From: a virus
Lineage: Duplodnaviria > Heunggongvirae > Uroviricota > Caudoviricetes
Length of the DNA stretch: 64,000 bases
IMG/VR virus record: IMGVR_UViG_3300045996_002451
Coordinates: 19,172 to 83,171 of that record
Direction: 5' to 3' (one strand)
Position numbers and translations under genes: made by a program
Shown: positions 1 through 64,000 of the stretch, piece by piece
Layout of the letters: every line of letters starts with the position of its first letter
Position numbering within the stretch: the first letter of the stretch is position 1
Notes under the pieces: model-generated
Told to the model about the DNA's origin: nothing
Seen by the model: only the letters and a program-made list of their open reading frames with translations
Databases searched by the model: none

Positions 1-139
1 AGCACCGGACGTTGATCGACGAGCTGTCTCGGTTCGAAGTGACGCATGCTTCCGGCTCAGGCTCAGAATAAACAACGGTCTCGTAGACGGTGGTGGCAGT
101 AGCGGTTACCACTACCTTGGTATGGTTACAGTCCATGGA

Positions 140-385
140 TCACTCCTCTTTCGGCAACAAGGCTTCCACCGCATCAGAGGCTTCTTGCATGATGCGCTCG
201 ATGCGTTTAGGCATCTCGCTGCCATAGGACCACTCGTCCCCACATTCTGTGCAGCTCGCTGATTCGGCAAAGCTCTCGTATGGATCGGACATGTACGGAT
301 CAGGTGCACTGTGCGGACGAATCGTCACTTCGTACCTCGCCTCCACCTTGATAGCTACGGTGAACTCAGGATGGTTACAGGCCAT
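140..385 (-). CDS. hypothetical protein with CxxC
   Basis: 81-aa ORF packed in a minus-strand gene run; CTEC motif. Confidence 0.55.
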   Translation of the reverse strand: MACNHPEFTVAIKVEARYEVTIRPHSAPDPYMSDPYESFAESASCTECGDEWSYGSEMPKRIERIMQEASDAVEALLPKEE

Positions 386-388
386 GGG

Positions 389-781
389 TTATTCCTCGTC
401 TTCAAAGCTGTAGACCCGCTTGCCGGAACCGATCTCCGCTGAGGCGGGTTGGGCAAAGACTGGGGCAGGTGCCTTGTTAAGCCGCAGCGCGGCAAACGCC
501 TTAGGCGCGGCGCCATAGGTGCATGCAATGTCACTTGCGGATACTTCTTTGTAACCTTGCGCGAGTTGCTCCCGCACTTTAGCGGCATGGGCTTGTCGGG
601 CTTGTTCCCGGGTCGGGTAGTCCTTGACCTGCTCGGTCTTGGTACCGTAACGCTTTCCGTAAGCGTAGAAATGGAAGAAGGTACCGTTGGCTTCAATCAG
701 CTTGGAAAGGTAGCCCTTATCCGAGGTTCCCTTCTCGTAGTGCAGAAAGACCTCGTCATGAATCGTCACACCGTCGCTCAT
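389..781 (-). CDS. WGR-domain-like protein
   Basis: Pattern SDKGY...YGKRYG...QARQAHAAKVREQLAQGYKEV resembles the WGR domain; AGGAGG RBS upstream. Confidence 0.7.
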   Translation of the reverse strand: MSDGVTIHDEVFLHYEKGTSDKGYLSKLIEANGTFFHFYAYGKRYGTKTEQVKDYPTREQARQAHAAKVREQLAQGYKEVSASDIACTYGAAPKAFAALRLNKAPAPVFAQPASAEIGSGKRVYSFEDEE

Positions 782-804
782 GGCGACCTCCTGTTACACG
801 GGTA

Positions 805-1179
805 TCAAGTGTTGTACTCAGATCCTGCGACCGGTTGAAACGTCGCACAAATGCTTACGACTACTCCGCCCGCATCAAGATTAGGTAGATCGGTATATTC
901 CAACCGCGTAAACTGGGTAGGCGGTTCAAGCAGTAGGGTGCGCACGCGGTTGATTAGGCGCTCTACCGGCGAGGTAGCCTCGCGGTTTACCGCAGCCAGG
1001 GTGCTGCGCAGCGCTTCACCCCAGTCTGCGGTAGCAGTGATCTCGTAACAACCTTCACCCAGCGCACTGAGTTGAAAGAGCATGCCCTGGTCCTCGTACG
1101 GACGCAGGGCACGCAGAAACAGGTCTAAGCACTCGGCTCCGTAGAAACGGACCGCGGACCGTTCATCAGCGGGGTACAT
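805..1179 (-). CDS. hypothetical protein
   Basis: 124-aa ORF with AGGAG RBS. Confidence 0.6.
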   Translation of the reverse strand: MYPADERSAVRFYGAECLDLFLRALRPYEDQGMLFQLSALGEGCYEITATADWGEALRSTLAAVNREATSPVERLINRVRTLLLEPPTQFTRLEYTDLPNLDAGGVVVSICATFQPVAGSEYNT

Positions 1180-1276
1180 TGCAGTTCTACTCCTAGAGTT
1201 TCCGGGTGGGCGTACACGAGTTCCCCCAGGGCCTGGGACACGGTTTTCCCGTAGCCCCAGGCACCGGGCTTCTCTT

Positions 1277-2206
1277 TTACGTAGCTTCGGTAGTTGCCGT
1301 CCCCGAAGGGTTCGATGCAGATAATTGTGCGATCAGCTCTTTGATCGCCTGGCCCGCTAGTTGGTCGCATCGTTCGTTCTCCACATGACCGCGGTGTCCC
1401 CGCACGTGCTGGAAACGGAGGAGTCCGCAGCTCCTGACCAGGTCGACGACTGGTTGTAGGCGCTTCATACTTTCCGCTTGGAAGTTCTTGTAGGGAGCCT
1501 TGCCTTCGAGCGGAGGCCGTCCTAGTAAAGCATGCAGCGACATAATCGTCCACTCACTATCCGTAATGAGGTCCACAAAGAGCCGGGCGCGTAGCTCGGG
1601 GGCAAAGAACTGCAAGGCACGCGAGACGCACTCCAACTCGGCCCGGGGCGAGCCGACCTGTTCCAGCCACTCGGCAAAGCTGTACTCGTGGGTTTTACCG
1701 GCTGACCGGATCATGTACCCGTAGCCCTGCACCGAGTGCTTGAGAGAGACTCCGGCGTCCGTCCAGACCTGTACGTACTTCAGCAGCTTGCGCTCTGTTT
1801 CCGGCAGGTAAAACTTGTGCTCGTCTTTGGGGCAGTAGACCACCGTGATCGGCTGCTGTCCGTGTCCGCGCTCCCGAAGTAGCTTGAGCGTCGAAACGCT
1901 GAGGCCATCCCAGAACACCAGGAGCGCATGTGCCGAGGCGCTGATCTTCTGGATGCTCTCCTCTCGCGCCCGACTGCGGTTTTCGGGATGCTTTTCGTAG
2001 TCGGGGTAGTGTTCCCGGGCAGGTTTACCCAGGACACGTTCACTGTACCAGGACGCGAACGTGCTGATGCCATGCGCGTCGGGCTGCTTACCCGCGGTGA
2101 CCAGGGTCACATCCGGACCCAATTGCATCTGATCCAGGACCCGCTTGACGTACTCGTAGTCCTTGAAGTCGCGGGCGCCCCAAACAGCTAACAAACGTTC
2201 AGACAT
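1277..2206 (-). CDS. SLOG (YspA/DUF2493-like) domain fused to RNase HI
   Basis: N-term AVWGARDFKDYEYV...LLVFWDG; C-term RNase H motifs VWTDAG, RAELE, ITDSEW, HVRGHRGHVENERCDQLA. Confidence 0.85.
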   Translation of the reverse strand: MSERLLAVWGARDFKDYEYVKRVLDQMQLGPDVTLVTAGKQPDAHGISTFASWYSERVLGKPAREHYPDYEKHPENRSRAREESIQKISASAHALLVFWDGLSVSTLKLLRERGHGQQPITVVYCPKDEHKFYLPETERKLLKYVQVWTDAGVSLKHSVQGYGYMIRSAGKTHEYSFAEWLEQVGSPRAELECVSRALQFFAPELRARLFVDLITDSEWTIMSLHALLGRPPLEGKAPYKNFQAESMKRLQPVVDLVRSCGLLRFQHVRGHRGHVENERCDQLAGQAIKELIAQLSASNPSGTATTEAT

Positions 2207-2415
2207 TACGCCTCCTTGCGAAAGATGATCTCCTCGTTGCGCCGGATCTGGGCCAAATTACCTTTGACCAGGATGGCGTAGTACCAGGGAGAATGTTCGT
2301 CCGCAGCAGCGCGAACATCCACCACTGCTACCTCGTGGTCTTGCGAGTAGACCTGCAATACCAGGATGCAGGTCCCGTCCAAAAGCGTTACAAAGTCGCC
2401 GATTTTGATGTGCAT
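2206..2415 (-). CDS. hypothetical protein
   Basis: 69-aa ORF whose stop overlaps the next start. Confidence 0.5.
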   Translation of the reverse strand: MHIKIGDFVTLLDGTCILVLQVYSQDHEVAVVDVRAAADEHSPWYYAILVKGNLAQIRRNEEIIFRKEA

Positions 2416-2423
2416 GACTATTC

Positions 2424-2472
2424 AAAAAAGAAGACCGCCCTGCTGCCGAATGGGGCGAGCAAAGGCGGTCTT
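2424..2472 (-). terminator. intrinsic terminator
   Basis: AAGACCGCC...GGCGGTCTT stem with a U-tract on the minus strand. Confidence 0.55.
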
Positions 2473-2492
2473 TAACTATTCAGTATGACGCG

Positions 2493-2912
2493 TTATACCA
2501 ACGCGGGTTCCCGTACGTCGACGGGCTGCGTGAGGCACAGATCGCGATTGACGCGTTGCAGCAGTTCCAGGTTGCGCACGATCTGGATGTTGCGCGTATC
2601 GTGCTCGGAAGCGGGTAAGGTACGCAGTTCTTCACACAAGGTGTACTGCATCGTGGCGAGGAGCCCTTGCAGCAACTGGTACGGATGCAGCTCGGACGCG
2701 ATGAAGGGAAGTTCCCCGACCTGGCGGATCGCCTCGTTCCGGATCTGATTCTCGGAAGAGACCTGGTCCAGGAAGGAAACGTCGGGCATCTGGACGGAAA
2801 GTACGGCGCGCAACTCTTGACGCACGGAGATGAACAGGACAGAGATGGCACTCGGACCCGTCAACCCTACCTCGGCCAGTAGTTTGCGGACTTGTTCGGC
2901 TACATCAGTCAA
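2493..2912 (-). CDS. hypothetical protein
   Basis: 139-aa ORF, coding-like composition. Confidence 0.55.
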   Translation of the reverse strand: MTDVAEQVRKLLAEVGLTGPSAISVLFISVRQELRAVLSVQMPDVSFLDQVSSENQIRNEAIRQVGELPFIASELHPYQLLQGLLATMQYTLCEELRTLPASEHDTRNIQIVRNLELLQRVNRDLCLTQPVDVREPALV

Positions 2913-3002
2913 AATCGCGCCTCAGTTCTAAAGATTAACAAAGGGAGGGACAAGCAGGGTTAGTGTATCAGAAGTGCGCCTGCTTGTCCACCACGAAAGC
3001 GC

Positions 3003-3266
3003 TTAATCGTTGACCCGATCGATCGCATCCTGTACCGCACTTCGCATACGGTTTATTGTCGGTGTCACCGCTTCTTTGAGCGGTTCCGACTGCTCTTTTG
3101 TTGCGCTTGTAAACCCGTCTACCAGACCTCCCACCGCGCCGAACGCACCGCTGACCAGTGCGCAGACGCCTTTTACTGTACCGCGAGAAAGGGTGCGTGC
3201 CAGATGGTGGGTTGTCTGGTAAGCAGAGGCACTGACAGGTTTCTTGTTATCAGTTTCGGTAGACAT
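3003..3266 (-). CDS. hypothetical protein
   Basis: Likely start MSTET after AAGGA; glycine-rich hydrophobic segment. Confidence 0.55.
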   Translation of the reverse strand: MSTETDNKKPVSASAYQTTHHLARTLSRGTVKGVCALVSGAFGAVGGLVDGFTSATKEQSEPLKEAVTPTINRMRSAVQDAIDRVND

Positions 3267-3339
3267 CTTCAGTTTTCCTTTCGGTAACTTACTGCTTAAA
3301 GGCACCCGAGAGGGAGTGGGGCTAGCCCCACTCCCAGGG

Positions 3340-5280
3340 TTACTCGTCGTTGGCCACGCCGACGTAATCGTAGTAGAACGTGCTGATACTACGCACGGCC
3401 TCCCGATCTTCCGGCGATTCTGGAAACTGGAGCTGGATCATGTTGCGCCCGTGCTGATCCACGGCAACCCCGCGCGCAGCTTTGCTTTGGCGGCTTTCCG
3501 TTTCCACGGCCCGCATCACCCCAATGACGCCGGTAATACAGGAACCGATCTGTACCGGCAGCGTCCCCTTTTCCAACTCAAACCCCATGTCCAGGAGTTC
3601 CTGGGAGATCTGCGGAGGAAGGGCTTTGCCGGTGGCGTCGGTGTACGTCAACGCGTTGCAGAAGAGCGGCAGTTTACCGGTCTCCGGATCTTCGATTTGC
3701 CAATGTTCGAAGCCGCGCTTGCGCAAACCACAGGAGATGATGTGCACGAGCGTTGCCATGTCCCACTTGGGGTGGATCTTCTTCAGGCCCGCCGCCCATG
3801 CCAGCGCGGAAAGGTACGCATCGCGTGCGCCCTTACCCAACCCGGTCTTTTCCGAGACGACCAGGTCCACTTCGACGCGTTCTCCGTTCGGAAGATAGGT
3901 CCACAACTGACGCACGGGCCGGGTCACGGCTTTGATGCCGCCTGCGGCCAGTTTGATTTTGTCGTAGCCCATCTTTACCGGTACATCGTACCAGTAGCGG
4001 TACCGGATGCGGTAGATCGGCGTGGTGTCATCCAGCATCTCCGTCAACTCATAAATGGGTTGATGCTTGAAGCCGGGTAACAGCGCCAGTTCTTCGCGCC
4101 GTTCGTCCCATTCCTCCTGGGTAAGCTGCTCGCTCTTGGTGTGGTAGGCCACGAGCTTACGGCGTCCGGAAGGGGTGACTAGGAGGGCGTCTCCCGAAAC
4201 GATCTCGCCGTCAGCCAGATCTTCTGCAGCTACGCCCATACTTTCCAGCTCGGCGCGTTCAGTCGGGTCCGGCTCGAAGACGTTTTGTCCCTGGATGTTG
4301 ATGAACGCAACTACCAGGCCTTTCAGGCGACTACTCAAGATCGGCGGACGCGGATGTCCGATACTCTGGAGCAGGGGATGTCCGTCCTCTTGGGTGACGT
4401 ACGGAAAGCACGTCGGCCAGGCTCGCCCTTCACGGTGATCGCGCAGGGGGTTGGCATGACACCCAAACGGGTTGCGCGCCAGGACCTCATCCGGAACCGG
4501 CTGTTGGGTGACGAAGCTGAGCGGGTTACCGGGACGTACCCGCATGACATGCCGTCCCACGTCACTCTTACCGGTGTGCAGGACACACACGAACGGGTCC
4601 AGGTACTCGATGAACTTCAGCTTGATCGTCTCTGCCAGCAAGGTGTCTCCGGGTACCGCAGGGTACCCGAGTTCCACTTCGTGCATCTGGAAACAGAGGA
4701 GCGCGTCGTCGGTCAAAGGCATGCCGGAAAGATCGGGTCCGCCGTTGACTAGCTGGGAGATGGCCCGCTGCAGGTAGGAACGGCACAGCTTGGTGTCCGG
4801 TCTCCGAGTGCTGGAGACCAGTCCTTTCGCTTTGCCTTCCTGACGATCCTTCGGAGAACCGAAGAACGCCTCTACCAGGGCATCGAACAGCCGTCCGTAG
4901 AAGTTGTCCCACCGCCAGCCCCATTGTGCCAGCGGCGTCTGCCCAACTCGACTGCGCGTTGTGGGCAGGGCTTCGAGCGCCAACTGATCGGCTAACGTGG
5001 ACCGGAGCCGCGGATGGCAGAAGCGGAGGGCGCCTTTGGGCTGCTCCTGTTGCGGCCCCACAAACTGGATCAGGTGACCGTGGATCCCCGCGTCCCAGGC
5101 GTAGGGGATCGCTTTGACGGTAGGCAGATGCAGCGTCACATCCACGTAGTCCACAAAGCTGGACCAGAAGGTGTGCACCCGTACCAAGGCACGCTCCGTG
5201 TCGGTCCAGGAGAGCAGTTCCAGAATGGGAGCGCCGTCCGAGCCGCGCATGTTCAACGCTTCTTGGTAAGAACTGATCAC
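3340..5280 (-). CDS. divergent two-barrel RNA polymerase, beta-like (lysine barrel) subunit
   Basis: MGYDKIKLAAGGIKAVTRPVRQLWTYLPNGERVEVDLVVS resembles beta GDKxxGRHGNKGV...MPYLPDGTPVDIVLN; colinear similarity to the C-terminal half of 43943-47533. Confidence 0.7.
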   Translation of the reverse strand: MISSYQEALNMRGSDGAPILELLSWTDTERALVRVHTFWSSFVDYVDVTLHLPTVKAIPYAWDAGIHGHLIQFVGPQQEQPKGALRFCHPRLRSTLADQLALEALPTTRSRVGQTPLAQWGWRWDNFYGRLFDALVEAFFGSPKDRQEGKAKGLVSSTRRPDTKLCRSYLQRAISQLVNGGPDLSGMPLTDDALLCFQMHEVELGYPAVPGDTLLAETIKLKFIEYLDPFVCVLHTGKSDVGRHVMRVRPGNPLSFVTQQPVPDEVLARNPFGCHANPLRDHREGRAWPTCFPYVTQEDGHPLLQSIGHPRPPILSSRLKGLVVAFINIQGQNVFEPDPTERAELESMGVAAEDLADGEIVSGDALLVTPSGRRKLVAYHTKSEQLTQEEWDERREELALLPGFKHQPIYELTEMLDDTTPIYRIRYRYWYDVPVKMGYDKIKLAAGGIKAVTRPVRQLWTYLPNGERVEVDLVVSEKTGLGKGARDAYLSALAWAAGLKKIHPKWDMATLVHIISCGLRKRGFEHWQIEDPETGKLPLFCNALTYTDATGKALPPQISQELLDMGFELEKGTLPVQIGSCITGVIGVMRAVETESRQSKAARGVAVDQHGRNMIQLQFPESPEDREAVRSISTFYYDYVGVANDE

Positions 5281-5534
5281 AGGAAAACTCCTACTTTGGT
5301 CAGGTCCGCCACGCCGCGGATCTTCCGAAACTGCGAAAGCAGTTGCTCGCAGATGGTGTGCGCGCGGGGAGGCACATCGCCGATCGAGAACTCGCGCGTC
5401 CCCCAGACGTAGCTGTAGCTGGACTCGTCGGTGGGATCTTCCGCCTGAAGCATCAGCGGTAGTCCCGCTAACCCGCCAGGATACTGAAGGTACCAGATGC
5501 CGTACTGATCACGGGTTAACAGAAGCTTTTTCAT
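5277..5534 (-). CDS. hypothetical protein
   Basis: 85-aa ORF overlapping the start of the beta-like gene. Confidence 0.6.
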   Translation of the reverse strand: MKKLLLTRDQYGIWYLQYPGGLAGLPLMLQAEDPTDESSYSYVWGTREFSIGDVPPRAHTICEQLLSQFRKIRGVADLTKVGVFL

Positions 5535-5537
5535 GGC

Positions 5538-5795
5538 TTACTCCGGAAGAATGTCGAGGCGCGACCAGGTAATGAACTTGCCGCCGTGCTCAGATCTATG
5601 TGGTTCGAACTTCTTGTATCCTCCTCCAGGGAGGACTTCATACCACAGACTATCAATCAGCTCGGCCACGCGCGTCTCGCCGATAAAGATGACGTCTAAC
5701 TGGATGGAGATCGGTCCGTCGAGACCAGGCGTGTACGCATGGGGACGACTCCAGTCATGTGTGTCTTGTTGGGGGTTAGAAAAACGAATCTTCAT
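5538..5795 (-). CDS. hypothetical protein
   Basis: Likely start MKIRF; tightly packed. Confidence 0.55.
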   Translation of the reverse strand: MKIRFSNPQQDTHDWSRPHAYTPGLDGPISIQLDVIFIGETRVAELIDSLWYEVLPGGGYKKFEPHRSEHGGKFITWSRLDILPE

Positions 5796-5796
5796 G

Positions 5797-6153
5797 CTAG
5801 CTTTTCCCCCGCGCCGTACTAGACGGCTTGTTGTAGGCCAGCACTTCCTCGTCAAATTGGCGTGGTGTCAGTTGCAAGGTATGCAGCACGTCGCGAATGG
5901 CTTGCCCAATCTCGGAAAGATGTTGCGCCTCTCGGGCAAAAGCCACCTGCAGCATCGGACACGCCTTTTTGCGCAGTTCGGGAGAGTTCGCGCAGCGCTG
6001 CAACGCCTCAGTAAGGCTGGACACAGTTTCGTTTTTAGGCAACTCCAGCCACGAGATACCGCCGCGCCAGTGCGCCATCGCGCGTACGAGGACGGTGTTT
6101 TCAGCAGGGGTAAGTTGCGTACCGACTGGGACTGTGTGAGGATCAAGAGACAT
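5797..6153 (-). CDS. hypothetical protein
   Basis: Likely start MSLDP after GGAG. Confidence 0.55.
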   Translation of the reverse strand: MSLDPHTVPVGTQLTPAENTVLVRAMAHWRGGISWLELPKNETVSSLTEALQRCANSPELRKKACPMLQVAFAREAQHLSEIGQAIRDVLHTLQLTPRQFDEEVLAYNKPSSTARGKS

Positions 6154-6209
6154 GTTCGTTCTCCGGTACACGGGTAACGGTGGGGTAGCTCTTACCCCAC
6201 CGTTAACAC

Positions 6210-7871
6210 CTAGTATTGATACAGCTCGCTGAAGTCCGCGATATCCGCCAGGTCGTCCGACTGAGAGACGGGCCACTGGGTAACCGCGGCGCCGGTGAGG
6301 TCGGCGAGCATGGCGTCATAGACCCGTTCGGGTGGGATCTCTAACTGCATCATGGCGTCGAGCATCGCCAGGACACTCTTCTCCATGCTCTTGCGCTTCA
6401 GCACGAGAGCCCAATAGACCGGACTCTTGGCACAGAAGCTGCGGAGATTGCCTTCCGCGAGCCGCCAGGCAGTTTTCAGCACTTCCAGACTGTCCGGAGG
6501 GATCCCGATCTGTTCTAACCCTTCCCAGTCCAATTCACCGCCCTGGAGCAGGGTTTCCATGTGCGCGTACGGATCCCAGGTATGGTTGCTGGCAAACTGG
6601 GAGTTGCCTGCCCCTTTGCGCGCATCCATGCAGTTCTCCATGTACCACTCCAGCAGTCCGTACGAGAGTTCGTAGGCCCGCTTCATGGGTAGCCCGCCTT
6701 CCAGGCCCAGTACGCGACTGCACCACCAGCCAATGGCCATGGTGTAGACTGCGACGTGCTGCCGCGTGTCGGCGTTGTGGATCGCCTCTTTGCGCAGGTG
6801 GGTGGAGGAAAGGGCCGGAGGCATGAACTTATCCTGAACGGTCTTCTCTTTGACTCCGGCAGCAATGAGCTTTTCCGGATGGAGGAGACTGCCGAGGGAC
6901 ATCACGCTGTGGGTCTCGGTCCAGGTGTCGTACTCTTGGAGTGGCTCGAGCTTCAGCACTTCCAGCTCGCCGCTGAGGACTTCCTTGACGCGGAGGAACG
7001 CGAACGCACAATCGCCGTCCTCATCGCCTAGCCACAGCTTTTCCAGGTTCCAGGGGTTGGCCCAGATGACCTTGCCGTTACCGGGAACTATCCGTAGTGT
7101 CATAGCCTGGATACCGGAGGCGTTGGCCAAAGGAAAGCGGATGCACCAGCACGGCATCCCGTCGAGCAGTTCCCAGACTAGCTGGAGGTAGCGGTGTTTT
7201 TCAGTTTCACTGAGGGCACCCAGGCCCTGAGCAAATAACTGCGCCGCATCCGGGTAGGCTGCAAACAGCTCCGGATGTTCTTTGTAGACCCCTTTCAGGA
7301 TCTGCTTGGCAAACCCTTCCGTCACAGCGATCTGCCGCGGAGGAAGATTTTTGCGCGTCTGCACGTGCGCCATGAAACCGGGACGCTCCCGGACCTTGAT
7401 CATCCCACCCTTGAGCACGGACGCCAGTAACCGCCCCGAAGCCTCGACCATTTTGGCGATCTCGTAGCGGTAGTTGTAGTCCTCGTTCTGGGTGAGGTAA
7501 TTGGACAGGAGGTTGTTGGCCCGGACAAAGAGGTCCGGTACCCGAATCTGGATACCGAGGGGACGACCCTTCTCATCCCAGACCCGTTCTTCCATCAGTT
7601 CACTGCGACGCAGGGGCGGCAACTTTACCAGGTGATACGGCTCCGGTAAGAGCGTGGGTATCTGTACTTCCGTTTCAAAGTACGCCCCGGCAAGCACCGT
7701 GCGGTGCAGGTCCGTGAGTTGGAGCACGCGCCGATCCGAGGTGGAGCGGACGCTTTTTGGGTCACGTACGATGCACAGATGCTGCGACCCGCCGACCCAT
7801 GGGTAAGGTACGGAGGCCGTGATTAAGGACGTAGCGGAAGACGAAACAGGAGACGTATCTACGGTAGACAT
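6210..7871 (-). CDS. divergent two-barrel RNA polymerase, beta'-like catalytic subunit
   Basis: CIRFPLANASGIQAMTLRIVPGNGKVIWANPWNLEKLWLGDEDGD aligns by eye with beta' [41 protein letters not shown]; DEDGD at 7011-7025. Confidence 0.8.
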   Translation of the reverse strand: MSTVDTSPVSSSATSLITASVPYPWVGGSQHLCIVRDPKSVRSTSDRRVLQLTDLHRTVLAGAYFETEVQIPTLLPEPYHLVKLPPLRRSELMEERVWDEKGRPLGIQIRVPDLFVRANNLLSNYLTQNEDYNYRYEIAKMVEASGRLLASVLKGGMIKVRERPGFMAHVQTRKNLPPRQIAVTEGFAKQILKGVYKEHPELFAAYPDAAQLFAQGLGALSETEKHRYLQLVWELLDGMPCWCIRFPLANASGIQAMTLRIVPGNGKVIWANPWNLEKLWLGDEDGDCAFAFLRVKEVLSGELEVLKLEPLQEYDTWTETHSVMSLGSLLHPEKLIAAGVKEKTVQDKFMPPALSSTHLRKEAIHNADTRQHVAVYTMAIGWWCSRVLGLEGGLPMKRAYELSYGLLEWYMENCMDARKGAGNSQFASNHTWDPYAHMETLLQGGELDWEGLEQIGIPPDSLEVLKTAWRLAEGNLRSFCAKSPVYWALVLKRKSMEKSVLAMLDAMMQLEIPPERVYDAMLADLTGAAVTQWPVSQSDDLADIADFSELYQY

Positions 7872-7978
7872 AGGCCCTCCGGGACCGGGTCAAAGAGGCG
7901 TCTATATAAACCACCGTGAGGTGGGAAACCGGGTAGCCAGACGGTTAAGCCTGGCTACCCACGTACTACGGGCCTCTC

Positions 7979-8776
7979 TTAGGAGAGGTTGTCTTGCCAC
8001 GGGTTGTACGGTTCATCGGAACCGGCACCTGCGGGGGCCAGCTCACGCGGAGGCGGCGCATCCTGGTAGCTGCTGCTGGTCGGAGCGGAGACGCCCGGCT
8101 GCACGTTGCGGAAACGCTCACGTCGCTCTTCCGGAGTCTCGCGGTTCTTGCGGGCCGACTCGTACGGGAACTTTTCGGCGACCATGACCGCCGTCATCAC
8201 GCCTTCCATGTTCTGGAGGTTCTCCAGAGTGGCCAACCGATTCTTACGGGTAGCCGGACCGTTGGCCGTGGTGCGCACGAACGAGGTGTACAAGCGGCTG
8301 GCGAACTCCAGCTTGTACGTCTTGCCGTCGAAACCGAGGTCCACGGCCAGCACGAGCGCCTGGGAGTTCTCGCCGACCGTCTGCGGGATCACGAGCGCGT
8401 AGCTCCAGAACGTGCTGGAGCCGCTTTCCGTCGCGGTACCGAAGCGCTCGACGGCCACGAGGTACGCGGTCTGATCGGCGTTTTCGTCCAGCTCGATCTT
8501 GTACGCTTCGCGGTTCTGCGGCTTGACTTCCAGGTAGCCCTTGATGGAATCGACCAGGGCGCCCAGCTTCTCGAACGCGACCGCGGTCAGGTTGGCGATG
8601 TGGATGCGCGGAAAGCGGATGACCATCGGCGCGTTGTTGCCTTCGAACACGGCGCGCAGCTTGTTGGCGGAGATCGGATCCACGTTGTCGATCTCAACCG
8701 CCGCGGTGATGACCTGATCCAGGATGTCGGTGCGAGCGTCGCGCGGAGCCACACCATCTCGAGTAACGATATACAT
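7979..8776 (-). CDS. hypothetical protein with a flexible acidic/aromatic C-terminal tail
   Basis: 265 aa, strongly G/C-ending codons, ends SDEPYNPWQDNLS. Confidence 0.7.
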   Translation of the reverse strand: MYIVTRDGVAPRDARTDILDQVITAAVEIDNVDPISANKLRAVFEGNNAPMVIRFPRIHIANLTAVAFEKLGALVDSIKGYLEVKPQNREAYKIELDENADQTAYLVAVERFGTATESGSSTFWSYALVIPQTVGENSQALVLAVDLGFDGKTYKLEFASRLYTSFVRTTANGPATRKNRLATLENLQNMEGVMTAVMVAEKFPYESARKNRETPEERRERFRNVQPGVSAPTSSSYQDAPPPRELAPAGAGSDEPYNPWQDNLS

Positions 8777-9053
8777 TGGAAGCTCTCTTTCTGAACAGTG
8801 ACGAGGCTCTCTAGGAGCCGGGTTGTTACACGGGTATCAACAGTGGAAGGAGGGAACCCGTAACCCCAAACCTTCCCCAACCCTACACGCAATCTAGCGG
8901 TCCGCACCCTCTGAAAAGAGAACGGACCGCTTAACTTTCCTACCTGCACCTACTGTTCCAGCGAGGCTGTACGCGAACGCGCCTGCTTGTGCGGCCCACT
9001 TACCGCGGCCTTCTGGAAAAGGGATAGCCAGTATGAAGTTGTGAATGGCTTGG

Positions 9054-9407
9054 TTAAGCCGGAGAAAGCTTACGGTGATCCATTTCCGCTTCCATGGCTG
9101 CTCGGAGCAGCGCGTCCCCTGCGGCGTCTAGGTCGAGGGGCGTGGTGAACTGAAGGGACTTGCCGAGCAGGGACAGCATGCCGTGCTCCTTCAGGAGCGT
9201 GGTGACCGCATCTGCCGTCTCTTGGCAGGTCAGTCCGGTGCTGTCTATCTCCCAGCACTCTGCACCCACAGGCCGGGCGATATACCCGATGGGAGCTTCG
9301 ACTTCCTGAAGCTGACCGCTCTTCAGGTTGACTTCTGAGACGGTGCGGGTCACGAGGAACATCTCGCGGGTGCTGTTGTGCAGCGGTTTCAACTCAATTT
9401 GAGACAT
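9054..9407 (-). CDS. hypothetical protein
   Basis: Likely start MSQIE after AGGAG. Confidence 0.6.
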   Translation of the reverse strand: MSQIELKPLHNSTREMFLVTRTVSEVNLKSGQLQEVEAPIGYIARPVGAECWEIDSTGLTCQETADAVTTLLKEHGMLSLLGKSLQFTTPLDLDAAGDALLRAAMEAEMDHRKLSPA

Positions 9408-9585
9408 GGACGTAGCTCCTGACATAGTGAGTGTGATGGCAACGCTTCGGGTGTCATGTGGACACCCGTAATCTGGGAGAGGGCGAGCCTTAAACTCCAC
9501 CCAACCTCACCCCTACACGCAATCTCCTAAGCTGGCAGAATCTCCCAAAAGAGAGAACCTTCCCTCACTTTCCAGCCCTGACCAT

Positions 9586-9616
9586 AAAAATACCCCTGCC
9601 TGTAAGGCAGGGGTAT
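9586..9616 (-). terminator. intrinsic terminator
   Basis: ATACCCCTGCC/GGCAGGGGTAT stem followed by a U-tract, downstream of the helicase. Confidence 0.75.
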
Positions 9617-9641
9617 CTCTACGTAGGAGATCAGCTAGTAC

Positions 9642-11315
9642 TCAGCGGTTAGCGAGGACCGCACTGATCATACTGGAGGCTTCTCCCTTGGTCAACTTGG
9701 AGACCGCATCCGGGTTGAAGCCCGAACGCACCAGCATCTTGATCTGCCCCTCGGTAGGCGGATCTTTGCGCCAGCGCGCACCACTGTCCGCGATGTAGCC
9801 CACGCTGGGCCAGTAAGCGCGTACTTCCCGGTCCGCTATGCGGAGTACCGGTCCGATCTCCTGGTCGTAAGGACCGCGCCCGTCCACGACCACGCCGCCT
9901 ACCAGGAACTGCAGCACCCATTGACCCATCAGGTCCTGGCGCAGGTGCGCTTCCTGCTGGGGTCCGCGCACGGCGGGATCATCGGTACGCACGCTGCCGC
10001 AAGACAGCAAGTAGTGCTCCGCGTTGATCTTCACCCAGGTCATGGTGCTGTTCTCCTTCACCTCGGCAGCAGGTTCTACCGCGGCGAAGAGATCCACCTT
10101 TTCCAGCACGGTTTGCAGCTCGCTGAAGGTGCTTGGCATCTCTTCCTTCAGTAAGGAGAGCTTGGACTCCACCTGATCCATGTACTTCGCTGCTTGGGAA
10201 AGACTCTTGCCTTGCAGGTCGAGCCCCGGGGGCAGGTCGAGGATCGCCGGAACGCCCGCGAGGGAGTGTTTCCGGCAGTTATCGACCACATCGATCACGA
10301 TCAGGTCTTCTTTACCGTCACAGATGCGCGTACCGCGACCCGTCATCTGCATGTACAGCGACCAGCTTTTGGTGGGACGCATCATCAAGACGCAGGAGAG
10401 CGGAGGGTGGTCAAAGCCTTCCGTCAGGACCTCTACGTTGGTGAGGATCTGCGTCTCACCCTGCTTGAACCGCTCCAGGATGGCGCGGCGTTCCTCTTTC
10501 CCCAGGTTGCCGTGGATGCACTCGGCTTTGAAGTTTTTGGAGCGGAACGTTTCGGCTACCATCTCCGCATGTTCGACACTGGCGCAGAAGACCACCGTCT
10601 GCCGGTTACGCGCCACGCTCCACCAGTGGGAGAGCGCTTTACGCGTGCGGTTCTGGTCCATGACCGCGGCAGCCAGCTCGCCCTGGTTGAAGTCTCCGCC
10701 GAGCGTCTTGACCTTATCCAGGTTGACGTCGGAGCGGACCCGGTAACCGCGGATGTCGCAGAGGTAGCCCTCTTCGATGGCCTGGCGGATCGGGTAGTTG
10801 TACACCTGACGCTGGAAAACGGAGGCCAGGTTCAGTTTATCGAGACGCTTCGGCGTCGCCGTGCAGCCCACCAGTTTGACCTCACCTGGCTGCATGGCAC
10901 CATAGCGCTTGAAGATCTTCACGTAGCTTTCCGCCACCGCGTGATGGGCTTCATCCGTGATGATCAGGTTCGGACTGAACCAACCCAGTCGCTTACCGCG
11001 GGAAAGGGTCTGTACGGAGGCGATCACCACCGAGCAGTCTTTCTCGGCATACCGATCGCCTTGTTCGATCCCGACTACGGTGCCGGGAGCCGACCGTTCG
11101 AACATCCCAGCAGCTTGATCGAGCAGCTCTTCCCGGTGCGCCAGGACCAAGGTTTTGCCTGGTCGCTCTGCCTGGAGCGCGTTGTGGATCGCTCCGAACG
11201 TGACGGTCTTGCCGGTCCCAGTAGGTAGCGCGTAGAGCACGCTGTGGAGGTCGTCGGCGGTGAACGCTTTGACGACCTCGTCACGCGCTGCTAGTTGATA
11301 AGGTCTCAGTTCCAT
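9642..11315 (-). CDS. SF2 DEAD/DEAH-box helicase (Irc3/ResIII-like)
   Basis: LRPYQ, PTGTGKT, DEAHH, TATP, LTEGFD, QMTGRGTR motifs. Confidence 0.92.
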   Translation of the reverse strand: MELRPYQLAARDEVVKAFTADDLHSVLYALPTGTGKTVTFGAIHNALQAERPGKTLVLAHREELLDQAAGMFERSAPGTVVGIEQGDRYAEKDCSVVIASVQTLSRGKRLGWFSPNLIITDEAHHAVAESYVKIFKRYGAMQPGEVKLVGCTATPKRLDKLNLASVFQRQVYNYPIRQAIEEGYLCDIRGYRVRSDVNLDKVKTLGGDFNQGELAAAVMDQNRTRKALSHWWSVARNRQTVVFCASVEHAEMVAETFRSKNFKAECIHGNLGKEERRAILERFKQGETQILTNVEVLTEGFDHPPLSCVLMMRPTKSWSLYMQMTGRGTRICDGKEDLIVIDVVDNCRKHSLAGVPAILDLPPGLDLQGKSLSQAAKYMDQVESKLSLLKEEMPSTFSELQTVLEKVDLFAAVEPAAEVKENSTMTWVKINAEHYLLSCGSVRTDDPAVRGPQQEAHLRQDLMGQWVLQFLVGGVVVDGRGPYDQEIGPVLRIADREVRAYWPSVGYIADSGARWRKDPPTEGQIKMLVRSGFNPDAVSKLTKGEASSMISAVLANR

Positions 11316-11757
11316 TAGCGTCTTTCTCGTCTACGTAACTCCAGGTAGGCACCTGGTCATCTGGCAGTTGTAGCGCCGCCAACATCTCAGGAAGTAACCG
11401 AACCGGGATATATTGCGTGACCGTAAACGAGCACGCGTAGTCCGGGTTATACCAATTGACGACCCAGACTTCCGCGGTAACGCGCGTGTCACCCAGTAGA
11501 AAACGCCCCACGGCGGAGCTGGGTGCACAGCGCCGGAACAACTGCATGAAGAACTGCTGGTAGTCCGCGAACGTAGTGAAGATCAGGTAAGCGTTTCCCG
11601 TCTCTTTTCTGCCGGATCCGTTGAGGCAGTTCTGACAGGAATGGTTCGTCTGGATGCCAAGACGCCACAACTCAGCTAAGAGGGGAGCCATCCCCACATC
11701 AACGTGGACGTCACCCAACCAAGGGTTTAAGAGTTTGATCTGGGGATGGTGGGACAT
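11281..11757 (-). CDS. hypothetical protein
   Basis: 158-aa ORF in the gene run. Confidence 0.6.
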   Translation of the reverse strand: MSHHPQIKLLNPWLGDVHVDVGMAPLLAELWRLGIQTNHSCQNCLNGSGRKETGNAYLIFTTFADYQQFFMQLFRRCAPSSAVGRFLLGDTRVTAEVWVVNWYNPDYACSFTVTQYIPVRLLPEMLAALQLPDDQVPTWSYVDEKDANGTETLSTSSA

Positions 11758-11758
11758 G

Positions 11759-12070
11759 CTACTTCCTCTTGGGGGTGAACACGAAAAACGCTTCGTAAGT
11801 TTCGCAGTAACCGGGCTTGTCGTATGTGACTTTCCAGCCTGCCTCGCGGTAGATCGCTTCGATCTCCAGCCAACCTTGCTTGAAGACGTGCTGACGTGTA
11901 CAGTCCATCTTACTACACAGCGCGGCCACTACTTCGTTCTGCAATACGGTGCTGCTTCCATCACTCATATTCCGGGCGATGGCTTCGTTCCAGACCTCGA
12001 GGATCGGGTCCGGCAGCAACCGAACTTTTGCAGCTACAACTTCGTCGGGACGCAATGGTTGTACGGGCAT
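11759..12070 (-). CDS. hypothetical protein
   Basis: 103-aa ORF with GAGGTG RBS. Confidence 0.65.
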   Translation of the reverse strand: MPVQPLRPDEVVAAKVRLLPDPILEVWNEAIARNMSDGSSTVLQNEVVAALCSKMDCTRQHVFKQGWLEIEAIYREAGWKVTYDKPGYCETYEAFFVFTPKRK

Positions 12071-12118
12071 GGATCACCTCTTGAAGAGTGGGGACTCAGG
12101 TCCCCACTCGAGTTTGGC

Positions 12119-12877
12119 TCAGGATGTTTGGACGACTGTCTCCAAGGCGTTGTGAACTTCTTCCCAAACACGGCCCTCGGTATCATTCCAGCCGATGGTG
12201 AAGCCCGCTGCCTCCAACGCGTCTGACAGTCTGGTGCCCCAGTCCGGTCCGGCAATGTAGCGCGCTGCACCGTGCAGGCACACCTTGCACTGTCCGTTCC
12301 AAGCACCTTTCGGAGTTTCGATCCAGCCTCCGGCGAGCCACCGCTCGGGAGTTAGCCAGTCGCGCACCGCGATGGCAGCTTCCTTTAAGCTAGTAGGTTC
12401 TCGGATCCCTGGAAAGACCGGCATGATCACTGCCAGCAGGTTAGCTCCGGTAAAGCGAGTTTCCGTCAGATCAGCCCCCGAGAAGAGCGCATACACCAGA
12501 TCAGCACCCTGCAGATCCGTGCGCTGAAGATTTGCGCCTTGAAACGACGCGTGCTCACATCTAGTGTACACGAGCTTAGCACCACTGAGATTGGCGCCGT
12601 CTAACCGAGCGTAATCCAGATCCGCGTAGCTCAAGTCTGCGCCGCTCAAGTCAGCGCGCTGCAAGGAGGCGTGAGAAAGATTCGCCTCTCTTATCTGGGC
12701 ACCGGTCAGGTCGGCATCGTCCAGGTTAGCCCGCATCAGATCGATAGCGGAAAGATTCAGTCCTCGTAGATCAGCGCCTTGCAGCTGTTTATCAGCAAGA
12801 TCAAACCTACCTGATCTATCGCACGGAATGGTGTAAAGCAGCTCACCGGTGATTTTGTGTTTGATTTCGTATTTCAT
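12119..12877 (-). CDS. pentapeptide-repeat protein with a C-terminal domain resembling 22535-22906
   Basis: A(D/N)LxG pentapeptide repeats; C-term W..GGW...CLHGA...WND. Confidence 0.85.
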   Translation of the reverse strand: MKYEIKHKITGELLYTIPCDRSGRFDLADKQLQGADLRGLNLSAIDLMRANLDDADLTGAQIREANLSHASLQRADLSGADLSYADLDYARLDGANLSGAKLVYTRCEHASFQGANLQRTDLQGADLVYALFSGADLTETRFTGANLLAVIMPVFPGIREPTSLKEAAIAVRDWLTPERWLAGGWIETPKGAWNGQCKVCLHGAARYIAGPDWGTRLSDALEAAGFTIGWNDTEGRVWEEVHNALETVVQTS

Positions 12878-12920
12878 GACAACTCCTGGAAGGGAGGTGG
12901 TACTCTTACCGCCTCCCTTA

Positions 12921-14504
12921 TTAGGCAACGGGCAGTTCTTCGAGGCGATGACCATACTGCGCGTGTAGCCAGCGAAGTCCCGTCTCAGTATCACTGAAGT
13001 CACCGTTGAGCTGCGCTTCGTAGGCTGCCGCCACCGCTTCTCCGATGTGGGGACCGCCCTTGTACTCGAAGTAAGGCATCACGTGCCGTCCGAGTACCAG
13101 TTTGGCGGGCGGCTCGTAGTAGACGTTCAGCTTTTCGGCTAGCTCCAGCATGAAGAACGCGGCTACCGGCATCCCGGTTGGCAGCGGCGGTCGACCGCTG
13201 GCGTCTGCTTCCATCAGCCACGCAAGCATCTGGATGTTGGCCGGAGCCAGGCGCTTGGCCAGACGACGCACCACTGTCTCTGGTCGATCGCTGTTCAGGA
13301 TGTCCCGGTGGGCCAGGTGATCCTCAACCAATGGTACTACCTGCGCGGTGATCTGCGGATGCATCTTGGTGATCCCGATCCGGTCCAGGAACCGCTGGGC
13401 GATGGGACCGCCTGCGCGTTCATGCCCGTGACTGGTCCAGCGCAGCTTGCCCTTTTTCTCCAGTTGCGCGGTGACTACCGGCTTGGCGAAGTCGTGACAG
13501 AGGGCGGAAAACACGAGTACCGCCCTGGCTTCGGGTTCCAACTTTTCGCGGATAGCGATGTTGTTGGCCGCATCCACGACGTACCGGGTGTGCCGGTAGA
13601 CATCCCCTTCGGGATGCCACTCCGGGTCTTGTGGGCACCCATACATCCGGCGCAGTTCTGGGTAGAAAACGTCCCAGAGCGTGCTGGACAAGAACTCCAG
13701 TCCGAGGGAAGGACGGGTGCTCTTGGTGGCCCACTTCAGCCATTCTTCCGCTACTCGTTCCCGAGAGACACAGCGCCCTTTGTCGGTGAGTCGACTGAGG
13801 GCGAGGTAGTCGCCGGTGGCACGGTAGAAGTTGCGCCCGTGCCAGGTCTTTAACTCCGGGTATGCTCCCAGTTCCGGATCCGGCGCATCCTCGCGATACC
13901 GCTGGCGGATCTGGATGCCCAGGTTGTTGAGCAGATCCTCGGTCTGCACCTCGACGTCCCAACCAAAGCGGGAAACGAACTGCATCCCGCGTAGGGCCCG
14001 TAGTGGATCGTCCGCGAAGAGGTTCATGTCTACTGCACGCAGCAGGCCTTGCTGGATGTCTTCGACCCCGTCAAAGAAGTCGAGTAGCTCTCCGGTGAGA
14101 GGATCAAACAGGAGCGCGTTACACGTGTAATCGCGCCGCCGACAGGCTTCGCTAGGAAGCATCTGAGGATCGTACTCGACTACATAGTCGTGGCGGGTCG
14201 GATCGTTGCCCTGCCTGCTGTCTTTACGCGGTAGGCTGACGTCGTAGGTGGCGCCGTCCACGCGCCACTTGAGGACACCAAAGCTGGAACCTTCCAGTTG
14301 GACGGAGCCGGGCTGCTGTTCCAGAAGGTCCTGAAGAGCTGGAAAAGGGAGGCCGTAGACCTCGACGTCGATGTCCTTGGGTTCGAGTCCTAGGAGGGCG
14401 TCGCGGACACAGCCTCCGACCAGGTAGCCCTGAAGGCCTCTAGCCTTCAGGTCCAGTAGGAACTTCCGGAGTTGGGACGTCACCGGGATCTTTAGGGTCT
14501 GCAT
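12921..14504 (-). CDS. cca: CCA-adding tRNA nucleotidyltransferase with HD domain
   Basis: LVGGCVRDALLG..PKDIDVEV, RRDYTCNA, DDPLRALRGMQF, SRERVAEE, HPEGDVYRHT, LCHDFAK. Confidence 0.93.
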   Translation of the reverse strand: MQTLKIPVTSQLRKFLLDLKARGLQGYLVGGCVRDALLGLEPKDIDVEVYGLPFPALQDLLEQQPGSVQLEGSSFGVLKWRVDGATYDVSLPRKDSRQGNDPTRHDYVVEYDPQMLPSEACRRRDYTCNALLFDPLTGELLDFFDGVEDIQQGLLRAVDMNLFADDPLRALRGMQFVSRFGWDVEVQTEDLLNNLGIQIRQRYREDAPDPELGAYPELKTWHGRNFYRATGDYLALSRLTDKGRCVSRERVAEEWLKWATKSTRPSLGLEFLSSTLWDVFYPELRRMYGCPQDPEWHPEGDVYRHTRYVVDAANNIAIREKLEPEARAVLVFSALCHDFAKPVVTAQLEKKGKLRWTSHGHERAGGPIAQRFLDRIGITKMHPQITAQVVPLVEDHLAHRDILNSDRPETVVRRLAKRLAPANIQMLAWLMEADASGRPPLPTGMPVAAFFMLELAEKLNVYYEPPAKLVLGRHVMPYFEYKGGPHIGEAVAAAYEAQLNGDFSDTETGLRWLHAQYGHRLEELPVA

Positions 14505-14727
14505 GTTTGTTTCTCCGGGAGTGCAGGGCTGCGCGGATGCGTTCCGTGGCCAGTTCGCAAGTCAGGGTGCTGACCACCACGGTTTCAGCCAGGTGGCGAT
14601 CGATCGGGTCCAACTCCGCGTCCTCAAAGACTTGCAGCAGTTCTTTGACAAATTGCCGCGTCTTTCTTTCCAGGATCTTAGCGGTGAGTGAGTCCGCGGC
14701 CCCGTACTGGTTGAAGATCTTGCTCAT
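14440..14727 (-). CDS. hypothetical protein
   Basis: 95-aa ORF in the gene run. Confidence 0.5.
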   Translation of the reverse strand: MSKIFNQYGAADSLTAKILERKTRQFVKELLQVFEDAELDPIDRHLAETVVVSTLTCELATERIRAALHSRRNKHADPKDPGDVPTPEVPTGPEG

Positions 14728-15368
14728 CGCCGTGCTTCTCGTAGGAGCTGGTCTGCTTCTTCCGGCGTCAGGCGCTCCAAAGGCATCGTTGGTGCCTGGT
14801 TACTGGCCTTGGTCGCAACGGTTGCCGGATCGGGAGGGGTCAGGAGTTCGAGATCTTTACCAGTCAGTTTTTTGGCGAACTCGATGTTGAAACGTGTCCA
14901 GAAGAGTTGGGTAATGCACATCCCCACGTGCGTGGACGCGTAGAAAAACGCCATGAACACGTGCCCGTGTTGGGTCAGGGTTAAGGTTAACCCAAGTATC
15001 GACAGGTAGCTCACGCAGCTCAGTACTTGCGTTAACGCGTTGCTGCGGAGCTGCATCTCCAGCCAGCTTTGCAAGCCTTTGCCTCTTGTGGAACGGTCTT
15101 CGAGCTGTTTGGAGAGCCCGATGGCTGCCATGATGAGGATCGCGGGGAAGATCAGCCCGAGCAGTGCCGTCGTGGTCAGGAGCATGTACGAGAGCAGCAT
15201 CCCGTAGTTCTGGTAAGCCGGGAGGGTAAGTAGCCCTGCGGTTAACAGGTGGAGCAGGATACTGAACGTGGATGTCAAGTAGCGATTTGTTTTGATAGGC
15301 GGTCCCGCGGCATCCAGGTAAGCGCGGGTAAGTACGGGGACATCCTTGCTGGTATAAACGTTGGCCAT
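14724..15368 (-). CDS. multi-pass membrane protein
   Basis: About four hydrophobic segments. Confidence 0.65.
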   Translation of the reverse strand: MANVYTSKDVPVLTRAYLDAAGPPIKTNRYLTSTFSILLHLLTAGLLTLPAYQNYGMLLSYMLLTTTALLGLIFPAILIMAAIGLSKQLEDRSTRGKGLQSWLEMQLRSNALTQVLSCVSYLSILGLTLTLTQHGHVFMAFFYASTHVGMCITQLFWTRFNIEFAKKLTGKDLELLTPPDPATVATKASNQAPTMPLERLTPEEADQLLREARR

Positions 15369-15396
15369 GAGAAAGCACCTCTGGGAACGGGGAGGC

Positions 15397-15792
15397 TTAA
15401 GCCTCCGGAGAGTCTAACGTGCGCTGCGCCAGAAGGGTGCGCGCGTGTTCTTGTACTGCAGCTACGACGGTGTTTAGGTCCAGCGTACGGCACAGGTGAT
15501 CGAACGCGTTGTGAACAAAGAGCGTGTCGTCCAGGGTTACGGTGTGCACGCTTTTGACTGTACGCCGCTTTTGCTTTACGCGCGCTCTGCTTTGGTGATC
15601 GGACGTAGCGTAGTAAACACCGTCAGCGTGCCCGGTCAGACAGCACGCGCCTTCTTGGTTAATCGGTACGTACGCGGTCCACTTTTCGGCCTGGGCCACG
15701 TCCTGCAGGGCTTCAAGAGGCAACCCTTCCAGGTAGGTAAATACGGTTTCCCAGGCGGCTTGTGGCACGAGGTGTTCATCGATACTAAGCAT
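15397..15792 (-). CDS. paralog family B member (divergent)
   Basis: ALQDVAQA..W...CCLTGHADG. Confidence 0.6.
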   Translation of the reverse strand: MLSIDEHLVPQAAWETVFTYLEGLPLEALQDVAQAEKWTAYVPINQEGACCLTGHADGVYYATSDHQSRARVKQKRRTVKSVHTVTLDDTLFVHNAFDHLCRTLDLNTVVAAVQEHARTLLAQRTLDSPEA

Positions 15793-15840
15793 CAGCGGAA
15801 CTCCTTTCAATTGAGGGCACCCAGGCACAGCGCAACAATT

Positions 15841-15888
15841 AAAAAGGCGACCCTGAAGAAGACCGGAGTCTCCCTCAAGGTCGCCCTT
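15841..15888 (-). terminator. intrinsic terminator after Ro60
   Basis: GGCGACC...GGTCGCC stem with a U-tract on the minus strand. Confidence 0.6.
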
Positions 15889-15906
15889 ATCTAGGTCGGT
15901 AGGAAC

Positions 15907-17631
15907 CTAGATATTGCCCAGCGCAAATTGCCCCATGATGTTCGGTGTGGAGGCATCAAAACCCACACAATCGATCATTCCCCGATCTTTGGGATCGGCG
16001 ATGGTGAACCCGTTCGAGACCATACCGCACACGATCAGCTTGGCGTCGATGCCCATCTTCTCCCGGTACGCGCGCAGGGCCTGGACGGGCTGTACCGGTC
16101 CAGCGTACGTCTCGGAGTCCGTGTAGACCACGAAGACATCGAACGGGATCTTCTTTGCCAGCGCGTAACGCATCGGCAAGGAGCAGTCGGTGGAGCCGAA
16201 GGCAAGGTTGTTGACTTCGTTGCATGCATCGGTCAGCCGCTGGCGCGGACTGACTTTCAGCTCACTGATCCCATCGATCTCGTCCGCTGTTGCGCGGTTA
16301 CGCGCGTAGTAACCCCGGCTGCCTGCGGTGAAGCCCGTGATCATGTACTGGTCTTCGACGTTTGCCGTGACCAAGGCCATCGCCACGGAGCCCACGCGCG
16401 GGGAGAGCCCCTGCACGCCGCCGCACATTCCACCCGTCATCGAGCCCGAGACGTCCAGGGCCAGCATCCACCGCTTGCCGGTCGGCTCCACGTTCTTGAA
16501 CGCCAGGTAGAACGCCTTGTCCAGTCCGTCCACGATCTGACGCACAGGAGACCAGACGTTGTCCCCTTTCAGGGATCTGCCGGACTCGTACGTCTTCATC
16601 GCAGTGAGCACGGCGATCGGATGGATCCGCGAAGCCGCCAGTCCTGCCGGATCGGTCAGCTTGTTCACCACGAACTTGGTGGCGTCGGACATCGGTCCCA
16701 GGACTCCGTAGCGGGTCATGTTCGCCAGGTTGCGCAGCATCGCCGTAAGACCCATCTCCGGCAGCAAGGCCTCCCAGACAGCCGGGCTGGTCTTGTACTG
16801 CGTCGGGATGCACTCGTGCGGCAGCCGGAACTCCTTGAGGACCGTGATCACGTCCTTTTCGGTCGGTACCCGCTTGATCAGCTCGAAGCCCCGGATCATA
16901 TCCGGCAGGTGCTGCGAAAGATCTTCGTACATCACCGCACCGGTGGACAGCTCGCTGCCGCACTTGACGCCCTTCTTGCGCGAGACCGTACGCGTACCGA
17001 GATCGCCGCCCACGGACCAACGCATCGCCGCGTCCTTGCTCTTGCTCTCCGTGATCGGATGCGCGAGGCGCAAGACGTCGCGATGGCTCCAGCCGTCCCG
17101 CTGCTGATACTTGATCAACTGCAGGGCGAGGGAGTTGTCCGAGCGCTCCGTGTACCAGTTGGCCACGGCACGTCGCAGTCCTCGACCCCAGCCGCGCATG
17201 CCATCGACGTGCTCGCAGAACTGGAACAGGTGGGTGCCGATGCGACATACCTTGGGTAGTGCCGAGAGGGCAGCCGCCCGGGTCGGGTCGTCGCCATAGC
17301 TGGCCGCGATCGCCAGGACGAAGATCGCCTGGTCGTTCTTGGGTGCTCGCGCCTGATCCGAGACTTCCGTCACGATCTGTACGGTCCGGAGACCATCCGC
17401 CTTGACGCACTCCTGTGCCGCCTTCGCGTTCTCCAGGGTCAGCTTCTGCTGCGTGGCGTAGTAGGAACCGCCTTCACTTCCCAGGATGAGGAAGCGCTGG
17501 AGGCGGGTCCAGCAATCCACGCCAAAGACGACGCCTCCGGCACTGTTGGGGACCATGTCGGCTTCTCGGCCCGGGATCGCCCGCGTCTGCGGCGTCTTCT
17601 TGCTGCTCAATGTACCCTTCAGATAACTCAT
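15907..17631 (-). CDS. rsr: Ro60/TROVE RNA-binding protein (Rsr)
   Basis: NSAGG, RLQRFLILGSEGGSYY, GWGRGLRRAVANWY, KYQQRDGWSHRDVLRLAHP, vWA MIDAS LALDVSGSM, YTDSET, GFDAS. Confidence 0.96.
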   Translation of the reverse strand: MSYLKGTLSSKKTPQTRAIPGREADMVPNSAGGVVFGVDCWTRLQRFLILGSEGGSYYATQQKLTLENAKAAQECVKADGLRTVQIVTEVSDQARAPKNDQAIFVLAIAASYGDDPTRAAALSALPKVCRIGTHLFQFCEHVDGMRGWGRGLRRAVANWYTERSDNSLALQLIKYQQRDGWSHRDVLRLAHPITESKSKDAAMRWSVGGDLGTRTVSRKKGVKCGSELSTGAVMYEDLSQHLPDMIRGFELIKRVPTEKDVITVLKEFRLPHECIPTQYKTSPAVWEALLPEMGLTAMLRNLANMTRYGVLGPMSDATKFVVNKLTDPAGLAASRIHPIAVLTAMKTYESGRSLKGDNVWSPVRQIVDGLDKAFYLAFKNVEPTGKRWMLALDVSGSMTGGMCGGVQGLSPRVGSVAMALVTANVEDQYMITGFTAGSRGYYARNRATADEIDGISELKVSPRQRLTDACNEVNNLAFGSTDCSLPMRYALAKKIPFDVFVVYTDSETYAGPVQPVQALRAYREKMGIDAKLIVCGMVSNGFTIADPKDRGMIDCVGFDASTPNIMGQFALGNI

Positions 17632-17694
17632 TGCACACTCTCTTTCGGCCCGTTTACGGGCGTTACACGTGTATCACACGTCATACAACACTAC

Positions 17695-17848
17695 AGGGGA
17701 GGTAGGAGTCGAACCTACACGACACACTGCCAAGTCGTTATCTCAACAGTAGCAGACGGGAAAGCTAACGACACTCGACCGTACTGCTTATTACCGTGTC
17801 TGACCCAGGGTTGGTCCACTGGCGCTCTGACCATTAAGCTACTCCCCT
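17695..17848 (-). ncRNA. YrlA-like Y RNA (tRNA mimic)
   Basis: AGGGGAG/CTCCCCT acceptor, D arm, T arm GTAGG-TTCGACT-CCTAC; ~100-nt insert in place of the anticodon with a GGTCGAGTG stem. Confidence 0.7.
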
Positions 17849-17973
17849 AAGAAACCATGTCCGGGGTAGGACTCTCACCTATTTGATTTCAAGCAAGAAC
17901 GGGTGGCCACCCGTCTTCCTGCCCTCTCCGACTATACGGTCCCGAACTCTACCGAGCTGTTTCCAGCTCAACT

Positions 17974-18050
17974 CAACGTAGGGGGAGTTGAACACCCCGA
18001 CCTCAATCACGGTTTCCGTGACTGCGCTCTTACCCCTGAGCTATACGCCG
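17974..18050 (-). ncRNA. tRNA-like RNA without an anticodon loop
   Basis: D and T arms present; anticodon arm is the long hairpin CAGTCACG-GAAAC-CGTGATTG. Confidence 0.6.
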
Positions 18051-18087
18051 TGCTTAACTTAGTGGTCTCCACTGAGTTAAGGGGGGC

Positions 18088-18160
18088 CGATCGTGGTAGG
18101 AGTTGAACCTACGACCTCCAGGTGTACATCCTGGCGCTCTACCAACTGAGCTACACGATC
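18088..18160 (-). ncRNA. atypical tRNA or tRNA mimic (GTA in loop)
   Basis: Full cloverleaf, but the loop ATGTACA has A32/C37 and there is no long variable arm. Confidence 0.6.
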
Positions 18161-18167
18161 GACATTA

Positions 18168-18230
18168 GGACAGGCAAGTTGATTGAAGTGGGGAGTTCAT
18201 GCGAGATAACCCACCTCATTCGGCCCGTCT
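18168..18230 (-). ncRNA. minimal Y RNA-like hairpin
   Basis: 5' GACGGGCCGAATG...GGTTATC...ACTTGCCTGTC 3', a bulged Ro-binding-type stem. Confidence 0.72.
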
Positions 18231-18237
18231 TAAAAGT

Positions 18238-18615
18238 TTACTGGGTTGTGAAGCGGCAGTTGCTTTTACGCGTATGCTCCTTCAAGTTGACCTTGATCGG
18301 GCAGCGCTTGGAGTTCAAGCGTGCCAGGATGTGTCCCTCGTGCGGGTTGTAGTAGTGCAGCGGTGGATAGTCCCAGATCGCAACCTCAGTCTTGCTCCAG
18401 TCCATCACGAAGCTGCGCTCGGCAAAGCCCCAGATGACGCCATGGTTGTCCCGTTTGAGCAGCACGTAGCGGCGCCAGCGGGGGATCGGGATCTTTTCTG
18501 AAGACAGGGCACGTTGGACGCCCCGCTTATTGAACGGACTACCCCCGGTGACATCAGTGCCTGTGTTCCACATGGCGCGTTGGATGCGCGCGCGTTTGGT
18601 GGTCAGTTTAGGCAT
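18238..18615 (-). CDS. basic hypothetical protein
   Basis: 125 aa, AAGGAGG RBS, K/R-rich. Confidence 0.6.
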   Translation of the reverse strand: MPKLTTKRARIQRAMWNTGTDVTGGSPFNKRGVQRALSSEKIPIPRWRRYVLLKRDNHGVIWGFAERSFVMDWSKTEVAIWDYPPLHYYNPHEGHILARLNSKRCPIKVNLKEHTRKSNCRFTTQ

Positions 18616-18639
18616 GACAGCCTCCTTGGGGTAAATGTT

Positions 18640-18904
18640 GCGGCCTGCGGGAATCTAACCCACACTCGTTAGGTGTACTGCGCTTACTCGCTTGCTTGAA
18701 CATCCCGTCTGGAATGGCGTGAAGGAAGACGGGCCTACCAGGTCTGCACTGAAGCGCACATAGAGGCCGCTTAGTCCGCACGAATGAGTCCCCGTGCCAT
18801 ACGGCAACTCAGTCATTGTACCAAGCGGTGATCTCTAGACAGGGACCTCGGACGATTTGCAGTCGCCCTCTTAGCCTGTGCTACCAACTCTGCTCTCGGG
18901 CCGC
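18640..18904 (-). ncRNA. 265-nt RNA with a tRNA-like frame
   Basis: GCGGCC/GGCCGC terminal stem, T-arm-like GTGGG-TTAGATT-CCCGC, Cys-type hairpin GGCGA-CTGCAAA-TCGTC. Confidence 0.55.
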
Positions 18905-18922
18905 ACGAAATTGTTTGACTAC

Positions 18923-19065
18923 GCCAGGGGATGGACTCGAACCACCGACCCGTAGTGTATGGTAACCTTCAAACGCCGACCCCGACCAGGGTAGTTAGCC
19001 CTCGCTGAGATAAGTGTGTAAGAAGACATGTTGGACTGCTGCTCTACCAACTGAGCTACCCTGGC
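18923..19065 (-). ncRNA. YrlA-like Y RNA
   Basis: GCCAGGG/CCCTGGC acceptor, D and T arms; insert with a pyrimidine tract and GGGGTCGGCG...GGTTACC. Confidence 0.75.
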
Positions 19066-19072
19066 AAGGGAG

Positions 19073-19137
19073 TCCGGGCAAGTGGTTGCGGCGAGGGGTG
19101 TTACTTGAAAGGGTAACCCTCATTGCTCCGGCCCGAA
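19073..19137 (-). ncRNA. minimal Y RNA-like hairpin
   Basis: TTCGGGCCGGAG...GGTTACC...ACTTGCCCGGA. Confidence 0.7.
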
Positions 19138-19144
19138 CAAAAAC

Positions 19145-19263
19145 TTTGAAGAGGACAAGGGAGTTAACCTCGACTGAAACGGCCACCAAGGCAGCGCCCG
19201 ACTCGAACGGGCTTCGTCTTGTTTTGTAAGCAAGATAACCGAAGTCATCCGGCCCTCTTCAAA
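19145..19263 (-). ncRNA. Y RNA-like with an internal T arm
   Basis: TTTGAAGAGGGCCGGATG...GGTTATC...GCCCG-TTCGAGT-CGGGC...CTTGTCCTCTTCAAA. Confidence 0.75.
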
Positions 19264-19345
19264 TGAAGGTGGTTGCTGCGACCTGCCTAGCGGTATCCCC
19301 ACCGGTATGGAGATATGGTTCCGCGGTCTGCGCTCTCACCACCAG

Positions 19346-19444
19346 GATACACCGTGGGACTCGAACCCACCCGTATGACACTTTTCAGGTCATCGCCGTC
19401 CCTGGTTCTTCACCAGGCGCTCTGCCAACTGAGCTACGTGCATC
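19346..19444 (-). ncRNA. tRNA-like RNA with a non-canonical loop and long variable arm
   Basis: D arm, CCTGG-TGAAGAA-CCAGG, extended variable region, T arm GTGGG-TTCGAGT-CCCAC. Confidence 0.6.
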
Positions 19445-19563
19445 ACACCAACTATTTAGTTGTAAGGGAGGCAGGGAACATCAGCTAGTCGCGCTTTGCT
19501 GACTCTTCTAGGGGCTTTGTATCTGTACGTCTACTCGGGTAACCATCCCCTTACACCTGCCAA

Positions 19564-19635
19564 GCTGCAACGTGGGACTCGGACCCACACAAACCAAGCG
19601 TACTTAGTTGCTCTACCAGTTAAGCTAGTTGCAGC
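19564..19635 (-). ncRNA. tRNA-like RNA with a UACG tetraloop in place of the anticodon
   Basis: GCTGCAAC/GTTGCAGC stem, D arm, AACTAAG-TACG-CTTGGTT, T-like arm. Confidence 0.6.
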
Positions 19636-19680
19636 TCTCTGAAAACTGAAAGGACTCTCACCCACTCAGTTGCCAGAAAA

Positions 19681-19992
19681 TCAGTCGGACCAGGTAATCT
19701 GGGCGTCATCCCAGCGCACGTTGTACTCGACCGGGGAGACGGTGGGCCACTCGCCGACCCAGAGGATCTGAGTCTGCTCTTCGGAAGGCCCGTCGGAGTA
19801 AGCCGAGAACTCCTGTCCAGTCTGGGGACCCGTCAGGTTCTGCGCCGTGGTGAACCCGGTCCACGGATCGTAGGACCGCACCGCGCACGTTTCTACTGTG
19901 GTCGCAGTGGGTTCCGCGCGGCTCTGGGTGCCTGGAAAAAGAAGACTGGCTGCGAGGGCCAGGATCAGGGCGAACAGTACTGGGAACTTCAT
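19681..19992 (-). CDS. secreted hypothetical protein
   Basis: Signal peptide MKFPVLFALILALAASLLF; GGAGG RBS. Confidence 0.7.
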   Translation of the reverse strand: MKFPVLFALILALAASLLFPGTQSRAEPTATTVETCAVRSYDPWTGFTTAQNLTGPQTGQEFSAYSDGPSEEQTQILWVGEWPTVSPVEYNVRWDDAQITWSD

Positions 19993-20050
19993 GGAAACCT
20001 CCGTTCAGGTAAAAGATTACGAACTGCTCAGGTTACCCGAGCGTGGTTAG

Positions 20051-20170
20051 GTGGGGAAGCAGGAATCGAACCTGCGTCTCGATCTCCTCAAGATAAACCT
20101 TCAACACCGGCCCATTGCTGGACAAAAAAGAAGAAGGGTTTACGCGCCTTGCCACTAGGCCATTCCCCAC
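20051..20170 (-). ncRNA. YrlA-like Y RNA
   Basis: GTGGGGAA/TTCCCCAC stem, D and T arms; insert CCCTTCTTCTTTTTTGTCCA...TGGGCCGGTG...GGTTTATC. Confidence 0.78.
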
Positions 20171-20381
20171 ATGTGATCCGCTATGAAATTGAAACAGTCT
20201 GGGTAGGGACGGAGGTGCTGACGCCCCCACCCCGACTGCGCTAGGACCAACTACCTCGATTACGCCAGGCAGCCCACGAGAAGGCACTTCCGGTCTAGGG
20301 AGCACAGCGATCCCTCGCTGTTCCGGTCACCCGTTCTGGGTGGAGACAGTAACTCCCACCTGTTTACCTGCTAGTCCAATA

Positions 20382-20454
20382 GAGCGGGAGAGGGACTTGA
20401 ACCCTCAGTCTTTGGGTTATGAGCCCAACGTTTTACCAATTACACTATCCCGCA
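20382..20454 (-). tRNA. tRNA-Met(CAT), initiator-like
   Basis: TTGGG-CTCATAA-CCCAA with three G-C pairs; 1:72 mismatch. Confidence 0.88.
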
Positions 20455-20464
20455 ACAAATGAGG

Positions 20465-21070
20465 GTTAGGTAGGGGACGACCACCCGTTGTCTTGATCTG
20501 TCCCCTACCGTTCTCCAGAGTTAGACATCCCCGATTACAGCAGGCACCACACGGGAAGGCGCGTCCGGTCAGAGTGCAAAGGCATCCCTGCCCTTTCCGA
20601 CCTCTGTTCTAGAGGTTAGATACGTTAACACTCACCTGTTTGCCTTGTCTAACTCTTCCGTAGCTACTTCCTGACGGCTATCGCTTTTCGAACCTCACGG
20701 GAAGTGATCCCTTCGTCAACATTCAACCTACCCCGTATTAAACGGATCGATCTAGTTAACCACGCAGTAAACTGCGCCGGAGGAACGTGTCCGGTCTTGC
20801 GCTGGACGAACCTAGCTCAGACTACCCCACAAGGGTGGTTATCAGGTGGCCCGACTGCGTCTTGCGACGTCACCACGGTTGGGCCTTCTTCAGGTGTTAC
20901 CCCGAAGCCGTTATTTAGTTGTGATTGCGTCAACCTACACATTCAGGGACCACGGGACTAGCCCCCTGAACCCTTCCTGCGCCCCAGTTCCCGATTCCGG
21001 GCGCAGCTCTCCACGGTACCTCGCTGTTTGCACGTTCAAGAAAGTTCGTGCTCCAGCTTCCCTCGGTTGA
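20465..21070 (-). ncRNA. candidate large structured RNA(s), ~600 nt
   Basis: No credible ORF; many stems, e.g. 20469-20478/20500-20509, 20517-20527/20646-20656, 20848-20857/20876-20885. Confidence 0.5.
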
Positions 21071-21077
21071 CACAGCT

Positions 21078-21213
21078 TAGATGGACAAGGAGTTTTTGTT
21101 TGGGGGTTAGGTGGGACTCGAACCCACAACCTCCGGGCTATGCACCCGGCGCTCTACCGATTGAGCTACTCGTGCAGTGTGAGCGCGATAACCCAAACAA
21201 CACGGCCCATCTA
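21078..21213 (-). ncRNA. Y RNA-like stem enclosing tRNA D, anticodon and T arms
   Basis: TAGATGGGCCGTG...GGTTATC...D arm, CCGGG-TGCATAG-CCCGG, T arm...CTTGTCCATCTA. Confidence 0.72.
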
Positions 21214-21220
21214 GAAAATG

Positions 21221-21397
21221 AAGTCGAGCAAGTTAGCGCAGTCGGAGGTTTATGGCCGTGCGTACAGGGTCCCGAAGGCTGACCTGCCGTTTACACGAGT
21301 ACCTTCACCCAAAGGGCACCAGTACCCTCGCTGTGCCAGTTGCCTGGCCTGAGCTACCTTAGGACCATTAGATTACCGAAATGCTTCGGCTCGACTT
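21221..21397 (-). ncRNA. long Y RNA-like RNA with a non-tRNA insert
   Basis: AAGTCGAGCCGAAGC...GGTAATC...ACTTGCTCGACTT. Confidence 0.7.
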
Positions 21398-21747
21398 AAA
21401 ACTACCAGAGCGGTCCGTATACCGCTCTGGTCGCGGTAGTGCTTTAGTGCCTACCTCACTTCTCCCAGTCTCGTTGGGAGTTCCCGCCGACCTTATCTTT
21501 TAGCAGGTCAGTCGCTGCAGATTATGACGCTATCTGCGATCGTTGCGCAAGAGTCGTTATACGGCGTCTCTCCTGCCCTAAAGCTGGGCAGTTGCGCTCC
21601 AGGAAGCAACACGCTGCAACTGTTGTAACTAACGGTCTGTAAACGGTTTCGGAGTAAGCCCTTCCGCAGCCTAGGTACCCTCTGCGGTGCTTGTTTACAA
21701 ACGGTTGTCCCGTCACAGCGGACGGTGTGTCGCTTACCTGGCTTCCG

Positions 21748-22194
21748 TTAGGAAGTCGGTTCGGAAAGGTTGGTGCGCAGCAAATGAAGCATCCGCTTTG
21801 CTGGCAAGGACAAGGCGCCGAGATCGGTCAAGGCGCAGCGCAGCCGGATCTTCTGGTAGTTTTCCAGCAAGGCGCGCATGTAAGACTGACCTTCCGGGAG
21901 TTTCCCGTAGATACGCTTGATGACCAGAAACTTGTTCAAGGCCACGGCGGTACCCAGTTCGAAGTGGCAACCTCGAGAGGTCTCATCCCAGAAGACGTGC
22001 ACCACGTCCGCGTCCACCATGGCTCCCAGGTGACCGAACAGGATCTCTGCTCCTGTCGGGCAGGCTTCCATGGGAGTGTCCCAATAGGAGAAGACCGTGT
22101 GACCCTCGTCGCGAAGACCCGCTATGTGGGCCTTGATCAGCAACGTACGACCGGGTTCAGCAGCACGTACCGGACAGATCACAACGATCTTCAT
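21748..22194 (-). CDS. nucleoside 2-deoxyribosyltransferase-like protein
   Basis: VVICPV...ADVVHVFWDETSRGCHFELGTAVALNK. Confidence 0.6.
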   Translation of the reverse strand: MKIVVICPVRAAEPGRTLLIKAHIAGLRDEGHTVFSYWDTPMEACPTGAEILFGHLGAMVDADVVHVFWDETSRGCHFELGTAVALNKFLVIKRIYGKLPEGQSYMRALLENYQKIRLRCALTDLGALSLPAKRMLHLLRTNLSEPTS

Positions 22195-22225
22195 GCTTTA
22201 CCTCACGATGAAGTTGTCAAAGATT

Positions 22226-22294
22226 GAGCAGGCAAGTTAAGCGGGGCTGGGGGTGATCGTTAACAGTGATAACCCAATCCCATTCGGCCCGATC
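22226..22294 (-). ncRNA. minimal Y RNA-like hairpin
   Basis: GATCGGGCCGAATG...GGTTATC...ACTTGCCTGCTC. Confidence 0.72.
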
Positions 22295-22331
22295 AAAAAA
22301 CTGGAGAAAGCGCGCTGGCGATCTTTGCTAT

Positions 22332-22360
22332 AGCTTAAGCTACAAACAAACGCCTGTCAA
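22332..22360 (-). promoter_or_regulatory. sigma70-type promoter heading the Y RNA/Ro60 cassette
   Basis: TTGACA-17 nt-TAAGCT on the minus strand. Confidence 0.75.
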
Positions 22361-22534
22361 GGTCTTTCTTCCCAAAAGGCACCCTAAGCTAACAGGACGT
22401 GGCGATAGCTACAGGTAGGTTCGTCCAACAGCGCGTTAGGGCACGTAAGCGTCAAGAGATAACCGCGCGGCGTCACGTACTGGAGCACCGAGACTAGCTC
22501 GGCCTCACAGTACGGACACCGTCCCAGGGGCGCC

Positions 22535-22906
22535 TCAGGCCGAGGCTGGGTTTCCATCTGAAACCTCTGCTGCTTGGCGTAGTACGCGCGCCACGTTTTC
22601 TGCCGTCTGGTCCTGGCGGTCATTGAACATGGACAACGAGAAACCAGGCAGCAACGGACGTACGGTTTCCATGGCATCAGACACCAGGTTTGCCTGAGCG
22701 AACCCGTTCTGCTCATTGCACAGTTCATAAGCAGCCCGGGTCATTGCCCCGAGCATGCAGAATCTACACGCCTGGGGGTTAACCGCAAAGACCGGCTTGC
22801 CCGTGGCGTCAACCGCCATCGAGCCTTGATGCCACCCGGTTTCGATCAGGTCCGCAGCCTGGAGCAGTACCTGGCGCACACTTACGTTGTTCTCGAGACT
22901 CATCAT
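22535..22906 (-). CDS. hypothetical protein (DUF6197-like pattern)
   Basis: AADLIETGWHQG...FCMLGAM...FND..QTAENVARVL. Confidence 0.6.
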   Translation of the reverse strand: MMSLENNVSVRQVLLQAADLIETGWHQGSMAVDATGKPVFAVNPQACRFCMLGAMTRAAYELCNEQNGFAQANLVSDAMETVRPLLPGFSLSMFNDRQDQTAENVARVLRQAAEVSDGNPASA

Positions 22907-22914
22907 GACTCCTG

Positions 22915-23760
22915 TTACACGGGTACTCGGCGCGTGAGTTCCTGCCGGATCTCTTCCAGCATGGCGCCCATATGATTCTGGCCCTGTTCATCCGGCCCAT
23001 CGCCCCAGTACGCATCCCACGGTGCCGCATGAATGAGCGTTCTGCCCCCCGTAGCGAGGAGACGTTCTGCCAGCAGTGGGTGCTGATCGAACTTGGCCCA
23101 TAAGAGCTGAGCCATCACGTGTCCGCGTAAGGTGTCCCAGTCCGGGATCGCTTCGACCTTACCACCCAGCTTCTTCGCCGCTTCCGGGGTCGGAGCTAGC
23201 TCTACTTTGGTCCGCTCCTTCGGGTCTGCGCACTTGGCACCCTGATAGGCGTGCTCCGCAGTCAGCCAGAGCGTTCCCTCGAAGATCACGGGGTGTGAGC
23301 TGAAATTACTCAGCCAACTCCACTCCGGCGTCTTGCTGTTGAACCGAATGGCGTCATCCGGCTGAAACCGGTGGGGCCAGCGCTGCGCGGCTTCCTGGAT
23401 CAAGAGATGCGTGTGACAGAACTGATTGTCGGCACAATAGCAACAGAGCACCGCGCGGCCCTTCTTTTCCAGACCAAAGAGATAGAGCTGTCGCCAGGAG
23501 GCTCCGGCAGACCGCATGATCGCCTGGTACTGCTCAGTATACTCGGCGTCGCTCAGCGGTGGGTAGCCTGGGTACGGCATCGGGAGACCGCGCTGGAGCG
23601 CCGTGTGATTCTTGTGTCCCAGGACCATCGGCCAGTTAGGCGCGAAGCCGCGGGCCCAGTCTTTACCGCTCTTGACCGTCACGTCCACGTAGTGGTCTAG
23701 CAGTGGGGTGGAGCCGCGTAGTTGGGCCCGGCGTAATTGGACTACCTGGATCTCACTCAT
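22915..23760 (-). CDS. NADAR (YbiA) domain protein with an N-terminal Cys/His domain
   Basis: WLSNFS, TAEHAYQGAK, AKFDQH, LLATG, DAYWG, GQNHMG..LEEIR; N-term LCCYC...CH. Confidence 0.88.
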   Translation of the reverse strand: MSEIQVVQLRRAQLRGSTPLLDHYVDVTVKSGKDWARGFAPNWPMVLGHKNHTALQRGLPMPYPGYPPLSDAEYTEQYQAIMRSAGASWRQLYLFGLEKKGRAVLCCYCADNQFCHTHLLIQEAAQRWPHRFQPDDAIRFNSKTPEWSWLSNFSSHPVIFEGTLWLTAEHAYQGAKCADPKERTKVELAPTPEAAKKLGGKVEAIPDWDTLRGHVMAQLLWAKFDQHPLLAERLLATGGRTLIHAAPWDAYWGDGPDEQGQNHMGAMLEEIRQELTRRVPV

Positions 23761-23870
23761 CAGCGCGTCTCCTTCTTAGTAGAGGTGGGAGCCTGGACTT
23801 AACCCTCTCCCACCCCTACACGCAATCTTCCCTAAAGGCACCCCTTACCAAAAGAGGGTCACTGCGCCTT

Positions 23871-24317
23871 CTACGTTCGGGGAAGCTTGAGATTCTTTCG
23901 TAAGGCAAACCCCCGAAGACGATGTTCCACCTGGACGTGATAGGTCTCGAGATTGCTAGACATAGCGGCGTCATCGTGTAACTTTTGCAACTCTTCTAGG
24001 AAGGCGAGCCGGTTCTTCTCCGCGGTTAAACCGAAGCATGCGTTCAACTGCGGAAAGCTGCGACAAAGAAGGTCAAGCGAACTGGCTTTCTCCATCTCGG
24101 GAACATAGAGTTCGTCCGGGATCAAGGCGCCGACAAAGCAGCGAACCGGATCCGCTGCTTTTAACGAAGCCCGGAAGGTACAGACTCCGGTTTCACCAGA
24201 GGGGTCTTGAGATAGGCTGGGCGGGGTGCGCTTGACTACTGCCAGGTCCCAGACCTTGTCGAAGATCTCTTGCTGGGTCAGCGGCGTTTCAGGCAGCTTG
24301 TAGTTGTTCTGGCTCAT
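23871..24317 (-). CDS. paralog family A member
   Basis: QEIFD...CTFR...RCFVGALIPDELYVPEME...LQKLHD. Confidence 0.7.
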   Translation of the reverse strand: MSQNNYKLPETPLTQQEIFDKVWDLAVVKRTPPSLSQDPSGETGVCTFRASLKAADPVRCFVGALIPDELYVPEMEKASSLDLLCRSFPQLNACFGLTAEKNRLAFLEELQKLHDDAAMSSNLETYHVQVEHRLRGFALRKNLKLPRT

Positions 24318-24678
24318 CGCTAAGTCCTTCGACGGGGTTGGTCAGTGCGTCCATACGCTGGCGATCATGCTGGGTAGCATACTCGCCAAGAAAGTACGAG
24401 TTGGAAAAGGTGACGTTCCAGTCGCTGAAGAAGATGAACAACAAGCTGCCGTTCTGCTGACGCAGTACGTAGCCTTCGTGGTTGTCGGGTCGACTATTCG
24501 CACGCTTGGCCAACGTCTGGTGCAGCTTCTGAAAGTCGCTCTGTCCATTATACTTGATGCGCAGGAACGCATCCTGGGGCCAGGCGTGGCGGTAGGTGAA
24601 GTGGTGGCCGATCTCGGCATCGTACAGCTCTACGTCAAACTCGGGCATGCTACCCTCCAAAAACAGGTAATTAGCAGT

Positions 24679-25263
24679 CTAGGACCTGCTTTGATGAATG
24701 ATTTCCGCAAACAACTGGCGCAGCCGCTCGGGATCCAACGGTTGGTGGTACTCCGCTTCCGCCACCTCTAGCAGGGCACGATCCGTATGGTAGAGCTGGT
24801 GCAGGCCCTGCTCCGTGATGATGACCGGAGGCTGCGCTGCTCCCTTTAACCGTGCCGCATCTTCCTGGTTAACACGCACCATCTGCTCACCGAGATGTCG
24901 CCACAGAATGTTTAACCCGTGCAAGGCTTCGGCGGGCGTTTCGCCGGTGCTATTGAGCGCGTTGATACCTAGTTGGGGGATCGTGGCCGTGTAGCCGCCG
25001 CCTTCTTCCGGGGTCAACCGACGCACCGCGACCAGGTAGGGATGTTCAAACGGTGAACACGCCAGCTTTTCCAGCTCCGCAATGTAGTCGCCTTGCTTAA
25101 CGTTCTGGATCCGAAGATTTTCCAGCGTCTTGGCGATCGAGAACAGGCGATCCAGCAGTTGCTCCTGCTTGGCGCCTGCCTTGCTTTGCTGCTGTTGGAT
25201 GAGGTACGCCAGGAGCAGTAGCAAGGCGGCACAGAAAAGCTCCACGACTAAGGTCACACTCAT
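24679..25263 (-). CDS. membrane-anchored protein with a HicB-like segment
   Basis: N-terminal TM helix; EEGGGYTATIPQLG...GETPAEAL. Confidence 0.55.
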   Translation of the reverse strand: MSVTLVVELFCAALLLLLAYLIQQQQSKAGAKQEQLLDRLFSIAKTLENLRIQNVKQGDYIAELEKLACSPFEHPYLVAVRRLTPEEGGGYTATIPQLGINALNSTGETPAEALHGLNILWRHLGEQMVRVNQEDAARLKGAAQPPVIITEQGLHQLYHTDRALLEVAEAEYHQPLDPERLRQLFAEIIHQSRS

Positions 25264-25628
25264 GGTGAGGCTCGCAGTTCTTGTAAGAGGCTGCGAACTT
25301 GCAGCGCGGTGAGTTGATTGTCGTGGTCCTGGCTGCGTTTGTCCAGGAGCTGGATGAACGACTGGAACTGGGGGTCCAGTCGGTAGTGCTGACCGTCGGC
25401 GCAGAACTTGTCGTAACCGACTTCTGCACGGGGGAAACCGTGTTGCCGCAGGAACGTTGCGACCACGCACCGATGCGGTGCTTGCGGATGGGTCCAGCGT
25501 ATCGGCAAGTAGAGCAGCGCTTCTTCCGGCTGGGTGTACACCCATTGCTCCAAGGCCGCAAAAGAAACCGTAGCCGGAGCAGGCACGACGCGTGCCCGAC
25601 CGGTTAGCGAGTGAGTTTGTTCAGGCAT
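25260..25628 (-). CDS. hypothetical protein
   Basis: 122 aa, GGAG RBS. Confidence 0.55.
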   Translation of the reverse strand: MPEQTHSLTGRARVVPAPATVSFAALEQWVYTQPEEALLYLPIRWTHPQAPHRCVVATFLRQHGFPRAEVGYDKFCADGQHYRLDPQFQSFIQLLDKRSQDHDNQLTALQVRSLLQELRASP

Positions 25629-25703
25629 CCACGTACTCCAGGTAGTCCCTAGCGTAGTACCCGACCCATCTTGCAGGTCGCCGGGTACTACGCTAGGAAA
25701 GGG

Positions 25704-26087
25704 TCAGGCCGCGTCTTTTCGTTGGTCCAGAACGGCTTGAGCGTAGCTTTGCAAGTAGGGGACCAGTACTTCCAGTCCTACCAGCGCACCTAAGAGGTCA
25801 AATGAGAGCGCGATGAACACCTGATCCTCCGGATCAGGGCGTGCGCAAAAGTCATTGCAGATGGTGTAGTCGCCATTTGCCATGTACTTGTAGTCACCGA
25901 CGTGTCCAAGCAAGCAGCGCCGTTGAAGCGCGTCACAACGGCTCTCACGACGCCAGCTTGGTAAGGGCGCATCGATCACACGCTGTAAGGCTGCAGGGCT
26001 GGTCTTATCGAGCAGCCTCTCCAGCCGGAGTAAACGCGTTTGGTTGGTTGCTGATAGTTCCCCGATTGCGGTCGGTTTAGTTACCAT
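25704..26087 (-). CDS. paralog family B member
   Basis: ALQRVIDAP...RCLLGHVGDY. Confidence 0.7.
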   Translation of the reverse strand: MVTKPTAIGELSATNQTRLLRLERLLDKTSPAALQRVIDAPLPSWRRESRCDALQRRCLLGHVGDYKYMANGDYTICNDFCARPDPEDQVFIALSFDLLGALVGLEVLVPYLQSYAQAVLDQRKDAA

Positions 26088-26461
26088 CCAAGAAAACTCC
26101 TTAACGCGGCATCCGAGACGCAGCCATCTAAGATGTCGTCCAGTAGGTGCACGATGCGCAGGTGACTCAAGCGTACCTTGTCGTGGGTTTGCTTGGCTTG
26201 CTCGGCGTGGTGCGTGCGTTCTCGCACCAGGTTTTTCCGCGGTTCGGACCACGTCTTTTCCGGATCAAGCGGTTGAACGTAGCTGCTCTTGCCCGCATCA
26301 TCCAGAAACGGGCAGTGGACTGTGCCGTCAGGACGGATCCGACTGGCATGCACGCGATGCGGCGCGGCACCATCCAGTTGGAGCGTGAACGCATGGACGC
26401 GCGTGCCGCGGAGGATGTAACCGGGATGGTTCCCGTCTTCGAAAATGATCTGCTCCAACAT
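26081..26461 (-). CDS. hypothetical protein
   Basis: 126 aa, AGGAG RBS. Confidence 0.55.
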   Translation of the reverse strand: MLEQIIFEDGNHPGYILRGTRVHAFTLQLDGAAPHRVHASRIRPDGTVHCPFLDDAGKSSYVQPLDPEKTWSEPRKNLVRERTHHAEQAKQTHDKVRLSHLRIVHLLDDILDGCVSDAALRSFLGW

Positions 26462-26497
26462 GGTAGCAACTCCTGTATGACGTGTGTTACACGGGTA

Positions 26498-26887
26498 TCA
26501 ACGCGAGCCCCGTCGCTTGGCCTCAAACCACTCCAACTCCAGCTCTTGTAGGCTGACCGGACGGAGTTCTGGAAAGAACAGCGTCGGATCCCAAGGCTCT
26601 TCGTAGCGGAGCAGTTCCTCGGCGCGCTGCTTCAGCTCCCAGTTACCGCTGTAACCATTACACACGTAGGCCAGTTCACAGCCGGTGGTGTGAGGGTTGA
26701 CGAACAGGTGAATGTCCGTCTCGATGCGGGTAGCGAGGAGACGTAGGGAACAACGCAGGTACGTCATCATCTCGGCGTCGGCATCCGCCAACTCGATCGC
26801 CAGGTCTAACGCGCGCGCCTGGAGAGGGTCGTTGTTCCAGGATCCCAGCACGTACAGCGTGTTGAGGCGTAGTTTAATGTTCTTCAT
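26498..26887 (-). CDS. hypothetical protein
   Basis: 129 aa, GAGGTG RBS. Confidence 0.6.
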   Translation of the reverse strand: MKNIKLRLNTLYVLGSWNNDPLQARALDLAIELADADAEMMTYLRCSLRLLATRIETDIHLFVNPHTTGCELAYVCNGYSGNWELKQRAEELLRYEEPWDPTLFFPELRPVSLQELELEWFEAKRRGSR

Positions 26888-26896
26888 TCGGCACCT

Positions 26897-27289
26897 CTAT
26901 GGAGCAGGGATCGACAACTGCTGTTTTGCGGCGAGCGTCTCAAGTCTACGCTGCAAGGTCTCTCTGAACGCTTTGTGAGAAGCAGCAGTATGACTATCAT
27001 CCTCGTTAAAAGCAGCTTGATCGTGCTGAACCTGAAGCTCCGACAGCAGCTCCTTCAGCGGCAGCAGATCCGCCAGGACTTCCGGATAGTGCTCGAAGAG
27101 ATCAAAGGCGACGTAGCCTTCCATCTCAGGATCGTACTGCTCATCGGGAATAAACAGTCCCAAGGCACAGCGCCGACCATCAGACATTCGGTACCGGCAG
27201 ACACCCAGCTCGTGGATGCTGGGTGGGTGGTTTTCGTGGATGAAGTGCCGGTAGACACGGTTAAAGGCTTCTTGTGCAGTGATAACCAT
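26897..27289 (-). CDS. paralog family A member
   Basis: CRYR...RCALGLFIPDEQYDPEME...LQVQHD. Confidence 0.72.
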   Translation of the reverse strand: MVITAQEAFNRVYRHFIHENHPPSIHELGVCRYRMSDGRRCALGLFIPDEQYDPEMEGYVAFDLFEHYPEVLADLLPLKELLSELQVQHDQAAFNEDDSHTAASHKAFRETLQRRLETLAAKQQLSIPAP

Positions 27290-27292
27290 CGC

Positions 27293-27736
27293 TTAGCCCT
27301 CCGGGTGGGGTGGTAACGTAAAGCCAAAGAGCTTGGCAAGGCTGTTAAGCCTACAGGCTACCCGATCGGTGAAATCGTTCTCTGCGTAGCGTGCGCCTAG
27401 GTAATGCGAACTCTCGACAGCCGAGGTGTCGTGCACACACTGCAGTTCTCGTAAAAGCTGCTTGTACGGCTTTAAGAACGCCAGCTCCGAAAAGGACTCA
27501 AGCAAGCTATTGGAGTCGTTACACTCCATCTCAGGTTTGTACAACACGTCAGGGATGTGTAGCCCCAAAGCACACCGGCTGCCGTTCGGGCCACGATAAA
27601 GACAAGCAGACAATACTCCCGAAGGTGTATAGAGTGCGGCAGGTGCGCTGCGCTCGTAAACAAACGCGGTGTATGTGCGATCGAACAGGAGCTGCGCGTA
27701 AGCCCGCTCCTCGGAAGTCTCAAACGAGGTGCTCAT
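27293..27736 (-). CDS. paralog family A member
   Basis: CLYRG...RCALGLHIPDVLYKPEME...LQCVHD. Confidence 0.72.
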   Translation of the reverse strand: MSTSFETSEERAYAQLLFDRTYTAFVYERSAPAALYTPSGVLSACLYRGPNGSRCALGLHIPDVLYKPEMECNDSNSLLESFSELAFLKPYKQLLRELQCVHDTSAVESSHYLGARYAENDFTDRVACRLNSLAKLFGFTLPPHPEG

Positions 27737-27739
27737 GGG

Positions 27740-28183
27740 TTATCCCTCCAAACATGGCGGCAGCGTGAGTTTGAACTGCATCGCCACCACGCGGAACTCG
27801 GTTTCAATCGCCTGGGTGAAATCTACCTGTCCCTCAGCAACAACTTCGGGACAGTACTTGTAATGTGCCGCGCGGTCGTGTGCTGATTGCAAGCTTTGCA
27901 TGAGTAGGATGACAGGTTGCAGGAACGCCAGGCCTGCATACTTATGGATCACAGCGTCGGCGTTAACGCTTTCCATCCGACTGTCATAAACCGCATCGGG
28001 GATGTGCAGCCCCAGCGCGCAACGTTCCCCCTTATGGCCCCGGTAGAGACAGACGACTTCTCCAAGGTCGACGTTGCCATCAAACGAAGGCGGATACCGA
28101 TCATACACGAAAGCGATGTACGTGCGGTCAAAGAAGAGCTGATCAAGCTCCTGCTGCGTCAGTTGGGAGAGCTGGTTCATCAC
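27740..28183 (-). CDS. paralog family A member
   Basis: CLYRG...RCALGLHIPDAVYDSRME...LQSAHD. Confidence 0.72.
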   Translation of the reverse strand: MMNQLSQLTQQELDQLFFDRTYIAFVYDRYPPSFDGNVDLGEVVCLYRGHKGERCALGLHIPDAVYDSRMESVNADAVIHKYAGLAFLQPVILLMQSLQSAHDRAAHYKYCPEVVAEGQVDFTQAIETEFRVVAMQFKLTLPPCLEG

Positions 28184-28192
28184 ACACTCCAG

Positions 28193-28576
28193 TTATACCG
28201 GCAAGGTATCAGGCAAGACGTACGGATCATGTTGATCGAGCTGGAAAAGGTGGTCGAACTCATCCTGCTCGGAGACGCCTGCGTCCGGATCGGTCTCGAC
28301 CATGTCTACGACCTGATTGATCTGCTCTGGCAGCCGGACGGCGATGTAGTACTCGCCGGTCGAGAGGTCCTCGACCATGATGCGCAGGCACGGCTCTACT
28401 TCGCTGTCCGCGAAGTCGCGAGAGGTTGACTGGAACACCGGCATGGGCGTGTCCTGAAACATGATGCATGCTTCGCCATTGACCGTGACCCAGTTGCCGT
28501 CGCTATCGCCGCGGGTTGATGCGTTGAAGAAGTTCATAGTTTTCTCAAAGGCTAGCAAGTAGGCGCTAGCAACCAT
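28193..28576 (-). CDS. acidic hypothetical protein
   Basis: ORF in the gene run; start uncertain. Confidence 0.55.
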   Translation of the reverse strand: MVASAYLLAFEKTMNFFNASTRGDSDGNWVTVNGEACIMFQDTPMPVFQSTSRDFADSEVEPCLRIMVEDLSTGEYYIAVRLPEQINQVVDMVETDPDAGVSEQDEFDHLFQLDQHDPYVLPDTLPV

Positions 28577-29229
28577 TTAGCACGCGCCAAGGGGTCACCC
28601 CAGTACGCTAAAGGGATCTCTGTCTTGGAGCTAAGCTCAGCTTGCCAACAACCTAACCAGTCCAACCATTCCAGCTCTGCCGTGCGCTGAGCATAGACTT
28701 CTTCACGAAGCAGGTGCTTTAACTCAGCCCAGCTTTGGTTGGACCAATAGTTTTCTTGAAAGGCGAAACGTTCTTCGTATTGCTCCCGCAAGTTGTTGCT
28801 GTAGCCTGCGTAGGCCAACCGCTGCTCTTCGAGCTTCTGCTCGTAGGCTGCGTACAGCTCGATGTGAGCGTCTTGTTGACCTTCCTGATAAGCTAGCTTT
28901 CGCTCTCTTTCTAACTGTGTCTCAAGGTGCTTAGGTGTTGCTGTCCGTTCGATGACACCTTCTTCGAAGTTCCACGTCAAGCGTCGCGTTAACTCGAGCA
29001 AGTCTGCTTCGGGGAGTTCGAACCACTCACCTTGCTTGCGGTACTCTGCGTACTTGAAATGTAGGTAGCGCTCCAAGGCAGACATCGCATCCGTGCGAAT
29101 GGTGTGGATGATCTCTGCGTAAAACGGCGCGCGCTCAAAAGACTTGACCCGCTCTCGTGGAGTGCGGCTCTTACCGATTTTAGTTAAGCCGAGTCGAGAA
29201 CTGAACAAATAGATATAGCCCGCGTCCAT
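28552..29229 (-). CDS. GIY-YIG superfamily (T5orf172-like) protein
   Basis: GYIYL...TKIGKS..PRERV...LERYLHFKY...GEWF. Confidence 0.8.
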   Translation of the reverse strand: MDAGYIYLFSSRLGLTKIGKSRTPRERVKSFERAPFYAEIIHTIRTDAMSALERYLHFKYAEYRKQGEWFELPEADLLELTRRLTWNFEEGVIERTATPKHLETQLERERKLAYQEGQQDAHIELYAAYEQKLEEQRLAYAGYSNNLREQYEERFAFQENYWSNQSWAELKHLLREEVYAQRTAELEWLDWLGCWQAELSSKTEIPLAYWGDPLARAKWLLAPTC

Positions 29230-29239
29230 GCTTGCTCCC

Positions 29240-29743
29240 TTACTTGAAACCAGGTGGTAAAACCACCGCGTGTCGATCGCTAGGCAGGTGCTTGACCATT
29301 AAAGGTTCGATCTCGAGCGTCCAGTCCCGTCCGCCATGTCCGCAACCCAAGGGTGGCCAGGCCACGTACGGCCCTTCATTGACACACCGGTTGAAGCGGT
29401 CATCGACAAACTCTCGCCAGAGATCGCGAAAGATGAGCAGGTTGCCCCGGATCAGGTCGAGTGGAGACGGAGCGCGCCAATCGCGCTTGGTGGGAAAAAG
29501 AATGAGCCGGTGGTCTTCTACCAGGTAAGGATGTTCCGGGTGGCCTTCGTTGTTCGGATCCTGCTCTTGCAGATAGAGACCATAACGGGCAGGCAAGTCC
29601 GGGAAACGTAGTGCGGCTTGCTGGGCGAGGCCCGCACCCATGATCGCGGTGCCGTCCTTGCGGGTCTGGGTATTCGTGGTAACCACTACCCACGCCCCGC
29701 GCTCGTAGTACTTCCAGATGTCGGAGTTTGGTAATAGCTGCAT
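29240..29743 (-). CDS. macrodomain (ADP-ribose processing) protein
   Basis: VVTTN...MGAGLA.QAA.RFP...LFPTK.DWR...PPLGCGHGG.DW. Confidence 0.85.
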   Translation of the reverse strand: MQLLPNSDIWKYYERGAWVVVTTNTQTRKDGTAIMGAGLAQQAALRFPDLPARYGLYLQEQDPNNEGHPEHPYLVEDHRLILFPTKRDWRAPSPLDLIRGNLLIFRDLWREFVDDRFNRCVNEGPYVAWPPLGCGHGGRDWTLEIEPLMVKHLPSDRHAVVLPPGFK

Positions 29744-29825
29744 GTCAGTCTCCTAAGAGGGGTGGGGCTTAACAAGACTCCCTACACCCTTACACGCAAC
29801 CCTACGTGAAAAGACCCAGGGCGCG

Positions 29826-30029
29826 TTAACGCGCCCTGGGTCTGAACCATTGCGAGGACTGCTCGGGAGTCCGATGCTTTTCTAAGTACTCTTCCCGGTA
29901 CCGGTAAGCGCACTTTTCCGAGCAAAAGGGCCCCACGTCGGATAAGAGGAGCTTGAACGCTTGCTCAGGACGTTCAATGTACTTACTGCAAGCAGGCAGG
30001 CTGCACACAAGGCGTTGTGATTCAGGCAT
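29826..30029 (-). CDS. small zinc-finger protein
   Basis: CSLPAC...FCSEKC. Confidence 0.55.
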   Translation of the reverse strand: MPESQRLVCSLPACSKYIERPEQAFKLLLSDVGPFCSEKCAYRYREEYLEKHRTPEQSSQWFRPRAR

Positions 30030-30566
30030 CTACTTACCTCGGTCGAAGACCGCGTTGTGGATGTTCCGATCCCAGCAGGCTTGTTGTGACAACCAGCGCA
30101 ACTGGGCCAGGTACTCACTGCCACAGTATACGCGCCCGGACGGCTCGTCGACATAGATCTGCTCAGCCGGAAAGTACCGGTGGTAGTGCGTCTCGGCCAG
30201 ATGCATGGTCGTCTCAACGTCCAACGGACCGTAGGTCTTGCGCGGATGCCGGATCCCCAGACGTTCGGCAAGGAGGGTTGCGTCTCGCAGGCTGACCTCC
30301 AGGTGATGCTGAGCTGCTACGCTGCGGACGTGCTTGATGGCTTCAATGATGTGGACGCCCTTTTCGATCTGCTGCGTCAGGAGCAGGCCTACATCTTCGA
30401 GGGTCATCGTGACTGCGTTGATGCAGCCCAGGGTTATTACCTGCTGGACTTCGTCCACATCGATTAGCTCGATGTGGTACAGCTTGCCTTCAAGCTGTAC
30501 CTGTACGGTCATTGCGGAGTTAGCTGGTTTCGTCCAGATCTGCTCTTGGAGTTGTTCGAGATTCAT
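30030..30566 (-). CDS. hypothetical protein
   Basis: Likely start MNLEQ after GGAG. Confidence 0.55.
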   Translation of the reverse strand: MNLEQLQEQIWTKPANSAMTVQVQLEGKLYHIELIDVDEVQQVITLGCINAVTMTLEDVGLLLTQQIEKGVHIIEAIKHVRSVAAQHHLEVSLRDATLLAERLGIRHPRKTYGPLDVETTMHLAETHYHRYFPAEQIYVDEPSGRVYCGSEYLAQLRWLSQQACWDRNIHNAVFDRGK

Positions 30567-30924
30567 CAGGGTTCTCCCGGCGAGCTTTCGCCGCCCGTGC
30601 GCGAACACGCACCGCTTCGATGCGCGCGTGGTATTTGCCGTGCGCGTACGCGCTGTCGTAGCTGACCGGTAGCTCCGGGTCGCTGTACACAAAGTCATCG
30701 ATGTTCAGGCAGTAGATATCTACCTTGGGCTGACCTGCGCAGAAGCGCCCACCCACGATGCGTTCCGGGTCGTTTGGATCCCGTTCCAGGATCTGGAGGC
30801 ACCCATCCCAGTAGCCCACGTTAATCACGTTGATCTCTACGATATCCATGTTGGCTACGCATGCCTGCATCTCGCCGCTGGGATCGGCCTCTTGTAACAG
30901 GCGAATCACGTCTTTAGTCTTCAT
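30520..30924 (-). CDS. hypothetical protein
   Basis: 134-aa ORF in the gene run. Confidence 0.6.
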   Translation of the reverse strand: MKTKDVIRLLQEADPSGEMQACVANMDIVEINVINVGYWDGCLQILERDPNDPERIVGGRFCAGQPKVDIYCLNIDDFVYSDPELPVSYDSAYAHGKYHARIEAVRVRARAAKARRENPDESRTTPRADLDETS

Positions 30925-30929
30925 CGGTG

Positions 30930-31475
30930 CTAGCCTTCAAGTCGCTTGGGCCGTTCCATCCGAGGTATCCGGTCCAGGGAGACCAGGAGCAGGTAGACTA
31001 CCGTCCAGAGCTGGCAGTTGTTCTGGATCTCCGCCGACCACTCCCGAATGTTCTCCGTGTAGTAGCTACGGATGAGTTCTTTTGGGAAGCCTTCGAAGTA
31101 GCAGTCCGCCAGCTCGTTACCCGTGTACTCCGGATCGAGGGGCGGGGTGACAAAGCACAACCGACTGAGGTCCGCGACGATGGGCTGCTCGGAGAGCACC
31201 GTCAACTTCCAGTTGTAGAAGTTATTGCGCAGGATCAGTCGGAGTCCCCAGTCCGGACGGTACAGCTCAAAGACCGGCAGCACGATGCTGCACGACCGGT
31301 GTTCGCCCACGATGTGGATCAACTGATCCCGGCGCAGTTGGTAGTCCATGCCGATACCCATCAGGGCGGCAATGTCCGACCGGATGAACGCGACTTGTTG
31401 AGTAGCGCCGTCTTGATGGTCAGCCGGTTTACTCAACCAACGTGCGGCCCACCATTCAGTCAGAGGTATTCTCAT
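30930..31475 (-). CDS. hypothetical protein
   Basis: 181 aa, GAGGA RBS. Confidence 0.65.
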   Translation of the reverse strand: MRIPLTEWWAARWLSKPADHQDGATQQVAFIRSDIAALMGIGMDYQLRRDQLIHIVGEHRSCSIVLPVFELYRPDWGLRLILRNNFYNWKLTVLSEQPIVADLSRLCFVTPPLDPEYTGNELADCYFEGFPKELIRSYYTENIREWSAEIQNNCQLWTVVYLLLVSLDRIPRMERPKRLEG

Positions 31476-31726
31476 TAGCTAGGTCCTCTTTCTCAGTATC
31501 AGAAAAGCCGAGGCTTTCCAGCCTCAAATGGAGCCGGACGTTGGGGAGCCGCTGGGGCAGGTGGCTTAGGTCCACGATCTTACCGCGTTCCAGTCCGGGT
31601 CCCAGGTGAACTTGGTCAAGTGCGACATCCAGTCGCGTCAGGAAGTCCTGGGCCTCGGCTTTGGCCAGCGGGGTAGCAGGGGTCTGCAGCACTTCGTCGT
31701 CATCCAAGGGAAAGGACACAGCGCAC

Positions 31727-32092
31727 CTACGCTTTCTGGTTCAAGAGTTCCCGAGCGTATTCACGTACGGCCTGGATGGCCGCTTTCTGACCGCAGTGCA
31801 GGGTGAGGGAGACAAAGTAGCTGGAGATCTCCATCATTGCTCCATCCCGGAAATAGAAGCCAGGCAGGTACTGGTATCCTTCTTTGAAATCACCTTTCGG
31901 CTGCACGTGCTGGTACTTACCAAGATGACCCACCAGACAACGTTGCGTGTTGTCTGGTGTGACGTACTGCAGAGCACACCAAGCAGACTCCGGCGCATCG
32001 ACGACGCGTTGTAGCGCGGCGCGTGGCTGCTCGGCGAGTAGCGCTTTCAAGAGCTGGAAAGTGAGGACCTGAGCGGGTTGACAAAAGGCCAT
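31727..32092 (-). CDS. paralog family B member
   Basis: ALQRVVDAP...RCLVGHLGKY. Confidence 0.72.
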   Translation of the reverse strand: MAFCQPAQVLTFQLLKALLAEQPRAALQRVVDAPESAWCALQYVTPDNTQRCLVGHLGKYQHVQPKGDFKEGYQYLPGFYFRDGAMMEISSYFVSLTLHCGQKAAIQAVREYARELLNQKA

Positions 32093-32093
32093 C

Positions 32094-32477
32094 TTAGTCC
32101 GCTTTCTGTAAGAGCTTCCGGGCGTCATCCTGGATCGCCACGATCAAGTCGTGAGTGTCGTAGCGTTGTCCAAGATGGATCGCCAGGCTGGAAAAACGCA
32201 TCATCGCGGGTTCATAGGTCTCGAACCCGGGCAGTTGGATGGTCCGCCTGCCATCAGGATGCTCTTGATAATCGCCGAGATGCCCTACCAGGCAGCGGGT
32301 ACCAGTGTCGCTACTGAGGTAAAACGACAGGTTCCAACTCTCTAAGGGCGCCGAGACCACCCGCTGCAAGGCGTCTGCGGGTTGTAGGCGGAGCAAGGAC
32401 AGCAGTTCCTGATACTGCTCGGTTAAACGGAACGGAGGCTGTTGTGTTTCAGCATGGATGCGCTTAAGCTTGAACAT
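32094..32477 (-). CDS. paralog family B member
   Basis: ALQRVVSAP...RCLVGHLGDY. Confidence 0.72.
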   Translation of the reverse strand: MFKLKRIHAETQQPPFRLTEQYQELLSLLRLQPADALQRVVSAPLESWNLSFYLSSDTGTRCLVGHLGDYQEHPDGRRTIQLPGFETYEPAMMRFSSLAIHLGQRYDTHDLIVAIQDDARKLLQKAD

Positions 32478-33184
32478 CAGAATACCTCAGTGGTAGGAAC
32501 GCAGGAGTCGACCATCGGGTTGTAGACTGTCGGGATGTCAACTGCCGAAGTGCGCCCTGCTAAAAGACAGCGGGCAGTGTGTTGAACCGCCCTCACCACA
32601 TTCGGCGTGGTGTGGGTCGTGGTGTTCAGGATGAAGTTGAACGAGAGGTTGTGCGTATGGTAGTTAGCCGGGCTGAAAGGGCTGTAGCCCGGCTCAAAAT
32701 CATAAACAACGTCGGCGTTCGAGGGCGCATATCGGTAGTTGCCCAGGTGTCCGACCAGGCAGCGATGGCCCAAGCGATCGCAGTAGGCCATCGGGTTCCA
32801 CTTGTTCAAGGGTGCATCCAGGACGCGTTGTAGCGCCTCGTTGGACTGCTGGGACAAGCCGTTTGCCAGGGGCACATAAATCGGGTCGTCCAATACCTTT
32901 AGCACCGAAGGGTTCAGGAGCGGACGAGCCAGCTCCTCATAACCCTGCTGGGGATCCGGGCCATAGACGGCGTCATTGCCGGGGTAAGAGACGCGGACGG
33001 ACAGCCCGTTGATCAGGTGCGTCTCGGTGGCATCGCCCCGATCGACATTGCGGACGATGTGCCATTCTTCCAGCTCGCCGTAGGTGCGGCCACACAGGCT
33101 GGCGAGCACCTGATCCAGGTAGACGTGGTCCGGATCGTTCAGCGTGCAATCATCCTCTATCCAGTACGGAATCAAAGTGTGCAT
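32477..33184 (-). CDS. paralog family B member with an N-terminal extension
   Basis: ALQRVLDAP...RCLVGHLGNY. Confidence 0.72.
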   Translation of the reverse strand: MHTLIPYWIEDDCTLNDPDHVYLDQVLASLCGRTYGELEEWHIVRNVDRGDATETHLINGLSVRVSYPGNDAVYGPDPQQGYEELARPLLNPSVLKVLDDPIYVPLANGLSQQSNEALQRVLDAPLNKWNPMAYCDRLGHRCLVGHLGNYRYAPSNADVVYDFEPGYSPFSPANYHTHNLSFNFILNTTTHTTPNVVRAVQHTARCLLAGRTSAVDIPTVYNPMVDSCVPTTEVF

Positions 33185-33195
33185 CGAGTTACCTC

Positions 33196-33537
33196 TTACG
33201 TGTTGGCGACGCCGATTCCGGCGATCAGGAAGTCGGCGTAGCTAAGGACGCGCATGAACGCTACGTCCCACGTTACGTTTTTTCCCGGGTCAGGCGGGTT
33301 GGTGAGTACCGAGATCTTGTACAGCAACTGCCAGTTACCGTCCGTGGACAGGCGTTGCAGCACCACGGTGTGCTTGGTGTCGCCGCGTAACACCTGGGTA
33401 GGCATGACGCGCCAGACAATGTTGCGCTCCCGATCGAAGCGGTGTAGCGCTGACAGCTCGCTGTTAAACACCTTCCAATTTCCATTGGCAAAGTGCAGCA
33501 TGCTTTGGATCCCTTCATCTAGCGTAGTCAATGGCAT
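33196..33537 (-). CDS. hypothetical protein
   Basis: 113 aa, AAGGAG RBS. Confidence 0.6.
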   Translation of the reverse strand: MPLTTLDEGIQSMLHFANGNWKVFNSELSALHRFDRERNIVWRVMPTQVLRGDTKHTVVLQRLSTDGNWQLLYKISVLTNPPDPGKNVTWDVAFMRVLSYADFLIAGIGVANT

Positions 33538-33548
33538 CGAACTGCTCC

Positions 33549-33806
33549 TTATTCGAAATGGATCATGCGCTGAGGACGTCCCAGGTTGTCGCGCTCTTCA
33601 CCATCGTAGCTGATTTTGGGTCCGGAGAGAGCGGTCAACGCGAAGTAAGGCGGGGAGATCTCAGCCTTCAGCTCACCTGATTGGATGCGGGCCAGGACCT
33701 CTTCCGGCGTCAGGCCTGCGTACTGTTCGCGCACCTGGGTGGCTTGTGCATCGTCCGGGACCTCAATGGTCACACACTGTCGAATCTGCGTATACAGCTT
33801 GCCCAT
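33549..33806 (-). CDS. hypothetical protein
   Basis: Likely start MGKLY after AGGAG. Confidence 0.55.
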   Translation of the reverse strand: MGKLYTQIRQCVTIEVPDDAQATQVREQYAGLTPEEVLARIQSGELKAEISPPYFALTALSGPKISYDGEERDNLGRPQRMIHFE

Positions 33807-34095
33807 AGGTTGGCTCCTGCTTAAAAAGGATGCGGGGCTTGAGCCACCCCGCCGAGAGTTGTTCGTCTTACGCACCGTCTCAGGCAGTCGTTCACACCGA
33901 CTGGTAAGTTCGTCCACAACTCAGGCGCCACTGGTTTCTTTCCCGTGGCCGGAAACGCTATGCCCTGTCTTTCCTGGAGAGGTGGTAGCCGTGGCTACGC
34001 TCCAGTGTCTCGAGGCCCGTGGTAGCGCTGCCCGCGCCTGCCCGTTCACGTCGCAGGTGTATGTAGTTGTAGCTTGGCCCGCCACAGCCAAGGGG

Positions 34096-34491
34096 TTAGG
34101 ACGCGGACTTAACCCGCGCCTTCAAGATCTGCTGCGCGGCTGTCTGTAGCGCAGCGACAATCACCGGCGTAACGTACCGGTCTTCCAGTTCGAGCGCCCA
34201 GTCCGAGTAGTCGTACATCCGGGGAAGGTGGCTTTCATAGCCAGGTTCGATGAGACGACCCCACCTGCCTTCAATGAGCGCGTACCGGTAATCACCCAGG
34301 TGTCCTACCAGACAGCGGCGCGTGTCTACCGTGTTGAGGTAGTGACCGAAGTCCCACATCCCCACGGGGTTGTCTACGACGCGCTGGAGGGCGGCATCCG
34401 GCTCTTCCTGGAGGTAAGTCACGATCTTCTGGAAGGTTGGATCTTGCTCGATCGGTGGCGTCTCTGGGGTTGCACTTAGGGTCTCAGCCAT
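34096..34491 (-). CDS. paralog family B member
   Basis: ALQRVVDNP...RCLVGHLGDY. Confidence 0.72.
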   Translation of the reverse strand: MAETLSATPETPPIEQDPTFQKIVTYLQEEPDAALQRVVDNPVGMWDFGHYLNTVDTRRCLVGHLGDYRYALIEGRWGRLIEPGYESHLPRMYDYSDWALELEDRYVTPVIVAALQTAAQQILKARVKSAS

Positions 34492-34933
34492 CGTTCGGTT
34501 CCTTTCGTAGATCGAGCAGCGTTTGCGCCGCCTGGCGTAGCGCAGCGATCACTAACTGTTCGTCGTGTCCCTCGATTAGCCTAAAGCACAGGCTGGAGAG
34601 TTTGCCTGGAATCTGCTGGAACGGTTCGTAAAGCGGCAGCCCGCTGAGGAGCCACTGGTCGTCTACACGCTTAAGCGTAAGGTCGCCCAGGTGTCCGACC
34701 AGACAACGTGGACCAGCAGCGTTGAGGCTGCGGTACTGATCGAAGTTCCATTTGCCGGGTTCAGCCTGAACAACCCGCTCCAGCGCCTCGGCAGGCGCCG
34801 TGGAGATCAGTTCGAGCACTTCCTGGAACACGGGGTCCAGATAGAGCGGGTGCAGAAAGTATTCGGAGCTGTCCAGTAGTGGACGTAGGGCCTGTTCTGC
34901 GGTTTCGGTTAGGGGGAAAGACGTTTGTTTCAT
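34484..34933 (-). CDS. paralog family B member
   Basis: ALERVVQAEP...RCLVGHLGDL. Confidence 0.72.
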   Translation of the reverse strand: MKQTSFPLTETAEQALRPLLDSSEYFLHPLYLDPVFQEVLELISTAPAEALERVVQAEPGKWNFDQYRSLNAAGPRCLVGHLGDLTLKRVDDQWLLSGLPLYEPFQQIPGKLSSLCFRLIEGHDEQLVIAALRQAAQTLLDLRKEPNDG

Positions 34934-34963
34934 GGCAGCACACCTCTTAAAAGAAAACGAGGG

Positions 34964-35326
34964 TTAACGGTAGAGACGCTCCCCGCAATGACTACAAAAG
35001 TGGTCCGTACAGAGTGTGCTCTGTTTACAGACCGGACACGTAGAGTCTGTGCGTGCGCCACACTCCGGGCAATAGGATGTCAACCCACCGGAATGGAAAC
35101 GGTTGATCTGATGTTGATTCAAACACTGGACAGGAGTTTGAACCAACGCGTTGAGTTGGGACAACAGTTCGGAAGCCACTTGGGGTTGGAGTGCGTCGTT
35201 TTCTAGCTTATTCAGCAAGCTGGCGCTTTTACCGATCAGGGAAGCTAGATCTTTCTGGGTAAGTCGCATGCGTGTCCTAAAACGCACCACTGCTTCACTG
35301 TTGTCCAGCTCGAAGTTAGTGTTCAT
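34964..35326 (-). CDS. XRE-type HTH regulator with a double zinc ribbon
   Basis: LTQKDLASLIGKSASLLNKLEN; four CxxC motifs. Confidence 0.8.
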   Translation of the reverse strand: MNTNFELDNSEAVVRFRTRMRLTQKDLASLIGKSASLLNKLENDALQPQVASELLSQLNALVQTPVQCLNQHQINRFHSGGLTSYCPECGARTDSTCPVCKQSTLCTDHFCSHCGERLYR

Positions 35327-35358
35327 GGCAGCACACCTGTTACACGGGTAACTCCTGG

Positions 35359-35856
35359 CTAGAGCGCCAGGAGCACGTTCGGGTCAAAGTACAGGGGATA
35401 CTCGAAGTACCCTAGATAGTCCAAGCGGCCAAAGCCGTAGGTCATGCTGCCGCAGATGCCGGTGGAGCAGCTCCAACGCTCGCCCGCGTAAAGACGGCGC
35501 AACGCTTCTTGTTCGTCATCTACGGGGGTAGCGCACAGGCGGCAGCAGCCATCCGAGCAACAGATCGGCGCGTCTGCATCCAGTATGGCTCCGTTCCGCA
35601 CCTGAAAGAGGAAGTACTGCATCAACCAGCGACCATTGCATCCGGAGTAGACATTGAAGCCGTACCCGCTGGTGTGCATCAAGAAATCGACCGGATCCCG
35701 GTAGTAGTCATCGGTGGCCTGGTCTTTGGCGTCCTGGAGCACCTGCTCTTTGGACTCGCCGTAGATGGCACCGAGTACATCCAAGTACTTATCCTCGTCG
35801 GCGGGCACCGCAACCCACTGAACCACGGGCGTGACTGTTTGAGACTCGTTGGGCAT
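35359..35856 (-). CDS. Cys-rich hypothetical protein
   Basis: Likely start MPNES after AGGAG. Confidence 0.55.
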   Translation of the reverse strand: MPNESQTVTPVVQWVAVPADEDKYLDVLGAIYGESKEQVLQDAKDQATDDYYRDPVDFLMHTSGYGFNVYSGCNGRWLMQYFLFQVRNGAILDADAPICCSDGCCRLCATPVDDEQEALRRLYAGERWSCSTGICGSMTYGFGRLDYLGYFEYPLYFDPNVLLAL

Positions 35857-35913
35857 CGAAGTAGCTCCTGGAAAAGAGGAGGCAGGCACCCCGCAGGGCA
35901 CCTGCTGCGTAGC

Positions 35914-36501
35914 TTAGATAACGGAGACGCGGTGCGTGAGAGGGTCCAGATTGTACAGGGTCCGCTCCAGCTTGCGCGCGACCGCGACACAGTTTCCGGT
36001 GCCGCCACGTGTACCATCCCAACAAGATAGGACGCGCTTACTCCGCTCGACCATCCAGGTGTTGCGCGCGTTCAGCAAGGCCGGTGCGTTCGGCTCTTTC
36101 TGCTCCTGCGCCGCGGCCTCATTGAGCCGCACCATCAATTCGGAGAAGGTGATCTGCTCATCCCGATCGGTCAGCCAGATCTCGTCCGCCTGCTGCACGA
36201 TGTTGCGCCAGCGGATCTGCGACTCCAGCGGCCAGATCAAGGGCTGGGTCAGGAACGGCACCGCGGCGATGAGGCGCACGTCCGGGTGAATCGACTTGAG
36301 CTGCAAGACTGCCTCGGCAGCCCACGTGTCCCAACCCAGCGCCATCCCCGACACACAGGTCCGCATCGACACGTTGTAGAAGCGCTCCAGGGTCTGGTAG
36401 AGGACCGGGTAGAGCACGGAATGGAAATTGGTCTGGTCGTTATACCCGCCGAGTTTGACTGGGCGGTGGCCTGTAAAGCACAGATGGTACCGAGGAGTCA
36501 T
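35914..36501 (-). CDS. SLOG family protein (YspA/DUF1273-like)
   Basis: CFTGHRP, SGMALGWDTWAAE, RNTWMV, WDG..GGTGNCV. Confidence 0.88.
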   Translation of the reverse strand: MTPRYHLCFTGHRPVKLGGYNDQTNFHSVLYPVLYQTLERFYNVSMRTCVSGMALGWDTWAAEAVLQLKSIHPDVRLIAAVPFLTQPLIWPLESQIRWRNIVQQADEIWLTDRDEQITFSELMVRLNEAAAQEQKEPNAPALLNARNTWMVERSKRVLSCWDGTRGGTGNCVAVARKLERTLYNLDPLTHRVSVI

Positions 36502-37456
36502 TGCACCGTCTCCAGGAGAGAGCACCCACCCCGCCTTGCTCCAGTGTAAGGACTACCAAGTAGAGTAAAACTTAGTAGTAGGAACAGGAGTAGTAGCAGC
36601 GGTACGTAGGTCCGTATGGAAGTGAGGGTAGAGGAAGAGGTAGTAGATCTCTTCCCAGAGGGAGAGCTGCACCCCTTTAGCGCACCGCATGCGTAGGATC
36701 CGAAAGTCCTCGGAATGAGCAGCAGTAAGGGTATCAGTAGGCTTCAGAGCCATGAATCGTTCTCGCACGGTGGACACTCCAGTCGTAGTGAAGGGAAGTT
36801 ATTCAGTTGTAGGGACCTAAACGTTACATAGTAGCCTCCTAGGTGAGTGGTAACTCAAGAACCTTTACCCACACCCCTACCCGAAATCTTCCGGGTTTTA
36901 TCAACAATGTATAAGAAGATCACACTTCGTGCCTAAAACAGGCCCATACACCCTCAGATACACCCCTAAAAGAGGGATCTATACGCTTTCTGAACCTACT
37001 ATATCGCCTTTACACTAGGTACTTTTACGTCCAAGGGACGAGGGAAACGGCGAGCGTTTCTTAAGTTAAATGTAAGGGGAATGACTCCGTACACTCCCCC
37101 TACGACCCCTACGTGGTTACTTCCCTACTACTCCCGCTACATCCGAGTTGTTCTCTCTACTACTACGGGAAACGATAACTCCTGGAGCATAGTGGGGCGG
37201 GCGCAGCCTACTACGAGGCGGGCCACGCCCTTGTGATCCAGGAGATCCTTTACTCTTCCTAGTAGTAGAGAGTACTGGAGGTAGAGAGACCGGTGGGTAC
37301 ACGGGTAACGGAGTACCTCGGGTACTCCTGGGAGGAGACCGGAGAGCCTTACTCTGCAGCGTTCCAGAACGATCCATCAGCGGAGCATGATGCAGGGTAA
37401 GGGTAAGGAGAGTCCAGTAGTAGGAGAGTGCGCTCGCTTCGCTCGCGCCTTCGGCG

Positions 37457-37654
37457 CTACCGGATGCCGTGCTTCTCCAGCATCTGGGCGTAGTCCAGGA
37501 TGCCGCGGAGGTCGATGGTGGTCGCCTCCTTGATGTGTATCGAGCCGGAGAGGTTCCAGCGCTCCAGGGCAATCTGGGCGGCAGCCTGCTCATTCGGCGC
37601 TACTACCAGGTGGTGTCGCTCTTGCTCGTCGGTGAGCACATAGATATAAAGCAT
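37457..37654 (-). CDS. small hypothetical protein
   Basis: 65 aa, AAGGA RBS. Confidence 0.5.
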   Translation of the reverse strand: MLYIYVLTDEQERHHLVVAPNEQAAAQIALERWNLSGSIHIKEATTIDLRGILDYAQMLEKHGIR

Positions 37655-38400
37655 GCCGTTCCTTTCTAGTGAGGGAGCTTTCGCTCTACTACTACGGGAA
37701 AGAAGAGATGCGCTCGCTACGCTCGCGCCAGCGCGACGAGCTGGGTGACCTTGTCCAGCTCCTTAGTAGTAAGCTGAAAGTCTTGCAGGGTTTCGCCGTC
37801 CTTCATCAGGGACAACTCACACAGCTCGGGATGGTCGGTGTCGATCACCAGGTTGAGGTGACCATACTCCCGGTTGCCGCCATACGGACAGGGCAGGACG
37901 GCAGGCAGTGAGAACTTGATTTCCATAGAGGGCACCTATCTATGCGCAGGAAAAGGTGGGCCCCGGGAAGGGGCCGGTTAAAACAGGGAGAGTTGGGAAA
38001 GGGACGCGCTCGCTGACGCTCGCGCTGCGCGCGCCTCCCGGCTACGCCGGGCTAGCTCTTGCGCTAGCTCTTTCCGCGGCAGGGCCTCTTCGCGGGCCAG
38101 GTGCGTCAGCACCCGTCCGGCATCGAAGCCAAGCCGAATACGCCGGGCAGCTTCCGTCGCGACGCGCTGAAGGCGCAGTTGGTACGGAGACGGTCCGGAC
38201 TCGCTCATTTGCGGTTCCCCGCGGCCAGGCCCTTCAGGGCCACGACGCAGAGGACGATGACTGCCACGAAGGCGAAGCCGAGCAGATATAAGATGCCGCC
38301 GATCAAGGCTGCCATGTCTTCTTACTCCAGACGAAAAAACACCCCGCCCTCTACTACTAGGTAGAGAGCAGGGTGTCTGGTTGGTCCTACGCGTTACCGA

Positions 38401-38820
38401 CTACTCGTTGAAGTCGTTGTCCAGGCCGCCGTCATCGTAGTTGGCGCTGGTCTGGGCTTCCGGTCGTGCAGTTGCCGCCGCACGGTTGTCGCCCTGGCCG
38501 TCTTTCGGCTTGTCGATCAGCTTGATGTTGTCGGCCACGAACTCGACGGCACGGCGCTTGTTGCCTGCCTGGTCCTTGTACTCGCGGACCTGGACCTTGG
38601 ACTCGACCGAGACCATCCGGCCCTTGGAGCCGTAGTTCGCGATGTACTCGGCGGACGTGCGCCAGATCACGAAGTCCAGGAAGTCGGCCTCGTAGACCCC
38701 TTCCTTGTTCTTGTAATCGCGCGTGAAGGCGATCCGCACGTTCACGTAAGCGACCCCGCCCGACGTGTACTTCAGTTCCGGATCGTTCGCCAGTCGGCCT
38801 ACGCCACAATGCTTGTTCAT
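38401..38820 (-). CDS. ssb: single-stranded DNA-binding protein
   Basis: MNK..VGRLANDPELKYT...ADF...W...AE...SKGRMVSVE; acidic tail. Confidence 0.93.
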   Translation of the reverse strand: MNKHCGVGRLANDPELKYTSGGVAYVNVRIAFTRDYKNKEGVYEADFLDFVIWRTSAEYIANYGSKGRMVSVESKVQVREYKDQAGNKRRAVEFVADNIKLIDKPKDGQGDNRAAATARPEAQTSANYDDGGLDNDFNE

Positions 38821-38973
38821 GTCTCTATTCTCCGTCGTTAAAAAGAGCCGAAGCTCCCCGGTGTTTTGGGAATCTCTCCCCCACACCCCTACACGCAATC
38901 TTTCGGATCAGGTCAGCCTTACGCTTTCCAGCCCCTCAAGGCACCACGTGTAGGGGAAATCTTACGCCTAATG

Positions 38974-39597
38974 TTACCCTTTTTCAGCGTCGAAGTGACC
39001 TACCGACAGCAGCGTAGCCCCCTTCATATCGGTGTCCTGCGTCTGGGACTCCGGCGCGGTGACCCGCTTCAGGGACGCCCCGCGGAAGTGCATGCTGTAG
39101 CACTGGGAGAAGTAGAAGCAGACGTCCGCCAAGTTAGCGGCGTTGAACTTCGCGTAGCTGAGGTCGCAGCGGCGGAAGTGGCACTTGATCCAGAGGCTGA
39201 CCTCGCACCGGGTCCCGGTCAGGTCGCAGCCTTCGAACTCGCACTGCTCCCACTGGGTGCTGGACAGGTCGGTGGTGTAGAACTTGCACCCGAAGAAGAT
39301 GCACCGTTCGAACTTCACGCCCCGAAGATCCTGGTTGCTGAAGACCAGGCCGTAGAAGCTTTCGCCCCGCACGGTGCCTTGCTTGCGGAGGCGCGCCGCC
39401 AGGCGGTCCATCTTGCGGGCCGCAGCCCACTGGCGGTTCCACTCGCGGCGGCTCTGCCGCTCTTGCGGGGTGCCGCAGCAGAGCGTGTACAGCTGGCTGG
39501 GATGCAGCGCGTAGAACACGATCAGGCACAGCCAGTGCCAGGCGCCTTCCCAGAGGCTCGTCTCGTTGTGGTTGGTATTCAAAATAATAGCGCTCAT
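38974..39597 (-). CDS. pentapeptide-repeat protein
   Basis: F/L-x-x-C/A-x pentapeptide repeats after an N-terminal hydrophobic segment. Confidence 0.8.
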   Translation of the reverse strand: MSAIILNTNHNETSLWEGAWHWLCLIVFYALHPSQLYTLCCGTPQERQSRREWNRQWAAARKMDRLAARLRKQGTVRGESFYGLVFSNQDLRGVKFERCIFFGCKFYTTDLSSTQWEQCEFEGCDLTGTRCEVSLWIKCHFRRCDLSYAKFNAANLADVCFYFSQCYSMHFRGASLKRVTAPESQTQDTDMKGATLLSVGHFDAEKG

Positions 39598-39690
39598 GGA
39601 GATACTCCTGGAAAGGGAAAGAGAGAACCGAGGATGATGAGGCAAGCGGGCCCGACCGGGGCCAGACCCGCTTGCGTAGAGAGACACGGA

Positions 39691-40041
39691 CTAGCCGGGG
39701 AGCTGCGGGTTCGGGACGTGCACCACAGTGGCTTGCGGAGCCTGCTGCGGTTTGGCCTGAGCCTGACCGGCAAGTCCCTGGAAGAGGCCACCCACAAACG
39801 CGGTAGCGCCCGAGATCACCGAGTTGCCTACGGTACCGACCACTTTGCCTGCGGAGTCCAGGAACTCCCGACTCTGGGCCGGATCGAACCAGTTGATGCC
39901 TGGCTTGTTCTGGAGCGCCGCCATGAGCTGAGCGTTCTGCTGCGCGAGCATCTGCTGCTGGGCCAGGAGCTGCTGGATCTGCTCGTTGGTGAGCGCGGGA
40001 GCGGAAGCCTGGGCTACGGGAACCTGATTCGCGTCTTGCAT
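39691..40041 (-). CDS. Gln-rich hypothetical protein
   Basis: 116 aa, AAGGTG RBS. Confidence 0.6.
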   Translation of the reverse strand: MQDANQVPVAQASAPALTNEQIQQLLAQQQMLAQQNAQLMAALQNKPGINWFDPAQSREFLDSAGKVVGTVGNSVISGATAFVGGLFQGLAGQAQAKPQQAPQATVVHVPNPQLPG

Positions 40042-40135
40042 GGAACACCTTTCGTTACACGTGTAACCGTTTTACGCTAGAGACAGGGTTGCTGGGTAGA
40101 GGGCTAGCGCACCCCCTACCCAACCCTACACGCAG

Positions 40136-40744
40136 CTACTTGACTTTGATGCCGAGATTGCTCAGCACGCGCTCCTTCGGCACGTGGCACGCAATCATCT
40201 TCGAGGCCTTGAACGCCACCGGGCAGAGGTGCTCGGCGTTGCCATACTGACCGTGCTGGTTGCACTTCTCGCCCGCGGCCAGCGGGGTGCCACACGAGCA
40301 GCGCTCGAACGTCGGCAGCGCGCGGACTTGCGCCCACACATCGTTGCTCTCGATCTTCCGCTCGAACTGGCTGCGGGCGCTCTTCTTGGCCACGTGGCCA
40401 TCCGCCAGCACCTGGAGCACGTCCAGGATGAACATCGGTCCCGTCAGCTCATCGATCGAGGCGTCTTCCGGCAAGGTCATCCCGAGCGTGTGGGCCAGCT
40501 TGGTGACGCGGGCTAGCGCAATGATCCGCACCTGGTCGGATGCACTGCTGACCGGCACCTGCTCTACCGGAGCCGAAGGCTCCACGGTGGTGCTCACCGA
40601 CTCCAGGACCGCACCCGCGGCCTCGGCTGTCGCCACCGCTGCTTCATCCAGCTCATCGACAAACGGGTTCTCCAACTCCACGGGCGGCGGAACCATCTCG
40701 TCCGTCACGGCAACCTGCGGGTCGTTCTTCGTCTTCGTCTTCAT
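40136..40744 (-). CDS. hypothetical protein with a Cys/His cluster
   Basis: GAGGAG RBS; CSC...CNQH...HLC...CH. Confidence 0.65.
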   Translation of the reverse strand: MKTKTKNDPQVAVTDEMVPPPVELENPFVDELDEAAVATAEAAGAVLESVSTTVEPSAPVEQVPVSSASDQVRIIALARVTKLAHTLGMTLPEDASIDELTGPMFILDVLQVLADGHVAKKSARSQFERKIESNDVWAQVRALPTFERCSCGTPLAAGEKCNQHGQYGNAEHLCPVAFKASKMIACHVPKERVLSNLGIKVK

Positions 40745-40910
40745 GTCAAGCTCCTCTTAGTACGCAAGTCAACTGGGACCCATGTCCCCACACCCCTGCA
40801 CGCAATCTCTCGAGCCGGTACCCGTAGACGTGGAGCGGACCAGGCTGAACGGGATGAACGCTCAGCCGGGCACACTCCACGCCCCAGGTCGGGTGGGGTG
40901 CCGAAGGCAC

Positions 40911-41147
40911 CTAGCTCTTCAAGGTCCAGGTTTTGGGATCACGAGGCACAATGAGCCCCTCTTGCTTGAGACGCTGCACAATCTCGTTAGCAGGCCGACC
41001 TAGCCGGTTAGTGCCACTTTGGGTGTACAGCTCCCAACTCTCGAGGTAAGGCCCTTCCGGGGCATCGTAGCGCAGTACAGCGCCACCCTTGAGAAGGCGC
41101 ACGACCGCGTCGTACGGGATGTTGCTCTTGCTAGCTCTCTTAGTCAT
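40911..41147 (-). CDS. hypothetical protein
   Basis: Likely start MTKRA after AAGGAG. Confidence 0.55.
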   Translation of the reverse strand: MTKRASKSNIPYDAVVRLLKGGAVLRYDAPEGPYLESWELYTQSGTNRLGRPANEIVQRLKQEGLIVPRDPKTWTLKS

Positions 41148-41157
41148 CTGTATCTCC

Positions 41158-41649
41158 TTAGCGTGCGTACAGTTCGTCGTACGCAATGTTGCGGTTGTCG
41201 TCGCGCTGGGTCTGCTCACCCTTACCATCACAGCGGAAACACTTGTCGGTGCGGCCATCCCGGAACTTGAACAGTCCGGTGCCTGCACACTTCCAGCAGA
41301 CAACCCGGGCATCTTTGTCCAGCTTGGACCATTCGATCGGTTCCGGATCAGCAGGCTTCCAGTCATCGGCGGGGCGATGGTCAAACTCAATCTCCAGCGT
41401 CCAACCGGTGTCTGGCGGCAGCGTGCTCGCCGGATCTTTCTTGATATGCAAGGAGATCAGGTGTGCGTAGTACGTGGCCTTTCCACCCCGAGCGTTAATC
41501 GCGGCCTCTTTCTTCTGCAGCCACGCACTGGCCGCTTCAGCACTCTCGAACGTGCGTGTGTACATGGGCTTGTAATCCTGCAACCAGCACGGGTAGCCCA
41601 TCCCGTGATCCTTGTAGGTCGTACGGAAGCACTCAACAATGACACTCAT
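41158..41649 (-). CDS. protein with a DnaJ-type zinc finger
   Basis: CWKCAGTG and CFRCDGKG (CxxCxGxG). Confidence 0.65.
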   Translation of the reverse strand: MSVIVECFRTTYKDHGMGYPCWLQDYKPMYTRTFESAEAASAWLQKKEAAINARGGKATYYAHLISLHIKKDPASTLPPDTGWTLEIEFDHRPADDWKPADPEPIEWSKLDKDARVVCWKCAGTGLFKFRDGRTDKCFRCDGKGEQTQRDDNRNIAYDELYAR

Positions 41650-41669
41650 CTCTAGTTCCTCCTGTCTTC

Positions 41670-43493
41670 TTAGCGCATCGCGTAGGCCGACCACCGCGCA
41701 CGGTGAGCCTGGCGTCGTTCTTTCCAACCACTCTTGCTGCTCTCGAACACCTCAGGCACCGCGACCGGCTCACCGGCCACGACCGGAACCTCAAGCTTCA
41801 CTACTTGCGTCCGGCAGCAGTCACACACTCCACAACCCAGGATGGAGCGATCGAACAGCAACTGACCGTTCGTGCTGTCCTGGATCTCGAAGTAATCAGA
41901 GATCACCTGCTGTCGGCATCCCTGAGCCTGCACGTAGGTACGCAGACCCTGGATGCGACGGCGCTCAGCCAGCGAGAGCTGGAGCGTGAGGGTCTTGACT
42001 ACCTGCTTCACCTCCACCACTTCCGTGAGCTTGATGTGCAGACCGATCGGACCCGGCACCGCCTTGAGCGCGCCTTTGTTCTGCGCGATCTCCATCGCCC
42101 GCTGCAGTTGCACAGTGGGCTTCTTGAGCTGGCTGCAGAGCATCATCGTCGAGAGGTGATACTCCTTACCCACCACCAACGTGTTGAGGGAGGCCACCGG
42201 TCGTTGCAGCGTCAGGCTGTAACCGATCGGCAGGTCATAACCGCGGGTGATTGCTCCCACCTTTTCCAGGTGAGACAGCATCACGCGCACCTGAGTCTCA
42301 TCACCCCCGGTCTGGGCAATCAGCTCGGCCATGGAGAGCACCCCCTCACGGCGCTTACCCAGCTTGACCACCAGCGTTTCGTACAGCTTGGCAATCTGCG
42401 CGGACGACACCTTACCGTGATCTGCCCGTAGCTCCATCGAGAGCAGGTCAGACTGGGAAAGGAGAAGGACACACTTGCTCGGTAAGCCATCCCGTCCAGC
42501 ACGGCCTGCTTCCTGGGTGTACGCTTCCAGGCTGCGGCTCGGGGACCAATGGGCGACCAGACGTACGTTCGGCTTATCCACACCCATCCCAAACGCGATG
42601 GTGGCGATGATGACCTTCAGCTCATCCTTGATGAACGCATCCTGGGTAGCCGCACGCTCTTCCTTACCCATACCGGCGTGGTAATGGGCCGCGTTGACTC
42701 CCAGCTCCTGGAGCCGTGTGGCCAGCGTCTCACATGCCTGGCGCGTATCGGCGTAGATGATCGAGGCACCACCCTTGGCTTCTTCGAGCAGTTCCAGGAT
42801 GCGCACCATCTTCAGCTCATCGTGATTCACCACCTCGACGCTGTAGCGCAGATTACCGCGGCGTACCCCGTGGTTGATGGTGTGCCACTCTCCACCAAAG
42901 CAGGAGGTGATGGCTTCCTGCGTACCCGGCGTAGCGGTAGCCGTCAGGGCGAGTACACGGGTAACACCCAGCTCGCGGGCCACCTCACCCAGGAACAGGT
43001 AATCCGGACGGAACTCGCTACCCCACAGGGAGAGGCAGTGTGCTTCATCCACAACCAGGAAGTCCACCTTAGCCTGCTTGAGGGTGTTGATGAACTTGGC
43101 CTGGCGCAACCGCTCCGGCGCCACGTACAGCACGTCGACCTGCTTCAGGTCATCGAAGCCTTCTTCGCCGTCCTGCATGTTGAAGCGGGAGATCACCTCC
43201 TTGATCTCCTCCGCGCTCATCTGCGAGTTGACGCACGCTACCCGGTCACGCAGGGTGGTCGGGATGCCTTCGACCTGATCCTTCTGCAAGGCGATCAGGG
43301 GCGAGATCACGATGGTCTTCCAACCCTGAGCCAGGGCAGGCACCTGATAGATGCGGCTCTTACCACCACCCGTGGCAAGCAGTACGAGCGTGCGGCTGTT
43401 CTCTTCCAGCACCTTACCAATGGCTTCAGCCTGAGCCGGGCGGAAACTGTCTGCGCCCCAATGGGCCTTGTGAAACGCGTTAACGGTATTCAT
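41670..43493 (-). CDS. recQ: RecQ-family helicase
   Basis: FRPAQ, ATGGGKS, VDEAHCLSLWGSEFRPDY, LTATAT, YHAGM, ATIAFGMGVDKPNVR, YTQEAGRAGRDG, CRQ...CGVCDCC. Confidence 0.95.
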   Translation of the reverse strand: MNTVNAFHKAHWGADSFRPAQAEAIGKVLEENSRTLVLLATGGGKSRIYQVPALAQGWKTIVISPLIALQKDQVEGIPTTLRDRVACVNSQMSAEEIKEVISRFNMQDGEEGFDDLKQVDVLYVAPERLRQAKFINTLKQAKVDFLVVDEAHCLSLWGSEFRPDYLFLGEVARELGVTRVLALTATATPGTQEAITSCFGGEWHTINHGVRRGNLRYSVEVVNHDELKMVRILELLEEAKGGASIIYADTRQACETLATRLQELGVNAAHYHAGMGKEERAATQDAFIKDELKVIIATIAFGMGVDKPNVRLVAHWSPSRSLEAYTQEAGRAGRDGLPSKCVLLLSQSDLLSMELRADHGKVSSAQIAKLYETLVVKLGKRREGVLSMAELIAQTGGDETQVRVMLSHLEKVGAITRGYDLPIGYSLTLQRPVASLNTLVVGKEYHLSTMMLCSQLKKPTVQLQRAMEIAQNKGALKAVPGPIGLHIKLTEVVEVKQVVKTLTLQLSLAERRRIQGLRTYVQAQGCRQQVISDYFEIQDSTNGQLLFDRSILGCGVCDCCRTQVVKLEVPVVAGEPVAVPEVFESSKSGWKERRQAHRARWSAYAMR

Positions 43494-43629
43494 TACAGGA
43501 CTCCCTTCACGAGGTTGATCAGGAACAGCGCAGTGTTCCAAAGCTGTTGCACCAACATCACCACCAACACGTAGCCGATACACCGGCCCACGATCTGTGC
43601 CCACTGGGGCAGCTCCTCTTCGGTCTTCT

Positions 43630-43866
43630 TCATTGCGCCTCGTTCATTACGTCGTAATGGAGCGTGTGTTCGACGCCCGTGCTAGTGATGGCGGTAACCC
43701 CCTGGCGATGCAGGAGTACGCCGCCCCCATTGCGGAGGATACGGGTTACGATGTTCACGATGTACTGACGCACTTCAGTCTCATCTCCGAACCAGTCTGC
43801 GTCATTCAGCTCAGGCAGTTCACCTGCAGCCTGAACGTGCCATTGATAGCCGTAAAGAGTTTGCAC
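43630..43866 (-). CDS. hypothetical protein
   Basis: 78 aa, AGGAG RBS. Confidence 0.5.
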   Translation of the reverse strand: MQTLYGYQWHVQAAGELPELNDADWFGDETEVRQYIVNIVTRILRNGGGVLLHRQGVTAITSTGVEHTLHYDVMNEAQ

Positions 43867-43942
43867 TTCTGTCTCCTAAACAAGCGTGAGGGCCAGGGTG
43901 TTACCCCTGACCCCCAGCACACGTGGTGTCTAAGCCTCGTGT

Positions 43943-46900
43943 TTAGTCCAGCGCTTTGAGCTGCGTCATCACCGCTGCGAGTCCCATTCCGATCTCTTCC
44001 AGTTCGGCAGAGACCTCGGAGAACTCACGGCTGCTGACGTCCGGCCAGATCCCTGCGAACAGGGCTGCGTGCAGCTCTACCTTGACCTGAGCGTCGACGT
44101 TGCTCGTGATCTCCACCGTCTGGCTCGGACGGTAGCACGGCATCGGAACCACCACTGCTCGTCCCAGTTCGTGGCGATCCACGTCCGGGTTGAGGCAGCG
44201 TCCGATGTTGCGCGTATCGCCCGGGGTGTAGATCCCCTCTTCGTAGAGGTTGGCCCAGGTTACGTCGCGTACGCAGTCCTGATCCAAGCCCTTGGCGACG
44301 AGCTTGGCGCGGATGTGCGTGACGTACTGTTCAGCGGTAGCCGTGGTGTCCTTGATGGACTTGATGCCCGCTTCAGCAGCCATCCCACTACCTACCGCAC
44401 CCAGGGCTTCCTTTCCAGCCTTGACCGCCGTATCCTTAGGGAACACGACGTCGACCGGTTGCTGGTTGCCCTTCTCATCCGTGTACCAGAACTGGATCGG
44501 GATGATGTTCAGCGTCCCTTTGAAGGGGCTGAGGAACTTCACCTTACCAGCGTCCAGTCGCGGCCAGGTGACCGTGACTCGGTACTTGGGCACCATCAGA
44601 CCCGGATGCTTCTCGATTGGGCGCTCTTCGATGACGAACACCCCCGGGAAGTCCACCGGTACTCCGTGGTGGATCAAGGTCTCGCGGTAGCTTTCCACAC
44701 GCTCCATCGTGGCCAGGTCCTCATGGGTTTGGATGAGGGCTAGCTTCAGCAGCGCGCTCGGGCAAGCCGCGATCGTATCCAGACACGCGCCATTGTAGAT
44801 GGTCACGTTCTCGATGTTGGCCACCATGGTGTTGACGACGGTCTCGTGGTTAGCCAGAGACTGGGCTCGACCGGCGCCAGTTACGTGGAGCGGGCTCGAG
44901 GTCGGTTCCACCAGGTGCTCTACCCACGCCACGTTCTTGCGGACGTGGAGGGGCAGTTGTGCCAGCAGAGCGGACAGGTTCTCGCGATTGATCTCGCAAT
45001 CGAGAGGTACGTTGCCCTTGACCGCACGCCAGATGCTCTCGAAGCACTTGGACAGTGTGGCCAGCTCTACTGCGTCCGAGTAGTCGTACTCTGCCCAACG
45101 CTTGGGAGAAGCAGCGTCGAGCGTGATTAACGGATGGTACTCCTTTACGTACTTGGGCTGACCGGTCGCATCCACGAAGGCGAACTGCTGACCAGGCTTG
45201 CTCTTGTTGGTGTAGCCCACACCCACACCGATGCACTCCAACTTGGAGGCCCAGCGTAGGCACTGGCTCAGGCGGCTCAGGCGCACGTCAAGCGGCACCT
45301 TACGGCCTGCGTAGTCTTCCGGGTCCACGATCACCCCACGGTTGAGGTGTACGTGGGTGTAGCCAGGGGTAGCTACCGGGAGCTTGACCAACTCCTGGAT
45401 GATCTCGTAGTTCAGCTTGTCGCTGATCTCTTGGTCCGGAGTCTGACCGTGCTGCAGGCTCTCCACAGTCGAGACCGTGGTGAGAGCGGTGCAAACGATC
45501 TCCTGGTACCATTCCTGGAAGCTCATCCAGCGAGGACCACCGGAGAAGCGTGGGTTGCTACCTTTCTTGTTGTCAGTGCACTTCGGATCCCAGACGATGC
45601 GGGGATGCCAGAAGAACTTGCGATTACCGACCGTGAGCACCACGTGACGGCGCTCCTGGTCCTGAGAGAACGGACCCACGAACTCTACCTTCGGCAGGTC
45701 CAGTCGTACTTTGCGTACCTGCGCGTAGGTGCCCCAGACCTGGTGGAGCTTGGCCGAGAAGACCACCCGGGGATCCTCTGCGGTGCCCACGTTGCTGATC
45801 GTGACCTCGGAGAAGACTGGGAACTCCTGGTACGTCCCATCTTCCATCTTCTTGGAGAAGACGATTCCGGTGTACCGACCCACGAGCATCTCAGCCTTTG
45901 CCCAGTCGTACTGTTCTCGCCAGGCTTTCGGCCCAGCGATGCGGAACGACTTCGGCAGATCACGGAAGGGCTTGAGGTCATCCTCGTACTCCTTCGGCTC
46001 TTCCTCTTCCAACTCTTCGAGCCAGAACGGTTTGATCCCGTAGCAGTCGAAGAGCAGGTCCTGGCAGAAGTTCTCAGGCTGACCACCGACCGCGGTGTAA
46101 CGATTCCAGATGGCCATAAACCGGGTAGCTTGCGCATCCGGGCTACGACCAGCGGAGATCATCATCCCAGCCAGCGTCTTCTGCATCGGCTTCAGGGAGA
46201 GCATCCCATCCTTATCCGAGCACGCCTGCATGATGGCTTCGAGCAAGCGCAACGGTTCAGGCTTCAGGAACTGGGAGAAGGTCTTGACGAACTTCCCTGC
46301 AGGCAAGCCACCTTTCAGTAGCTCACCAATAGCGCAGCTCATCGACATCAGGGCCAACAGACCGCAACCGGCCTTCTTCCCTGCATCCATCTCCTCTTCC
46401 AGAACTTCCTGGAAGCACACGCCCACCGTCTCTTGTGCAGCACGCAGGAGTCGGTAAGCCTGTGCATCGAAGTCCGGGAACGTCTCGGTTAGCTCATTCG
46501 GGAGCGGGTTGGTCATCGCAGCGTGCGCCGCAGCCGGGAGTGCAAATCCCGGGGTCACGCCACCCTGTTCCCACCACTGAATCGCGAGCATCCGAGCCAG
46601 GCAGTAGTTCAGCGAGTAGGTGCTGATCCCTACCAGGTACTTCGCCATCATCCCTTCGACACTGTTGAGGGTGTCGTCGAGCAGCTTGGTACCAGAGCGC
46701 TGAGCCGTCCACATCCCCACGAGCTTGTCGATGAAGGGTGAACCATCCAGCAGCACGGGAGCCGGGAACTTACCTGCTACTGAGACCTTGAGGATCTTCG
46801 GAGCACGGCCACCTACTGGCACGGCAAAGAAGACCACACCACCATCCCCGTCCTCATCCCCTAGGGCCTTGTCGGACAGGTCCACGTGGTTGAGGTAGAT

Positions 46901-47533
46901 TTTACCAGCCTCGCGATCATTGAGGATCACGATGGACTTGGGCAGACAACCGCCACGACCACCCACCGGGTAGCGCATGCGGTAGACTTCGACGAACGTG
47001 CCGTCTTCCAGCGTGTCGATCATCTTCGCGTACTGCTTGCGAAGGCGCTTCGGCAGCGTGAGGAAGTCCGCCTCGTTCAGACCCACCTGATGGGCCTTGA
47101 CCCGAGGATCAGTCTGGAGCTGCCCGTAGATGCCAATGACCTTGAAGCGTCGAAGCCAGGCTGCCCAGCGCTTAGCCGCGAGCTTGCACATCGCGAGAGC
47201 CACTTCCGTCAGCAGCCGCTTCTTGTTGTAGGTCTTGCGGGCTTCGGCGAACTGCAGCTTGGTGATCGCGCTCTCCAGCTCGATGACCGTGACGGGTGTT
47301 CCGTTGTACGTAGCCTGCATCGTCTTGTACATCCCAGCCGGAATGTAGAAGGTGCAGTTGTGCATCTCCTTGAAGCCACCACCAGAGACCGCCATCGCGA
47401 GGACGGACTCGGGCTCTTGCTCCAGCTTGCTCAGTAGCTCATCCTCGGTGTGCTCACCTGGGAAGACCCAAGCGTTGCCACCCAGGCAGAAGCGTGTTAA
47501 GGTTTCAGTGTTCATAGTGTAGGACCAACTCAT
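43943..47533 (-). CDS. single-chain two-barrel RNA polymerase candidate (beta'-like barrel first, beta-like barrel second)
   Basis: RMRYPV...GKIYLN...LGDEDGD at aa ~226 (46844-46858); AGKVKFLSPFKGTLNIIP...TDEKGNQQPVDVVFP at aa ~1000. Confidence 0.75.
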   Translation of the reverse strand: MSWSYTMNTETLTRFCLGGNAWVFPGEHTEDELLSKLEQEPESVLAMAVSGGGFKEMHNCTFYIPAGMYKTMQATYNGTPVTVIELESAITKLQFAEARKTYNKKRLLTEVALAMCKLAAKRWAAWLRRFKVIGIYGQLQTDPRVKAHQVGLNEADFLTLPKRLRKQYAKMIDTLEDGTFVEVYRMRYPVGGRGGCLPKSIVILNDREAGKIYLNHVDLSDKALGDEDGDGGVVFFAVPVGGRAPKILKVSVAGKFPAPVLLDGSPFIDKLVGMWTAQRSGTKLLDDTLNSVEGMMAKYLVGISTYSLNYCLARMLAIQWWEQGGVTPGFALPAAAHAAMTNPLPNELTETFPDFDAQAYRLLRAAQETVGVCFQEVLEEEMDAGKKAGCGLLALMSMSCAIGELLKGGLPAGKFVKTFSQFLKPEPLRLLEAIMQACSDKDGMLSLKPMQKTLAGMMISAGRSPDAQATRFMAIWNRYTAVGGQPENFCQDLLFDCYGIKPFWLEELEEEEPKEYEDDLKPFRDLPKSFRIAGPKAWREQYDWAKAEMLVGRYTGIVFSKKMEDGTYQEFPVFSEVTISNVGTAEDPRVVFSAKLHQVWGTYAQVRKVRLDLPKVEFVGPFSQDQERRHVVLTVGNRKFFWHPRIVWDPKCTDNKKGSNPRFSGGPRWMSFQEWYQEIVCTALTTVSTVESLQHGQTPDQEISDKLNYEIIQELVKLPVATPGYTHVHLNRGVIVDPEDYAGRKVPLDVRLSRLSQCLRWASKLECIGVGVGYTNKSKPGQQFAFVDATGQPKYVKEYHPLITLDAASPKRWAEYDYSDAVELATLSKCFESIWRAVKGNVPLDCEINRENLSALLAQLPLHVRKNVAWVEHLVEPTSSPLHVTGAGRAQSLANHETVVNTMVANIENVTIYNGACLDTIAACPSALLKLALIQTHEDLATMERVESYRETLIHHGVPVDFPGVFVIEERPIEKHPGLMVPKYRVTVTWPRLDAGKVKFLSPFKGTLNIIPIQFWYTDEKGNQQPVDVVFPKDTAVKAGKEALGAVGSGMAAEAGIKSIKDTTATAEQYVTHIRAKLVAKGLDQDCVRDVTWANLYEEGIYTPGDTRNIGRCLNPDVDRHELGRAVVVPMPCYRPSQTVEITSNVDAQVKVELHAALFAGIWPDVSSREFSEVSAELEEIGMGLAAVMTQLKALD

Positions 47534-47579
47534 GGACTAGGGGCTTAGGGAGCGGCAACTCTCTAAGCCCTGCTTACTC

Positions 47580-47987
47580 TTAGGCGCTGACGTAAACCAT
47601 TCGGGATCCAGCCTGCTGGAAACCCATCTTGGTGAAAAGATTGACGCGGTGCTGCTGCATCCCATCCTCATCGTAAGGGAAACAGTCCAGCTTCCATTCC
47701 GGGTGACGCTGCACCCAGAGCTTCCATTCTCGAAGCGCTTTCTTCAGCTCACCGAGGCAGGGGAAAAGGTTCTGACCGTTGTACTCCTGGGTGCCTTTTA
47801 CCGACAGGATGACGGTCCAGGTACGACCATCCTCACTCACTGCTTCCAACCACACCGTCTCGCCGTAGTAGATCGGCTCACACAACCCGTCACTGTCATC
47901 CCAGAAGGTATCTGGGGCTTCATCCTGGATCTGGGGAGTCAAACGGTTCAACATCTCGTTGATGTCGTAGTTGAAGTTGTTGCTCAT
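47580..47987 (-). CDS. hypothetical protein
   Basis: Likely start MSNNF. Confidence 0.55.
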   Translation of the reverse strand: MSNNFNYDINEMLNRLTPQIQDEAPDTFWDDSDGLCEPIYYGETVWLEAVSEDGRTWTVILSVKGTQEYNGQNLFPCLGELKKALREWKLWVQRHPEWKLDCFPYDEDGMQQHRVNLFTKMGFQQAGSRMVYVSA

Positions 47988-48022
47988 TGGACCTTTCCTT
48001 GTGTGGAGATGTAGTGACTGCG

Positions 48023-48232
48023 TTACGGGAGGCGCCATTCGCCCAGCATCGGGTGACCGTCGGTGTCGGTGTGCGGCGTCGGGGTGTACGGGCTCAAGGT
48101 CTCGGACGGCTGTTCGTCAATGGGATCGAACGTTGTGGGATAGGTCGACGCGTAGGGATCTTCGTAGGGATCCACGTACGGGGTGTAGTGGGTAGGGGTG
48201 TCGAACAGTTCAGCGATAAAGAAGTCGAACAT
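48023..48232 (-). CDS. small Pro/Thr/Tyr/Asp-rich protein
   Basis: 69 aa with DPY repeats. Confidence 0.5.
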   Translation of the reverse strand: MFDFFIAELFDTPTHYTPYVDPYEDPYASTYPTTFDPIDEQPSETLSPYTPTPHTDTDGHPMLGEWRLP

Positions 48233-48270
48233 TGAAGTTACCTTTCTGGGTGTAGGACGTAGTAGGTAGC

Positions 48271-48711
48271 CTAGGCGGTGAGGGTACGTGCCTGTACCAG
48301 GAGCGCTTCCAGGTAGTAGGCGTTGTTCTTCTCGACGTTAGCCTTGGCGATCAGGTCATTCAATTCGGCGTGGTAGGGCTTACCTACGTGCCGGTCCGGG
48401 TGGTAGGTACGGATCAGGGTGCGGTACAGGGCCTGGCTGTCTGCTGCGGTCGCTGCCTGGTAGTCCGGGATGTAGTCAGCGTAGCACTCACTGGCGTCAT
48501 CGTAGTACTCACTGTCATCGTACTGTGCACGGTACTGTGCGTAGAAGGCCTCACGTCGGGCCTGCTGTGCTGCGTTAGCCTCCTTCTCTGCTGCCCAGGA
48601 CTTCTTCATACCAGGGGTGACACCTTCACGTAGGTAATCCACTAGGGCATCACCGAGGTCACTGATCAGGTCACATACCTGATGGAGGGTGTTGAGGATC
48701 TTCATTGACAT
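48271..48711 (-). CDS. protein with a C-terminal J-domain-like segment
   Basis: LYRTLIRTYHPDR (HPD motif); AGGAG RBS. Confidence 0.6.
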   Translation of the reverse strand: MSMKILNTLHQVCDLISDLGDALVDYLREGVTPGMKKSWAAEKEANAAQQARREAFYAQYRAQYDDSEYYDDASECYADYIPDYQAATAADSQALYRTLIRTYHPDRHVGKPYHAELNDLIAKANVEKNNAYYLEALLVQARTLTA

Positions 48712-48736
48712 ATCTCCTAGGGGTGTAGGTGGGTGC

Positions 48737-49021
48737 TTAGCGTGCAACGTTGATGAGGGAGTAGAACTGTGTGAGACCACAAGACTCAGCCATTAGGACA
48801 ATGGTCTTACCATACACAGGTGTTACGCCTACCCAGGCACGTTCTGTGCGTAGGTAATGTACTGACTGATCTACTACCTCTTGCTTAGTACCAGTGAACT
48901 TAGGTAGTTCGTACAGCTCATAGCTGTTATCTGTGTTGGGGTTGTACATACACATCTGGTAGGTAGCTACGGGTGTAGGTAGGGGTGTGAGATCAGGTAC
49001 GATACCGTGTAGTCGTTTCAT
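48737..49021 (-). CDS. hypothetical protein
   Basis: 94 aa, AGGAG RBS; first gene of the leftward block. Confidence 0.55.
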   Translation of the reverse strand: MKRLHGIVPDLTPLPTPVATYQMCMYNPNTDNSYELYELPKFTGTKQEVVDQSVHYLRTERAWVGVTPVYGKTIVLMAESCGLTQFYSLINVAR

Positions 49022-49399
49022 TGCTATCTCCTATACGTGTGTGGGTGTATACCAGGATGTACCTGGTAAAGCTTAGGGCTAGAGTTGCACTAGCCTGTAG
49101 GTATAGGTATCTATATCTACTAACTATCTAAGCTTGCAGGGTACTTGGGTAATCGTTACGGGATAGATCTTTAGCCCTATCCTGATTACTTAATGCTGCT
49201 ATGTGCACATCAATGCGTCTTCCATTGAATGTAGCTATCCACCTTAGCACTACGTGTCACTAAGATAGGTATCTACTTGGCTATTGCCTCGCTATCTCGA
49301 CCTGCGTATCCCTCAATCAATTGAGTGTGATTCCGCTTAGCTAATGCTAATTACCAGGTCTACTTCATCGCGTGGAAGAAGATCGCTCGTGTTGTGTGT

Positions 49400-49626
49400 G
49401 AGAGAAGGGGGTGGGCTAAAACAAACCCTAGCCCCCTTCACCTATTACATGTAGTGCTCATGAAATGGATCATTTTTTGGAAGGTCCCTTTAGGCCCGGT
49501 ACTCCGTTCAGGTAGCACGTCCGGACCGGTGGAAAGTGTGGGTGGAGAGAGGGGGTGGGCTCAGAAAAAAGAGAGCCCCTCTTGATTGATTCATGTAGTG
49601 CTCATGAACCGGATCAAGTTTTGGAA
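49400..49626. repeat. two imperfect ~80-bp direct repeats, period 144 bp
   Basis: GGGGGTGGGCT at 49407 and 49551; CATGTAGTGCTCATGAA at 49448 and 49592. Confidence 0.8.
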
Positions 49627-49969
49627 CTCTCTTTAGGGCCCGGGAGATCGTTGGGGAAGGAATAGTGGGAGGGGTAGGTTGCTTAGGTAAATAGCCACTG
49701 AGTATGACGGGTCATACAAAAATCTTGTTTAGCAGACGTACTGTGGCGGTAAACAGGAATAGGTCAGGTGAAGTGGGTCTCAAGAAGACCCACCCACATC
49801 CTTGGTGTCACGAAGGCCGTCCTTCTCCAGCTCGCTTCCTTTGTGATACGCTTTCTCTTAGCGCGCATATAATACTGGAAAGAGAAAGAGGGTGCGCGGT
49901 TACCCGTGTATCAATAATGTCCCAAAAGGGACTGCGTGAAGTGTTCTTGTATGTTTCAGGAGTTGTTAG

Positions 49970-50980
49970 ATGTCTAAGAAGACGAGTTCCACGATTGACG
50001 TTCAGGATCCCACCAATACCATCCTGGCTCGGTTAGAAGACGGGGCGGATCGTTTGGACCAGGTCATCGCGCCGATCGAAGTCGATCGACTGCTGCCCGA
50101 TCCTTGTCAGCCGCGCAAGTCTTTTAATCGGATCGACGAGTTGGCGAAGAGCATGAGTGAGCACGGACTCCAGGAAGCCCTGGTGATTCGTCCGGCACAG
50201 GGAGCCGCCAACCGTGGGAAATACTGGGTTGTCTCCGGAGAACGGCGCCTAAGAGCCGCCAAGGAGTTGGGGTGGGATAAGGTAGACTGCCGGATCAAGA
50301 CGCTGGACCCCACCAAGTCGGCGATCCTGGCATTAGCCCTGAACATCCACCGAGAAGATCTCTCCGAGATCGAGAAGGGCGAAAGCTGCAAGCGCATCAA
50401 GACCATGATCGATGGCACGTGGGATGAGGTGGCGGCACTGGTCGGCATCAGTCCGATCTACGCGCGCCAGCTCGGCAGCTTGCTGAACGTCACGGATAGT
50501 GTGAAGGAACGGGTACGCAATGGTACTCTACCGACCCGCACGGCGATCGCCTTGAAGGCTCTCCCGGACAAGGACCAGGAAGAGTGGGCGAAGAAGGCGG
50601 TGGAAGAGCACCTGACGGCAGAGCAGGTCCGGACCCAGACGCAGCATCTGGCCCGACCCCGGATGACCCGTCACGTCCCGGATCTCCAGGTACCGACCCG
50701 CATCGAGCAGACCCCGGTCGAGGCGCCGGTCAATACCGGACGCGCCGGTACCAAGACTAAGCTACTAGAAGACAGTGGAGTGGCCCTTACAAACATCCGC
50801 AAACTGATCGAGCGCCAGAGCTGGTCACCTTCCGAGGTGACACCCCGCCAACAGGAACTCCTCAAGGACCTGTACCGCGAGGTCGCAGCCCTCCATCAGG
50901 AGATCTCGGACATCTATCTACCGTTCCGCCCGGACGCTAAAGCCGAAGCAAAGAAGTTGGCCACGGCCCTTCCCTTCTAA
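49970..50980 (+). CDS. parB: ParB/Spo0J-family CTPase DNA-binding protein
   Basis: PDPCQPRKSF, ELAKSM..HGLQEALVIR, VSGERRLRA, NIHREDLS.IE, HTH WDEVAALVGIS. Confidence 0.92.
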   Translation: MSKKTSSTIDVQDPTNTILARLEDGADRLDQVIAPIEVDRLLPDPCQPRKSFNRIDELAKSMSEHGLQEALVIRPAQGAANRGKYWVVSGERRLRAAKELGWDKVDCRIKTLDPTKSAILALALNIHREDLSEIEKGESCKRIKTMIDGTWDEVAALVGISPIYARQLGSLLNVTDSVKERVRNGTLPTRTAIALKALPDKDQEEWAKKAVEEHLTAEQVRTQTQHLARPRMTRHVPDLQVPTRIEQTPVEAPVNTGRAGTKTKLLEDSGVALTNIRKLIERQSWSPSEVTPRQQELLKDLYREVAALHQEISDIYLPFRPDAKAEAKKLATALPF

Positions 50981-51008
50981 GGAAGTCGCAGCCAACTAAA
51001 GAAGCGCT

Positions 51009-51034
51009 AGGCCCCGGGAGACCGGGGCCTTTTT
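51009..51034 (+). terminator. intrinsic terminator
   Basis: AGGCCCCGG-GAGA-CCGGGGCCT then a T-tract. Confidence 0.85.
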
Positions 51035-51080
51035 CGTTTTAGGTTGAGTATGACGCGTCATACCCGTTTATACTGTCTAC

Positions 51081-51896
51081 GTGATCGTCGACGCTTACGT
51101 AGCCTACCCTGCCCTCGAAAGAGTGGCCCTCAACCGCAAAGACCCCCGCCTTAAACCCGCGTGGTTGTTACGTTACTGGTACCTGGTCCAGGAACTGGAA
51201 CCACTGGTCAGTCGGGAGCAGCTCTTTGCGGCATGGGCCGTGCTTGGAGTAACTCGCGGGAATATGCGCCAAGCGCTGGTGCGCGGGGACGGTGTCTATT
51301 GGGACAATCACGGAAAGGACGTCACGGTCTATTCTGCCGAGCAGCTGCACGCCTGCCTGGAGTTCCGGGTAGAGCGCCGGATCCGTCCGTCAGCGCAGCT
51401 ACTCCTGAGTACCGCGGCGTGGCATCAAAGCATGGCGGAGGACGCCATCCTTTCCTATAAGCTGCACAACGGCAAGACGGACCCGATCACCCACGCCCAG
51501 ATTGCCCAGCGTACGGGTTTGTCCCGGAAGACCGTGCAGCGCCACGTACGTCGGAGCCGTAAGGTCAACGCGGTGAAGCAGTGGATCACCATCCCCCTAA
51601 GCCCGACCCCCGAGAACTTGGAAGCTGTCCAGAAGATCCACCCTCGCGTCCATTTCCAGTTTCTGTTTCATCGCCAGAGGAAACACCTGGTGCAGCGGGT
51701 AGCGAACCGGTATCGTACGGGAGATCGGATCCTGGATCCAGGAGAGCGGGAGACACCACTAGGAGTGCGTCTACGCGCGCATGCAGCAGTACACGAGACT
51801 GGTGTGGAACGGGTGGGAGATCTGTGGGATGGCCAGGGTCTTGCGCACCTAGAAAAAATCTGTTACAGTGTGAGTACGGAAGGGGTATACTCCTAA
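51081..51896 (+). CDS. HTH DNA-binding protein, probably leaderless
   Basis: ITHAQIAQRTGLSRKTVQRHV; TATACT lies 6 nt before the GTG. Confidence 0.65.
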   Translation: MIVDAYVAYPALERVALNRKDPRLKPAWLLRYWYLVQELEPLVSREQLFAAWAVLGVTRGNMRQALVRGDGVYWDNHGKDVTVYSAEQLHACLEFRVERRIRPSAQLLLSTAAWHQSMAEDAILSYKLHNGKTDPITHAQIAQRTGLSRKTVQRHVRRSRKVNAVKQWITIPLSPTPENLEAVQKIHPRVHFQFLFHRQRKHLVQRVANRYRTGDRILDPGERETPLGVRLRAHAAVHETGVERVGDLWDGQGLAHLEKICYSVSTEGVYS

Positions 51897-51918
51897 CGTA
51901 ACTAGGGGGCGACGGTTA

Positions 51919-52302
51919 GTGATTAAGGAAAGTCGGGTCAATAAAGGAAGAATAGGGGTCTATGCCCCTGATCATCCTGGCGCGAACAACCGAGGGTACA
52001 TACCGCGCTCCCGCTACACGATGGAACAGCATCTTGGCCGATACCTAAGGTCGGATGAAGAGGTCCATCACAAGGATGGCGATAAGCTAAACGACCAGCT
52101 AGAAAACCTGGAGATCTTGACCAAAGCTGAACACGCACGCAGACACCAGAGGGCGAAAAGTCCATTGGACTACAACCTTCTAAGTCAGCTACGAGAAAAC
52201 GGTTTGGGTTACAAGAAGATCGCCAAGGAGACGGGGTATGCCCTGTCTAGTGTCAAAGCAGCGTGTAAGCTTATCAATTTGGGGGCGATGGGTGTCGACT
52301 GA
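51919..52302 (+). CDS. HNH homing endonuclease with a C-terminal HTH
   Basis: MEQHLGRYL..DEEVHHKDGDKLND.LENL...EHARRH; GLGYKKIAKETG. Confidence 0.9.
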   Translation: MIKESRVNKGRIGVYAPDHPGANNRGYIPRSRYTMEQHLGRYLRSDEEVHHKDGDKLNDQLENLEILTKAEHARRHQRAKSPLDYNLLSQLRENGLGYKKIAKETGYALSSVKAACKLINLGAMGVD

Positions 52303-52739
52303 GGTACTGCAAGCCCGAGATGCGAGCCCCGGAGCTGTTGGCCGGGTCATCAAGCAGCAAAAACACAAACGCGAATAACAACGTGAACGTGACCGACGAC
52401 ATGATTGCTCCTGGCATCCTCGCTCAACTGAGCGGGATGGAGAGTGGTCTGGCCCTCGCGGCCTAATCGGCAGGGAACCTACTGCCCTGTTAACCCAAGT
52501 GTAGGCAGCCAAGCCGTGGAGACGGTCACCCAAAGCCAGGAGAAAGACCTGACCACCCCCTGGTCGTGGGGATTACAATAGCGACCTGTGCCGGTGGCAA
52601 ACATCGGATAGTGTGTAGGACCGCGACAGGTGTCCTATCTTCCGCTCTAGAAGAGTAGCGGCCAGCTACAAGCAGAGCTACGCTCGTAGAGTCTCAGGTG
52701 AACTATCTTAGGACCCGGGTTCAACTCCCGGCGCCTCCA
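52281..52739 (+). ncRNA. ssrA: tmRNA
   Basis: 5' GGGGGCG..TCGAC; 3' GACCCGGGTTCAACTCCCGGCGCCTCCA; G3:U70 pair; tag ORF 52371-52466 ending LALAA*. Confidence 0.95.
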
Positions 52740-52812
52740 TTGGGGAGTGTTTGGTGATGCAGACGACGCTGGACTTCTTGTAGGTGCACGAACGCACTTA
52801 CAAGGAGACACG

Positions 52813-53133
52813 ATGGCACGAAACCGTGCATGGCGACGTTATCAGACGGAGAAGATCCACCGCAGGTTGAACCGCTACGCGGTGGAAGCGGTGCGCTTCT
52901 GGGAACTGGAAGCGCTGCACACAGGGCGCATCCTCTCTCGCTTCCAACACCTTCGCTATTGGCTGGGCTACTATCGAAGGGGAGAAGGGAACGGGATCAA
53001 GCCGTACAAGCCCTCCTGGGGATGTCGGTGCAGTTGGTGTATCGGTACCTACAAGACCCGGGAAGCTTCCGACCTGAAGGCTGCCAAGCAAGAGCTACGG
53101 GAATGGGAGTTGGGTGATCAGGATGTCTGTTGA
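52813..53133 (+). CDS. basic hypothetical protein
   Basis: AAGGAG RBS; CRCSWC. Confidence 0.6.
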   Translation: MARNRAWRRYQTEKIHRRLNRYAVEAVRFWELEALHTGRILSRFQHLRYWLGYYRRGEGNGIKPYKPSWGCRCSWCIGTYKTREASDLKAAKQELREWELGDQDVC

Positions 53134-53458
53134 AAAACCTGACTACCACCGTATTGGACAAGCGCTAGGTCTACCGGTCGGTTCGTTCTGGTCACTACCT
53201 ACGGAAAATCTAGCAATGAACTTAGAATTTGAGCCGATCTCGCCGACCGTACTGGATGTGAAGGAGTACGAGTTCCACTTCGGGCCGTACCGTCACACGG
53301 TGCGTACGTCGATCAAGGGCACCGAGCACCAGACCTTTCTGGGTGAGGCACGGCTCGGAGGCACCAGTTCTTCCCGGCAGCAATCGGAAGCAGATGTACT
53401 CGCAGACGTAATCAGTTTCGCGCGCATCTACGGCTACCAGCCGAAGGAGTCTTCGTAA
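53123..53458 (+). CDS. hypothetical protein
   Basis: Coupled ORF. Confidence 0.55.
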   Translation: MSVEKPDYHRIGQALGLPVGSFWSLPTENLAMNLEFEPISPTVLDVKEYEFHFGPYRHTVRTSIKGTEHQTFLGEARLGGTSSSRQQSEADVLADVISFARIYGYQPKESS

Positions 53459-53727
53459 TGGGAAATTGGGCTGTCATCATTGAAGGGGTCGGCTGTCACC
53501 ACAACGGTCAGCCGTACGACATCGAGGCCGTAGTGGGCCGTACGCTGGATGACCTGGAAAAGAGTGGTCATACCGTCAACCACGTGCAGATCACTACGGG
53601 TGGCACCGTCAAGCCGGTGCGGGTCCCGGCTGAGCTGAAGGTTCCGGAAGGTACCGTGCTCCCGGATCTGCCCGAGCTGACCGAGGCCGAAAAGCTGGAT
53701 CGCTCCGTAGTTAGCGGCTCTGTGTAG
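53458..53727 (+). CDS. hypothetical protein
   Basis: AAGGAG RBS; TAATG coupling. Confidence 0.6.
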   Translation: MGNWAVIIEGVGCHHNGQPYDIEAVVGRTLDDLEKSGHTVNHVQITTGGTVKPVRVPAELKVPEGTVLPDLPELTEAEKLDRSVVSGSV

Positions 53728-53781
53728 ACCGGGCAAGAAACCGGGTATACTGTAGGTAGATACTTTTCCGCACTCACTCCG

Positions 53782-54291
53782 ATGCACGTAACCGCCATGA
53801 ATTATTGCCAAGAAGCGCTCACCCGCATTGGTGGAGTTCATGGTCTGGACGTCCTGGAGATCGGAAGTCACAACGTGAACGGCAGCGTGCGCGAGCTATG
53901 CGCCGAAGCACGTTGTTACACGGGTATCGATCCTTGGCAGGGTCCCGGGGTGGATCTGGTCATCGAAGCCGCCAACTTTAATGGCAACGGGCAGTACGAC
54001 GTGGTCTTCTCAACGGAAGTCATGGAGCACGCGCCCCGACCGGAAGAAATCGTAGAGTGCGCGTGGCGCTCCTTACGACCCGGTGGCTATCTGGTGGTGA
54101 CCGCGGCAGGCGACCAGCGTCCGGTACACAGTTGCGACGGTAGTAAGAAGCTCAAACAGGGCGAGCACTACCAAAATATTACAACCGAAGAGATGGCATC
54201 CTTTCTCCAGGGATGGAATGTCATGGATCTATCCTATCTTCCGGGCGCGTGCGACGTTCGCGCCATCGCCCAGAAGCCAGGTGGACTGTAA
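53782..54291 (+). CDS. class I SAM-dependent methyltransferase
   Basis: VLEIGS.NVNG, YTGID...GVD, YDVVFSTEVMEH, LRPGGYL. Confidence 0.88.
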   Translation: MHVTAMNYCQEALTRIGGVHGLDVLEIGSHNVNGSVRELCAEARCYTGIDPWQGPGVDLVIEAANFNGNGQYDVVFSTEVMEHAPRPEEIVECAWRSLRPGGYLVVTAAGDQRPVHSCDGSKKLKQGEHYQNITTEEMASFLQGWNVMDLSYLPGACDVRAIAQKPGGL

Positions 54292-54321
54292 GGAAGAGTC
54301 AGTAAACTGACCAACTTTTAC

Positions 54322-54357
54322 AGCCTCACCTGGGAAACTAGGTGAGGCTTTCTTTTT
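54322..54357 (+). terminator. intrinsic terminator
   Basis: AGCCTCACCTGG-GAAA-CTAGGTGAGGCT then a T-rich tract. Confidence 0.8.
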
Positions 54358-54411
54358 GTACGATGGGTGTTCGCGCACCAAAGAGACAGGCGGTCGACTC
54401 CCCTGTCTTGA

Positions 54412-54483
54412 TCCTAGGTAGCTCAGTGGTAGAGCAACTCGCTGTTAACGAGAAGCGCGCTGGTTCGAACCCAGCCCTAGGAG
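54412..54483 (+). tRNA. tRNA-Asn(GTT)
   Basis: Cloverleaf; loop CTGTTAA. Confidence 0.9.
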
Positions 54484-54555
54484 TCTCGGGTAGCTCAATG
54501 GTGGAGCAACTGGTTCTGACCCAGTAGGATGCAGGTTCGAGTCCTGTCCCGAGTG
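54484..54555 (+). tRNA. tRNA-Gln(CTG)
   Basis: Cloverleaf; loop TTCTGAC. Confidence 0.8.
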
Positions 54556-54560
54556 TTTGC

Positions 54561-54631
54561 TCCAGTGTCGTCTAGCGGTAGGACAGCGGCCTTTGAAGCC
54601 GAGTACCAAGGTTCGATTCCTTGCACTGGAA
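54561..54631 (+). tRNA. tRNA-Gln(TTG)
   Basis: Cloverleaf; loop CTTTGAA. Confidence 0.9.
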
Positions 54632-54652
54632 TACATTGACAAGTTCATACAT

Positions 54653-54730
54653 GGGGTGGCTGCTGGGACAGATTAAGGTCTGTAAAATCTTAGCGCTTGC
54701 GCTACCAGGGTTCGATTCCCTGACACCCCA
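54653..54730 (+). tRNA. tRNA-Tyr(GTA)
   Basis: Loop CTGTAAA; long variable arm; reduced D arm. Confidence 0.8.
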
Positions 54731-54798
54731 CTGAGAAGCTCCAATGGTTGTTGAACAGCCTAGATCCGTCCACGGGAGGTGCGTGGAGGCTTCTCTAA

Positions 54799-54870
54799 GC
54801 CGAGGTAGCTCAACGGCAGAGCAACAGATTCATACCCTGTAGGTTGAGAGTTCGAGTCTCTCCCCCGGCA
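54799..54870 (+). tRNA. tRNA-Met(CAT), elongator or Ile2
   Basis: Cloverleaf; loop TTCATAC. Confidence 0.82.
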
Positions 54871-54875
54871 TCGAC

Positions 54876-55118
54876 ATGAAGAAATACACACACCAAGAAG
54901 AAGAGACGGAACGTCCGGAGCGGCTCAGCAAGAAAGACTTCTACTGGGCAGCCATGGTCCGCCTGGAAGAGGAAACCGGACTCACCCGTTTCCAGATCTT
55001 CGGGATCCGGAACAAGTCGCGGATCGGCGTGAACATCAAGAAGCTCGCTGAGCGTTACGATCGACCGGTGTGGTTGATTCAAGAAGTACTGGACGCCCAG
55101 CTCATGGCAGGTGCCTAG
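54876..55118 (+). CDS. hypothetical protein
   Basis: 80-aa ORF filling the gap between two tRNAs. Confidence 0.6.
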   Translation: MKKYTHQEEETERPERLSKKDFYWAAMVRLEEETGLTRFQIFGIRNKSRIGVNIKKLAERYDRPVWLIQEVLDAQLMAGA

Positions 55119-55125
55119 TCGAGAT

Positions 55126-55197
55126 GCCGACGTAGCACAAGGGCAGTGCACATTCTTGGTAAGAATGAGGTTGTGGGTTCGAGTCCCACCGTCGGCT
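55126..55197 (+). tRNA. tRNA-Thr(GGT)
   Basis: Cloverleaf; loop TTGGTAA. Confidence 0.92.
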
Positions 55198-55261
55198 TCC
55201 TAAAATAACCAGCAAGTAGGTGTTTACTTCCTTGGTAAACTGGTTATACTTAGAGAGACCT

Positions 55262-55333
55262 GCTGCGGTAGCTCAGTGGTAGAGCTTTGGCCTGAAAAAC
55301 CAAGAGTCGAGGGTTCGACTCCCTCCCGCAGCA
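55262..55333 (+). tRNA. tRNA-Phe(GAA)
   Basis: Cloverleaf; loop CTGAAAA. Confidence 0.9.
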
Positions 55334-55336
55334 CTT

Positions 55337-55421
55337 GGAAGGTTGGCCGAGTGGTAAGGCGCCAGTTTGCTAAACTGAGGTCTGGGTCAAACCAGCAGGG
55401 GTTCGATCCCCTTACCTTCCG
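55337..55421 (+). tRNA. tRNA-Ser(GCT)
   Basis: Loop TTGCTAA; long variable arm. Confidence 0.9.
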
Positions 55422-55538
55422 TACGCTCGCAAGGAAAGAACTTGCTTGTGGCTTTGACAATTACATAAGGTAGAACTGTATAGATCGAGCCGGTATGCCG
55501 ACGATAACTGCGTAGGGAACTACCCAGGAGGAGTCAAG

Positions 55539-55898
55539 ATGCCGCTCGATACACAGAAAGCTTTACAGACCGCCGCTGCCGCAGCGCTGCTGGTAACCGG
55601 GGTGTCCTTAGGGACGCTCCTACCCAAGTCGCGTACGGAACCCTTGGAAAAGCCCTCCAAGCTTGTACAGGGAAGGATCTTTTCCGCGGACGGTGTTCCC
55701 ACGGGTAGTGCGCAGGTACTCATCCACAGCGCAGGCCGAGAGATCGGTCAAGCGAAGGTCGATGCCAACGGGTACTACGCGGTGACCTTTACGGAACCGA
55801 TGATCGAACTGCAGCCGAAAGCTGCGGGTACGCGCTTCGAGCCTGTATTTGTCCAAGAGACCACCCGCCTGGACTTCAGGGGCGTGTCGGTAAAGTAA
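55539..55898 (+). CDS. membrane-anchored protein with a carboxypeptidase-regulatory-like beta-sandwich
   Basis: AGGAGG RBS; TM helix; VQGRIFSADGVP...DANGYYAV. Confidence 0.65.
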   Translation: MPLDTQKALQTAAAAALLVTGVSLGTLLPKSRTEPLEKPSKLVQGRIFSADGVPTGSAQVLIHSAGREIGQAKVDANGYYAVTFTEPMIELQPKAAGTRFEPVFVQETTRLDFRGVSVK

Positions 55899-55926
55899 TC
55901 AAAGTCTCCCGCAAGGGAGACTGCAT

Positions 55927-56009
55927 GGATGCGTCCCGCAATGGTGGCGGAACTGTCTCGAAAACAGTCAGGTGTAAAAGCCTTGGAGGTTCGACTCCTC
56001 TCGCATCCG
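55927..56009 (+). tRNA. tRNA-Ser(CGA)
   Basis: Loop CTCGAAA; long variable arm. Confidence 0.9.
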
Positions 56010-56156
56010 TGCTGAAGAAGATAGATACCCTCCTGGGGTCAGTCCTACGGGGCCAGTCTGAGGACCAGCGTCTAAGGATCGGACGGGGTAGCCCCTCTCG
56101 CGCAAGCGGGGTACGCGGGTAACTCATGAACTAAGAGCCGTCTTCTTCAGCTACAT

Positions 56157-56237
56157 GGATGGATCGACATTGGTATGTCAGACAGTCCTGAAAACTGTTA
56201 CGCCTTGGCAGTAGGAGTTCGACTCTCCTTCCATCCG
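56157..56237 (+). tRNA. tRNA-Ser(TGA), atypical C33
   Basis: ACAGT-CCTGAAA-ACTGT; long variable arm. Confidence 0.75.
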
Positions 56238-56242
56238 TTTCT

Positions 56243-56314
56243 GGCCGGGGTGGTCCACGGTGGGCCATCGCTCTGCAAAAGCGACCCTAGAGGGTTCGAC
56301 TCCCTTCCCGGCCT
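56243..56314 (+). tRNA. tRNA-Cys(GCA)
   Basis: Loop CTGCAAA; U73. Confidence 0.88.
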
Positions 56315-56458
56315 TGTCTGTTACACGGGTAACTTATATGAAGTTCTTCTCAGTACGCGTCGGAGATGAGATCTACCTCTACTACGGAGGTGAACTCGTC
56401 TACAAGCGCTGGCTTCGACTAGGTTACGGTCGAGTCTACAACGACTGGTAACCCAAAC

Positions 56459-56532
56459 GCCCTGGTACTCCAACTGGTAGAGGGACTACGTTCAGACCGT
56501 AGATAGTGCGAGTTCGAATCTCGCTCAGGGCA
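56459..56532 (+). tRNA. tRNA-Leu(CAG), short variable loop
   Basis: Loop TTCAGAC. Confidence 0.85.
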
Positions 56533-56543
56533 TGTTAGTTTAC

Positions 56544-56616
56544 GCGGCTGTAGCTCAATGGTTAGAGCACCTGATTGCCAATTAGGATGTTGAGGGTTCG
56601 AGTCCCTTCAGCCGCA
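56544..56616 (+). tRNA. tRNA-Gly(GCC)
   Basis: Loop TTGCCAA. Confidence 0.92.
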
Positions 56617-56689
56617 TGCGGGATGGACAAATGGTTAAGTCGCTGGGCTCATAACCCAGAGAATAGGGGTTCAAGTCCCTTTCCCGCTC
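56617..56689 (+). tRNA. tRNA-fMet(CAT)
   Basis: CTGGG-CTCATAA-CCCAG; 1:72 mismatch. Confidence 0.88.
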
Positions 56690-56694
56690 TTTAT

Positions 56695-56765
56695 GCGCGT
56701 GTAGCACAAGGGTAGTGCAACAGTCTTCCAAACTGAGGACGCAGGTTCGAGTCCTGTCACGCGCA
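56695..56765 (+). tRNA. tRNA-Gly(TCC)
   Basis: Loop CTTCCAA. Confidence 0.92.
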
Positions 56766-56856
56766 ATGTGTGAAACAATGTCGCAAACTGACCTTCAATG
56801 TCTGTACTTAGTCGCTGCGGCACTAGGTCTGTGGTTTATCACCCGGCGATAGCTTC

Positions 56857-56930
56857 GCTCAAGTAGCCCAATCGGTAGAGGCACCGGCTTCAAGTCCCGG
56901 ACAGTGAGGGTTCGACTCCCTCCTTGAGCA
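56857..56930 (+). tRNA. tRNA-Leu(CAA), short variable loop
   Basis: Loop TTCAAGT. Confidence 0.85.
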
Positions 56931-56971
56931 TGAGTCAAGCGACTCACCCGGGGATCTCCGGATCCCCTTAT

Positions 56972-57045
56972 GCCCTTGTGGTCCAACTGGCAGAGGCACA
57001 TGGTTGAGGGCCATGACGGTGCGAGTTCGAATCTCGCCAAGGGCA
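56972..57045 (+). tRNA. tRNA-Leu(GAG), short variable loop
   Basis: Loop TTGAGGG. Confidence 0.85.
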
Positions 57046-57047
57046 CT

Positions 57048-57452
57048 ATGGACAAACCTTTCTATACCGTAAGCGAAACAGCACAAACTTACTTCTGTTT
57101 CAGTGCAAGTAAGTCAAACGTCCACTTGTTAGGAAGTCGTTTTCAGGAACACTACCGCTACCAGGTAGGGGGTCCGGACATCCGCCTCTTACGTAAACCG
57201 GTAGTCCTCTCTGGAGAGCTTACACTAAGCACCAAGGTATTACCTGGATGGGAAGTGGACGTTAGTTTAGTGGTAACCGGTGTGGATGCGCACGGAAACG
57301 CTTCCTTTGCGATAATTGAGTCGCTGGAGTTAGGGGAACCCTCTCCGCTAACAAAGGGGTTTCAGTACCCCTTAAAAGCGTATTCCTTCTTCCCTGGAAG
57401 CGCTCTGGATAAAGGGTTACTCTTCACGTTAGCCGACGTGGTGGAATGGTAG
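57048..57452 (+). CDS. hypothetical protein
   Basis: ATG just after tRNA-Leu(GAG); stop falls inside the next tRNA. Confidence 0.5.
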   Translation: MDKPFYTVSETAQTYFCFSASKSNVHLLGSRFQEHYRYQVGGPDIRLLRKPVVLSGELTLSTKVLPGWEVDVSLVVTGVDAHGNASFAIIESLELGEPSPLTKGFQYPLKAYSFFPGSALDKGLLFTLADVVEW

Positions 57453-57514
57453 ACGCGGTCGCCTTAAAAGCGAAGGAGCGAAAGCTCGTGGGAGTTCGAG
57501 TCTCCCCGTCGGCA
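57432..57514 (+). tRNA. tRNA-Leu(TAA)
   Basis: Loop CTTAAAA; long variable arm. Confidence 0.92.
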
Positions 57515-57524
57515 TGTTAGTAAT

Positions 57525-57609
57525 GGATGCGTGTCAGAGCGGCTATTGAGCTAACCTGGAAAGTTAGTAGGGGCGCAAGCCTCCGTGGGTTCGAGTCCCA
57601 CCGCATCCG
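57525..57609 (+). tRNA. tRNA-Ser(GGA)
   Basis: Loop CTGGAAA; long variable arm. Confidence 0.92.
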
Positions 57610-57623
57610 CTTAGGAGTACTCG

Positions 57624-57890
57624 ATGAAAACATGGTGTATAGTACCGAGACGCTGGTTAGCCAGTCTGCTTACCGCCCCGTTCGCCGAGGCGGACTGGAA
57701 AGTGGCAGAAAGCAGCATGTTTGAGTGGCGCGCGGACGGCTCGGAGTATCTCCCGAAGACGTATACGCTTTGCTTGCTGGGTGTCTTCAACGGCGTCTTG
57801 GCAAAGTTCGATCGCGCCCTGGTGCTCTTGAACGAGAAAGCAAACTGGAGACTAAGACTGGTAAAACGGTCGGCGATCTTCGGTGGTTGA
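57624..57890 (+). CDS. hypothetical protein
   Basis: AGGAG RBS; fills the gap between tRNAs. Confidence 0.55.
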   Translation: MKTWCIVPRRWLASLLTAPFAEADWKVAESSMFEWRADGSEYLPKTYTLCLLGVFNGVLAKFDRALVLLNEKANWRLRLVKRSAIFGG

Positions 57891-57905
57891 GCACTAGCGC
57901 AACGT

Positions 57906-57976
57906 AGGTGTGTAGCTCAATGGTAGAGCAGCGGTCTCCAAAACCGAGTATGCGGGTTCGATTCCTGTCACACCTG
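57906..57976 (+). tRNA. tRNA-Trp(CCA)
   Basis: Loop CTCCAAA. Confidence 0.92.
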
Positions 57977-58062
57977 TGCTTCATCCATCTCGAAGGCGCG
58001 AGGAAACGGCTCGCGGGTAGCGCACGACTAAACACCGGATGCAGCCATGGATGCGGGTGTAC

Positions 58063-58135
58063 GGGGTCATAGCTCAATTGGGAGAGCATCTGTATGGCAT
58101 ACAGAAGGTTTGGGGTTCGATTCCCCATGACTCCA
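58063..58135 (+). tRNA. tRNA-Ala(GGC)
   Basis: Loop ATGGCAT; G3:U70. Confidence 0.92.
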
Positions 58136-58258
58136 TCGACGAGCCGAAGGCTTTGGGTTACCAGGACAAAGCGGCGAGATAGCATCAAGCTGTGAGGTGG
58201 GTTCAAGCCCTGCCACCCGCGCAAGCGGTTTTACCCAGTTCCATCCCTTGCTCGTTGA
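58136..58258 (+). ncRNA. Y RNA-like with an internal T-like arm
   Basis: TCGACGAGCCGAAGG...GGTTACC...GTGGG-TTCAAGC-CCTGC...CCCTTGCTCGTTGA. Confidence 0.72.
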
Positions 58259-58261
58259 TAC

Positions 58262-58334
58262 GGGGCCGTAGCTCATCTGGGAGAGCATCTCATTCGCACC
58301 GAGAAGGTACGGGGTTCGAGTCCCCGCGGCTCCA
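58262..58334 (+). tRNA. tRNA-Ala(CGC)
   Basis: Loop TTCGCAC; G3:U70. Confidence 0.9.
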
Positions 58335-58358
58335 TGCTACTTACGGATACTGAATGGA

Positions 58359-58895
58359 ATGACTTTGGAAGAACGCCGGGTACCGGTTGCCTTGACCGCG
58401 TACAACCTGAAACTCGCTCTGGAGCTTGCTGGACAACGTAATGGTAAGGAACGGCGCTACGGCGCCATGACTTACGGCGGCAAGCAGTCCGGACTAGGAG
58501 CCCACACCGTGGGGATCCTGGCAGAGATGGCGGTGGCGCAGCACTACGGAGTGCAGGTAGATCAAACCATTTACCAGACGCACGGAGACAATGGCATCGA
58601 CCTCCAGAACGTGGCCCAGTACGGGCGCGTGGGCGTGAAGTGCACGACTTACACCCGGCAGCCGCTGCTCAGGGTGGAGAAGGAACACTTTTCCCAGGAG
58701 ATCGACACCTACGTACTTTGTTGCCTTGACGAGAAACAACCAAGCGTTGTATACTTGGTTGGGTCAGCAAGTAAGGAGCACGTCGCACAGGCTCCGGTAA
58801 AACGGTTACTGCAAAGCGGACCGCTGAACTACCTGCTCAGCGAAGCGGACCTGAGTCCGATGCAGCCGCACCTGTGGGACCCCTGGCTTCATTGA
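58359..58895 (+). CDS. PD-(D/E)XK-like nuclease-fold protein
   Basis: GILAEMAVA...GDNGIDL...VGVKCT. Confidence 0.55.
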   Translation: MTLEERRVPVALTAYNLKLALELAGQRNGKERRYGAMTYGGKQSGLGAHTVGILAEMAVAQHYGVQVDQTIYQTHGDNGIDLQNVAQYGRVGVKCTTYTRQPLLRVEKEHFSQEIDTYVLCCLDEKQPSVVYLVGSASKEHVAQAPVKRLLQSGPLNYLLSEADLSPMQPHLWDPWLH

Positions 58896-58912
58896 CAACC
58901 ACATACAGTTCA

Positions 58913-59035
58913 CGGGGAGGTAGTTTAATGGCAAAACCCTAAACCCTTCTTCCACTCTTTGCCCGGAACCGGGCCGTCGGCAGCAGGTTATCTACTGTTA
59001 ATAGAGTGATGGACGTTCGAATCGTCCCTTCCCCG
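58913..59035 (+). ncRNA. YrlA-like Y RNA
   Basis: CGGGGAGG/CTTCCCCG stem, D arm, CCCTTCTTCCACTCTTTGCCCGG-AA-CCGGGCCGTCG...GGTTATC, T arm GGACG-TTCGAAT-CGTCC. Confidence 0.78.
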
Positions 59036-59039
59036 CTAT

Positions 59040-59113
59040 GGATCGCTAGCTAAATGGTTACAGCAGCTGCCTCTTAAGCAGAAGACTTCCGAGTTCGAGT
59101 CTCGGGCGATCCA
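59040..59113 (+). tRNA. tRNA-Lys(CTT)
   Basis: Loop CTCTTAA. Confidence 0.9.
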
Positions 59114-59117
59114 CTTT

Positions 59118-59190
59118 GGCCGTGTCGTCTAGTGGTTAGGACATCTGGCTCTCATCCAGAAAATCGTGGGTTCGAGTCCCATCGCGGCTA
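59118..59190 (+). tRNA. tRNA-Glu(CTC)
   Basis: Loop CTCTCAT. Confidence 0.9.
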
Positions 59191-59191
59191 T

Positions 59192-59428
59192 ATGACTATT
59201 CGTCTTTGGAAGTTTCCTAACAACAAAGAAAGCCCGGCGCCTTGTGCCGGGGCAGTGTGGACGGAACACCCGAAAGGGTCGTTCTGGGCCATTCAGGTAG
59301 AAACGCTGGAAGGGCTGCACACGCTCATGCTGAATACCTGCACTGATTACGGAATGATGTCTGCGGACCCCCCAGGATATGGTTACGACTTTTCCCTGGA
59401 AGTGGATCACGACTGCTACGATCGGTAG
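59192..59428 (+). CDS. hypothetical protein
   Basis: ATG directly after tRNA-Glu; fills the gap. Confidence 0.5.
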   Translation: MTIRLWKFPNNKESPAPCAGAVWTEHPKGSFWAIQVETLEGLHTLMLNTCTDYGMMSADPPGYGYDFSLEVDHDCYDR

Positions 59429-59435
59429 CAGATAA

Positions 59436-59507
59436 CCACGGATAGCTCAGTGGTAGAGCCATCAGCTGATAACTGATAGGTCGGGGGTTCGACTCCCTCT
59501 CCGTGGA
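59436..59507 (+). tRNA. tRNA-Ile(GAT)
   Basis: Loop CTGATAA. Confidence 0.92.
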
Positions 59508-59618
59508 CTGACGATTACCGTGCAGTGATGCCGGACGGTGCGGGACGCTGCACCGAGGGGTCTACCGGGTGAGCTTTCTAGAGGCGCTACCCAGTAACAA
59601 CGACCTCATCCGAGACCC

Positions 59619-59690
59619 CGCCCTGTGGCTCAGCGGTAGAGCACTTCGTTGACATCGAAGAGATGGAAGGTTCGATTCCTTCCAGGGCGA
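59619..59690 (+). tRNA. tRNA-Val(GAC)
   Basis: Loop TTGACAT. Confidence 0.92.
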
Positions 59691-59695
59691 CTTAC

Positions 59696-59767
59696 GGATC
59701 TGTAGCACAATGGTAGTGCAGCCGCCTTTTAAGCGGAGGGTTAGGGGTTCGAACCCCCTCGGATCCA
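59696..59767 (+). tRNA. tRNA-Lys(TTT)
   Basis: Loop CTTTTAA. Confidence 0.92.
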
Positions 59768-59770
59768 TCT

Positions 59771-59842
59771 CACCCGGTGGCGCAATGGTAGCGCGGCTGT
59801 TTTACACGCAGTAGGTTGGGGGTTCAAGTCCCTCTCGGGTGA
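59771..59842 (+). tRNA. tRNA-Val(TAC)
   Basis: Loop TTTACAC. Confidence 0.92.
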
Positions 59843-59846
59843 CTGT

Positions 59847-59918
59847 GCCGACGTAGCTCAACGGTAGAGCACCTGTTTTGTAAACAGTATGTTGCGGGTT
59901 CAACTCCTGTCGTCGGCT
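59847..59918 (+). tRNA. tRNA-Thr(TGT)
   Basis: Loop TTTGTAA. Confidence 0.92.
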
Positions 59919-59921
59919 TGT

Positions 59922-59993
59922 GGCCCTGTCGTCTAATGGTAAGGACGCCACTCTTTCAAGGTGTGAACGAGGGTTCGATTCCCTTCAGGGCTA
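59922..59993 (+). tRNA. tRNA-Glu(TTC)
   Basis: Loop CTTTCAA. Confidence 0.92.
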
Positions 59994-60008
59994 TGACTGG
60001 AAAACGAG

Positions 60009-60194
60009 ATGAAAGACGTACGGAAGGTGGCGGAGCTGTTCGCGACAGCCACCCTGGACAGCTTCATTGAGCAGCTTGAGACGATCAAGAAGGATGCCGA
60101 AGAACTGGGCGTGACCAACCTGACCATCGAGCCTACCGCGCTCGTGGCAGACGACATGCTAACTGTTTACGGAGAATGGCCCGACGTAAAGTAA
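60009..60194 (+). CDS. small hypothetical protein
   Basis: 61 aa, coding-like composition. Confidence 0.5.
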   Translation: MKDVRKVAELFATATLDSFIEQLETIKKDAEELGVTNLTIEPTALVADDMLTVYGEWPDVK

Positions 60195-60210
60195 GGCACG
60201 TACCTAAACC

Positions 60211-60501
60211 ATGGCGACTAAAGAGTTAGTCATCGGGTCAGCGATCCTGCTCAAAGACCTGCTGATCGAGGAAGGGTTTGCGGTAGGCTCTCTCGGAGCG
60301 ATCAAGTTGATCCGCTCGGGGGTGGTCCAGTTGGGCGATGAGGTCATCACCGATCCCAACTACCAGGTAGATCCCTTTACTCGTGATATTTTAGTGGTGA
60401 ACGGGGAGCAGCGGCGCCTAATGTTCGTGTCCCACTACAAGCGCTCGTTCGAGGTAGAGTACGAGTGGGAAAGCCCCGCCTGCGTGGCTTGGGCTTCGTA
60501 A
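60211..60501 (+). CDS. stand-alone S4-like RNA-binding domain protein
   Basis: LKDLLIEEGFA.GS..AIKLIRSGVVQLGDEVITDP resembles the TyrRS C-terminal S4 domain. Confidence 0.65.
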   Translation: MATKELVIGSAILLKDLLIEEGFAVGSLGAIKLIRSGVVQLGDEVITDPNYQVDPFTRDILVVNGEQRRLMFVSHYKRSFEVEYEWESPACVAWAS

Positions 60502-60512
60502 GACAGTATGAT

Positions 60513-60584
60513 GCCGGGGTAGCACAACGGTAGTGCAGACGCTTCGTAAGCGTAAGGTTAGGGGTTCGATTCCCCTCTCCGGCT
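60513..60584 (+). tRNA. tRNA-Thr(CGT)
   Basis: Loop TTCGTAA. Confidence 0.92.
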
Positions 60585-60622
60585 TGTTACGTGCTCACAG
60601 ATGTGATACACTGTAACTACTT

Positions 60623-60695
60623 GGGGATGTGGCGTAGTGGCTAACGCACTTCACTGTCACTGAAGAGACCGCGGGTTCGAGTCCCGTCATCCCCG
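60623..60695 (+). tRNA. tRNA-Asp(GTC)
   Basis: Loop CTGTCAC; G73. Confidence 0.92.
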
Positions 60696-60699
60696 CTTT

Positions 60700-60772
60700 G
60701 GGACCGTAGCTCAACGGACAGAGCATCTGGCTTCTACCCAGTTAGTTGGGGGTTCGAGTCCCTCCGGTCCCA
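60700..60772 (+). tRNA. tRNA-Arg(TCT)
   Basis: Loop CTTCTAC. Confidence 0.88.
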
Positions 60773-60776
60773 TTTT

Positions 60777-60849
60777 GGATGTGTGGCGCAACGGATAGCG
60801 CACTGGCCTGCGAAGTCAGAGGTTGTGGGTTCGAGTCCCGCCACGTCCA
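60777..60849 (+). tRNA. tRNA-Arg(GCG)
   Basis: Loop CTGCGAA; GGA in the D loop. Confidence 0.88.
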
Positions 60850-60861
60850 CTGGTGTAACCA

Positions 60862-61113
60862 ATGGAAACTTTAGCTACCTTCTTGTGCGAAGAACAGGAC
60901 GCGGACTACGCGTTCTACCTGCTGGCAGTTACTTTAGGTATCTGCGAGCACAGTATGGACGCTTGGTACAAGAACAAGGCAGAGTTCTGTTCGAACACCG
61001 AGCTGAACCAGTTACTACACAGCATCATGTTCAAGCTGGTGGATGCTGGTTTGGTGCTTTGGCAGAATGGTGGGTTCAGATGGAACCCTGATGTGAAGCC
61101 ACTGAGCAGTTAG
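60862..61113 (+). CDS. hypothetical protein
   Basis: 83-aa ORF filling the gap between tRNAs. Confidence 0.6.
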   Translation: METLATFLCEEQDADYAFYLLAVTLGICEHSMDAWYKNKAEFCSNTELNQLLHSIMFKLVDAGLVLWQNGGFRWNPDVKPLSS

Positions 61114-61117
61114 GTTT

Positions 61118-61189
61118 CGGGGTGAAGTCCACTGGCTGGACGCATGCCTTGGGAGCATGAGGTAGCAGGTTCGATTCCTGTCACCCCGA
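61118..61189 (+). tRNA. tRNA-Pro(TGG)
   Basis: Loop CTTGGGA; C1-G72. Confidence 0.9.
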
Positions 61190-61306
61190 TTGGCGAAGCG
61201 CGGAAGGGCCGGGCGTGTTTCGCTTAATGGTGAACCATGGCCCCAGAGCGCAAGCCGGAAGCGGCGCCTTCGGGCGAAAAATGAGTGCAGCCGGTATCAC
61301 CACCCT

Positions 61307-61379
61307 CGGGACGTAGCTCAATGGACAGAGTACCTGGCTTCGAACCAGTTGGCTGAGAGTTCGAGTCTCTCCGTCCCGA
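61307..61379 (+). tRNA. tRNA-Arg(TCG)
   Basis: Loop CTTCGAA. Confidence 0.9.
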
Positions 61380-61433
61380 TCGATCGCGTTACACGGGTAA
61401 CATGATCTACTTGACAACCGCATAGCGATGTAT

Positions 61434-61505
61434 GGTGGCCGTAGCTCAATGGTAGAGCACTAGGTTGTGGCCCTAGAAACGCGGGTTCGATTCCCGTCGG
61501 TTACC
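61434..61505 (+). tRNA. tRNA-His(GTG)
   Basis: Loop TTGTGGC; encoded G-1:C73. Confidence 0.92.
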
Positions 61506-61788
61506 CTTTGGAACGGTTAGGTCTGGATCTGGGATGGCGGCTCCCGGAGAAATACCTACCCGTCCCATTTTTTAGCGCCTCCGTGGCCCTCTTTTCAAGG
61601 GAGACCATGGGGGCGCTAATTTTTGGGACCCCTTACCAGGAGGTACTGGATATAGATGGATAGGCTTACTAATAGAGGCAGTAGCTTACTAGTTAGAACG
61701 CTGCTTCTTGGTTAACAGTAGAGGCAGTAGCCTTGCATGCGTGCATGGGCCTCACGCACAAGGGAAAGCACGTGATTCACAAAAGTAC

Positions 61789-61817
61789 TTGTATGACGCG
61801 TCATACTAGGGTAAACT
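61789..61817 (+). promoter_or_regulatory. sigma70-like promoter overlapped by the palindrome GTATGACGCGTCATAC
   Basis: TTGTAT-17 nt-TAAACT; palindrome at 61791-61806. Confidence 0.6.
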
Positions 61818-61882
61818 CCTAGTGAGCTTGGTACTCCGCCCGCCAGTGGGGTACTGAGTCCTCCTTATCCAGCCAGAAACCC

Positions 61883-62116
61883 ATGCCTGAACGACGCTAC
61901 AAGATTTGTGACTGCCCAACAGAAGTAGGTGCCATCACGTGCTTCTGCCTGATCCCAACCGCCGACGAACTCAAGATTTTCTGGCCGGTGAGTGAAGATC
62001 TGGATCCGGACGCACATGCGGCCCTGGTTCGAGAAGCACAACGCTTGGAACGCTCCGAGCAAGACGCTTACCGCAAGCAGCCCACGGTCTCCTGGGCAGA
62101 AGCCACCCAGCTATGA
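61883..62116 (+). CDS. hypothetical protein
   Basis: 77 aa, ATGA overlap with the next gene. Confidence 0.55.
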   Translation: MPERRYKICDCPTEVGAITCFCLIPTADELKIFWPVSEDLDPDAHAALVREAQRLERSEQDAYRKQPTVSWAEATQL

Positions 62117-62805
62117 GCACTCCCCGCGTCACGGTCATCATGACCCACTACAATCAGCCGAAGTTCGCGCTAGAGGCGCAGCACTCGGTGGTGGGACAGA
62201 CGTTCCAGGACTGGGAGCTGCTTCTCTACGACGACGGTTCTGCCGCCACAAAGCAGCCGACGATCGTAGACGACCCGCGCATCAAGGCGCACTTTATGCC
62301 GGAGCTGGCGCCGCTGGAGCGCAAGTCCAGGACGCGGTACGCGGTCCTGAACAACCTGGGACTGCACGCTGCCCGCGGCGGGTTGATCACCTACCTCACC
62401 CAGGATGATCTGTACTTCCCGGACCGGCTAGAGCGGATGGTGCGCTACATGGATCAGCACCCGACCTGCAATAGCTGCTACGGCCCACAGGCGCTCTGGT
62501 ACTGGGAAAACGGGCGCTGGGTCAGCAAAGGCCTCCGGATCGCGCCTACGCTCGTTCTAGACCCCTTAAACGTCATCGATCACGACTCGGTGATGCACCG
62601 CGCCGCGGTCGGTCGTCAGTGCGGGGGTTGGCCGGAAGGCCCGGAGTTCTGGCGCAAGGCGGACGGCTACTTCTTCCGGGAGCTGATCAAGCTGGGCGGT
62701 CCGCTCCAGCGCATCGACGGTTACGAGCCGACCGATGTCCACCGCTTCCATCGCTCCAACCTGACGGATCACCTGGCCAAGAACGAGCTGGAAAAAGCGT
62801 TCTAA
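62113..62805 (+). CDS. GT2 glycosyltransferase (SpsA-like)
   Basis: VTVIMTHYN, QTFQDWELLLYDDGS, ITYLTQDD.YFPDRL, IDHDSVMHR. Confidence 0.9.
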   Translation: MSTPRVTVIMTHYNQPKFALEAQHSVVGQTFQDWELLLYDDGSAATKQPTIVDDPRIKAHFMPELAPLERKSRTRYAVLNNLGLHAARGGLITYLTQDDLYFPDRLERMVRYMDQHPTCNSCYGPQALWYWENGRWVSKGLRIAPTLVLDPLNVIDHDSVMHRAAVGRQCGGWPEGPEFWRKADGYFFRELIKLGGPLQRIDGYEPTDVHRFHRSNLTDHLAKNELEKAF

Positions 62806-62828
62806 CCGGCGTTACCCGTGTAACAACT

Positions 62829-63563
62829 ATGTCTTTACTCCACGAACGCTACAAGCGAGACGGCTTCCTGATCCTGGACTCCGGCCTGTCCGACGCCCTG
62901 TTGGATGCTGCCGTTGCCGAGATGGAAGCGATCTATGCCACGCGTCTCCACGCCGCCACAGGCGGCACGCGCCCTAACCGGGTGCAGGACGCCTGGGAGA
63001 TCTCCCCTGCCGTCCGCGAGATCGCGCTGGCGCCAGGTATCCTGGACCTGCTTACCGTGCTTTACGAAAACACGCCGAAACCCTTCCAAACGCTCAATTT
63101 TCCGATCGGTACCGAGCAGAAGTGCCATTCCGACACGATCCACTTCAATAGTGATCCTGCCGGGTTCATGACCGGAGTCTGGTTGGCGCTGGAAGACATC
63201 GATCCCGAGAACGGTCCGCTGGTCTACTACCCCGGTAGTCACCAGTTGGAAGAGTTCACGATGCAGAGCTTCGGACTACGCCCCACTTCCGAAGACTACC
63301 CCAAGTACGAAGAGCAGATCGAAAACGTACTCGAGTTCGAGATGCAGTACAACGGGTTGCAGCGTGAGTACGCCCTCCTCCAGCGCGGGGAGATGCTGAT
63401 CTGGGATGCGAACCTTCTTCACGGTGGTAGTTTCCAACTGGACAAGACGCGTTCGCGTCACAGTATGGTCACCCACTATTTCTACGAGGGCTGCAAGTAC
63501 TACACGCCGATGTTCAGCACACCGACGCAGAAGTTCTGGCGCTCGCCACACTGGATCGTGTGA
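62829..63563 (+). CDS. PhyH-family 2OG-Fe(II) dioxygenase
   Basis: HSDTIHF, GVWLALEDIDPENGPL.YYPGSH, LLHGG, R.S. Confidence 0.9.
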   Translation: MSLLHERYKRDGFLILDSGLSDALLDAAVAEMEAIYATRLHAATGGTRPNRVQDAWEISPAVREIALAPGILDLLTVLYENTPKPFQTLNFPIGTEQKCHSDTIHFNSDPAGFMTGVWLALEDIDPENGPLVYYPGSHQLEEFTMQSFGLRPTSEDYPKYEEQIENVLEFEMQYNGLQREYALLQRGEMLIWDANLLHGGSFQLDKTRSRHSMVTHYFYEGCKYYTPMFSTPTQKFWRSPHWIV

Positions 63564-63895
63564 TGCTGGATCATGACCGAGAGCCGATTACGGTCTCTCT
63601 TTACGATCGGGTTCCCGGTACGGACGTTTGTTATACGGACCTCCTGGAAGACCCGACCGCCCGCTTTGAAACAGAGTTAGTAGGACGAGTCGCCCTGCAG
63701 CAAGAGTGGGCGCGACTCACCGTTTTCCAGCGTTGTTTGTTACGCCGGATCGTACACCAATCTCCTCCGGAGGTTGCCCGTACGTTAGAGTTGATTGCCG
63801 CAGAGCAGGGCAGCGACCTTGCTCAGGTAGTTACCGAATACCAACAAGCACTCAAGCAGTTAAGGGTGATTTTGGATGGAACCAACGAATCGTGA
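63560..63895 (+). CDS. sigma70 region-4-like HTH protein
   Basis: LTVFQRCLL...RTLELIAAEQG...V....QQALKQLR. Confidence 0.55.
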   Translation: MMLDHDREPITVSLYDRVPGTDVCYTDLLEDPTARFETELVGRVALQQEWARLTVFQRCLLRRIVHQSPPEVARTLELIAAEQGSDLAQVVTEYQQALKQLRVILDGTNES

Positions 63896-64000
63896 AGCGC
63901 TGATCGAGAAGTATGCCTACCTGGTGCACACCACCTGCAACATGATGACGCGCGGTAAGCCGCAAGCTCGACAACGAGAGGAAGGCGTCAAGACGTCGGG
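63876..64000 (+). CDS. possible sigma factor N-terminus (truncated by the window end)
   Basis: Open frame MEPTNREALIEKYAYLVHTT resembles the start of FliA/WhiG-type sigma region 2. Confidence 0.45.
   Translation, partial: MEPTNREALIEKYAYLVHTTCNMMTRGKPQARQREEGVKTS

What the first reader, a model, noticed from the sequence alone, without database searches (positions are those of the whole stretch)
15907..22360. Ro60 with a large, modular Y RNA repertoire in one cassette
Seen: a sigma70 promoter (22332-22360) heads ~4.7 kb of mostly non-coding DNA ending in Ro60. Nine elements carry a Ro-type bulged stem, most as G(G/A)GCCG-purine...GGTTA(T/C)C...CTTG(C/T)C. Architectures: bare hairpins (18168, 19073, 22226); YrlA-like tRNA frames with the stem in place of the anticodon (17695, 18923, 20051); stem enclosing a T arm (19145); stem enclosing D, anticodon and T arms (21078); stem enclosing ~140 nt of unrelated structure (21221). 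Known: bacterial Rsr binds Y RNAs that tether effectors such as PNPase, and described loci have only a few. Inference: one Ro ring with interchangeable RNA adaptors or decoys.
Basis: partly seen in the sequence, partly recalled or inferred. Interest (0 to 1): 0.9.

Follow-up and report, generated by a model that had tools for sequence, protein, structure and literature searches.

The report
Phage Ro60 with ten Y RNAs
An uncultured 211-kb phage carries a Ro60 gene preceded by a dense block of small structured RNAs, of which seven or eight have the helix that Ro60 binds, and some are built on a tRNA frame in a layout not found in the papers searched.

Summary
The core observation holds. Ro60 (15907-17631, minus strand) follows about 4.7 kb that is 76% ORF-free.

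**What the models find**
- A covariance model of the Ro-type bulged helix (GGGCCGR...GGUUAYC / CC...CUUGYC) finds six copies in the cassette and one in the distant tRNA array (58135-58259). All score E<=1e-4, the next hit in the window scores 11 bits, and the other 149 kb of the genome has none.
- Two more elements (20050-20170, 58913-59036) are tRNA frames with open acceptor ends. Their anticodon arm is replaced by the same helix in reversed strand order, closed by a loop.
- 18922-19065 is probably a third such element. 17694-17848 is a tRNA-like RNA with no demonstrable Ro helix.
- The sigma-70 promoter is not confirmed.

**Comparison with other phages**
- The helix covaries strongly across phage loci: 94% paired, against 42-51% when the pairing is slid.
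- Such arrays recur next to Ro60 or inside tRNA arrays in other phages, with up to 13 copies. This locus is therefore large but not unique.
- The acceptor-open tRNA-Y chimera recurs in seven other phage contigs. I found no paper describing it.

**Limits**
Ro60 binding, discrete transcripts, and the adaptor or decoy role are all inferred. I class this as a new variant of a known kind. The scan's first-stage readers had already noted this stretch and two of its elements.

The parts
15907..17631 (-). Ro60 / Rsr homologue (574 aa, TROVE + Ro60 vWA domains)
   Evidence: Pfam. PDB phmmer hits 2nvo, 9nen and 1yvp at E about 1e-115. 46.5% identity to the Ro-like protein of Sinorhizobium phage Phosso.
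15844..15887 (-). Intrinsic-terminator-like hairpin (20-bp stem plus T run) 20 nt after the Ro60 stop; likely end of the transcription unit
   Evidence: Rfam tRNA 41 bits with a 79-nt insert. No R2 hit. R3 26 bits from tRNA parts only, with no 5'-strand motif.
18085..18161 (-). tRNA-Tyr (GUA), 4 nt downstream of a Y hairpin
   Evidence: ARAGORN. Rfam 67.6 bits.
18166..18232 (-). Y RNA, bare stem-bulge hairpin (GGGCCGAAUG...GGGUUAUC...CUUGCC)
   Evidence: R2 66 bits, E 1.5e-15. Rfam nematode stem-bulge RNA RF01656 41.6 bits, above its gathering score of 38; Y_RNA RF00019 26 bits. Folding z-score -3.95.
18922..19065 (-). tRNA frame with a 77-nt insert in place of the anticodon loop; probable strand-reversed Ro helix with a long cap hairpin
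   Evidence: Rfam tRNA 42 bits. The minimum-energy fold shows a bulged-C helix. R3 only 8.8 bits. 17 of 19 bases match the 5' strand of the element at 20050-20170.
19070..19140 (-). Y RNA, bare stem-bulge hairpin
   Evidence: R2 56 bits, E 9e-13.
19147..19261 (-). Y RNA whose helix encloses a T arm and two small hairpins (YrlB-like layout)
   Evidence: R2 38 bits, E 4e-8. Folding z-score -2.6.
20050..20170 (-). Acceptor-open tRNA-Y chimera: acceptor, D arm, [3' strand - GCAA cap - 5' strand of the Ro helix] in place of the anticodon arm, variable hairpin, T arm
   Evidence: Minimum-energy fold. Seed of model R3. Paralogue in the window and relatives in seven other phage contigs.
20382..20454 (-). 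tRNA-Met (CAU) inside the cassette
21077..21214 (-). Y RNA whose helix encloses a tRNA core in natural order (D arm, CAU anticodon arm, T arm) without an acceptor stem
   Evidence: R2 25.5 bits, E 1e-4. Rfam tRNA 45 bits, model positions 6-65. Folding z-score -4.4. The same layout occurs at L042:2023-2156.
21220..21398 (-). Y RNA whose helix encloses about 140 nt of structure with no Rfam match
   Evidence: R2 28 bits, E 2e-5. No family found for the insert.
22224..22296 (-). Y RNA, bare stem-bulge hairpin; first element of the cassette
   Evidence: R2 54 bits, E 2e-12.
22332..22360 (-).
   Evidence: Not called by the promoter scan. An earlier scan note reports that the phage encodes its own RNA polymerases.
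58135..58259 (+). Additional Y RNA (helix around a T-arm-containing insert), abutting tRNA-Ala on one side and 2 nt from tRNA-Ala on the other, in the main tRNA array
   Evidence: R2 37 bits, E 8e-8. 5'-strand HMM E 6e-4. tRNA coordinates.
58913..59036 (+). Second acceptor-open tRNA-Y chimera, paralogue of 20050-20170, 3 nt upstream of tRNA-Lys
   Evidence: R3 51 bits, E 5e-8, with the whole Ro-helix insert aligned. Insert homology to 20050-20170, z 9.3.
12921..14504 (-). tRNA nucleotidyltransferase (CCA-adding enzyme, PolyA_pol head + HD), 1.4 kb downstream of Ro60
   Evidence: Pfam. PHROG 2244.

Best explanation
**What it is**
This is a phage Ro60 locus with an expanded, modular set of Y RNAs: nine firm and one probable in the genome. 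Seven or eight lie in the 4.7-kb cassette in front of Ro60, and two lie in the main tRNA array.

**Shared and variable parts**
- Every member carries one constant part, the bulged helix whose 5' strand (GGGCCG-R...GGUUAYC) matches the sequence that Ro60 contacts in characterised Y RNAs.
- Each also carries a variable part: nothing, a T arm, a tRNA-Met-like core, an unrelated 140-nt domain, or a whole tRNA frame with free acceptor ends.

**How it most likely works (inferred)**
1. The tightly packed RNAs sit 0-6 nt from each other or from tRNAs. They are transcribed as tRNA-operon-like precursors.
2. RNase P and the tRNA 3'-end nucleases cut the precursors apart.
3. The acceptor-open chimeras are finished by the CCA-adding enzyme encoded next to Ro60.
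4. Each RNA then docks on the outer face of the single phage Ro60 ring. There it acts as a gate, and its variable module tethers the ring to a different partner.
5. The phage has no PNPase or RtcB of its own, so the partners would be host proteins. Candidates are PNPase, as shown for Thermus phage phiLo, and tRNA-handling or tRNA-attacking enzymes for the tRNA-shaped modules.

**Shown here**
The Ro60 gene, the helices, their covariation, their clustering, and their recurrence with Ro60 in other phages.

**Inferred**
Transcription, processing, Ro60 binding and partner tethering.
For: **In this genome**
- Seven R2 hits at E<=1e-4 with a clean gap to noise, and none in the remaining 149 kb.
- Ro60 identity is secure.
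- Spacing to neighbouring tRNAs is 0-6 nt.
- A strong terminator follows directly after Ro60, and a CCA-adding enzyme lies nearby.
- The phage has no RtcB or PNPase of its own.

**Covariation**
- Across 26 hairpins from the window and 11 phage loci, 94.1% of cells are paired, against 42-51% when the partner is slid.
- 12 of 18 pairs show compensatory changes, and 0 of 500 shuffles reach the observed score.

**Match to known Y RNAs**
- The motif fits the published Rsr/Ro60 contact motif GNCGAAN0-1G / GGUCCGA (PMC4201824).
- One hairpin passes the gathering score of the nematode Y-RNA-homologue family RF01656.

**Linkage to Ro60 in other phages**
- Of the 14 pattern-found loci with three or more motif copies, nine hold Ro60 in the fetched stretch and four more hold it elsewhere in the same record. 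One (L046) was not checked.
- R2 counts 13, 7, 5, 5, 5, 4 and 4 helices in other phage loci.
- In jumbo phages the helices sit between tRNAs.

**The acceptor-open chimera**
- It recurs in L039 (twice), L094 (twice), L012, L110, L130 and L046.
- Its Ro-helix pairs are 92-95% kept, and 7 of 10 pairs show compensatory changes.

**Precedents**
- phiLo Ro60, two Yrl RNAs and host PNPase form a complex (PMC12135203).
- M. smegmatis YrlA is cut by RNase P and receives CCA (PMC4201824).
Against: - There is no expression, end-mapping or binding evidence of any kind.
- Folding z-scores are modest for several elements: -0.7 to -2.4, and only two are below -3.9. The case therefore rests on covariation and model scores rather than on stability.
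- The alignments used for covariation were fitted to the model, which favours pairing.
- Three elements replace the canonical CGAA/CGGA with CGU or CGG-U: 21077-21214, 20050-20170 and 58913-59036. 21077-21214 and 20050-20170 scored only 3-4 bits with a 5'-strand-only profile, and 58913-59036 was not listed by it at all. Their affinity for Ro60 could be low.
- No promoter was confirmed.
- A hairpin with a T-rich tail at 21404-21431 could split the cassette into more than one transcription unit.
- No conserved protein partner is co-encoded in the other loci.
Confidence: 0.75

Rival explanations
1. tRNA-decoy set. The tRNA-shaped members are chiefly baits that soak up or misdirect host tRNA-targeting defence nucleases or tRNA-modifying enzymes. 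These members are the acceptor-open chimeras, the tRNA-Met-like core and the other anticodon-less tRNA frames in the cassette. In this reading Ro60 serves mainly to stabilise the RNAs or to couple captured enzymes and RNA to decay. This overlaps with the main reading but makes decoy action the primary function, rather than adaptor action.
For: - The cassette mixes real tRNAs (Tyr, Met) with at least five tRNA-like frames that lack a normal anticodon loop.
- One Y RNA displays an intact CAU anticodon arm without an acceptor stem.
- Y RNAs sit inside tRNA arrays in several jumbo phages.
Against: - Three of the ten elements are bare hairpins, and one carries a non-tRNA domain. A tRNA-decoy role does not explain these.
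- The chimeras lack the anticodon loop, which is what most anticodon nucleases recognise.
- No host, defence system or nuclease is identified.
Confidence: 0.2
2. The repeated helix is a processing or stability module of a phage tRNA-type operon, comparable to a spacer or 'punctuation' hairpin recognised by an RNase. It would not be a Ro60 ligand, and its proximity to Ro60 would reflect only the co-location of RNA-metabolism genes.
For: - The elements abut tRNAs at 0-6 nt and occur in tRNA arrays far from Ro60: 41 kb in this phage, and more than 100 kb in two 460-kb phages.
- No binding data exist.
Against: - The conserved bases are exactly those of the Ro60 contact strand, including the bulged C and the UUAUC.
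- One element crosses the threshold of a Y-RNA-homologue family.
- Every phage record with three or more copies that was checked also encodes Ro60.
- 94 of the 99 single-copy pattern loci had no Ro60 in the fetched stretch and look like chance matches.
- A simple spacer hairpin would not need a conserved asymmetric bulge plus covarying upper stem.
Confidence: 0.05

Closest known systems
Salmonella Typhimurium rsr-yrlBA-rtcBA operon (YrlA, YrlB; Rfam RF02553)
   Same: - Ro60 is encoded beside Y RNAs that carry the GNCGAA-type 5' strand.
- One RNA has a tRNA-like module and one has only a T arm.
- The Y RNAs are modular: a Ro60-binding helix plus an effector module.
   Different: - That operon has two RNAs; this genome has about ten.
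- The window has no canonical YrlA (T arm, closed acceptor-like stem-loop, D arm): RF02553 has no hit at E<=10.
- The phage has no RtcB or RtcA.
[quoted passage not shown] In Salmonella only the 5' strand is recognisable (PMC4201824).
Mycobacterium smegmatis YrlA (cleaved by RNase P in its acceptor-like stem, then CCA-tailed)
   Same: It gives a Y RNA with a tRNA-type acceptor end and a Ro60 helix where the anticodon stem would be.
   Different: - There, the open acceptor arises by cutting a closed loop, which leaves a nicked two-piece RNA.
- Here, the open acceptor and a capped Ro helix are encoded directly as one continuous tRNA-ordered chain.
Thermus phage phiLo Ro60 with Yrl1 and Yrl2 (PMC12135203)
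   Same: A phage Ro60 has Y-like RNAs encoded directly upstream. The effector, PNPase, is supplied by the host.
   Different: phiLo has two simple stem-bulge RNAs, no tRNA-framed members, and no embedding in tRNA arrays.
Deinococcus radiodurans Yrn1 and metazoan Y RNAs / nematode stem-bulge RNAs
   Same: Both strands of the bulged helix are conserved. The bare hairpins here resemble stem-bulge RNAs closely enough for one to pass the RF01656 threshold.
   Different: Those are cellular RNAs, typically 1-4 per genome. They have no tRNA frames with free acceptor ends.
Uncultured phage contig IMGVR_UViG_3300009034_002981 (locus L087) and cultured Gordonia phage Sixama
   Same: - Both have arrays of the same helix on the Ro60 strand, mixed with tRNAs.
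- L087 has 13 helices in 3.3 kb.
- Sixama has about 6, which are unannotated in its record.
   Different: - Those arrays contain canonical YrlA-order members, which this window lacks.
- No acceptor-open chimera was seen in either.
- Their Ro60 proteins are only 43-44% identical to this one.

Membership tests
Ro60 / Rsr protein | TROVE (HEAT-repeat ring) domain followed by a Ro60-type vWA domain | tested here: met
   Pfam PF05731 at 2.1e-45 and PF25045 at 1.7e-56. Full-length matches to 2nvo, 9nen and 1yvp at E about 1e-115.
Y RNA (Ro60-binding RNA) | Conserved 5'-strand motif (GGUCCGA in animals, GNCGAAN0-1G in bacteria) | tested here: met
   - GCCGAAUG or GCCGAAG in four elements.
- GCCGGAG or GCCGGAU in two.
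- GCCGU, GCCGGU or GUCGG variants in four.
Y RNA (Ro60-binding RNA) | Bulged helix formed with a 3' strand, supported by covariation | tested here: met
   R2 hits. 94% of cells paired and 12 of 18 pairs compensatory. Capped versions 92-95% paired. The alignments were fitted to the model.
Y RNA (Ro60-binding RNA) | Encoded with a Ro60 gene | tested here: met
   Seven or eight elements lie within 4.7 kb upstream on the same strand. Every multi-copy phage record checked encodes Ro60.
Y RNA (Ro60-binding RNA) | Physically bound by Ro60; exists as a discrete small RNA | not testable with these tools
YrlA (Rfam RF02553) | Inside the Ro helix: T arm, then a closed acceptor-like stem-loop, then D arm (circularly permuted relative to tRNA) | tested here: not met
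   - No RF02553 match at E<=10 in 15500-23000.
- In the motif-order scan of R2 hits, none of the seven window hits has YrlA order, while 15 hits in other loci do.
- Related loci give RF02553 hits of 27-49 bits.
tRNA (for 20050-20170, 58913-59036, 18922-19065) | Acceptor stem with free ends, D arm and T arm | tested here: met
   Minimum-energy folds. Rfam tRNA 42 bits for 18922-19065. R3 alignments.
tRNA (for 20050-20170, 58913-59036, 18922-19065) | Seven-nucleotide anticodon loop on a 5-bp stem | tested here: not met
   The anticodon arm is replaced by a long hairpin of 51-77 nt. ARAGORN calls none of them.

The most novel reading that the evidence does not exclude
The acceptor-open tRNA-Y chimeras may be a distinct, conserved class of Ro60 ligand that behaves as a real tRNA at one end. 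They would be matured by RNase P, CCA-tailed by the phage enzyme and possibly aminoacylated. The element at 20050-20170 and its relative in L039 both carry a G-1:C73 pair, the tRNA-His signature. Such an RNA could carry the Ro60 ring to synthetases, EF-Tu, ribosomes or tRNA-directed defence nucleases. The other modules of the repertoire would direct the same ring to other targets, which would make the cassette a programmable targeting library for an RNA-surveillance machine during infection.
Probability: 0.15. Interest if true: 0.85.

Novelty: new variant of a known kind. Interest (0 to 1): 0.62.

Why it matters
Ro60 and its Y RNAs are conserved from bacteria to humans. Yet only one Y RNA tethering function is established: PNPase in Deinococcus and Salmonella.

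- **A natural comparison set.** A single Ro60 serves about ten RNAs that share the docking helix but differ in the other module. The modules can be compared for what each one recruits.
- **The missing topology.** Canonical YrlA looks like a circularly permuted tRNA with a closed acceptor. Wang et al. (bioRxiv 10.1101/312249) wondered whether some Y RNAs could come to resemble real tRNAs. The acceptor-open chimera found here is encoded directly in that form.
- **Link to phage tRNA biology.** Y RNAs lie inside the tRNA arrays of several large phages. This ties the Ro60 system to phage tRNA handling and possibly to the conflict over tRNA cleavage.
- **Tractable models.** Cultured phages such as Gordonia phage Sixama and the Bixzunavirus mycobacteriophages carry smaller, unannotated versions, so the ideas can be tested at the bench.

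Tried and rejected
- **Rfam at gathering and E<=10 thresholds.** No YrlA hit in the cassette, so the 'YrlA-like' label was dropped.
- **MAFFT alignments of the hairpins and of the chimeras.** The registers were not consistent with the structure. I built single-sequence seed models instead and let Infernal realign the hits.
- **RNAduplex search for 3' partners.** It often chose spurious partners and was not used as evidence.
- **Half-site profile HMMs.** The 5' strand alone recovers five elements (E<=0.016), with a sixth marginal (E 0.49). The 3' strand alone carries too little information.
- **Element 17694-17848.** No model or motif supports a Ro helix, so it is rejected as a Y RNA.
- **Element 18922-19065.** The R3 score is too low to count it as firm, so it is kept as probable.
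- **Megablast of the cassette against 50,697 phage records.** No match.
- **Upstream of the closest Ro60 genes.** No helices within about 12 kb upstream of Ro60 in the two 460-kb phages with the most similar Ro60 (53-56% identity), nor around Ro60 in phage Phosso. Their Y RNAs lie in distant tRNA arrays.
- **tblastn of the three cassette ORFs and the flanking genes against all fetched loci.** No conserved neighbour apart from NADAR.
- **RtcB and RNase PH (PNPase) domains in the phage genome.** Absent.
- **Annual Review by Sim et al. 2020.** Not held in the library.

Full report
**Setting**

The window is bases 19172-83171 of a 211,171-bp IMG/VR virus record estimated to be 98% complete. It carries about 38 tRNAs and a tmRNA at 52-61.5 kb on the plus strand.

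The finding lies in a minus-strand block:
- The ORF at 15907-17631 is a Ro60/Rsr homologue. It matches Pfam vWA_Ro60 at 1.7e-56 and TROVE at 2.1e-45, and has full-length matches to solved Ro60 structures at E about 1e-115.
- Its best match among cultured phages is Sinorhizobium phage Phosso, at 46.5% identity. In all, 362 phage records encode a relative.
- A 20-bp terminator-like hairpin follows the stop codon.
- A CCA-adding enzyme lies 1.4 kb further on.
- The phage has no RtcB and no PNPase-type domain.

**Checking the observation**

The 4729 nt between Ro60 and 22360 contain three small ORFs with ribosome-binding sites, 24% of the stretch. The rest is non-coding.

A strict regular expression for the 5' strand, G[GA]GCCG..G[GT]TTAYC, matches 13 times in the genome. 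Six matches are in the cassette, all on the minus strand and with a fixed 22-23-nt span. Two more are in the tRNA array.

I then modelled the helix:
1. I seeded a covariance model from the hairpin at 18166-18232.
2. I collected 26 hairpins from the window and from phage loci that share the motif.
3. I rebuilt the model from these as R2.

Run without filters over all 64 kb, R2 gives seven hits between 66 and 25.5 bits (E 1.5e-15 to 1e-4). Nothing else scores above 11 bits.
- The seventh, 58135-58259, lies between two tRNA-Ala genes in the plus-strand array.
- The remaining 149 kb of the genome has no hit.

**The tRNA-framed elements**

Rfam's YrlA model finds nothing in the cassette even at E<=10. 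Related loci give 27-49 bits with the same model.

The element at 20050-20170 folds as a tRNA with an open acceptor stem, a D arm, a variable hairpin and a T arm. Its anticodon arm is replaced by a long hairpin that reads as follows:
- the 3' strand of the Ro helix (…CCCUUC…UUGUCC),
- a GCAA cap,
- then the 5' strand (GGGCCGG…GAAGGUUUAUC).

A model of this element (R3) gave these results:
- 58913-59036 in the tRNA array scores 51 bits (E 5e-8), with the whole insert aligned. The two inserts are clearly homologous (z 9.3).
- The same design is found at L039:2216-2340, which has the same GCAA cap.
- It is also found at L039:2349-2445, L110:2097-2195, L094:4540-4639, L094:4975-5100, L012:3335-3464, L130:1169-1294 and L046:2512-2608.
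- Those contigs encode Ro60 proteins only 41-48% identical to this one, where the gene is in the fetched stretch.
- In that alignment the Ro-helix pairs are 92-95% kept, and 7 of 10 show changes on both sides.

The other two tRNA-framed elements are less secure:
- 18922-19065 is a clear tRNA frame with a 77-nt insert (Rfam tRNA 42 bits). Its minimum-energy fold contains a bulged-C helix. But R3 gives only 8.8 bits, and its similarity to 20050-20170 is confined to the 5' strand. I call it probable.
- 17694-17848 is tRNA-like with an insert of about 80 nt, but no Ro helix can be shown.

**Is the helix real and tied to Ro60?**

Covariation is strong. On the 26-hairpin alignment:
- 94.1% of cells pair, against 42-51% when partners are slid by 1-3 columns.
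- 12 of 18 pairs have compensatory changes.
- The covariation score is 0.62 against 0.08-0.13, and no shuffle reaches it.

The alignment was fitted to the model, which favours pairing, but the margin is large.

Thermodynamic z-scores alone are unremarkable for several elements, ranging from -0.7 to -4.4.

The conserved bases match the motif that Chen et al. identified as the likely Rsr contact (GNCGAAN0-1G, related to the vertebrate GGUCCGA). One hairpin exceeds the gathering score of the nematode stem-bulge RNA family; these RNAs are Y RNA homologues.

Linkage to Ro60 holds beyond this genome:
- An exact-pattern scan of IMG/VR returned 118 loci.
- Of the 14 loci with three or more relaxed-motif copies, nine hold Ro60 in the fetched stretch and four more hold it elsewhere in the same record. 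One was not checked.
- 94 of the 99 single-copy loci show no Ro60 in the fetched stretch and are probably chance matches.

**This locus is large but not unique**

R2 counts in other phages:
- 13 helices in 3.3 kb upstream of Ro60 in a 47-kb contig (L087).
- 7 in L062.
- 5 in L042/L023, in L131/L132 and in L074.
- 4 in L100 and L045.

In the 460-kb, 238-kb and 199-kb phages, the helices sit between tRNAs in large arrays that also hold a tmRNA. These arrays can be more than 100 kb from Ro60.

Cultured phages carry smaller sets that are unannotated in their records:
- Gordonia phage Sixama has about six, two upstream of Ro60 and four in gaps of its tRNA array.
- A Bixzunavirus mycobacteriophage has three.

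A helix enclosing a tRNA core in natural order, like 21077-21214, also occurs in L042.

**Comparison with the literature**

The papers I could read report small numbers:
- Two Y RNAs in Salmonella.
- At least two in M. smegmatis and in D. radiodurans.
- Two in phage phiLo.
- 355 YrlAs in 254 bacteria and 22 phages.

Wang et al. describe YrlA as resembling a circularly permuted tRNA with a closed acceptor. They speculate that some might be processed to resemble canonical tRNAs. M. smegmatis YrlA is opened by RNase P and then CCA-tailed.

I found no paper describing arrays of this size, Y RNAs interleaved in phage tRNA arrays, or a directly encoded acceptor-open form. The 2020 Annual Review was not available, so this negative is limited.

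**Mechanism**

Tight packing against tRNAs and tRNA-like frames points to operon-like transcription and release by tRNA-processing nucleases. Three features support this:
- gaps of 0-6 nt between elements,
- a single strong terminator after Ro60,
- a CCA-adding enzyme close by.

The chimeras could then be CCA-tailed. Each RNA would dock on the one Ro60 through the constant helix and present a different module. By analogy with RYPER and phiLo, the partners would be host proteins. These steps are inference.

The decoy idea for the tRNA-shaped members has a published precedent as a hypothesis. It does not explain the bare hairpins or the non-tRNA module.

**Verdict**

The finding is real. It is a member of the known Ro60/Y RNA system, with an unusually large and varied repertoire and a topology I could not find described.

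Noticed in passing
window 17641-17654 (-): The Ro60 leader contains ACGGGCCGAAAGAG, a copy of the Y 5'-strand core, just before the ribosome-binding region. The GGG lies in the 3' arm of a small hairpin. It might let Ro60 regulate its own translation. The profile score is weak (5.7 bits).
   Followed up: no
window 59921-59994 (+): A tRNA with a UCA anticodon sits in the main tRNA array. ARAGORN labels it 'SeC', and Rfam tRNA gives 60 bits. It could be an opal suppressor.
   Followed up: no
window 18640-18904, 19345-19444, 19563-19635, 17973-18050 (-): The cassette holds further tRNA-like frames without a normal anticodon loop and without a Ro helix. One is about 265 nt long with GCGGCC/GGCCGC ends and a T arm. 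R3 and Rfam give weak tRNA-type scores.
   Followed up: partly
window 20244-20377 and 20517-20656 (-): An earlier first-stage note reports two copies of a structured RNA of about 135 nt flanking tRNA-Met. I saw the region as ORF-free and without any Rfam match but did not test it.
   Followed up: no
L087 (IMGVR_UViG_3300009034_002981) 934-4248 (-): A 47-kb phage contig has 13 Ro-type helices in 3.3 kb directly upstream of its Ro60, mixed with tRNAs. They include bare hairpins and YrlA-order members. This is the largest array seen here.
   Followed up: partly
L141 (Gordonia phage Sixama MN484601) 5682-5918 and 8514-9162: This cultured phage has about six Y-type elements in gaps of its record that carry no annotation, four of them between tRNA genes downstream of Ro60. 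It is a tractable model.
   Followed up: partly
window 20050-20170 (-) and L039:2216-2340 (-): Both chimeras have a base before position 1 that pairs with the discriminator (G-1:C73), the identity mark of tRNA-His, and both share the GCAA cap. This was seen by inspection of the folds.
   Followed up: no
window 21404-21431 (-): An 11-bp hairpin with a T-rich tail lies just upstream of the Y RNA at 21220-21398. It could be an internal terminator or a processing site.
   Followed up: no

What the first reader, a model, noticed from the sequence alone, without database searches (positions are those of the whole stretch)
20465..21070. ~600-nt ORF-free, highly paired interval: candidate large ornate RNA
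Seen: bounded by tRNA-Met and a Y-like RNA, with many stems (GGTAGGGGAC/GTCCCCTACC, AGAGTTAGACA/TGTCTAACTCT ~130 nt apart, GGCCCGACTG/CGGTTGGGCC, TTCAGGG/CCCTGAA, CTGCGCC/GGCGCAG). Known: GOLLD and ROOL large RNAs occur next to phage tRNAs. I cannot assign a family by eye; it could be new, or two RNAs split at the boxA-like site near 20912.
Basis: partly seen in the sequence, partly recalled or inferred. Interest (0 to 1): 0.7.

Follow-up and report, generated by a model that had tools for sequence, protein, structure and literature searches.

The report
New phage double-pseudoknot RNA family
The stretch is not one giant RNA but a row of smaller RNA genes in a phage, and one of them belongs to an uncatalogued, tightly knotted RNA family found in at least 27 other phage or phage-like sequences, many of whose members carry the loop signature that other RNAs use to grip tRNA.

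Summary
The listed stems are real and the interval is non-coding, but its overall fold is only modestly better than shuffles (z about -2.3 to -2.8), and it matches no Rfam family, GOLLD and ROOL included. On the minus strand, inside a phage Ro60/Y-RNA cassette, it splits into unit A (20927-21073), unit C (20657-20911) and unit B1 plus hairpin D1 (20469-20656); B1+D1 is duplicated at 20201-20377. B is a new family: 27 further full-length homologues, almost all phage-borne, one in cultured Moorella phage MTATph1. Covariation supports a long closing helix, a three-way junction, a pseudoknot (4 of 6 pairs change on both sides) and a second peripheral pseudoknot. Sixteen of 29 members carry the AG..A / UG..A pair typical of tRNA-elbow-binding double T-loops; the two copies here have the other periphery type and lack it. 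The family is not tied to Ro60. My best guess is a free-standing RNA acting on tRNA or tRNA-like RNA (about 30%, untested). A and C have no homologues and remain unexplained. No sequence match to this scan's notes on other DNA; two notes describe possibly related phage RNAs that I could not compare.

The parts
20517..20656 (-). Unit B1: member of the new RNA family (type-2 periphery). P1 20656-20646/20527-20517; P2 20645-20642/20560-20557; AAA 20641-20639; pseudoknot 1 20638-20633/20546-20541; P4 20633-20629/20576-20572; hairpins 20616-20600 and 20592-20581; pseudoknot 2 20600-20597/20568-20565; P3 20556-20552/20533-20529
   Evidence: coordinates; covariation; model R1 score 91 bits (it was in the training set)
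20469..20509 (-). Hairpin D1, following B1; its counterpart D2 follows B2. No U tract, so not a standard intrinsic terminator; not looked for systematically in other members
   Evidence: z -4.89; aligned with D2; not called as terminator
20657..20911 (-). Unit C: about 255-nt hairpin-rich non-coding block of unknown family; contains an 11-nt stretch from 20702 identical to the start of the B-family 3' core but is not scored by the B model
   Evidence: fold not better than shuffles; no homologue; not hit by R1
20912..20922 (-).
20927..21073 (-). Unit A: 147-nt multi-arm element closed by a 9-bp stem (21073-21065/20935-20927, one G-U); unknown family
   Evidence: z about -2; no homologue
20244..20377 (-). 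Unit B2: paralogue of B1, starting 4 nt after the tRNA-Met gene
   Evidence: 71% identity over 119 nt, E 7e-8
20201..20232 (-). Hairpin D2 (11 bp), counterpart of D1
20382..20454 (-). tRNA-Met(CAT) between the two B+D copies
21077..21222 (-). Y-like RNA with tRNA-like domain, the upstream neighbour
   Evidence: tRNA model hit 21109-21170; z -4.35; shares the cassette's Y-type repeat (family D3)
15907..17631 (-). Ro60/Rsr (TROVE + vWA) gene that ends the RNA cassette
   Evidence: PF05731, PF25045
12921..14504 (-). tRNA nucleotidyltransferase (CCA-adding type) downstream of Ro60

Best explanation
The interval is part of a polycistronic RNA cassette of a 211-kb phage and holds several RNA units. 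SHOWN: unit B1 (with its copy B2) is a member of a phage RNA family of about 130-250 nt with a fixed architecture: a long terminal helix P1 of free sequence, a P1/P2/P3 junction, an invariant AAA, a pseudoknot between the strand after AAA and the loop on top of P3, and one of two exchangeable peripheral domains, each with a second pseudoknot. INFERRED: P1 makes it a self-contained RNA that is cut out of longer transcripts and acts in trans. The order of elements (P1, P2, AAA, pseudoknot strand, domain with T-loop signatures, P2', pseudoknot partner, P1') parallels RNase P. The likeliest job (about 30%) is to hold tRNA or tRNA-like RNA: the AG..A / UG..A loop pair of type-1 members would stack on the elbow and the invariant knotted core would be the effector or protein-binding end. 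For the two type-2 copies here this is weaker (about 20-25%), since they lack those loops; only their place beside tRNA-Met in a tRNA-mimic cassette points that way. The confidence figure is for the dissection and the family, not the function.
For: Duplication of B+D alone. 29 distinct full-length sequences, median identity of the variable part 0.49. 98.7% of cells paired, 9 of 19 pairs and 49 cells changed on both sides, 0 of 500 shuffles as high, slid controls 35-48% paired. The pseudoknot loop was left free in one scan and came back in six further versions, each matched by a changed 5' strand. P1 duplex -26.1 kcal/mol with own partner versus -10.5 +/- 4.0 with another member's. Type-2 P4 finds its partner 11-13 nt from the domain end in 9 of 9 members, with 6 different sequences. 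Second pseudoknot: type 1 own score 13.8 versus cross 9.6 +/- 2.4; type 2 in four versions. T-loop signature pair in 16 of 29; first loop 20-26 nt from the core in 11 of 16; the signature is that of PMC3664808. Neighbouring genes are phage genes with no shared family beyond 2 of 86 ORFs, and the downstream ORF has no fixed orientation (crude ORF calling). Several members sit in or next to tRNA arrays (window, L097, L166, L208; L133 and L160 within a few hundred nt).
Against: No expression or binding data. The window's own copies lack the T-loop pair. Three complete carrier phages have no tRNA gene, and most members are not beside one. The T-loop pattern was read off the same data, so its shuffle test (mean 0.18) overstates significance. 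In this family both loops cap separate hairpins, unlike RNase P or the T-box. Much of the invariance of the 3' core was imposed by my search patterns; only AAA, the G-C pair in P2, the outer P3 pairs and the strand after P3b (12 of 12 when left free) were tested free. The border between A and C is uncertain: 13.9 expected cross pairs.
Confidence: 0.8

Rival explanations
1. Units A and C are the 3' domain of a larger RNA of about 1.1 kb (21771-20651), closed by a 27-nt imperfect helix, with Y RNAs embedded in its middle, as GOLLD sometimes embeds tRNAs. B1 would still be separate.
For: Arms 21745-21771 and 20651-20677 are 78% complementary; about 19 pairs form between them when the whole stretch is folded; the upstream block 21404-21771 is strongly structured, z -6.2. 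tRNAs in the GOLLD linker: 10.1101/2024.12.08.627333.
Against: 4 of 100 shuffles reach the same score, and the blocks were chosen after seeing the match; the helix overlaps the 5' strand of B1's P1 by 6 nt; no homologues to test covariation; no Rfam match.
Confidence: 0.2
2. The B family acts in cis on the transcript that contains it, for example as a put-like antitermination element, a processing or stability element, or a self-cleaving ribozyme that separates cassette units.
For: Many members lie within a few bases of an upstream stop codon on the same strand or between tRNAs; the compact pseudoknot with invariant junction bases suits a ribozyme; the topology resembles pistol (from memory, not tested).
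Against: No Rfam ribozyme or riboswitch match for the window or 20 homologue loci; no shared neighbour gene; large conserved peripheral domains and a 10-22 bp closing helix are more than small self-cleaving ribozymes need (own knowledge).
Confidence: 0.25
3. The B family is a decoy or scaffold for a host protein or complex (for example a ribosomal L1-stalk or RNase P mimic), and the T-loop pair only stabilises the fold.
For: The periphery can be swapped, or shrunk to 48-68 nt, without loss of the core, so the T-loops are not essential to every member; the L1 stalk uses the same module (PMC3664808).
Against: No partner gene travels with it; no direct evidence.
Confidence: 0.2
4. The whole 606 nt is one GOLLD/ROOL-like RNA.
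For: Non-coding, folded somewhat better than shuffles, next to tRNA-Met as GOLLD and ROOL often lie near tRNAs.
Against: No Rfam match; B1+D1 folds alone, is duplicated alone and occurs alone elsewhere.
Confidence: 0.04

Closest known systems
[quoted passage not shown]
   Same: Terminal P1; P2 followed by an A run and a pseudoknot strand; an inserted domain with AG..A then UG..A signatures in the same order (type-1 members); pseudoknot partner between P2' and P1'; a second pseudoknot. The RNase P side of this topology comparison is from my own knowledge.
   Different: No CR-I or CR-V sequence, no bulged U, the pseudoknot sequence varies freely, its 3' strand sits in a hairpin loop on P3, the T-loop signatures cap two separate hairpins, and type-2 members (both copies here) lack them.
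GOLLD and ROOL large ornate RNAs (10.1101/2024.12.08.627333)
   Same: Phage-borne, pseudoknotted, no known protein partner, often near tRNA genes, conserved 3' core with variable remainder.
   Different: B is 130-250 nt, not 580-800+; no Rfam score; different core.
Bacterial and phage Y RNAs (YrlA/YrlB, Yrn; PMC4201824, PMC12135203)
   Same: The interval lies within 3-3.5 kb upstream of a Ro60 gene among Y-like RNAs, probably on one transcript.
   Different: No GNCGAA-type 5' strand or T arm in A, B or C; B occurs in 0 of 45 other Ro60 phage records, and Ro60 in 0 of 16 B-carrying records.

Membership tests
GOLLD / ROOL / OLE | Match to the Rfam covariance model | tested here: not met
   no hit at gathering score or up to E=10
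GOLLD / ROOL / OLE | One continuous RNA of about 580-800+ nt with a single conserved fold | tested here: not met
   B1+D1 folds, duplicates and spreads independently; a larger RNA containing A and C is not excluded
RNase P RNA | CR-I and CR-V sequences forming P4 with a bulged U | tested here: not met
   absent on both strands of the interval; 1 of 29 members within 2 substitutions for each; RF00010 0 of 16 records
RNase P RNA | Double T-loop signature AG..A then UG..A | tested here: inconclusive
   present in 16 of 29 members, absent in both window copies; the 3-D module is not testable by sequence
RNase P RNA | Cleaves pre-tRNA 5' leaders | not testable with these tools
   needs an in vitro assay
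T-box riboswitch | Antiterminator T-box sequence and position upstream of amino-acid genes | tested here: not met
   no T-box pattern; no Rfam hit; neighbours are unrelated phage genes
Y RNA (YrlA/Yrn) | GNCGAA-type Ro60 helix or tRNA-like T arm | tested here: not met
   no such pattern in the interval; no YrlA or Y_RNA hit there
Y RNA (YrlA/Yrn) | Linkage to a Ro60 gene | tested here: not met
   true only in this genome; 0 of 16 other carriers, 0 of 45 Ro60 phage records
Group I / group II intron | P7 R and S elements in order on one strand; domain V | tested here: not met
   only an isolated R-like 7-mer on the + strand, no S, no domain V; no Rfam hit
Small self-cleaving ribozymes (hammerhead, pistol, twister, hatchet, HDV/theta) | Conserved catalytic core recognised by Rfam models | tested here: not met
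   no hit in window or homologue loci; permuted forms and forms not in Rfam were not tested separately
Small self-cleaving ribozymes (hammerhead, pistol, twister, hatchet, HDV/theta) | Site-specific self-cleavage | not testable with these tools
   needs an in vitro assay

The most novel reading that the evidence does not exclude
Probability: 0.2. Interest if true: 0.9.

Novelty: new variant of a known kind. Interest (0 to 1): 0.68.

Why it matters
A small, strongly covarying, double-pseudoknot RNA with swappable peripheral domains, spread over unrelated phages and absent from Rfam, is a good candidate for a new functional RNA class. Reviews of the tRNA elbow predicted that further double-T-loop RNAs would turn up in viral transcriptomes (PMC4810234, PMC4919913); this family supplies a directly testable candidate, including one in a cultured phage with a known host, where it is currently overlapped by a 47-aa 'hypothetical protein' annotation. 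In this genome it also shows that a Ro60/Y-RNA cassette collects RNAs that are not Y RNAs.

Tried and rejected
Rfam at gathering and E-value thresholds on the window and homologue loci: nothing for A, B or C. Homologues of A or C: none in 81 phage Ro60 loci, in B-family loci, in 50 whole phage records (one 18-nt match, taken as chance) or among cultured phages. No close relative of this phage was found: best Ro60 54-55%, CCA enzyme 54% (its contig L220 ends before any cassette), RNA polymerase 32-36%, a neighbour protein has no homologue; so A and C could not be tested by covariation. A full-length pattern from the two copies found nothing; short core patterns worked. Mycobacterium phage MrMagoo, L093, L132/L185, L222 and L223 are taken as chance pattern hits. 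The kissing-loop idea of note e1-5596809 is disfavoured: the pyrimidine run is the 5' strand of P3, which covaries. A C-box/K-turn reading of the second loop is disfavoured because four members break the box but keep UG..A. Sequencing runs: no RNA holder listed; one soil DNA run covers only scattered pieces outside the interval core; no evidence either way. Literature: exact-motif search found only unrelated papers; no paper on this family found. The Minerva preprint (10.64898/2026.09.22.753630) could not be opened and the motif files of PMC10690425 are not held, so prior listing in those catalogues is not excluded.

Full report
Setting. The window lies in a 211,171-nt virus record with a tmRNA and a large tRNA array on the + strand. 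The finding sits on the minus strand in a mostly non-coding cassette of about 4 kb that ends in a Ro60 gene (15907-17631), with a tRNA nucleotidyltransferase further on. The cassette holds tRNA-Met, tRNA-Tyr, several tRNA-like frames and Y-like repeats. Y RNAs next to Ro60 in phages are known (PMC4201824; PMC12135203).

Observation. The five stems exist as written. Only ORFs of 41-85 aa overlap the interval and none matches a phage family. The whole folds somewhat better than shuffles (z -2.8 and -2.7 on 20 shuffles, -2.3 on 60). Rfam has nothing for it up to E=10.

Dissection. Read on the minus strand the interval falls into unit A (21073-20927, closed by a 9-bp stem), an 11-nt A-rich spacer that recurs at 19453-19463, unit C (20911-20657), unit B1 (20656-20517) and hairpin D1 (20509-20469). 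In the folding ensemble B1 and D1 pair almost only with themselves, while A and C share about 14 expected pairs. B1+D1 has a second copy, B2+D2, at 20377-20201 on the other side of tRNA-Met. These are the only two copies in the genome.

The B family. Short patterns from the two copies were scanned through viral contigs, metagenomes and species genomes, and one member turned up in cultured Moorella phage MTATph1. After removing chance hits there are 27 further distinct full-length members and six partial ones. Only one came from the 185,579 cellular genomes (one pattern only), and neighbouring genes are terminases, portal, endolysins, RecT, RusA and similar, with no family shared by more than 2 of 86 ORFs. 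The family is therefore phage-borne and has no fixed partner gene. It is not linked to Ro60: 0 of 16 carrier records have TROVE and 0 of 45 Ro60 phage records have the RNA.

Structure. Every member has a terminal helix P1 of free sequence (own-partner duplex -26.1 kcal/mol, cross-partner -10.5 +/- 4.0), a 4-bp P2, an invariant AAA, a 5-6 nt strand that pairs with the loop on top of P3, a variable domain of 48-160 nt, then P2', P3 with an internal loop, and P1'. On the 29-sequence alignment 98.7% of cells pair, 9 of 19 pairs change on both sides, no shuffle of 500 reaches that, and sliding the partners drops pairing to 35-48%. The pseudoknot is the best-tested element: the 5' strand was never part of a scan pattern, and when the loop was left free it returned in six further versions, each with a matching 5' strand; 4 of its 6 pairs change on both sides. 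Caveat: most of the 3' core was fixed by the patterns, so its invariance is partly built in; the strand after P3b was identical in 12 of 12 real hits when left free.

Two peripheries. Type 1 (16 of 29) has two hairpin loops with AG..A and then UG..A, the middle bases varying; the first lies 20-26 nt from the core in 11 of 16. [quoted passage not shown] Type 1 also has a second covarying long-range pairing. Type 2, which includes both window copies, has instead a P4 helix (partner found at a fixed distance in 9 of 9) crossed by a 4-bp pairing seen in four versions, and no T-loop pair. Three members have only a short periphery.

How it may work. Shown: a discrete, folded, modular RNA element. 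Inferred: P1 lets it be cut out of longer transcripts and act in trans, since neither neighbour gene nor downstream orientation is fixed. The element order parallels RNase P (own knowledge), and the T-loop pair suggests a caliper that holds tRNA by the elbow while the knotted core does something at a set distance (concept in PMC4919913). I put a tRNA-directed role at about 30% for the family and lower for the two copies here. Against it: these copies lack the loops, three complete carrier phages encode no tRNA, and nothing was measured. Cis action (antitermination, processing, self-cleavage) and a protein decoy are about as likely.

Membership. Not GOLLD, ROOL or OLE; not RNase P (no CR-I/CR-V; RF00010 0 of 16); not T-box, Y RNA, group I/II intron or a catalogued ribozyme. 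I found no paper on it, but two large catalogues could not be checked.

What stays open. Units A and C, two thirds of the interval, have no homologue, and no close relative of this phage is available. C is not significantly structured by energy alone. It contains an 11-nt match to the start of the B core but is not scored by the B model. A 27-nt imperfect complement between 21771-21745 and 20677-20651 could close a 1.1-kb RNA containing A, C and Y RNAs; it is borderline (4 of 100 shuffles, chosen after the fact).

Earlier notes. A first-stage note on the same DNA had seen the duplication (e1-5596809); I found it independently before reading it, and the homologues replace its kissing-loop idea with the P3 helix and pseudoknot. 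No note on other DNA matched B by sequence (these look-ups need near identity). Notes e1-5366586 and e1-5342656 describe other uncatalogued phage RNAs, one with a T-loop core; whether they are the same family could not be checked.

Verdict. Real non-coding RNA region, wrong unit: not one large ornate RNA, but a cassette segment containing a member of a new, well-supported phage RNA family of unknown function, plus two unexplained blocks. Interest 0.68.

Noticed in passing
window 21404-21771 (-): A 368-nt non-coding block upstream of the Y RNAs folds far better than shuffles (z -6.2): a long rod plus several hairpins, ending in a terminator-like stem. No Rfam match and no homologue in Ro60 phage loci.
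   Followed up: partly
window 21745-21771 and 20651-20677: 27-nt, 78% complementary arms 1067 nt apart; could close a large RNA around the Y RNAs, A and C; borderline against shuffles.
   Followed up: partly
L219:2367-2555 (+) = OR602862.1 131184-131372: Type-1 family member in cultured Moorella phage MTATph1, overlapped by a 47-aa hypothetical CDS (MTATph1_CDS0146) with no PHROG match.
   Followed up: yes
L208:1067-1251 (-) and L203:943-1142 (-): In L208 the RNA sits between tRNA-Met and tRNA-Asn and P1 is followed directly by CCA; in L203 by ACCA, as if read like a tRNA gene. Most members lack this.
   Followed up: partly
L166:1033-1113 (-): An 81-nt tmRNA-like stub (tRNA-like domain only, 63.7 bits) between tRNA-Leu and a family member.
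   Followed up: no
window 19453-19556 (-): A ~95-nt element closed by a terminal stem and followed by the same 11-nt spacer as unit A; fold not better than shuffles.
   Followed up: partly
window 17694-21401 (-): Several tRNA frames with long insertions at the anticodon position (17694-17848, 18922-19065, 20051-20170) and at least four Y-type repeats (18201, 19230, 21183, 21367) in one cassette.
   Followed up: no
window 22332-22360 (-): Perfect -35 hexamer, 17-nt spacer and a 3-of-6 -10 hexamer upstream of the cassette; below the threshold of the promoter scan.
   Followed up: no
window 43943-47533: The 1196-aa protein has only 24 relatives in the 50% library, best 32-36% identity; contig L220 carries 545 + 645 aa genes after a CCA enzyme and helicase, a layout like that noted near the start of this window; homology not checked.
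   Followed up: no
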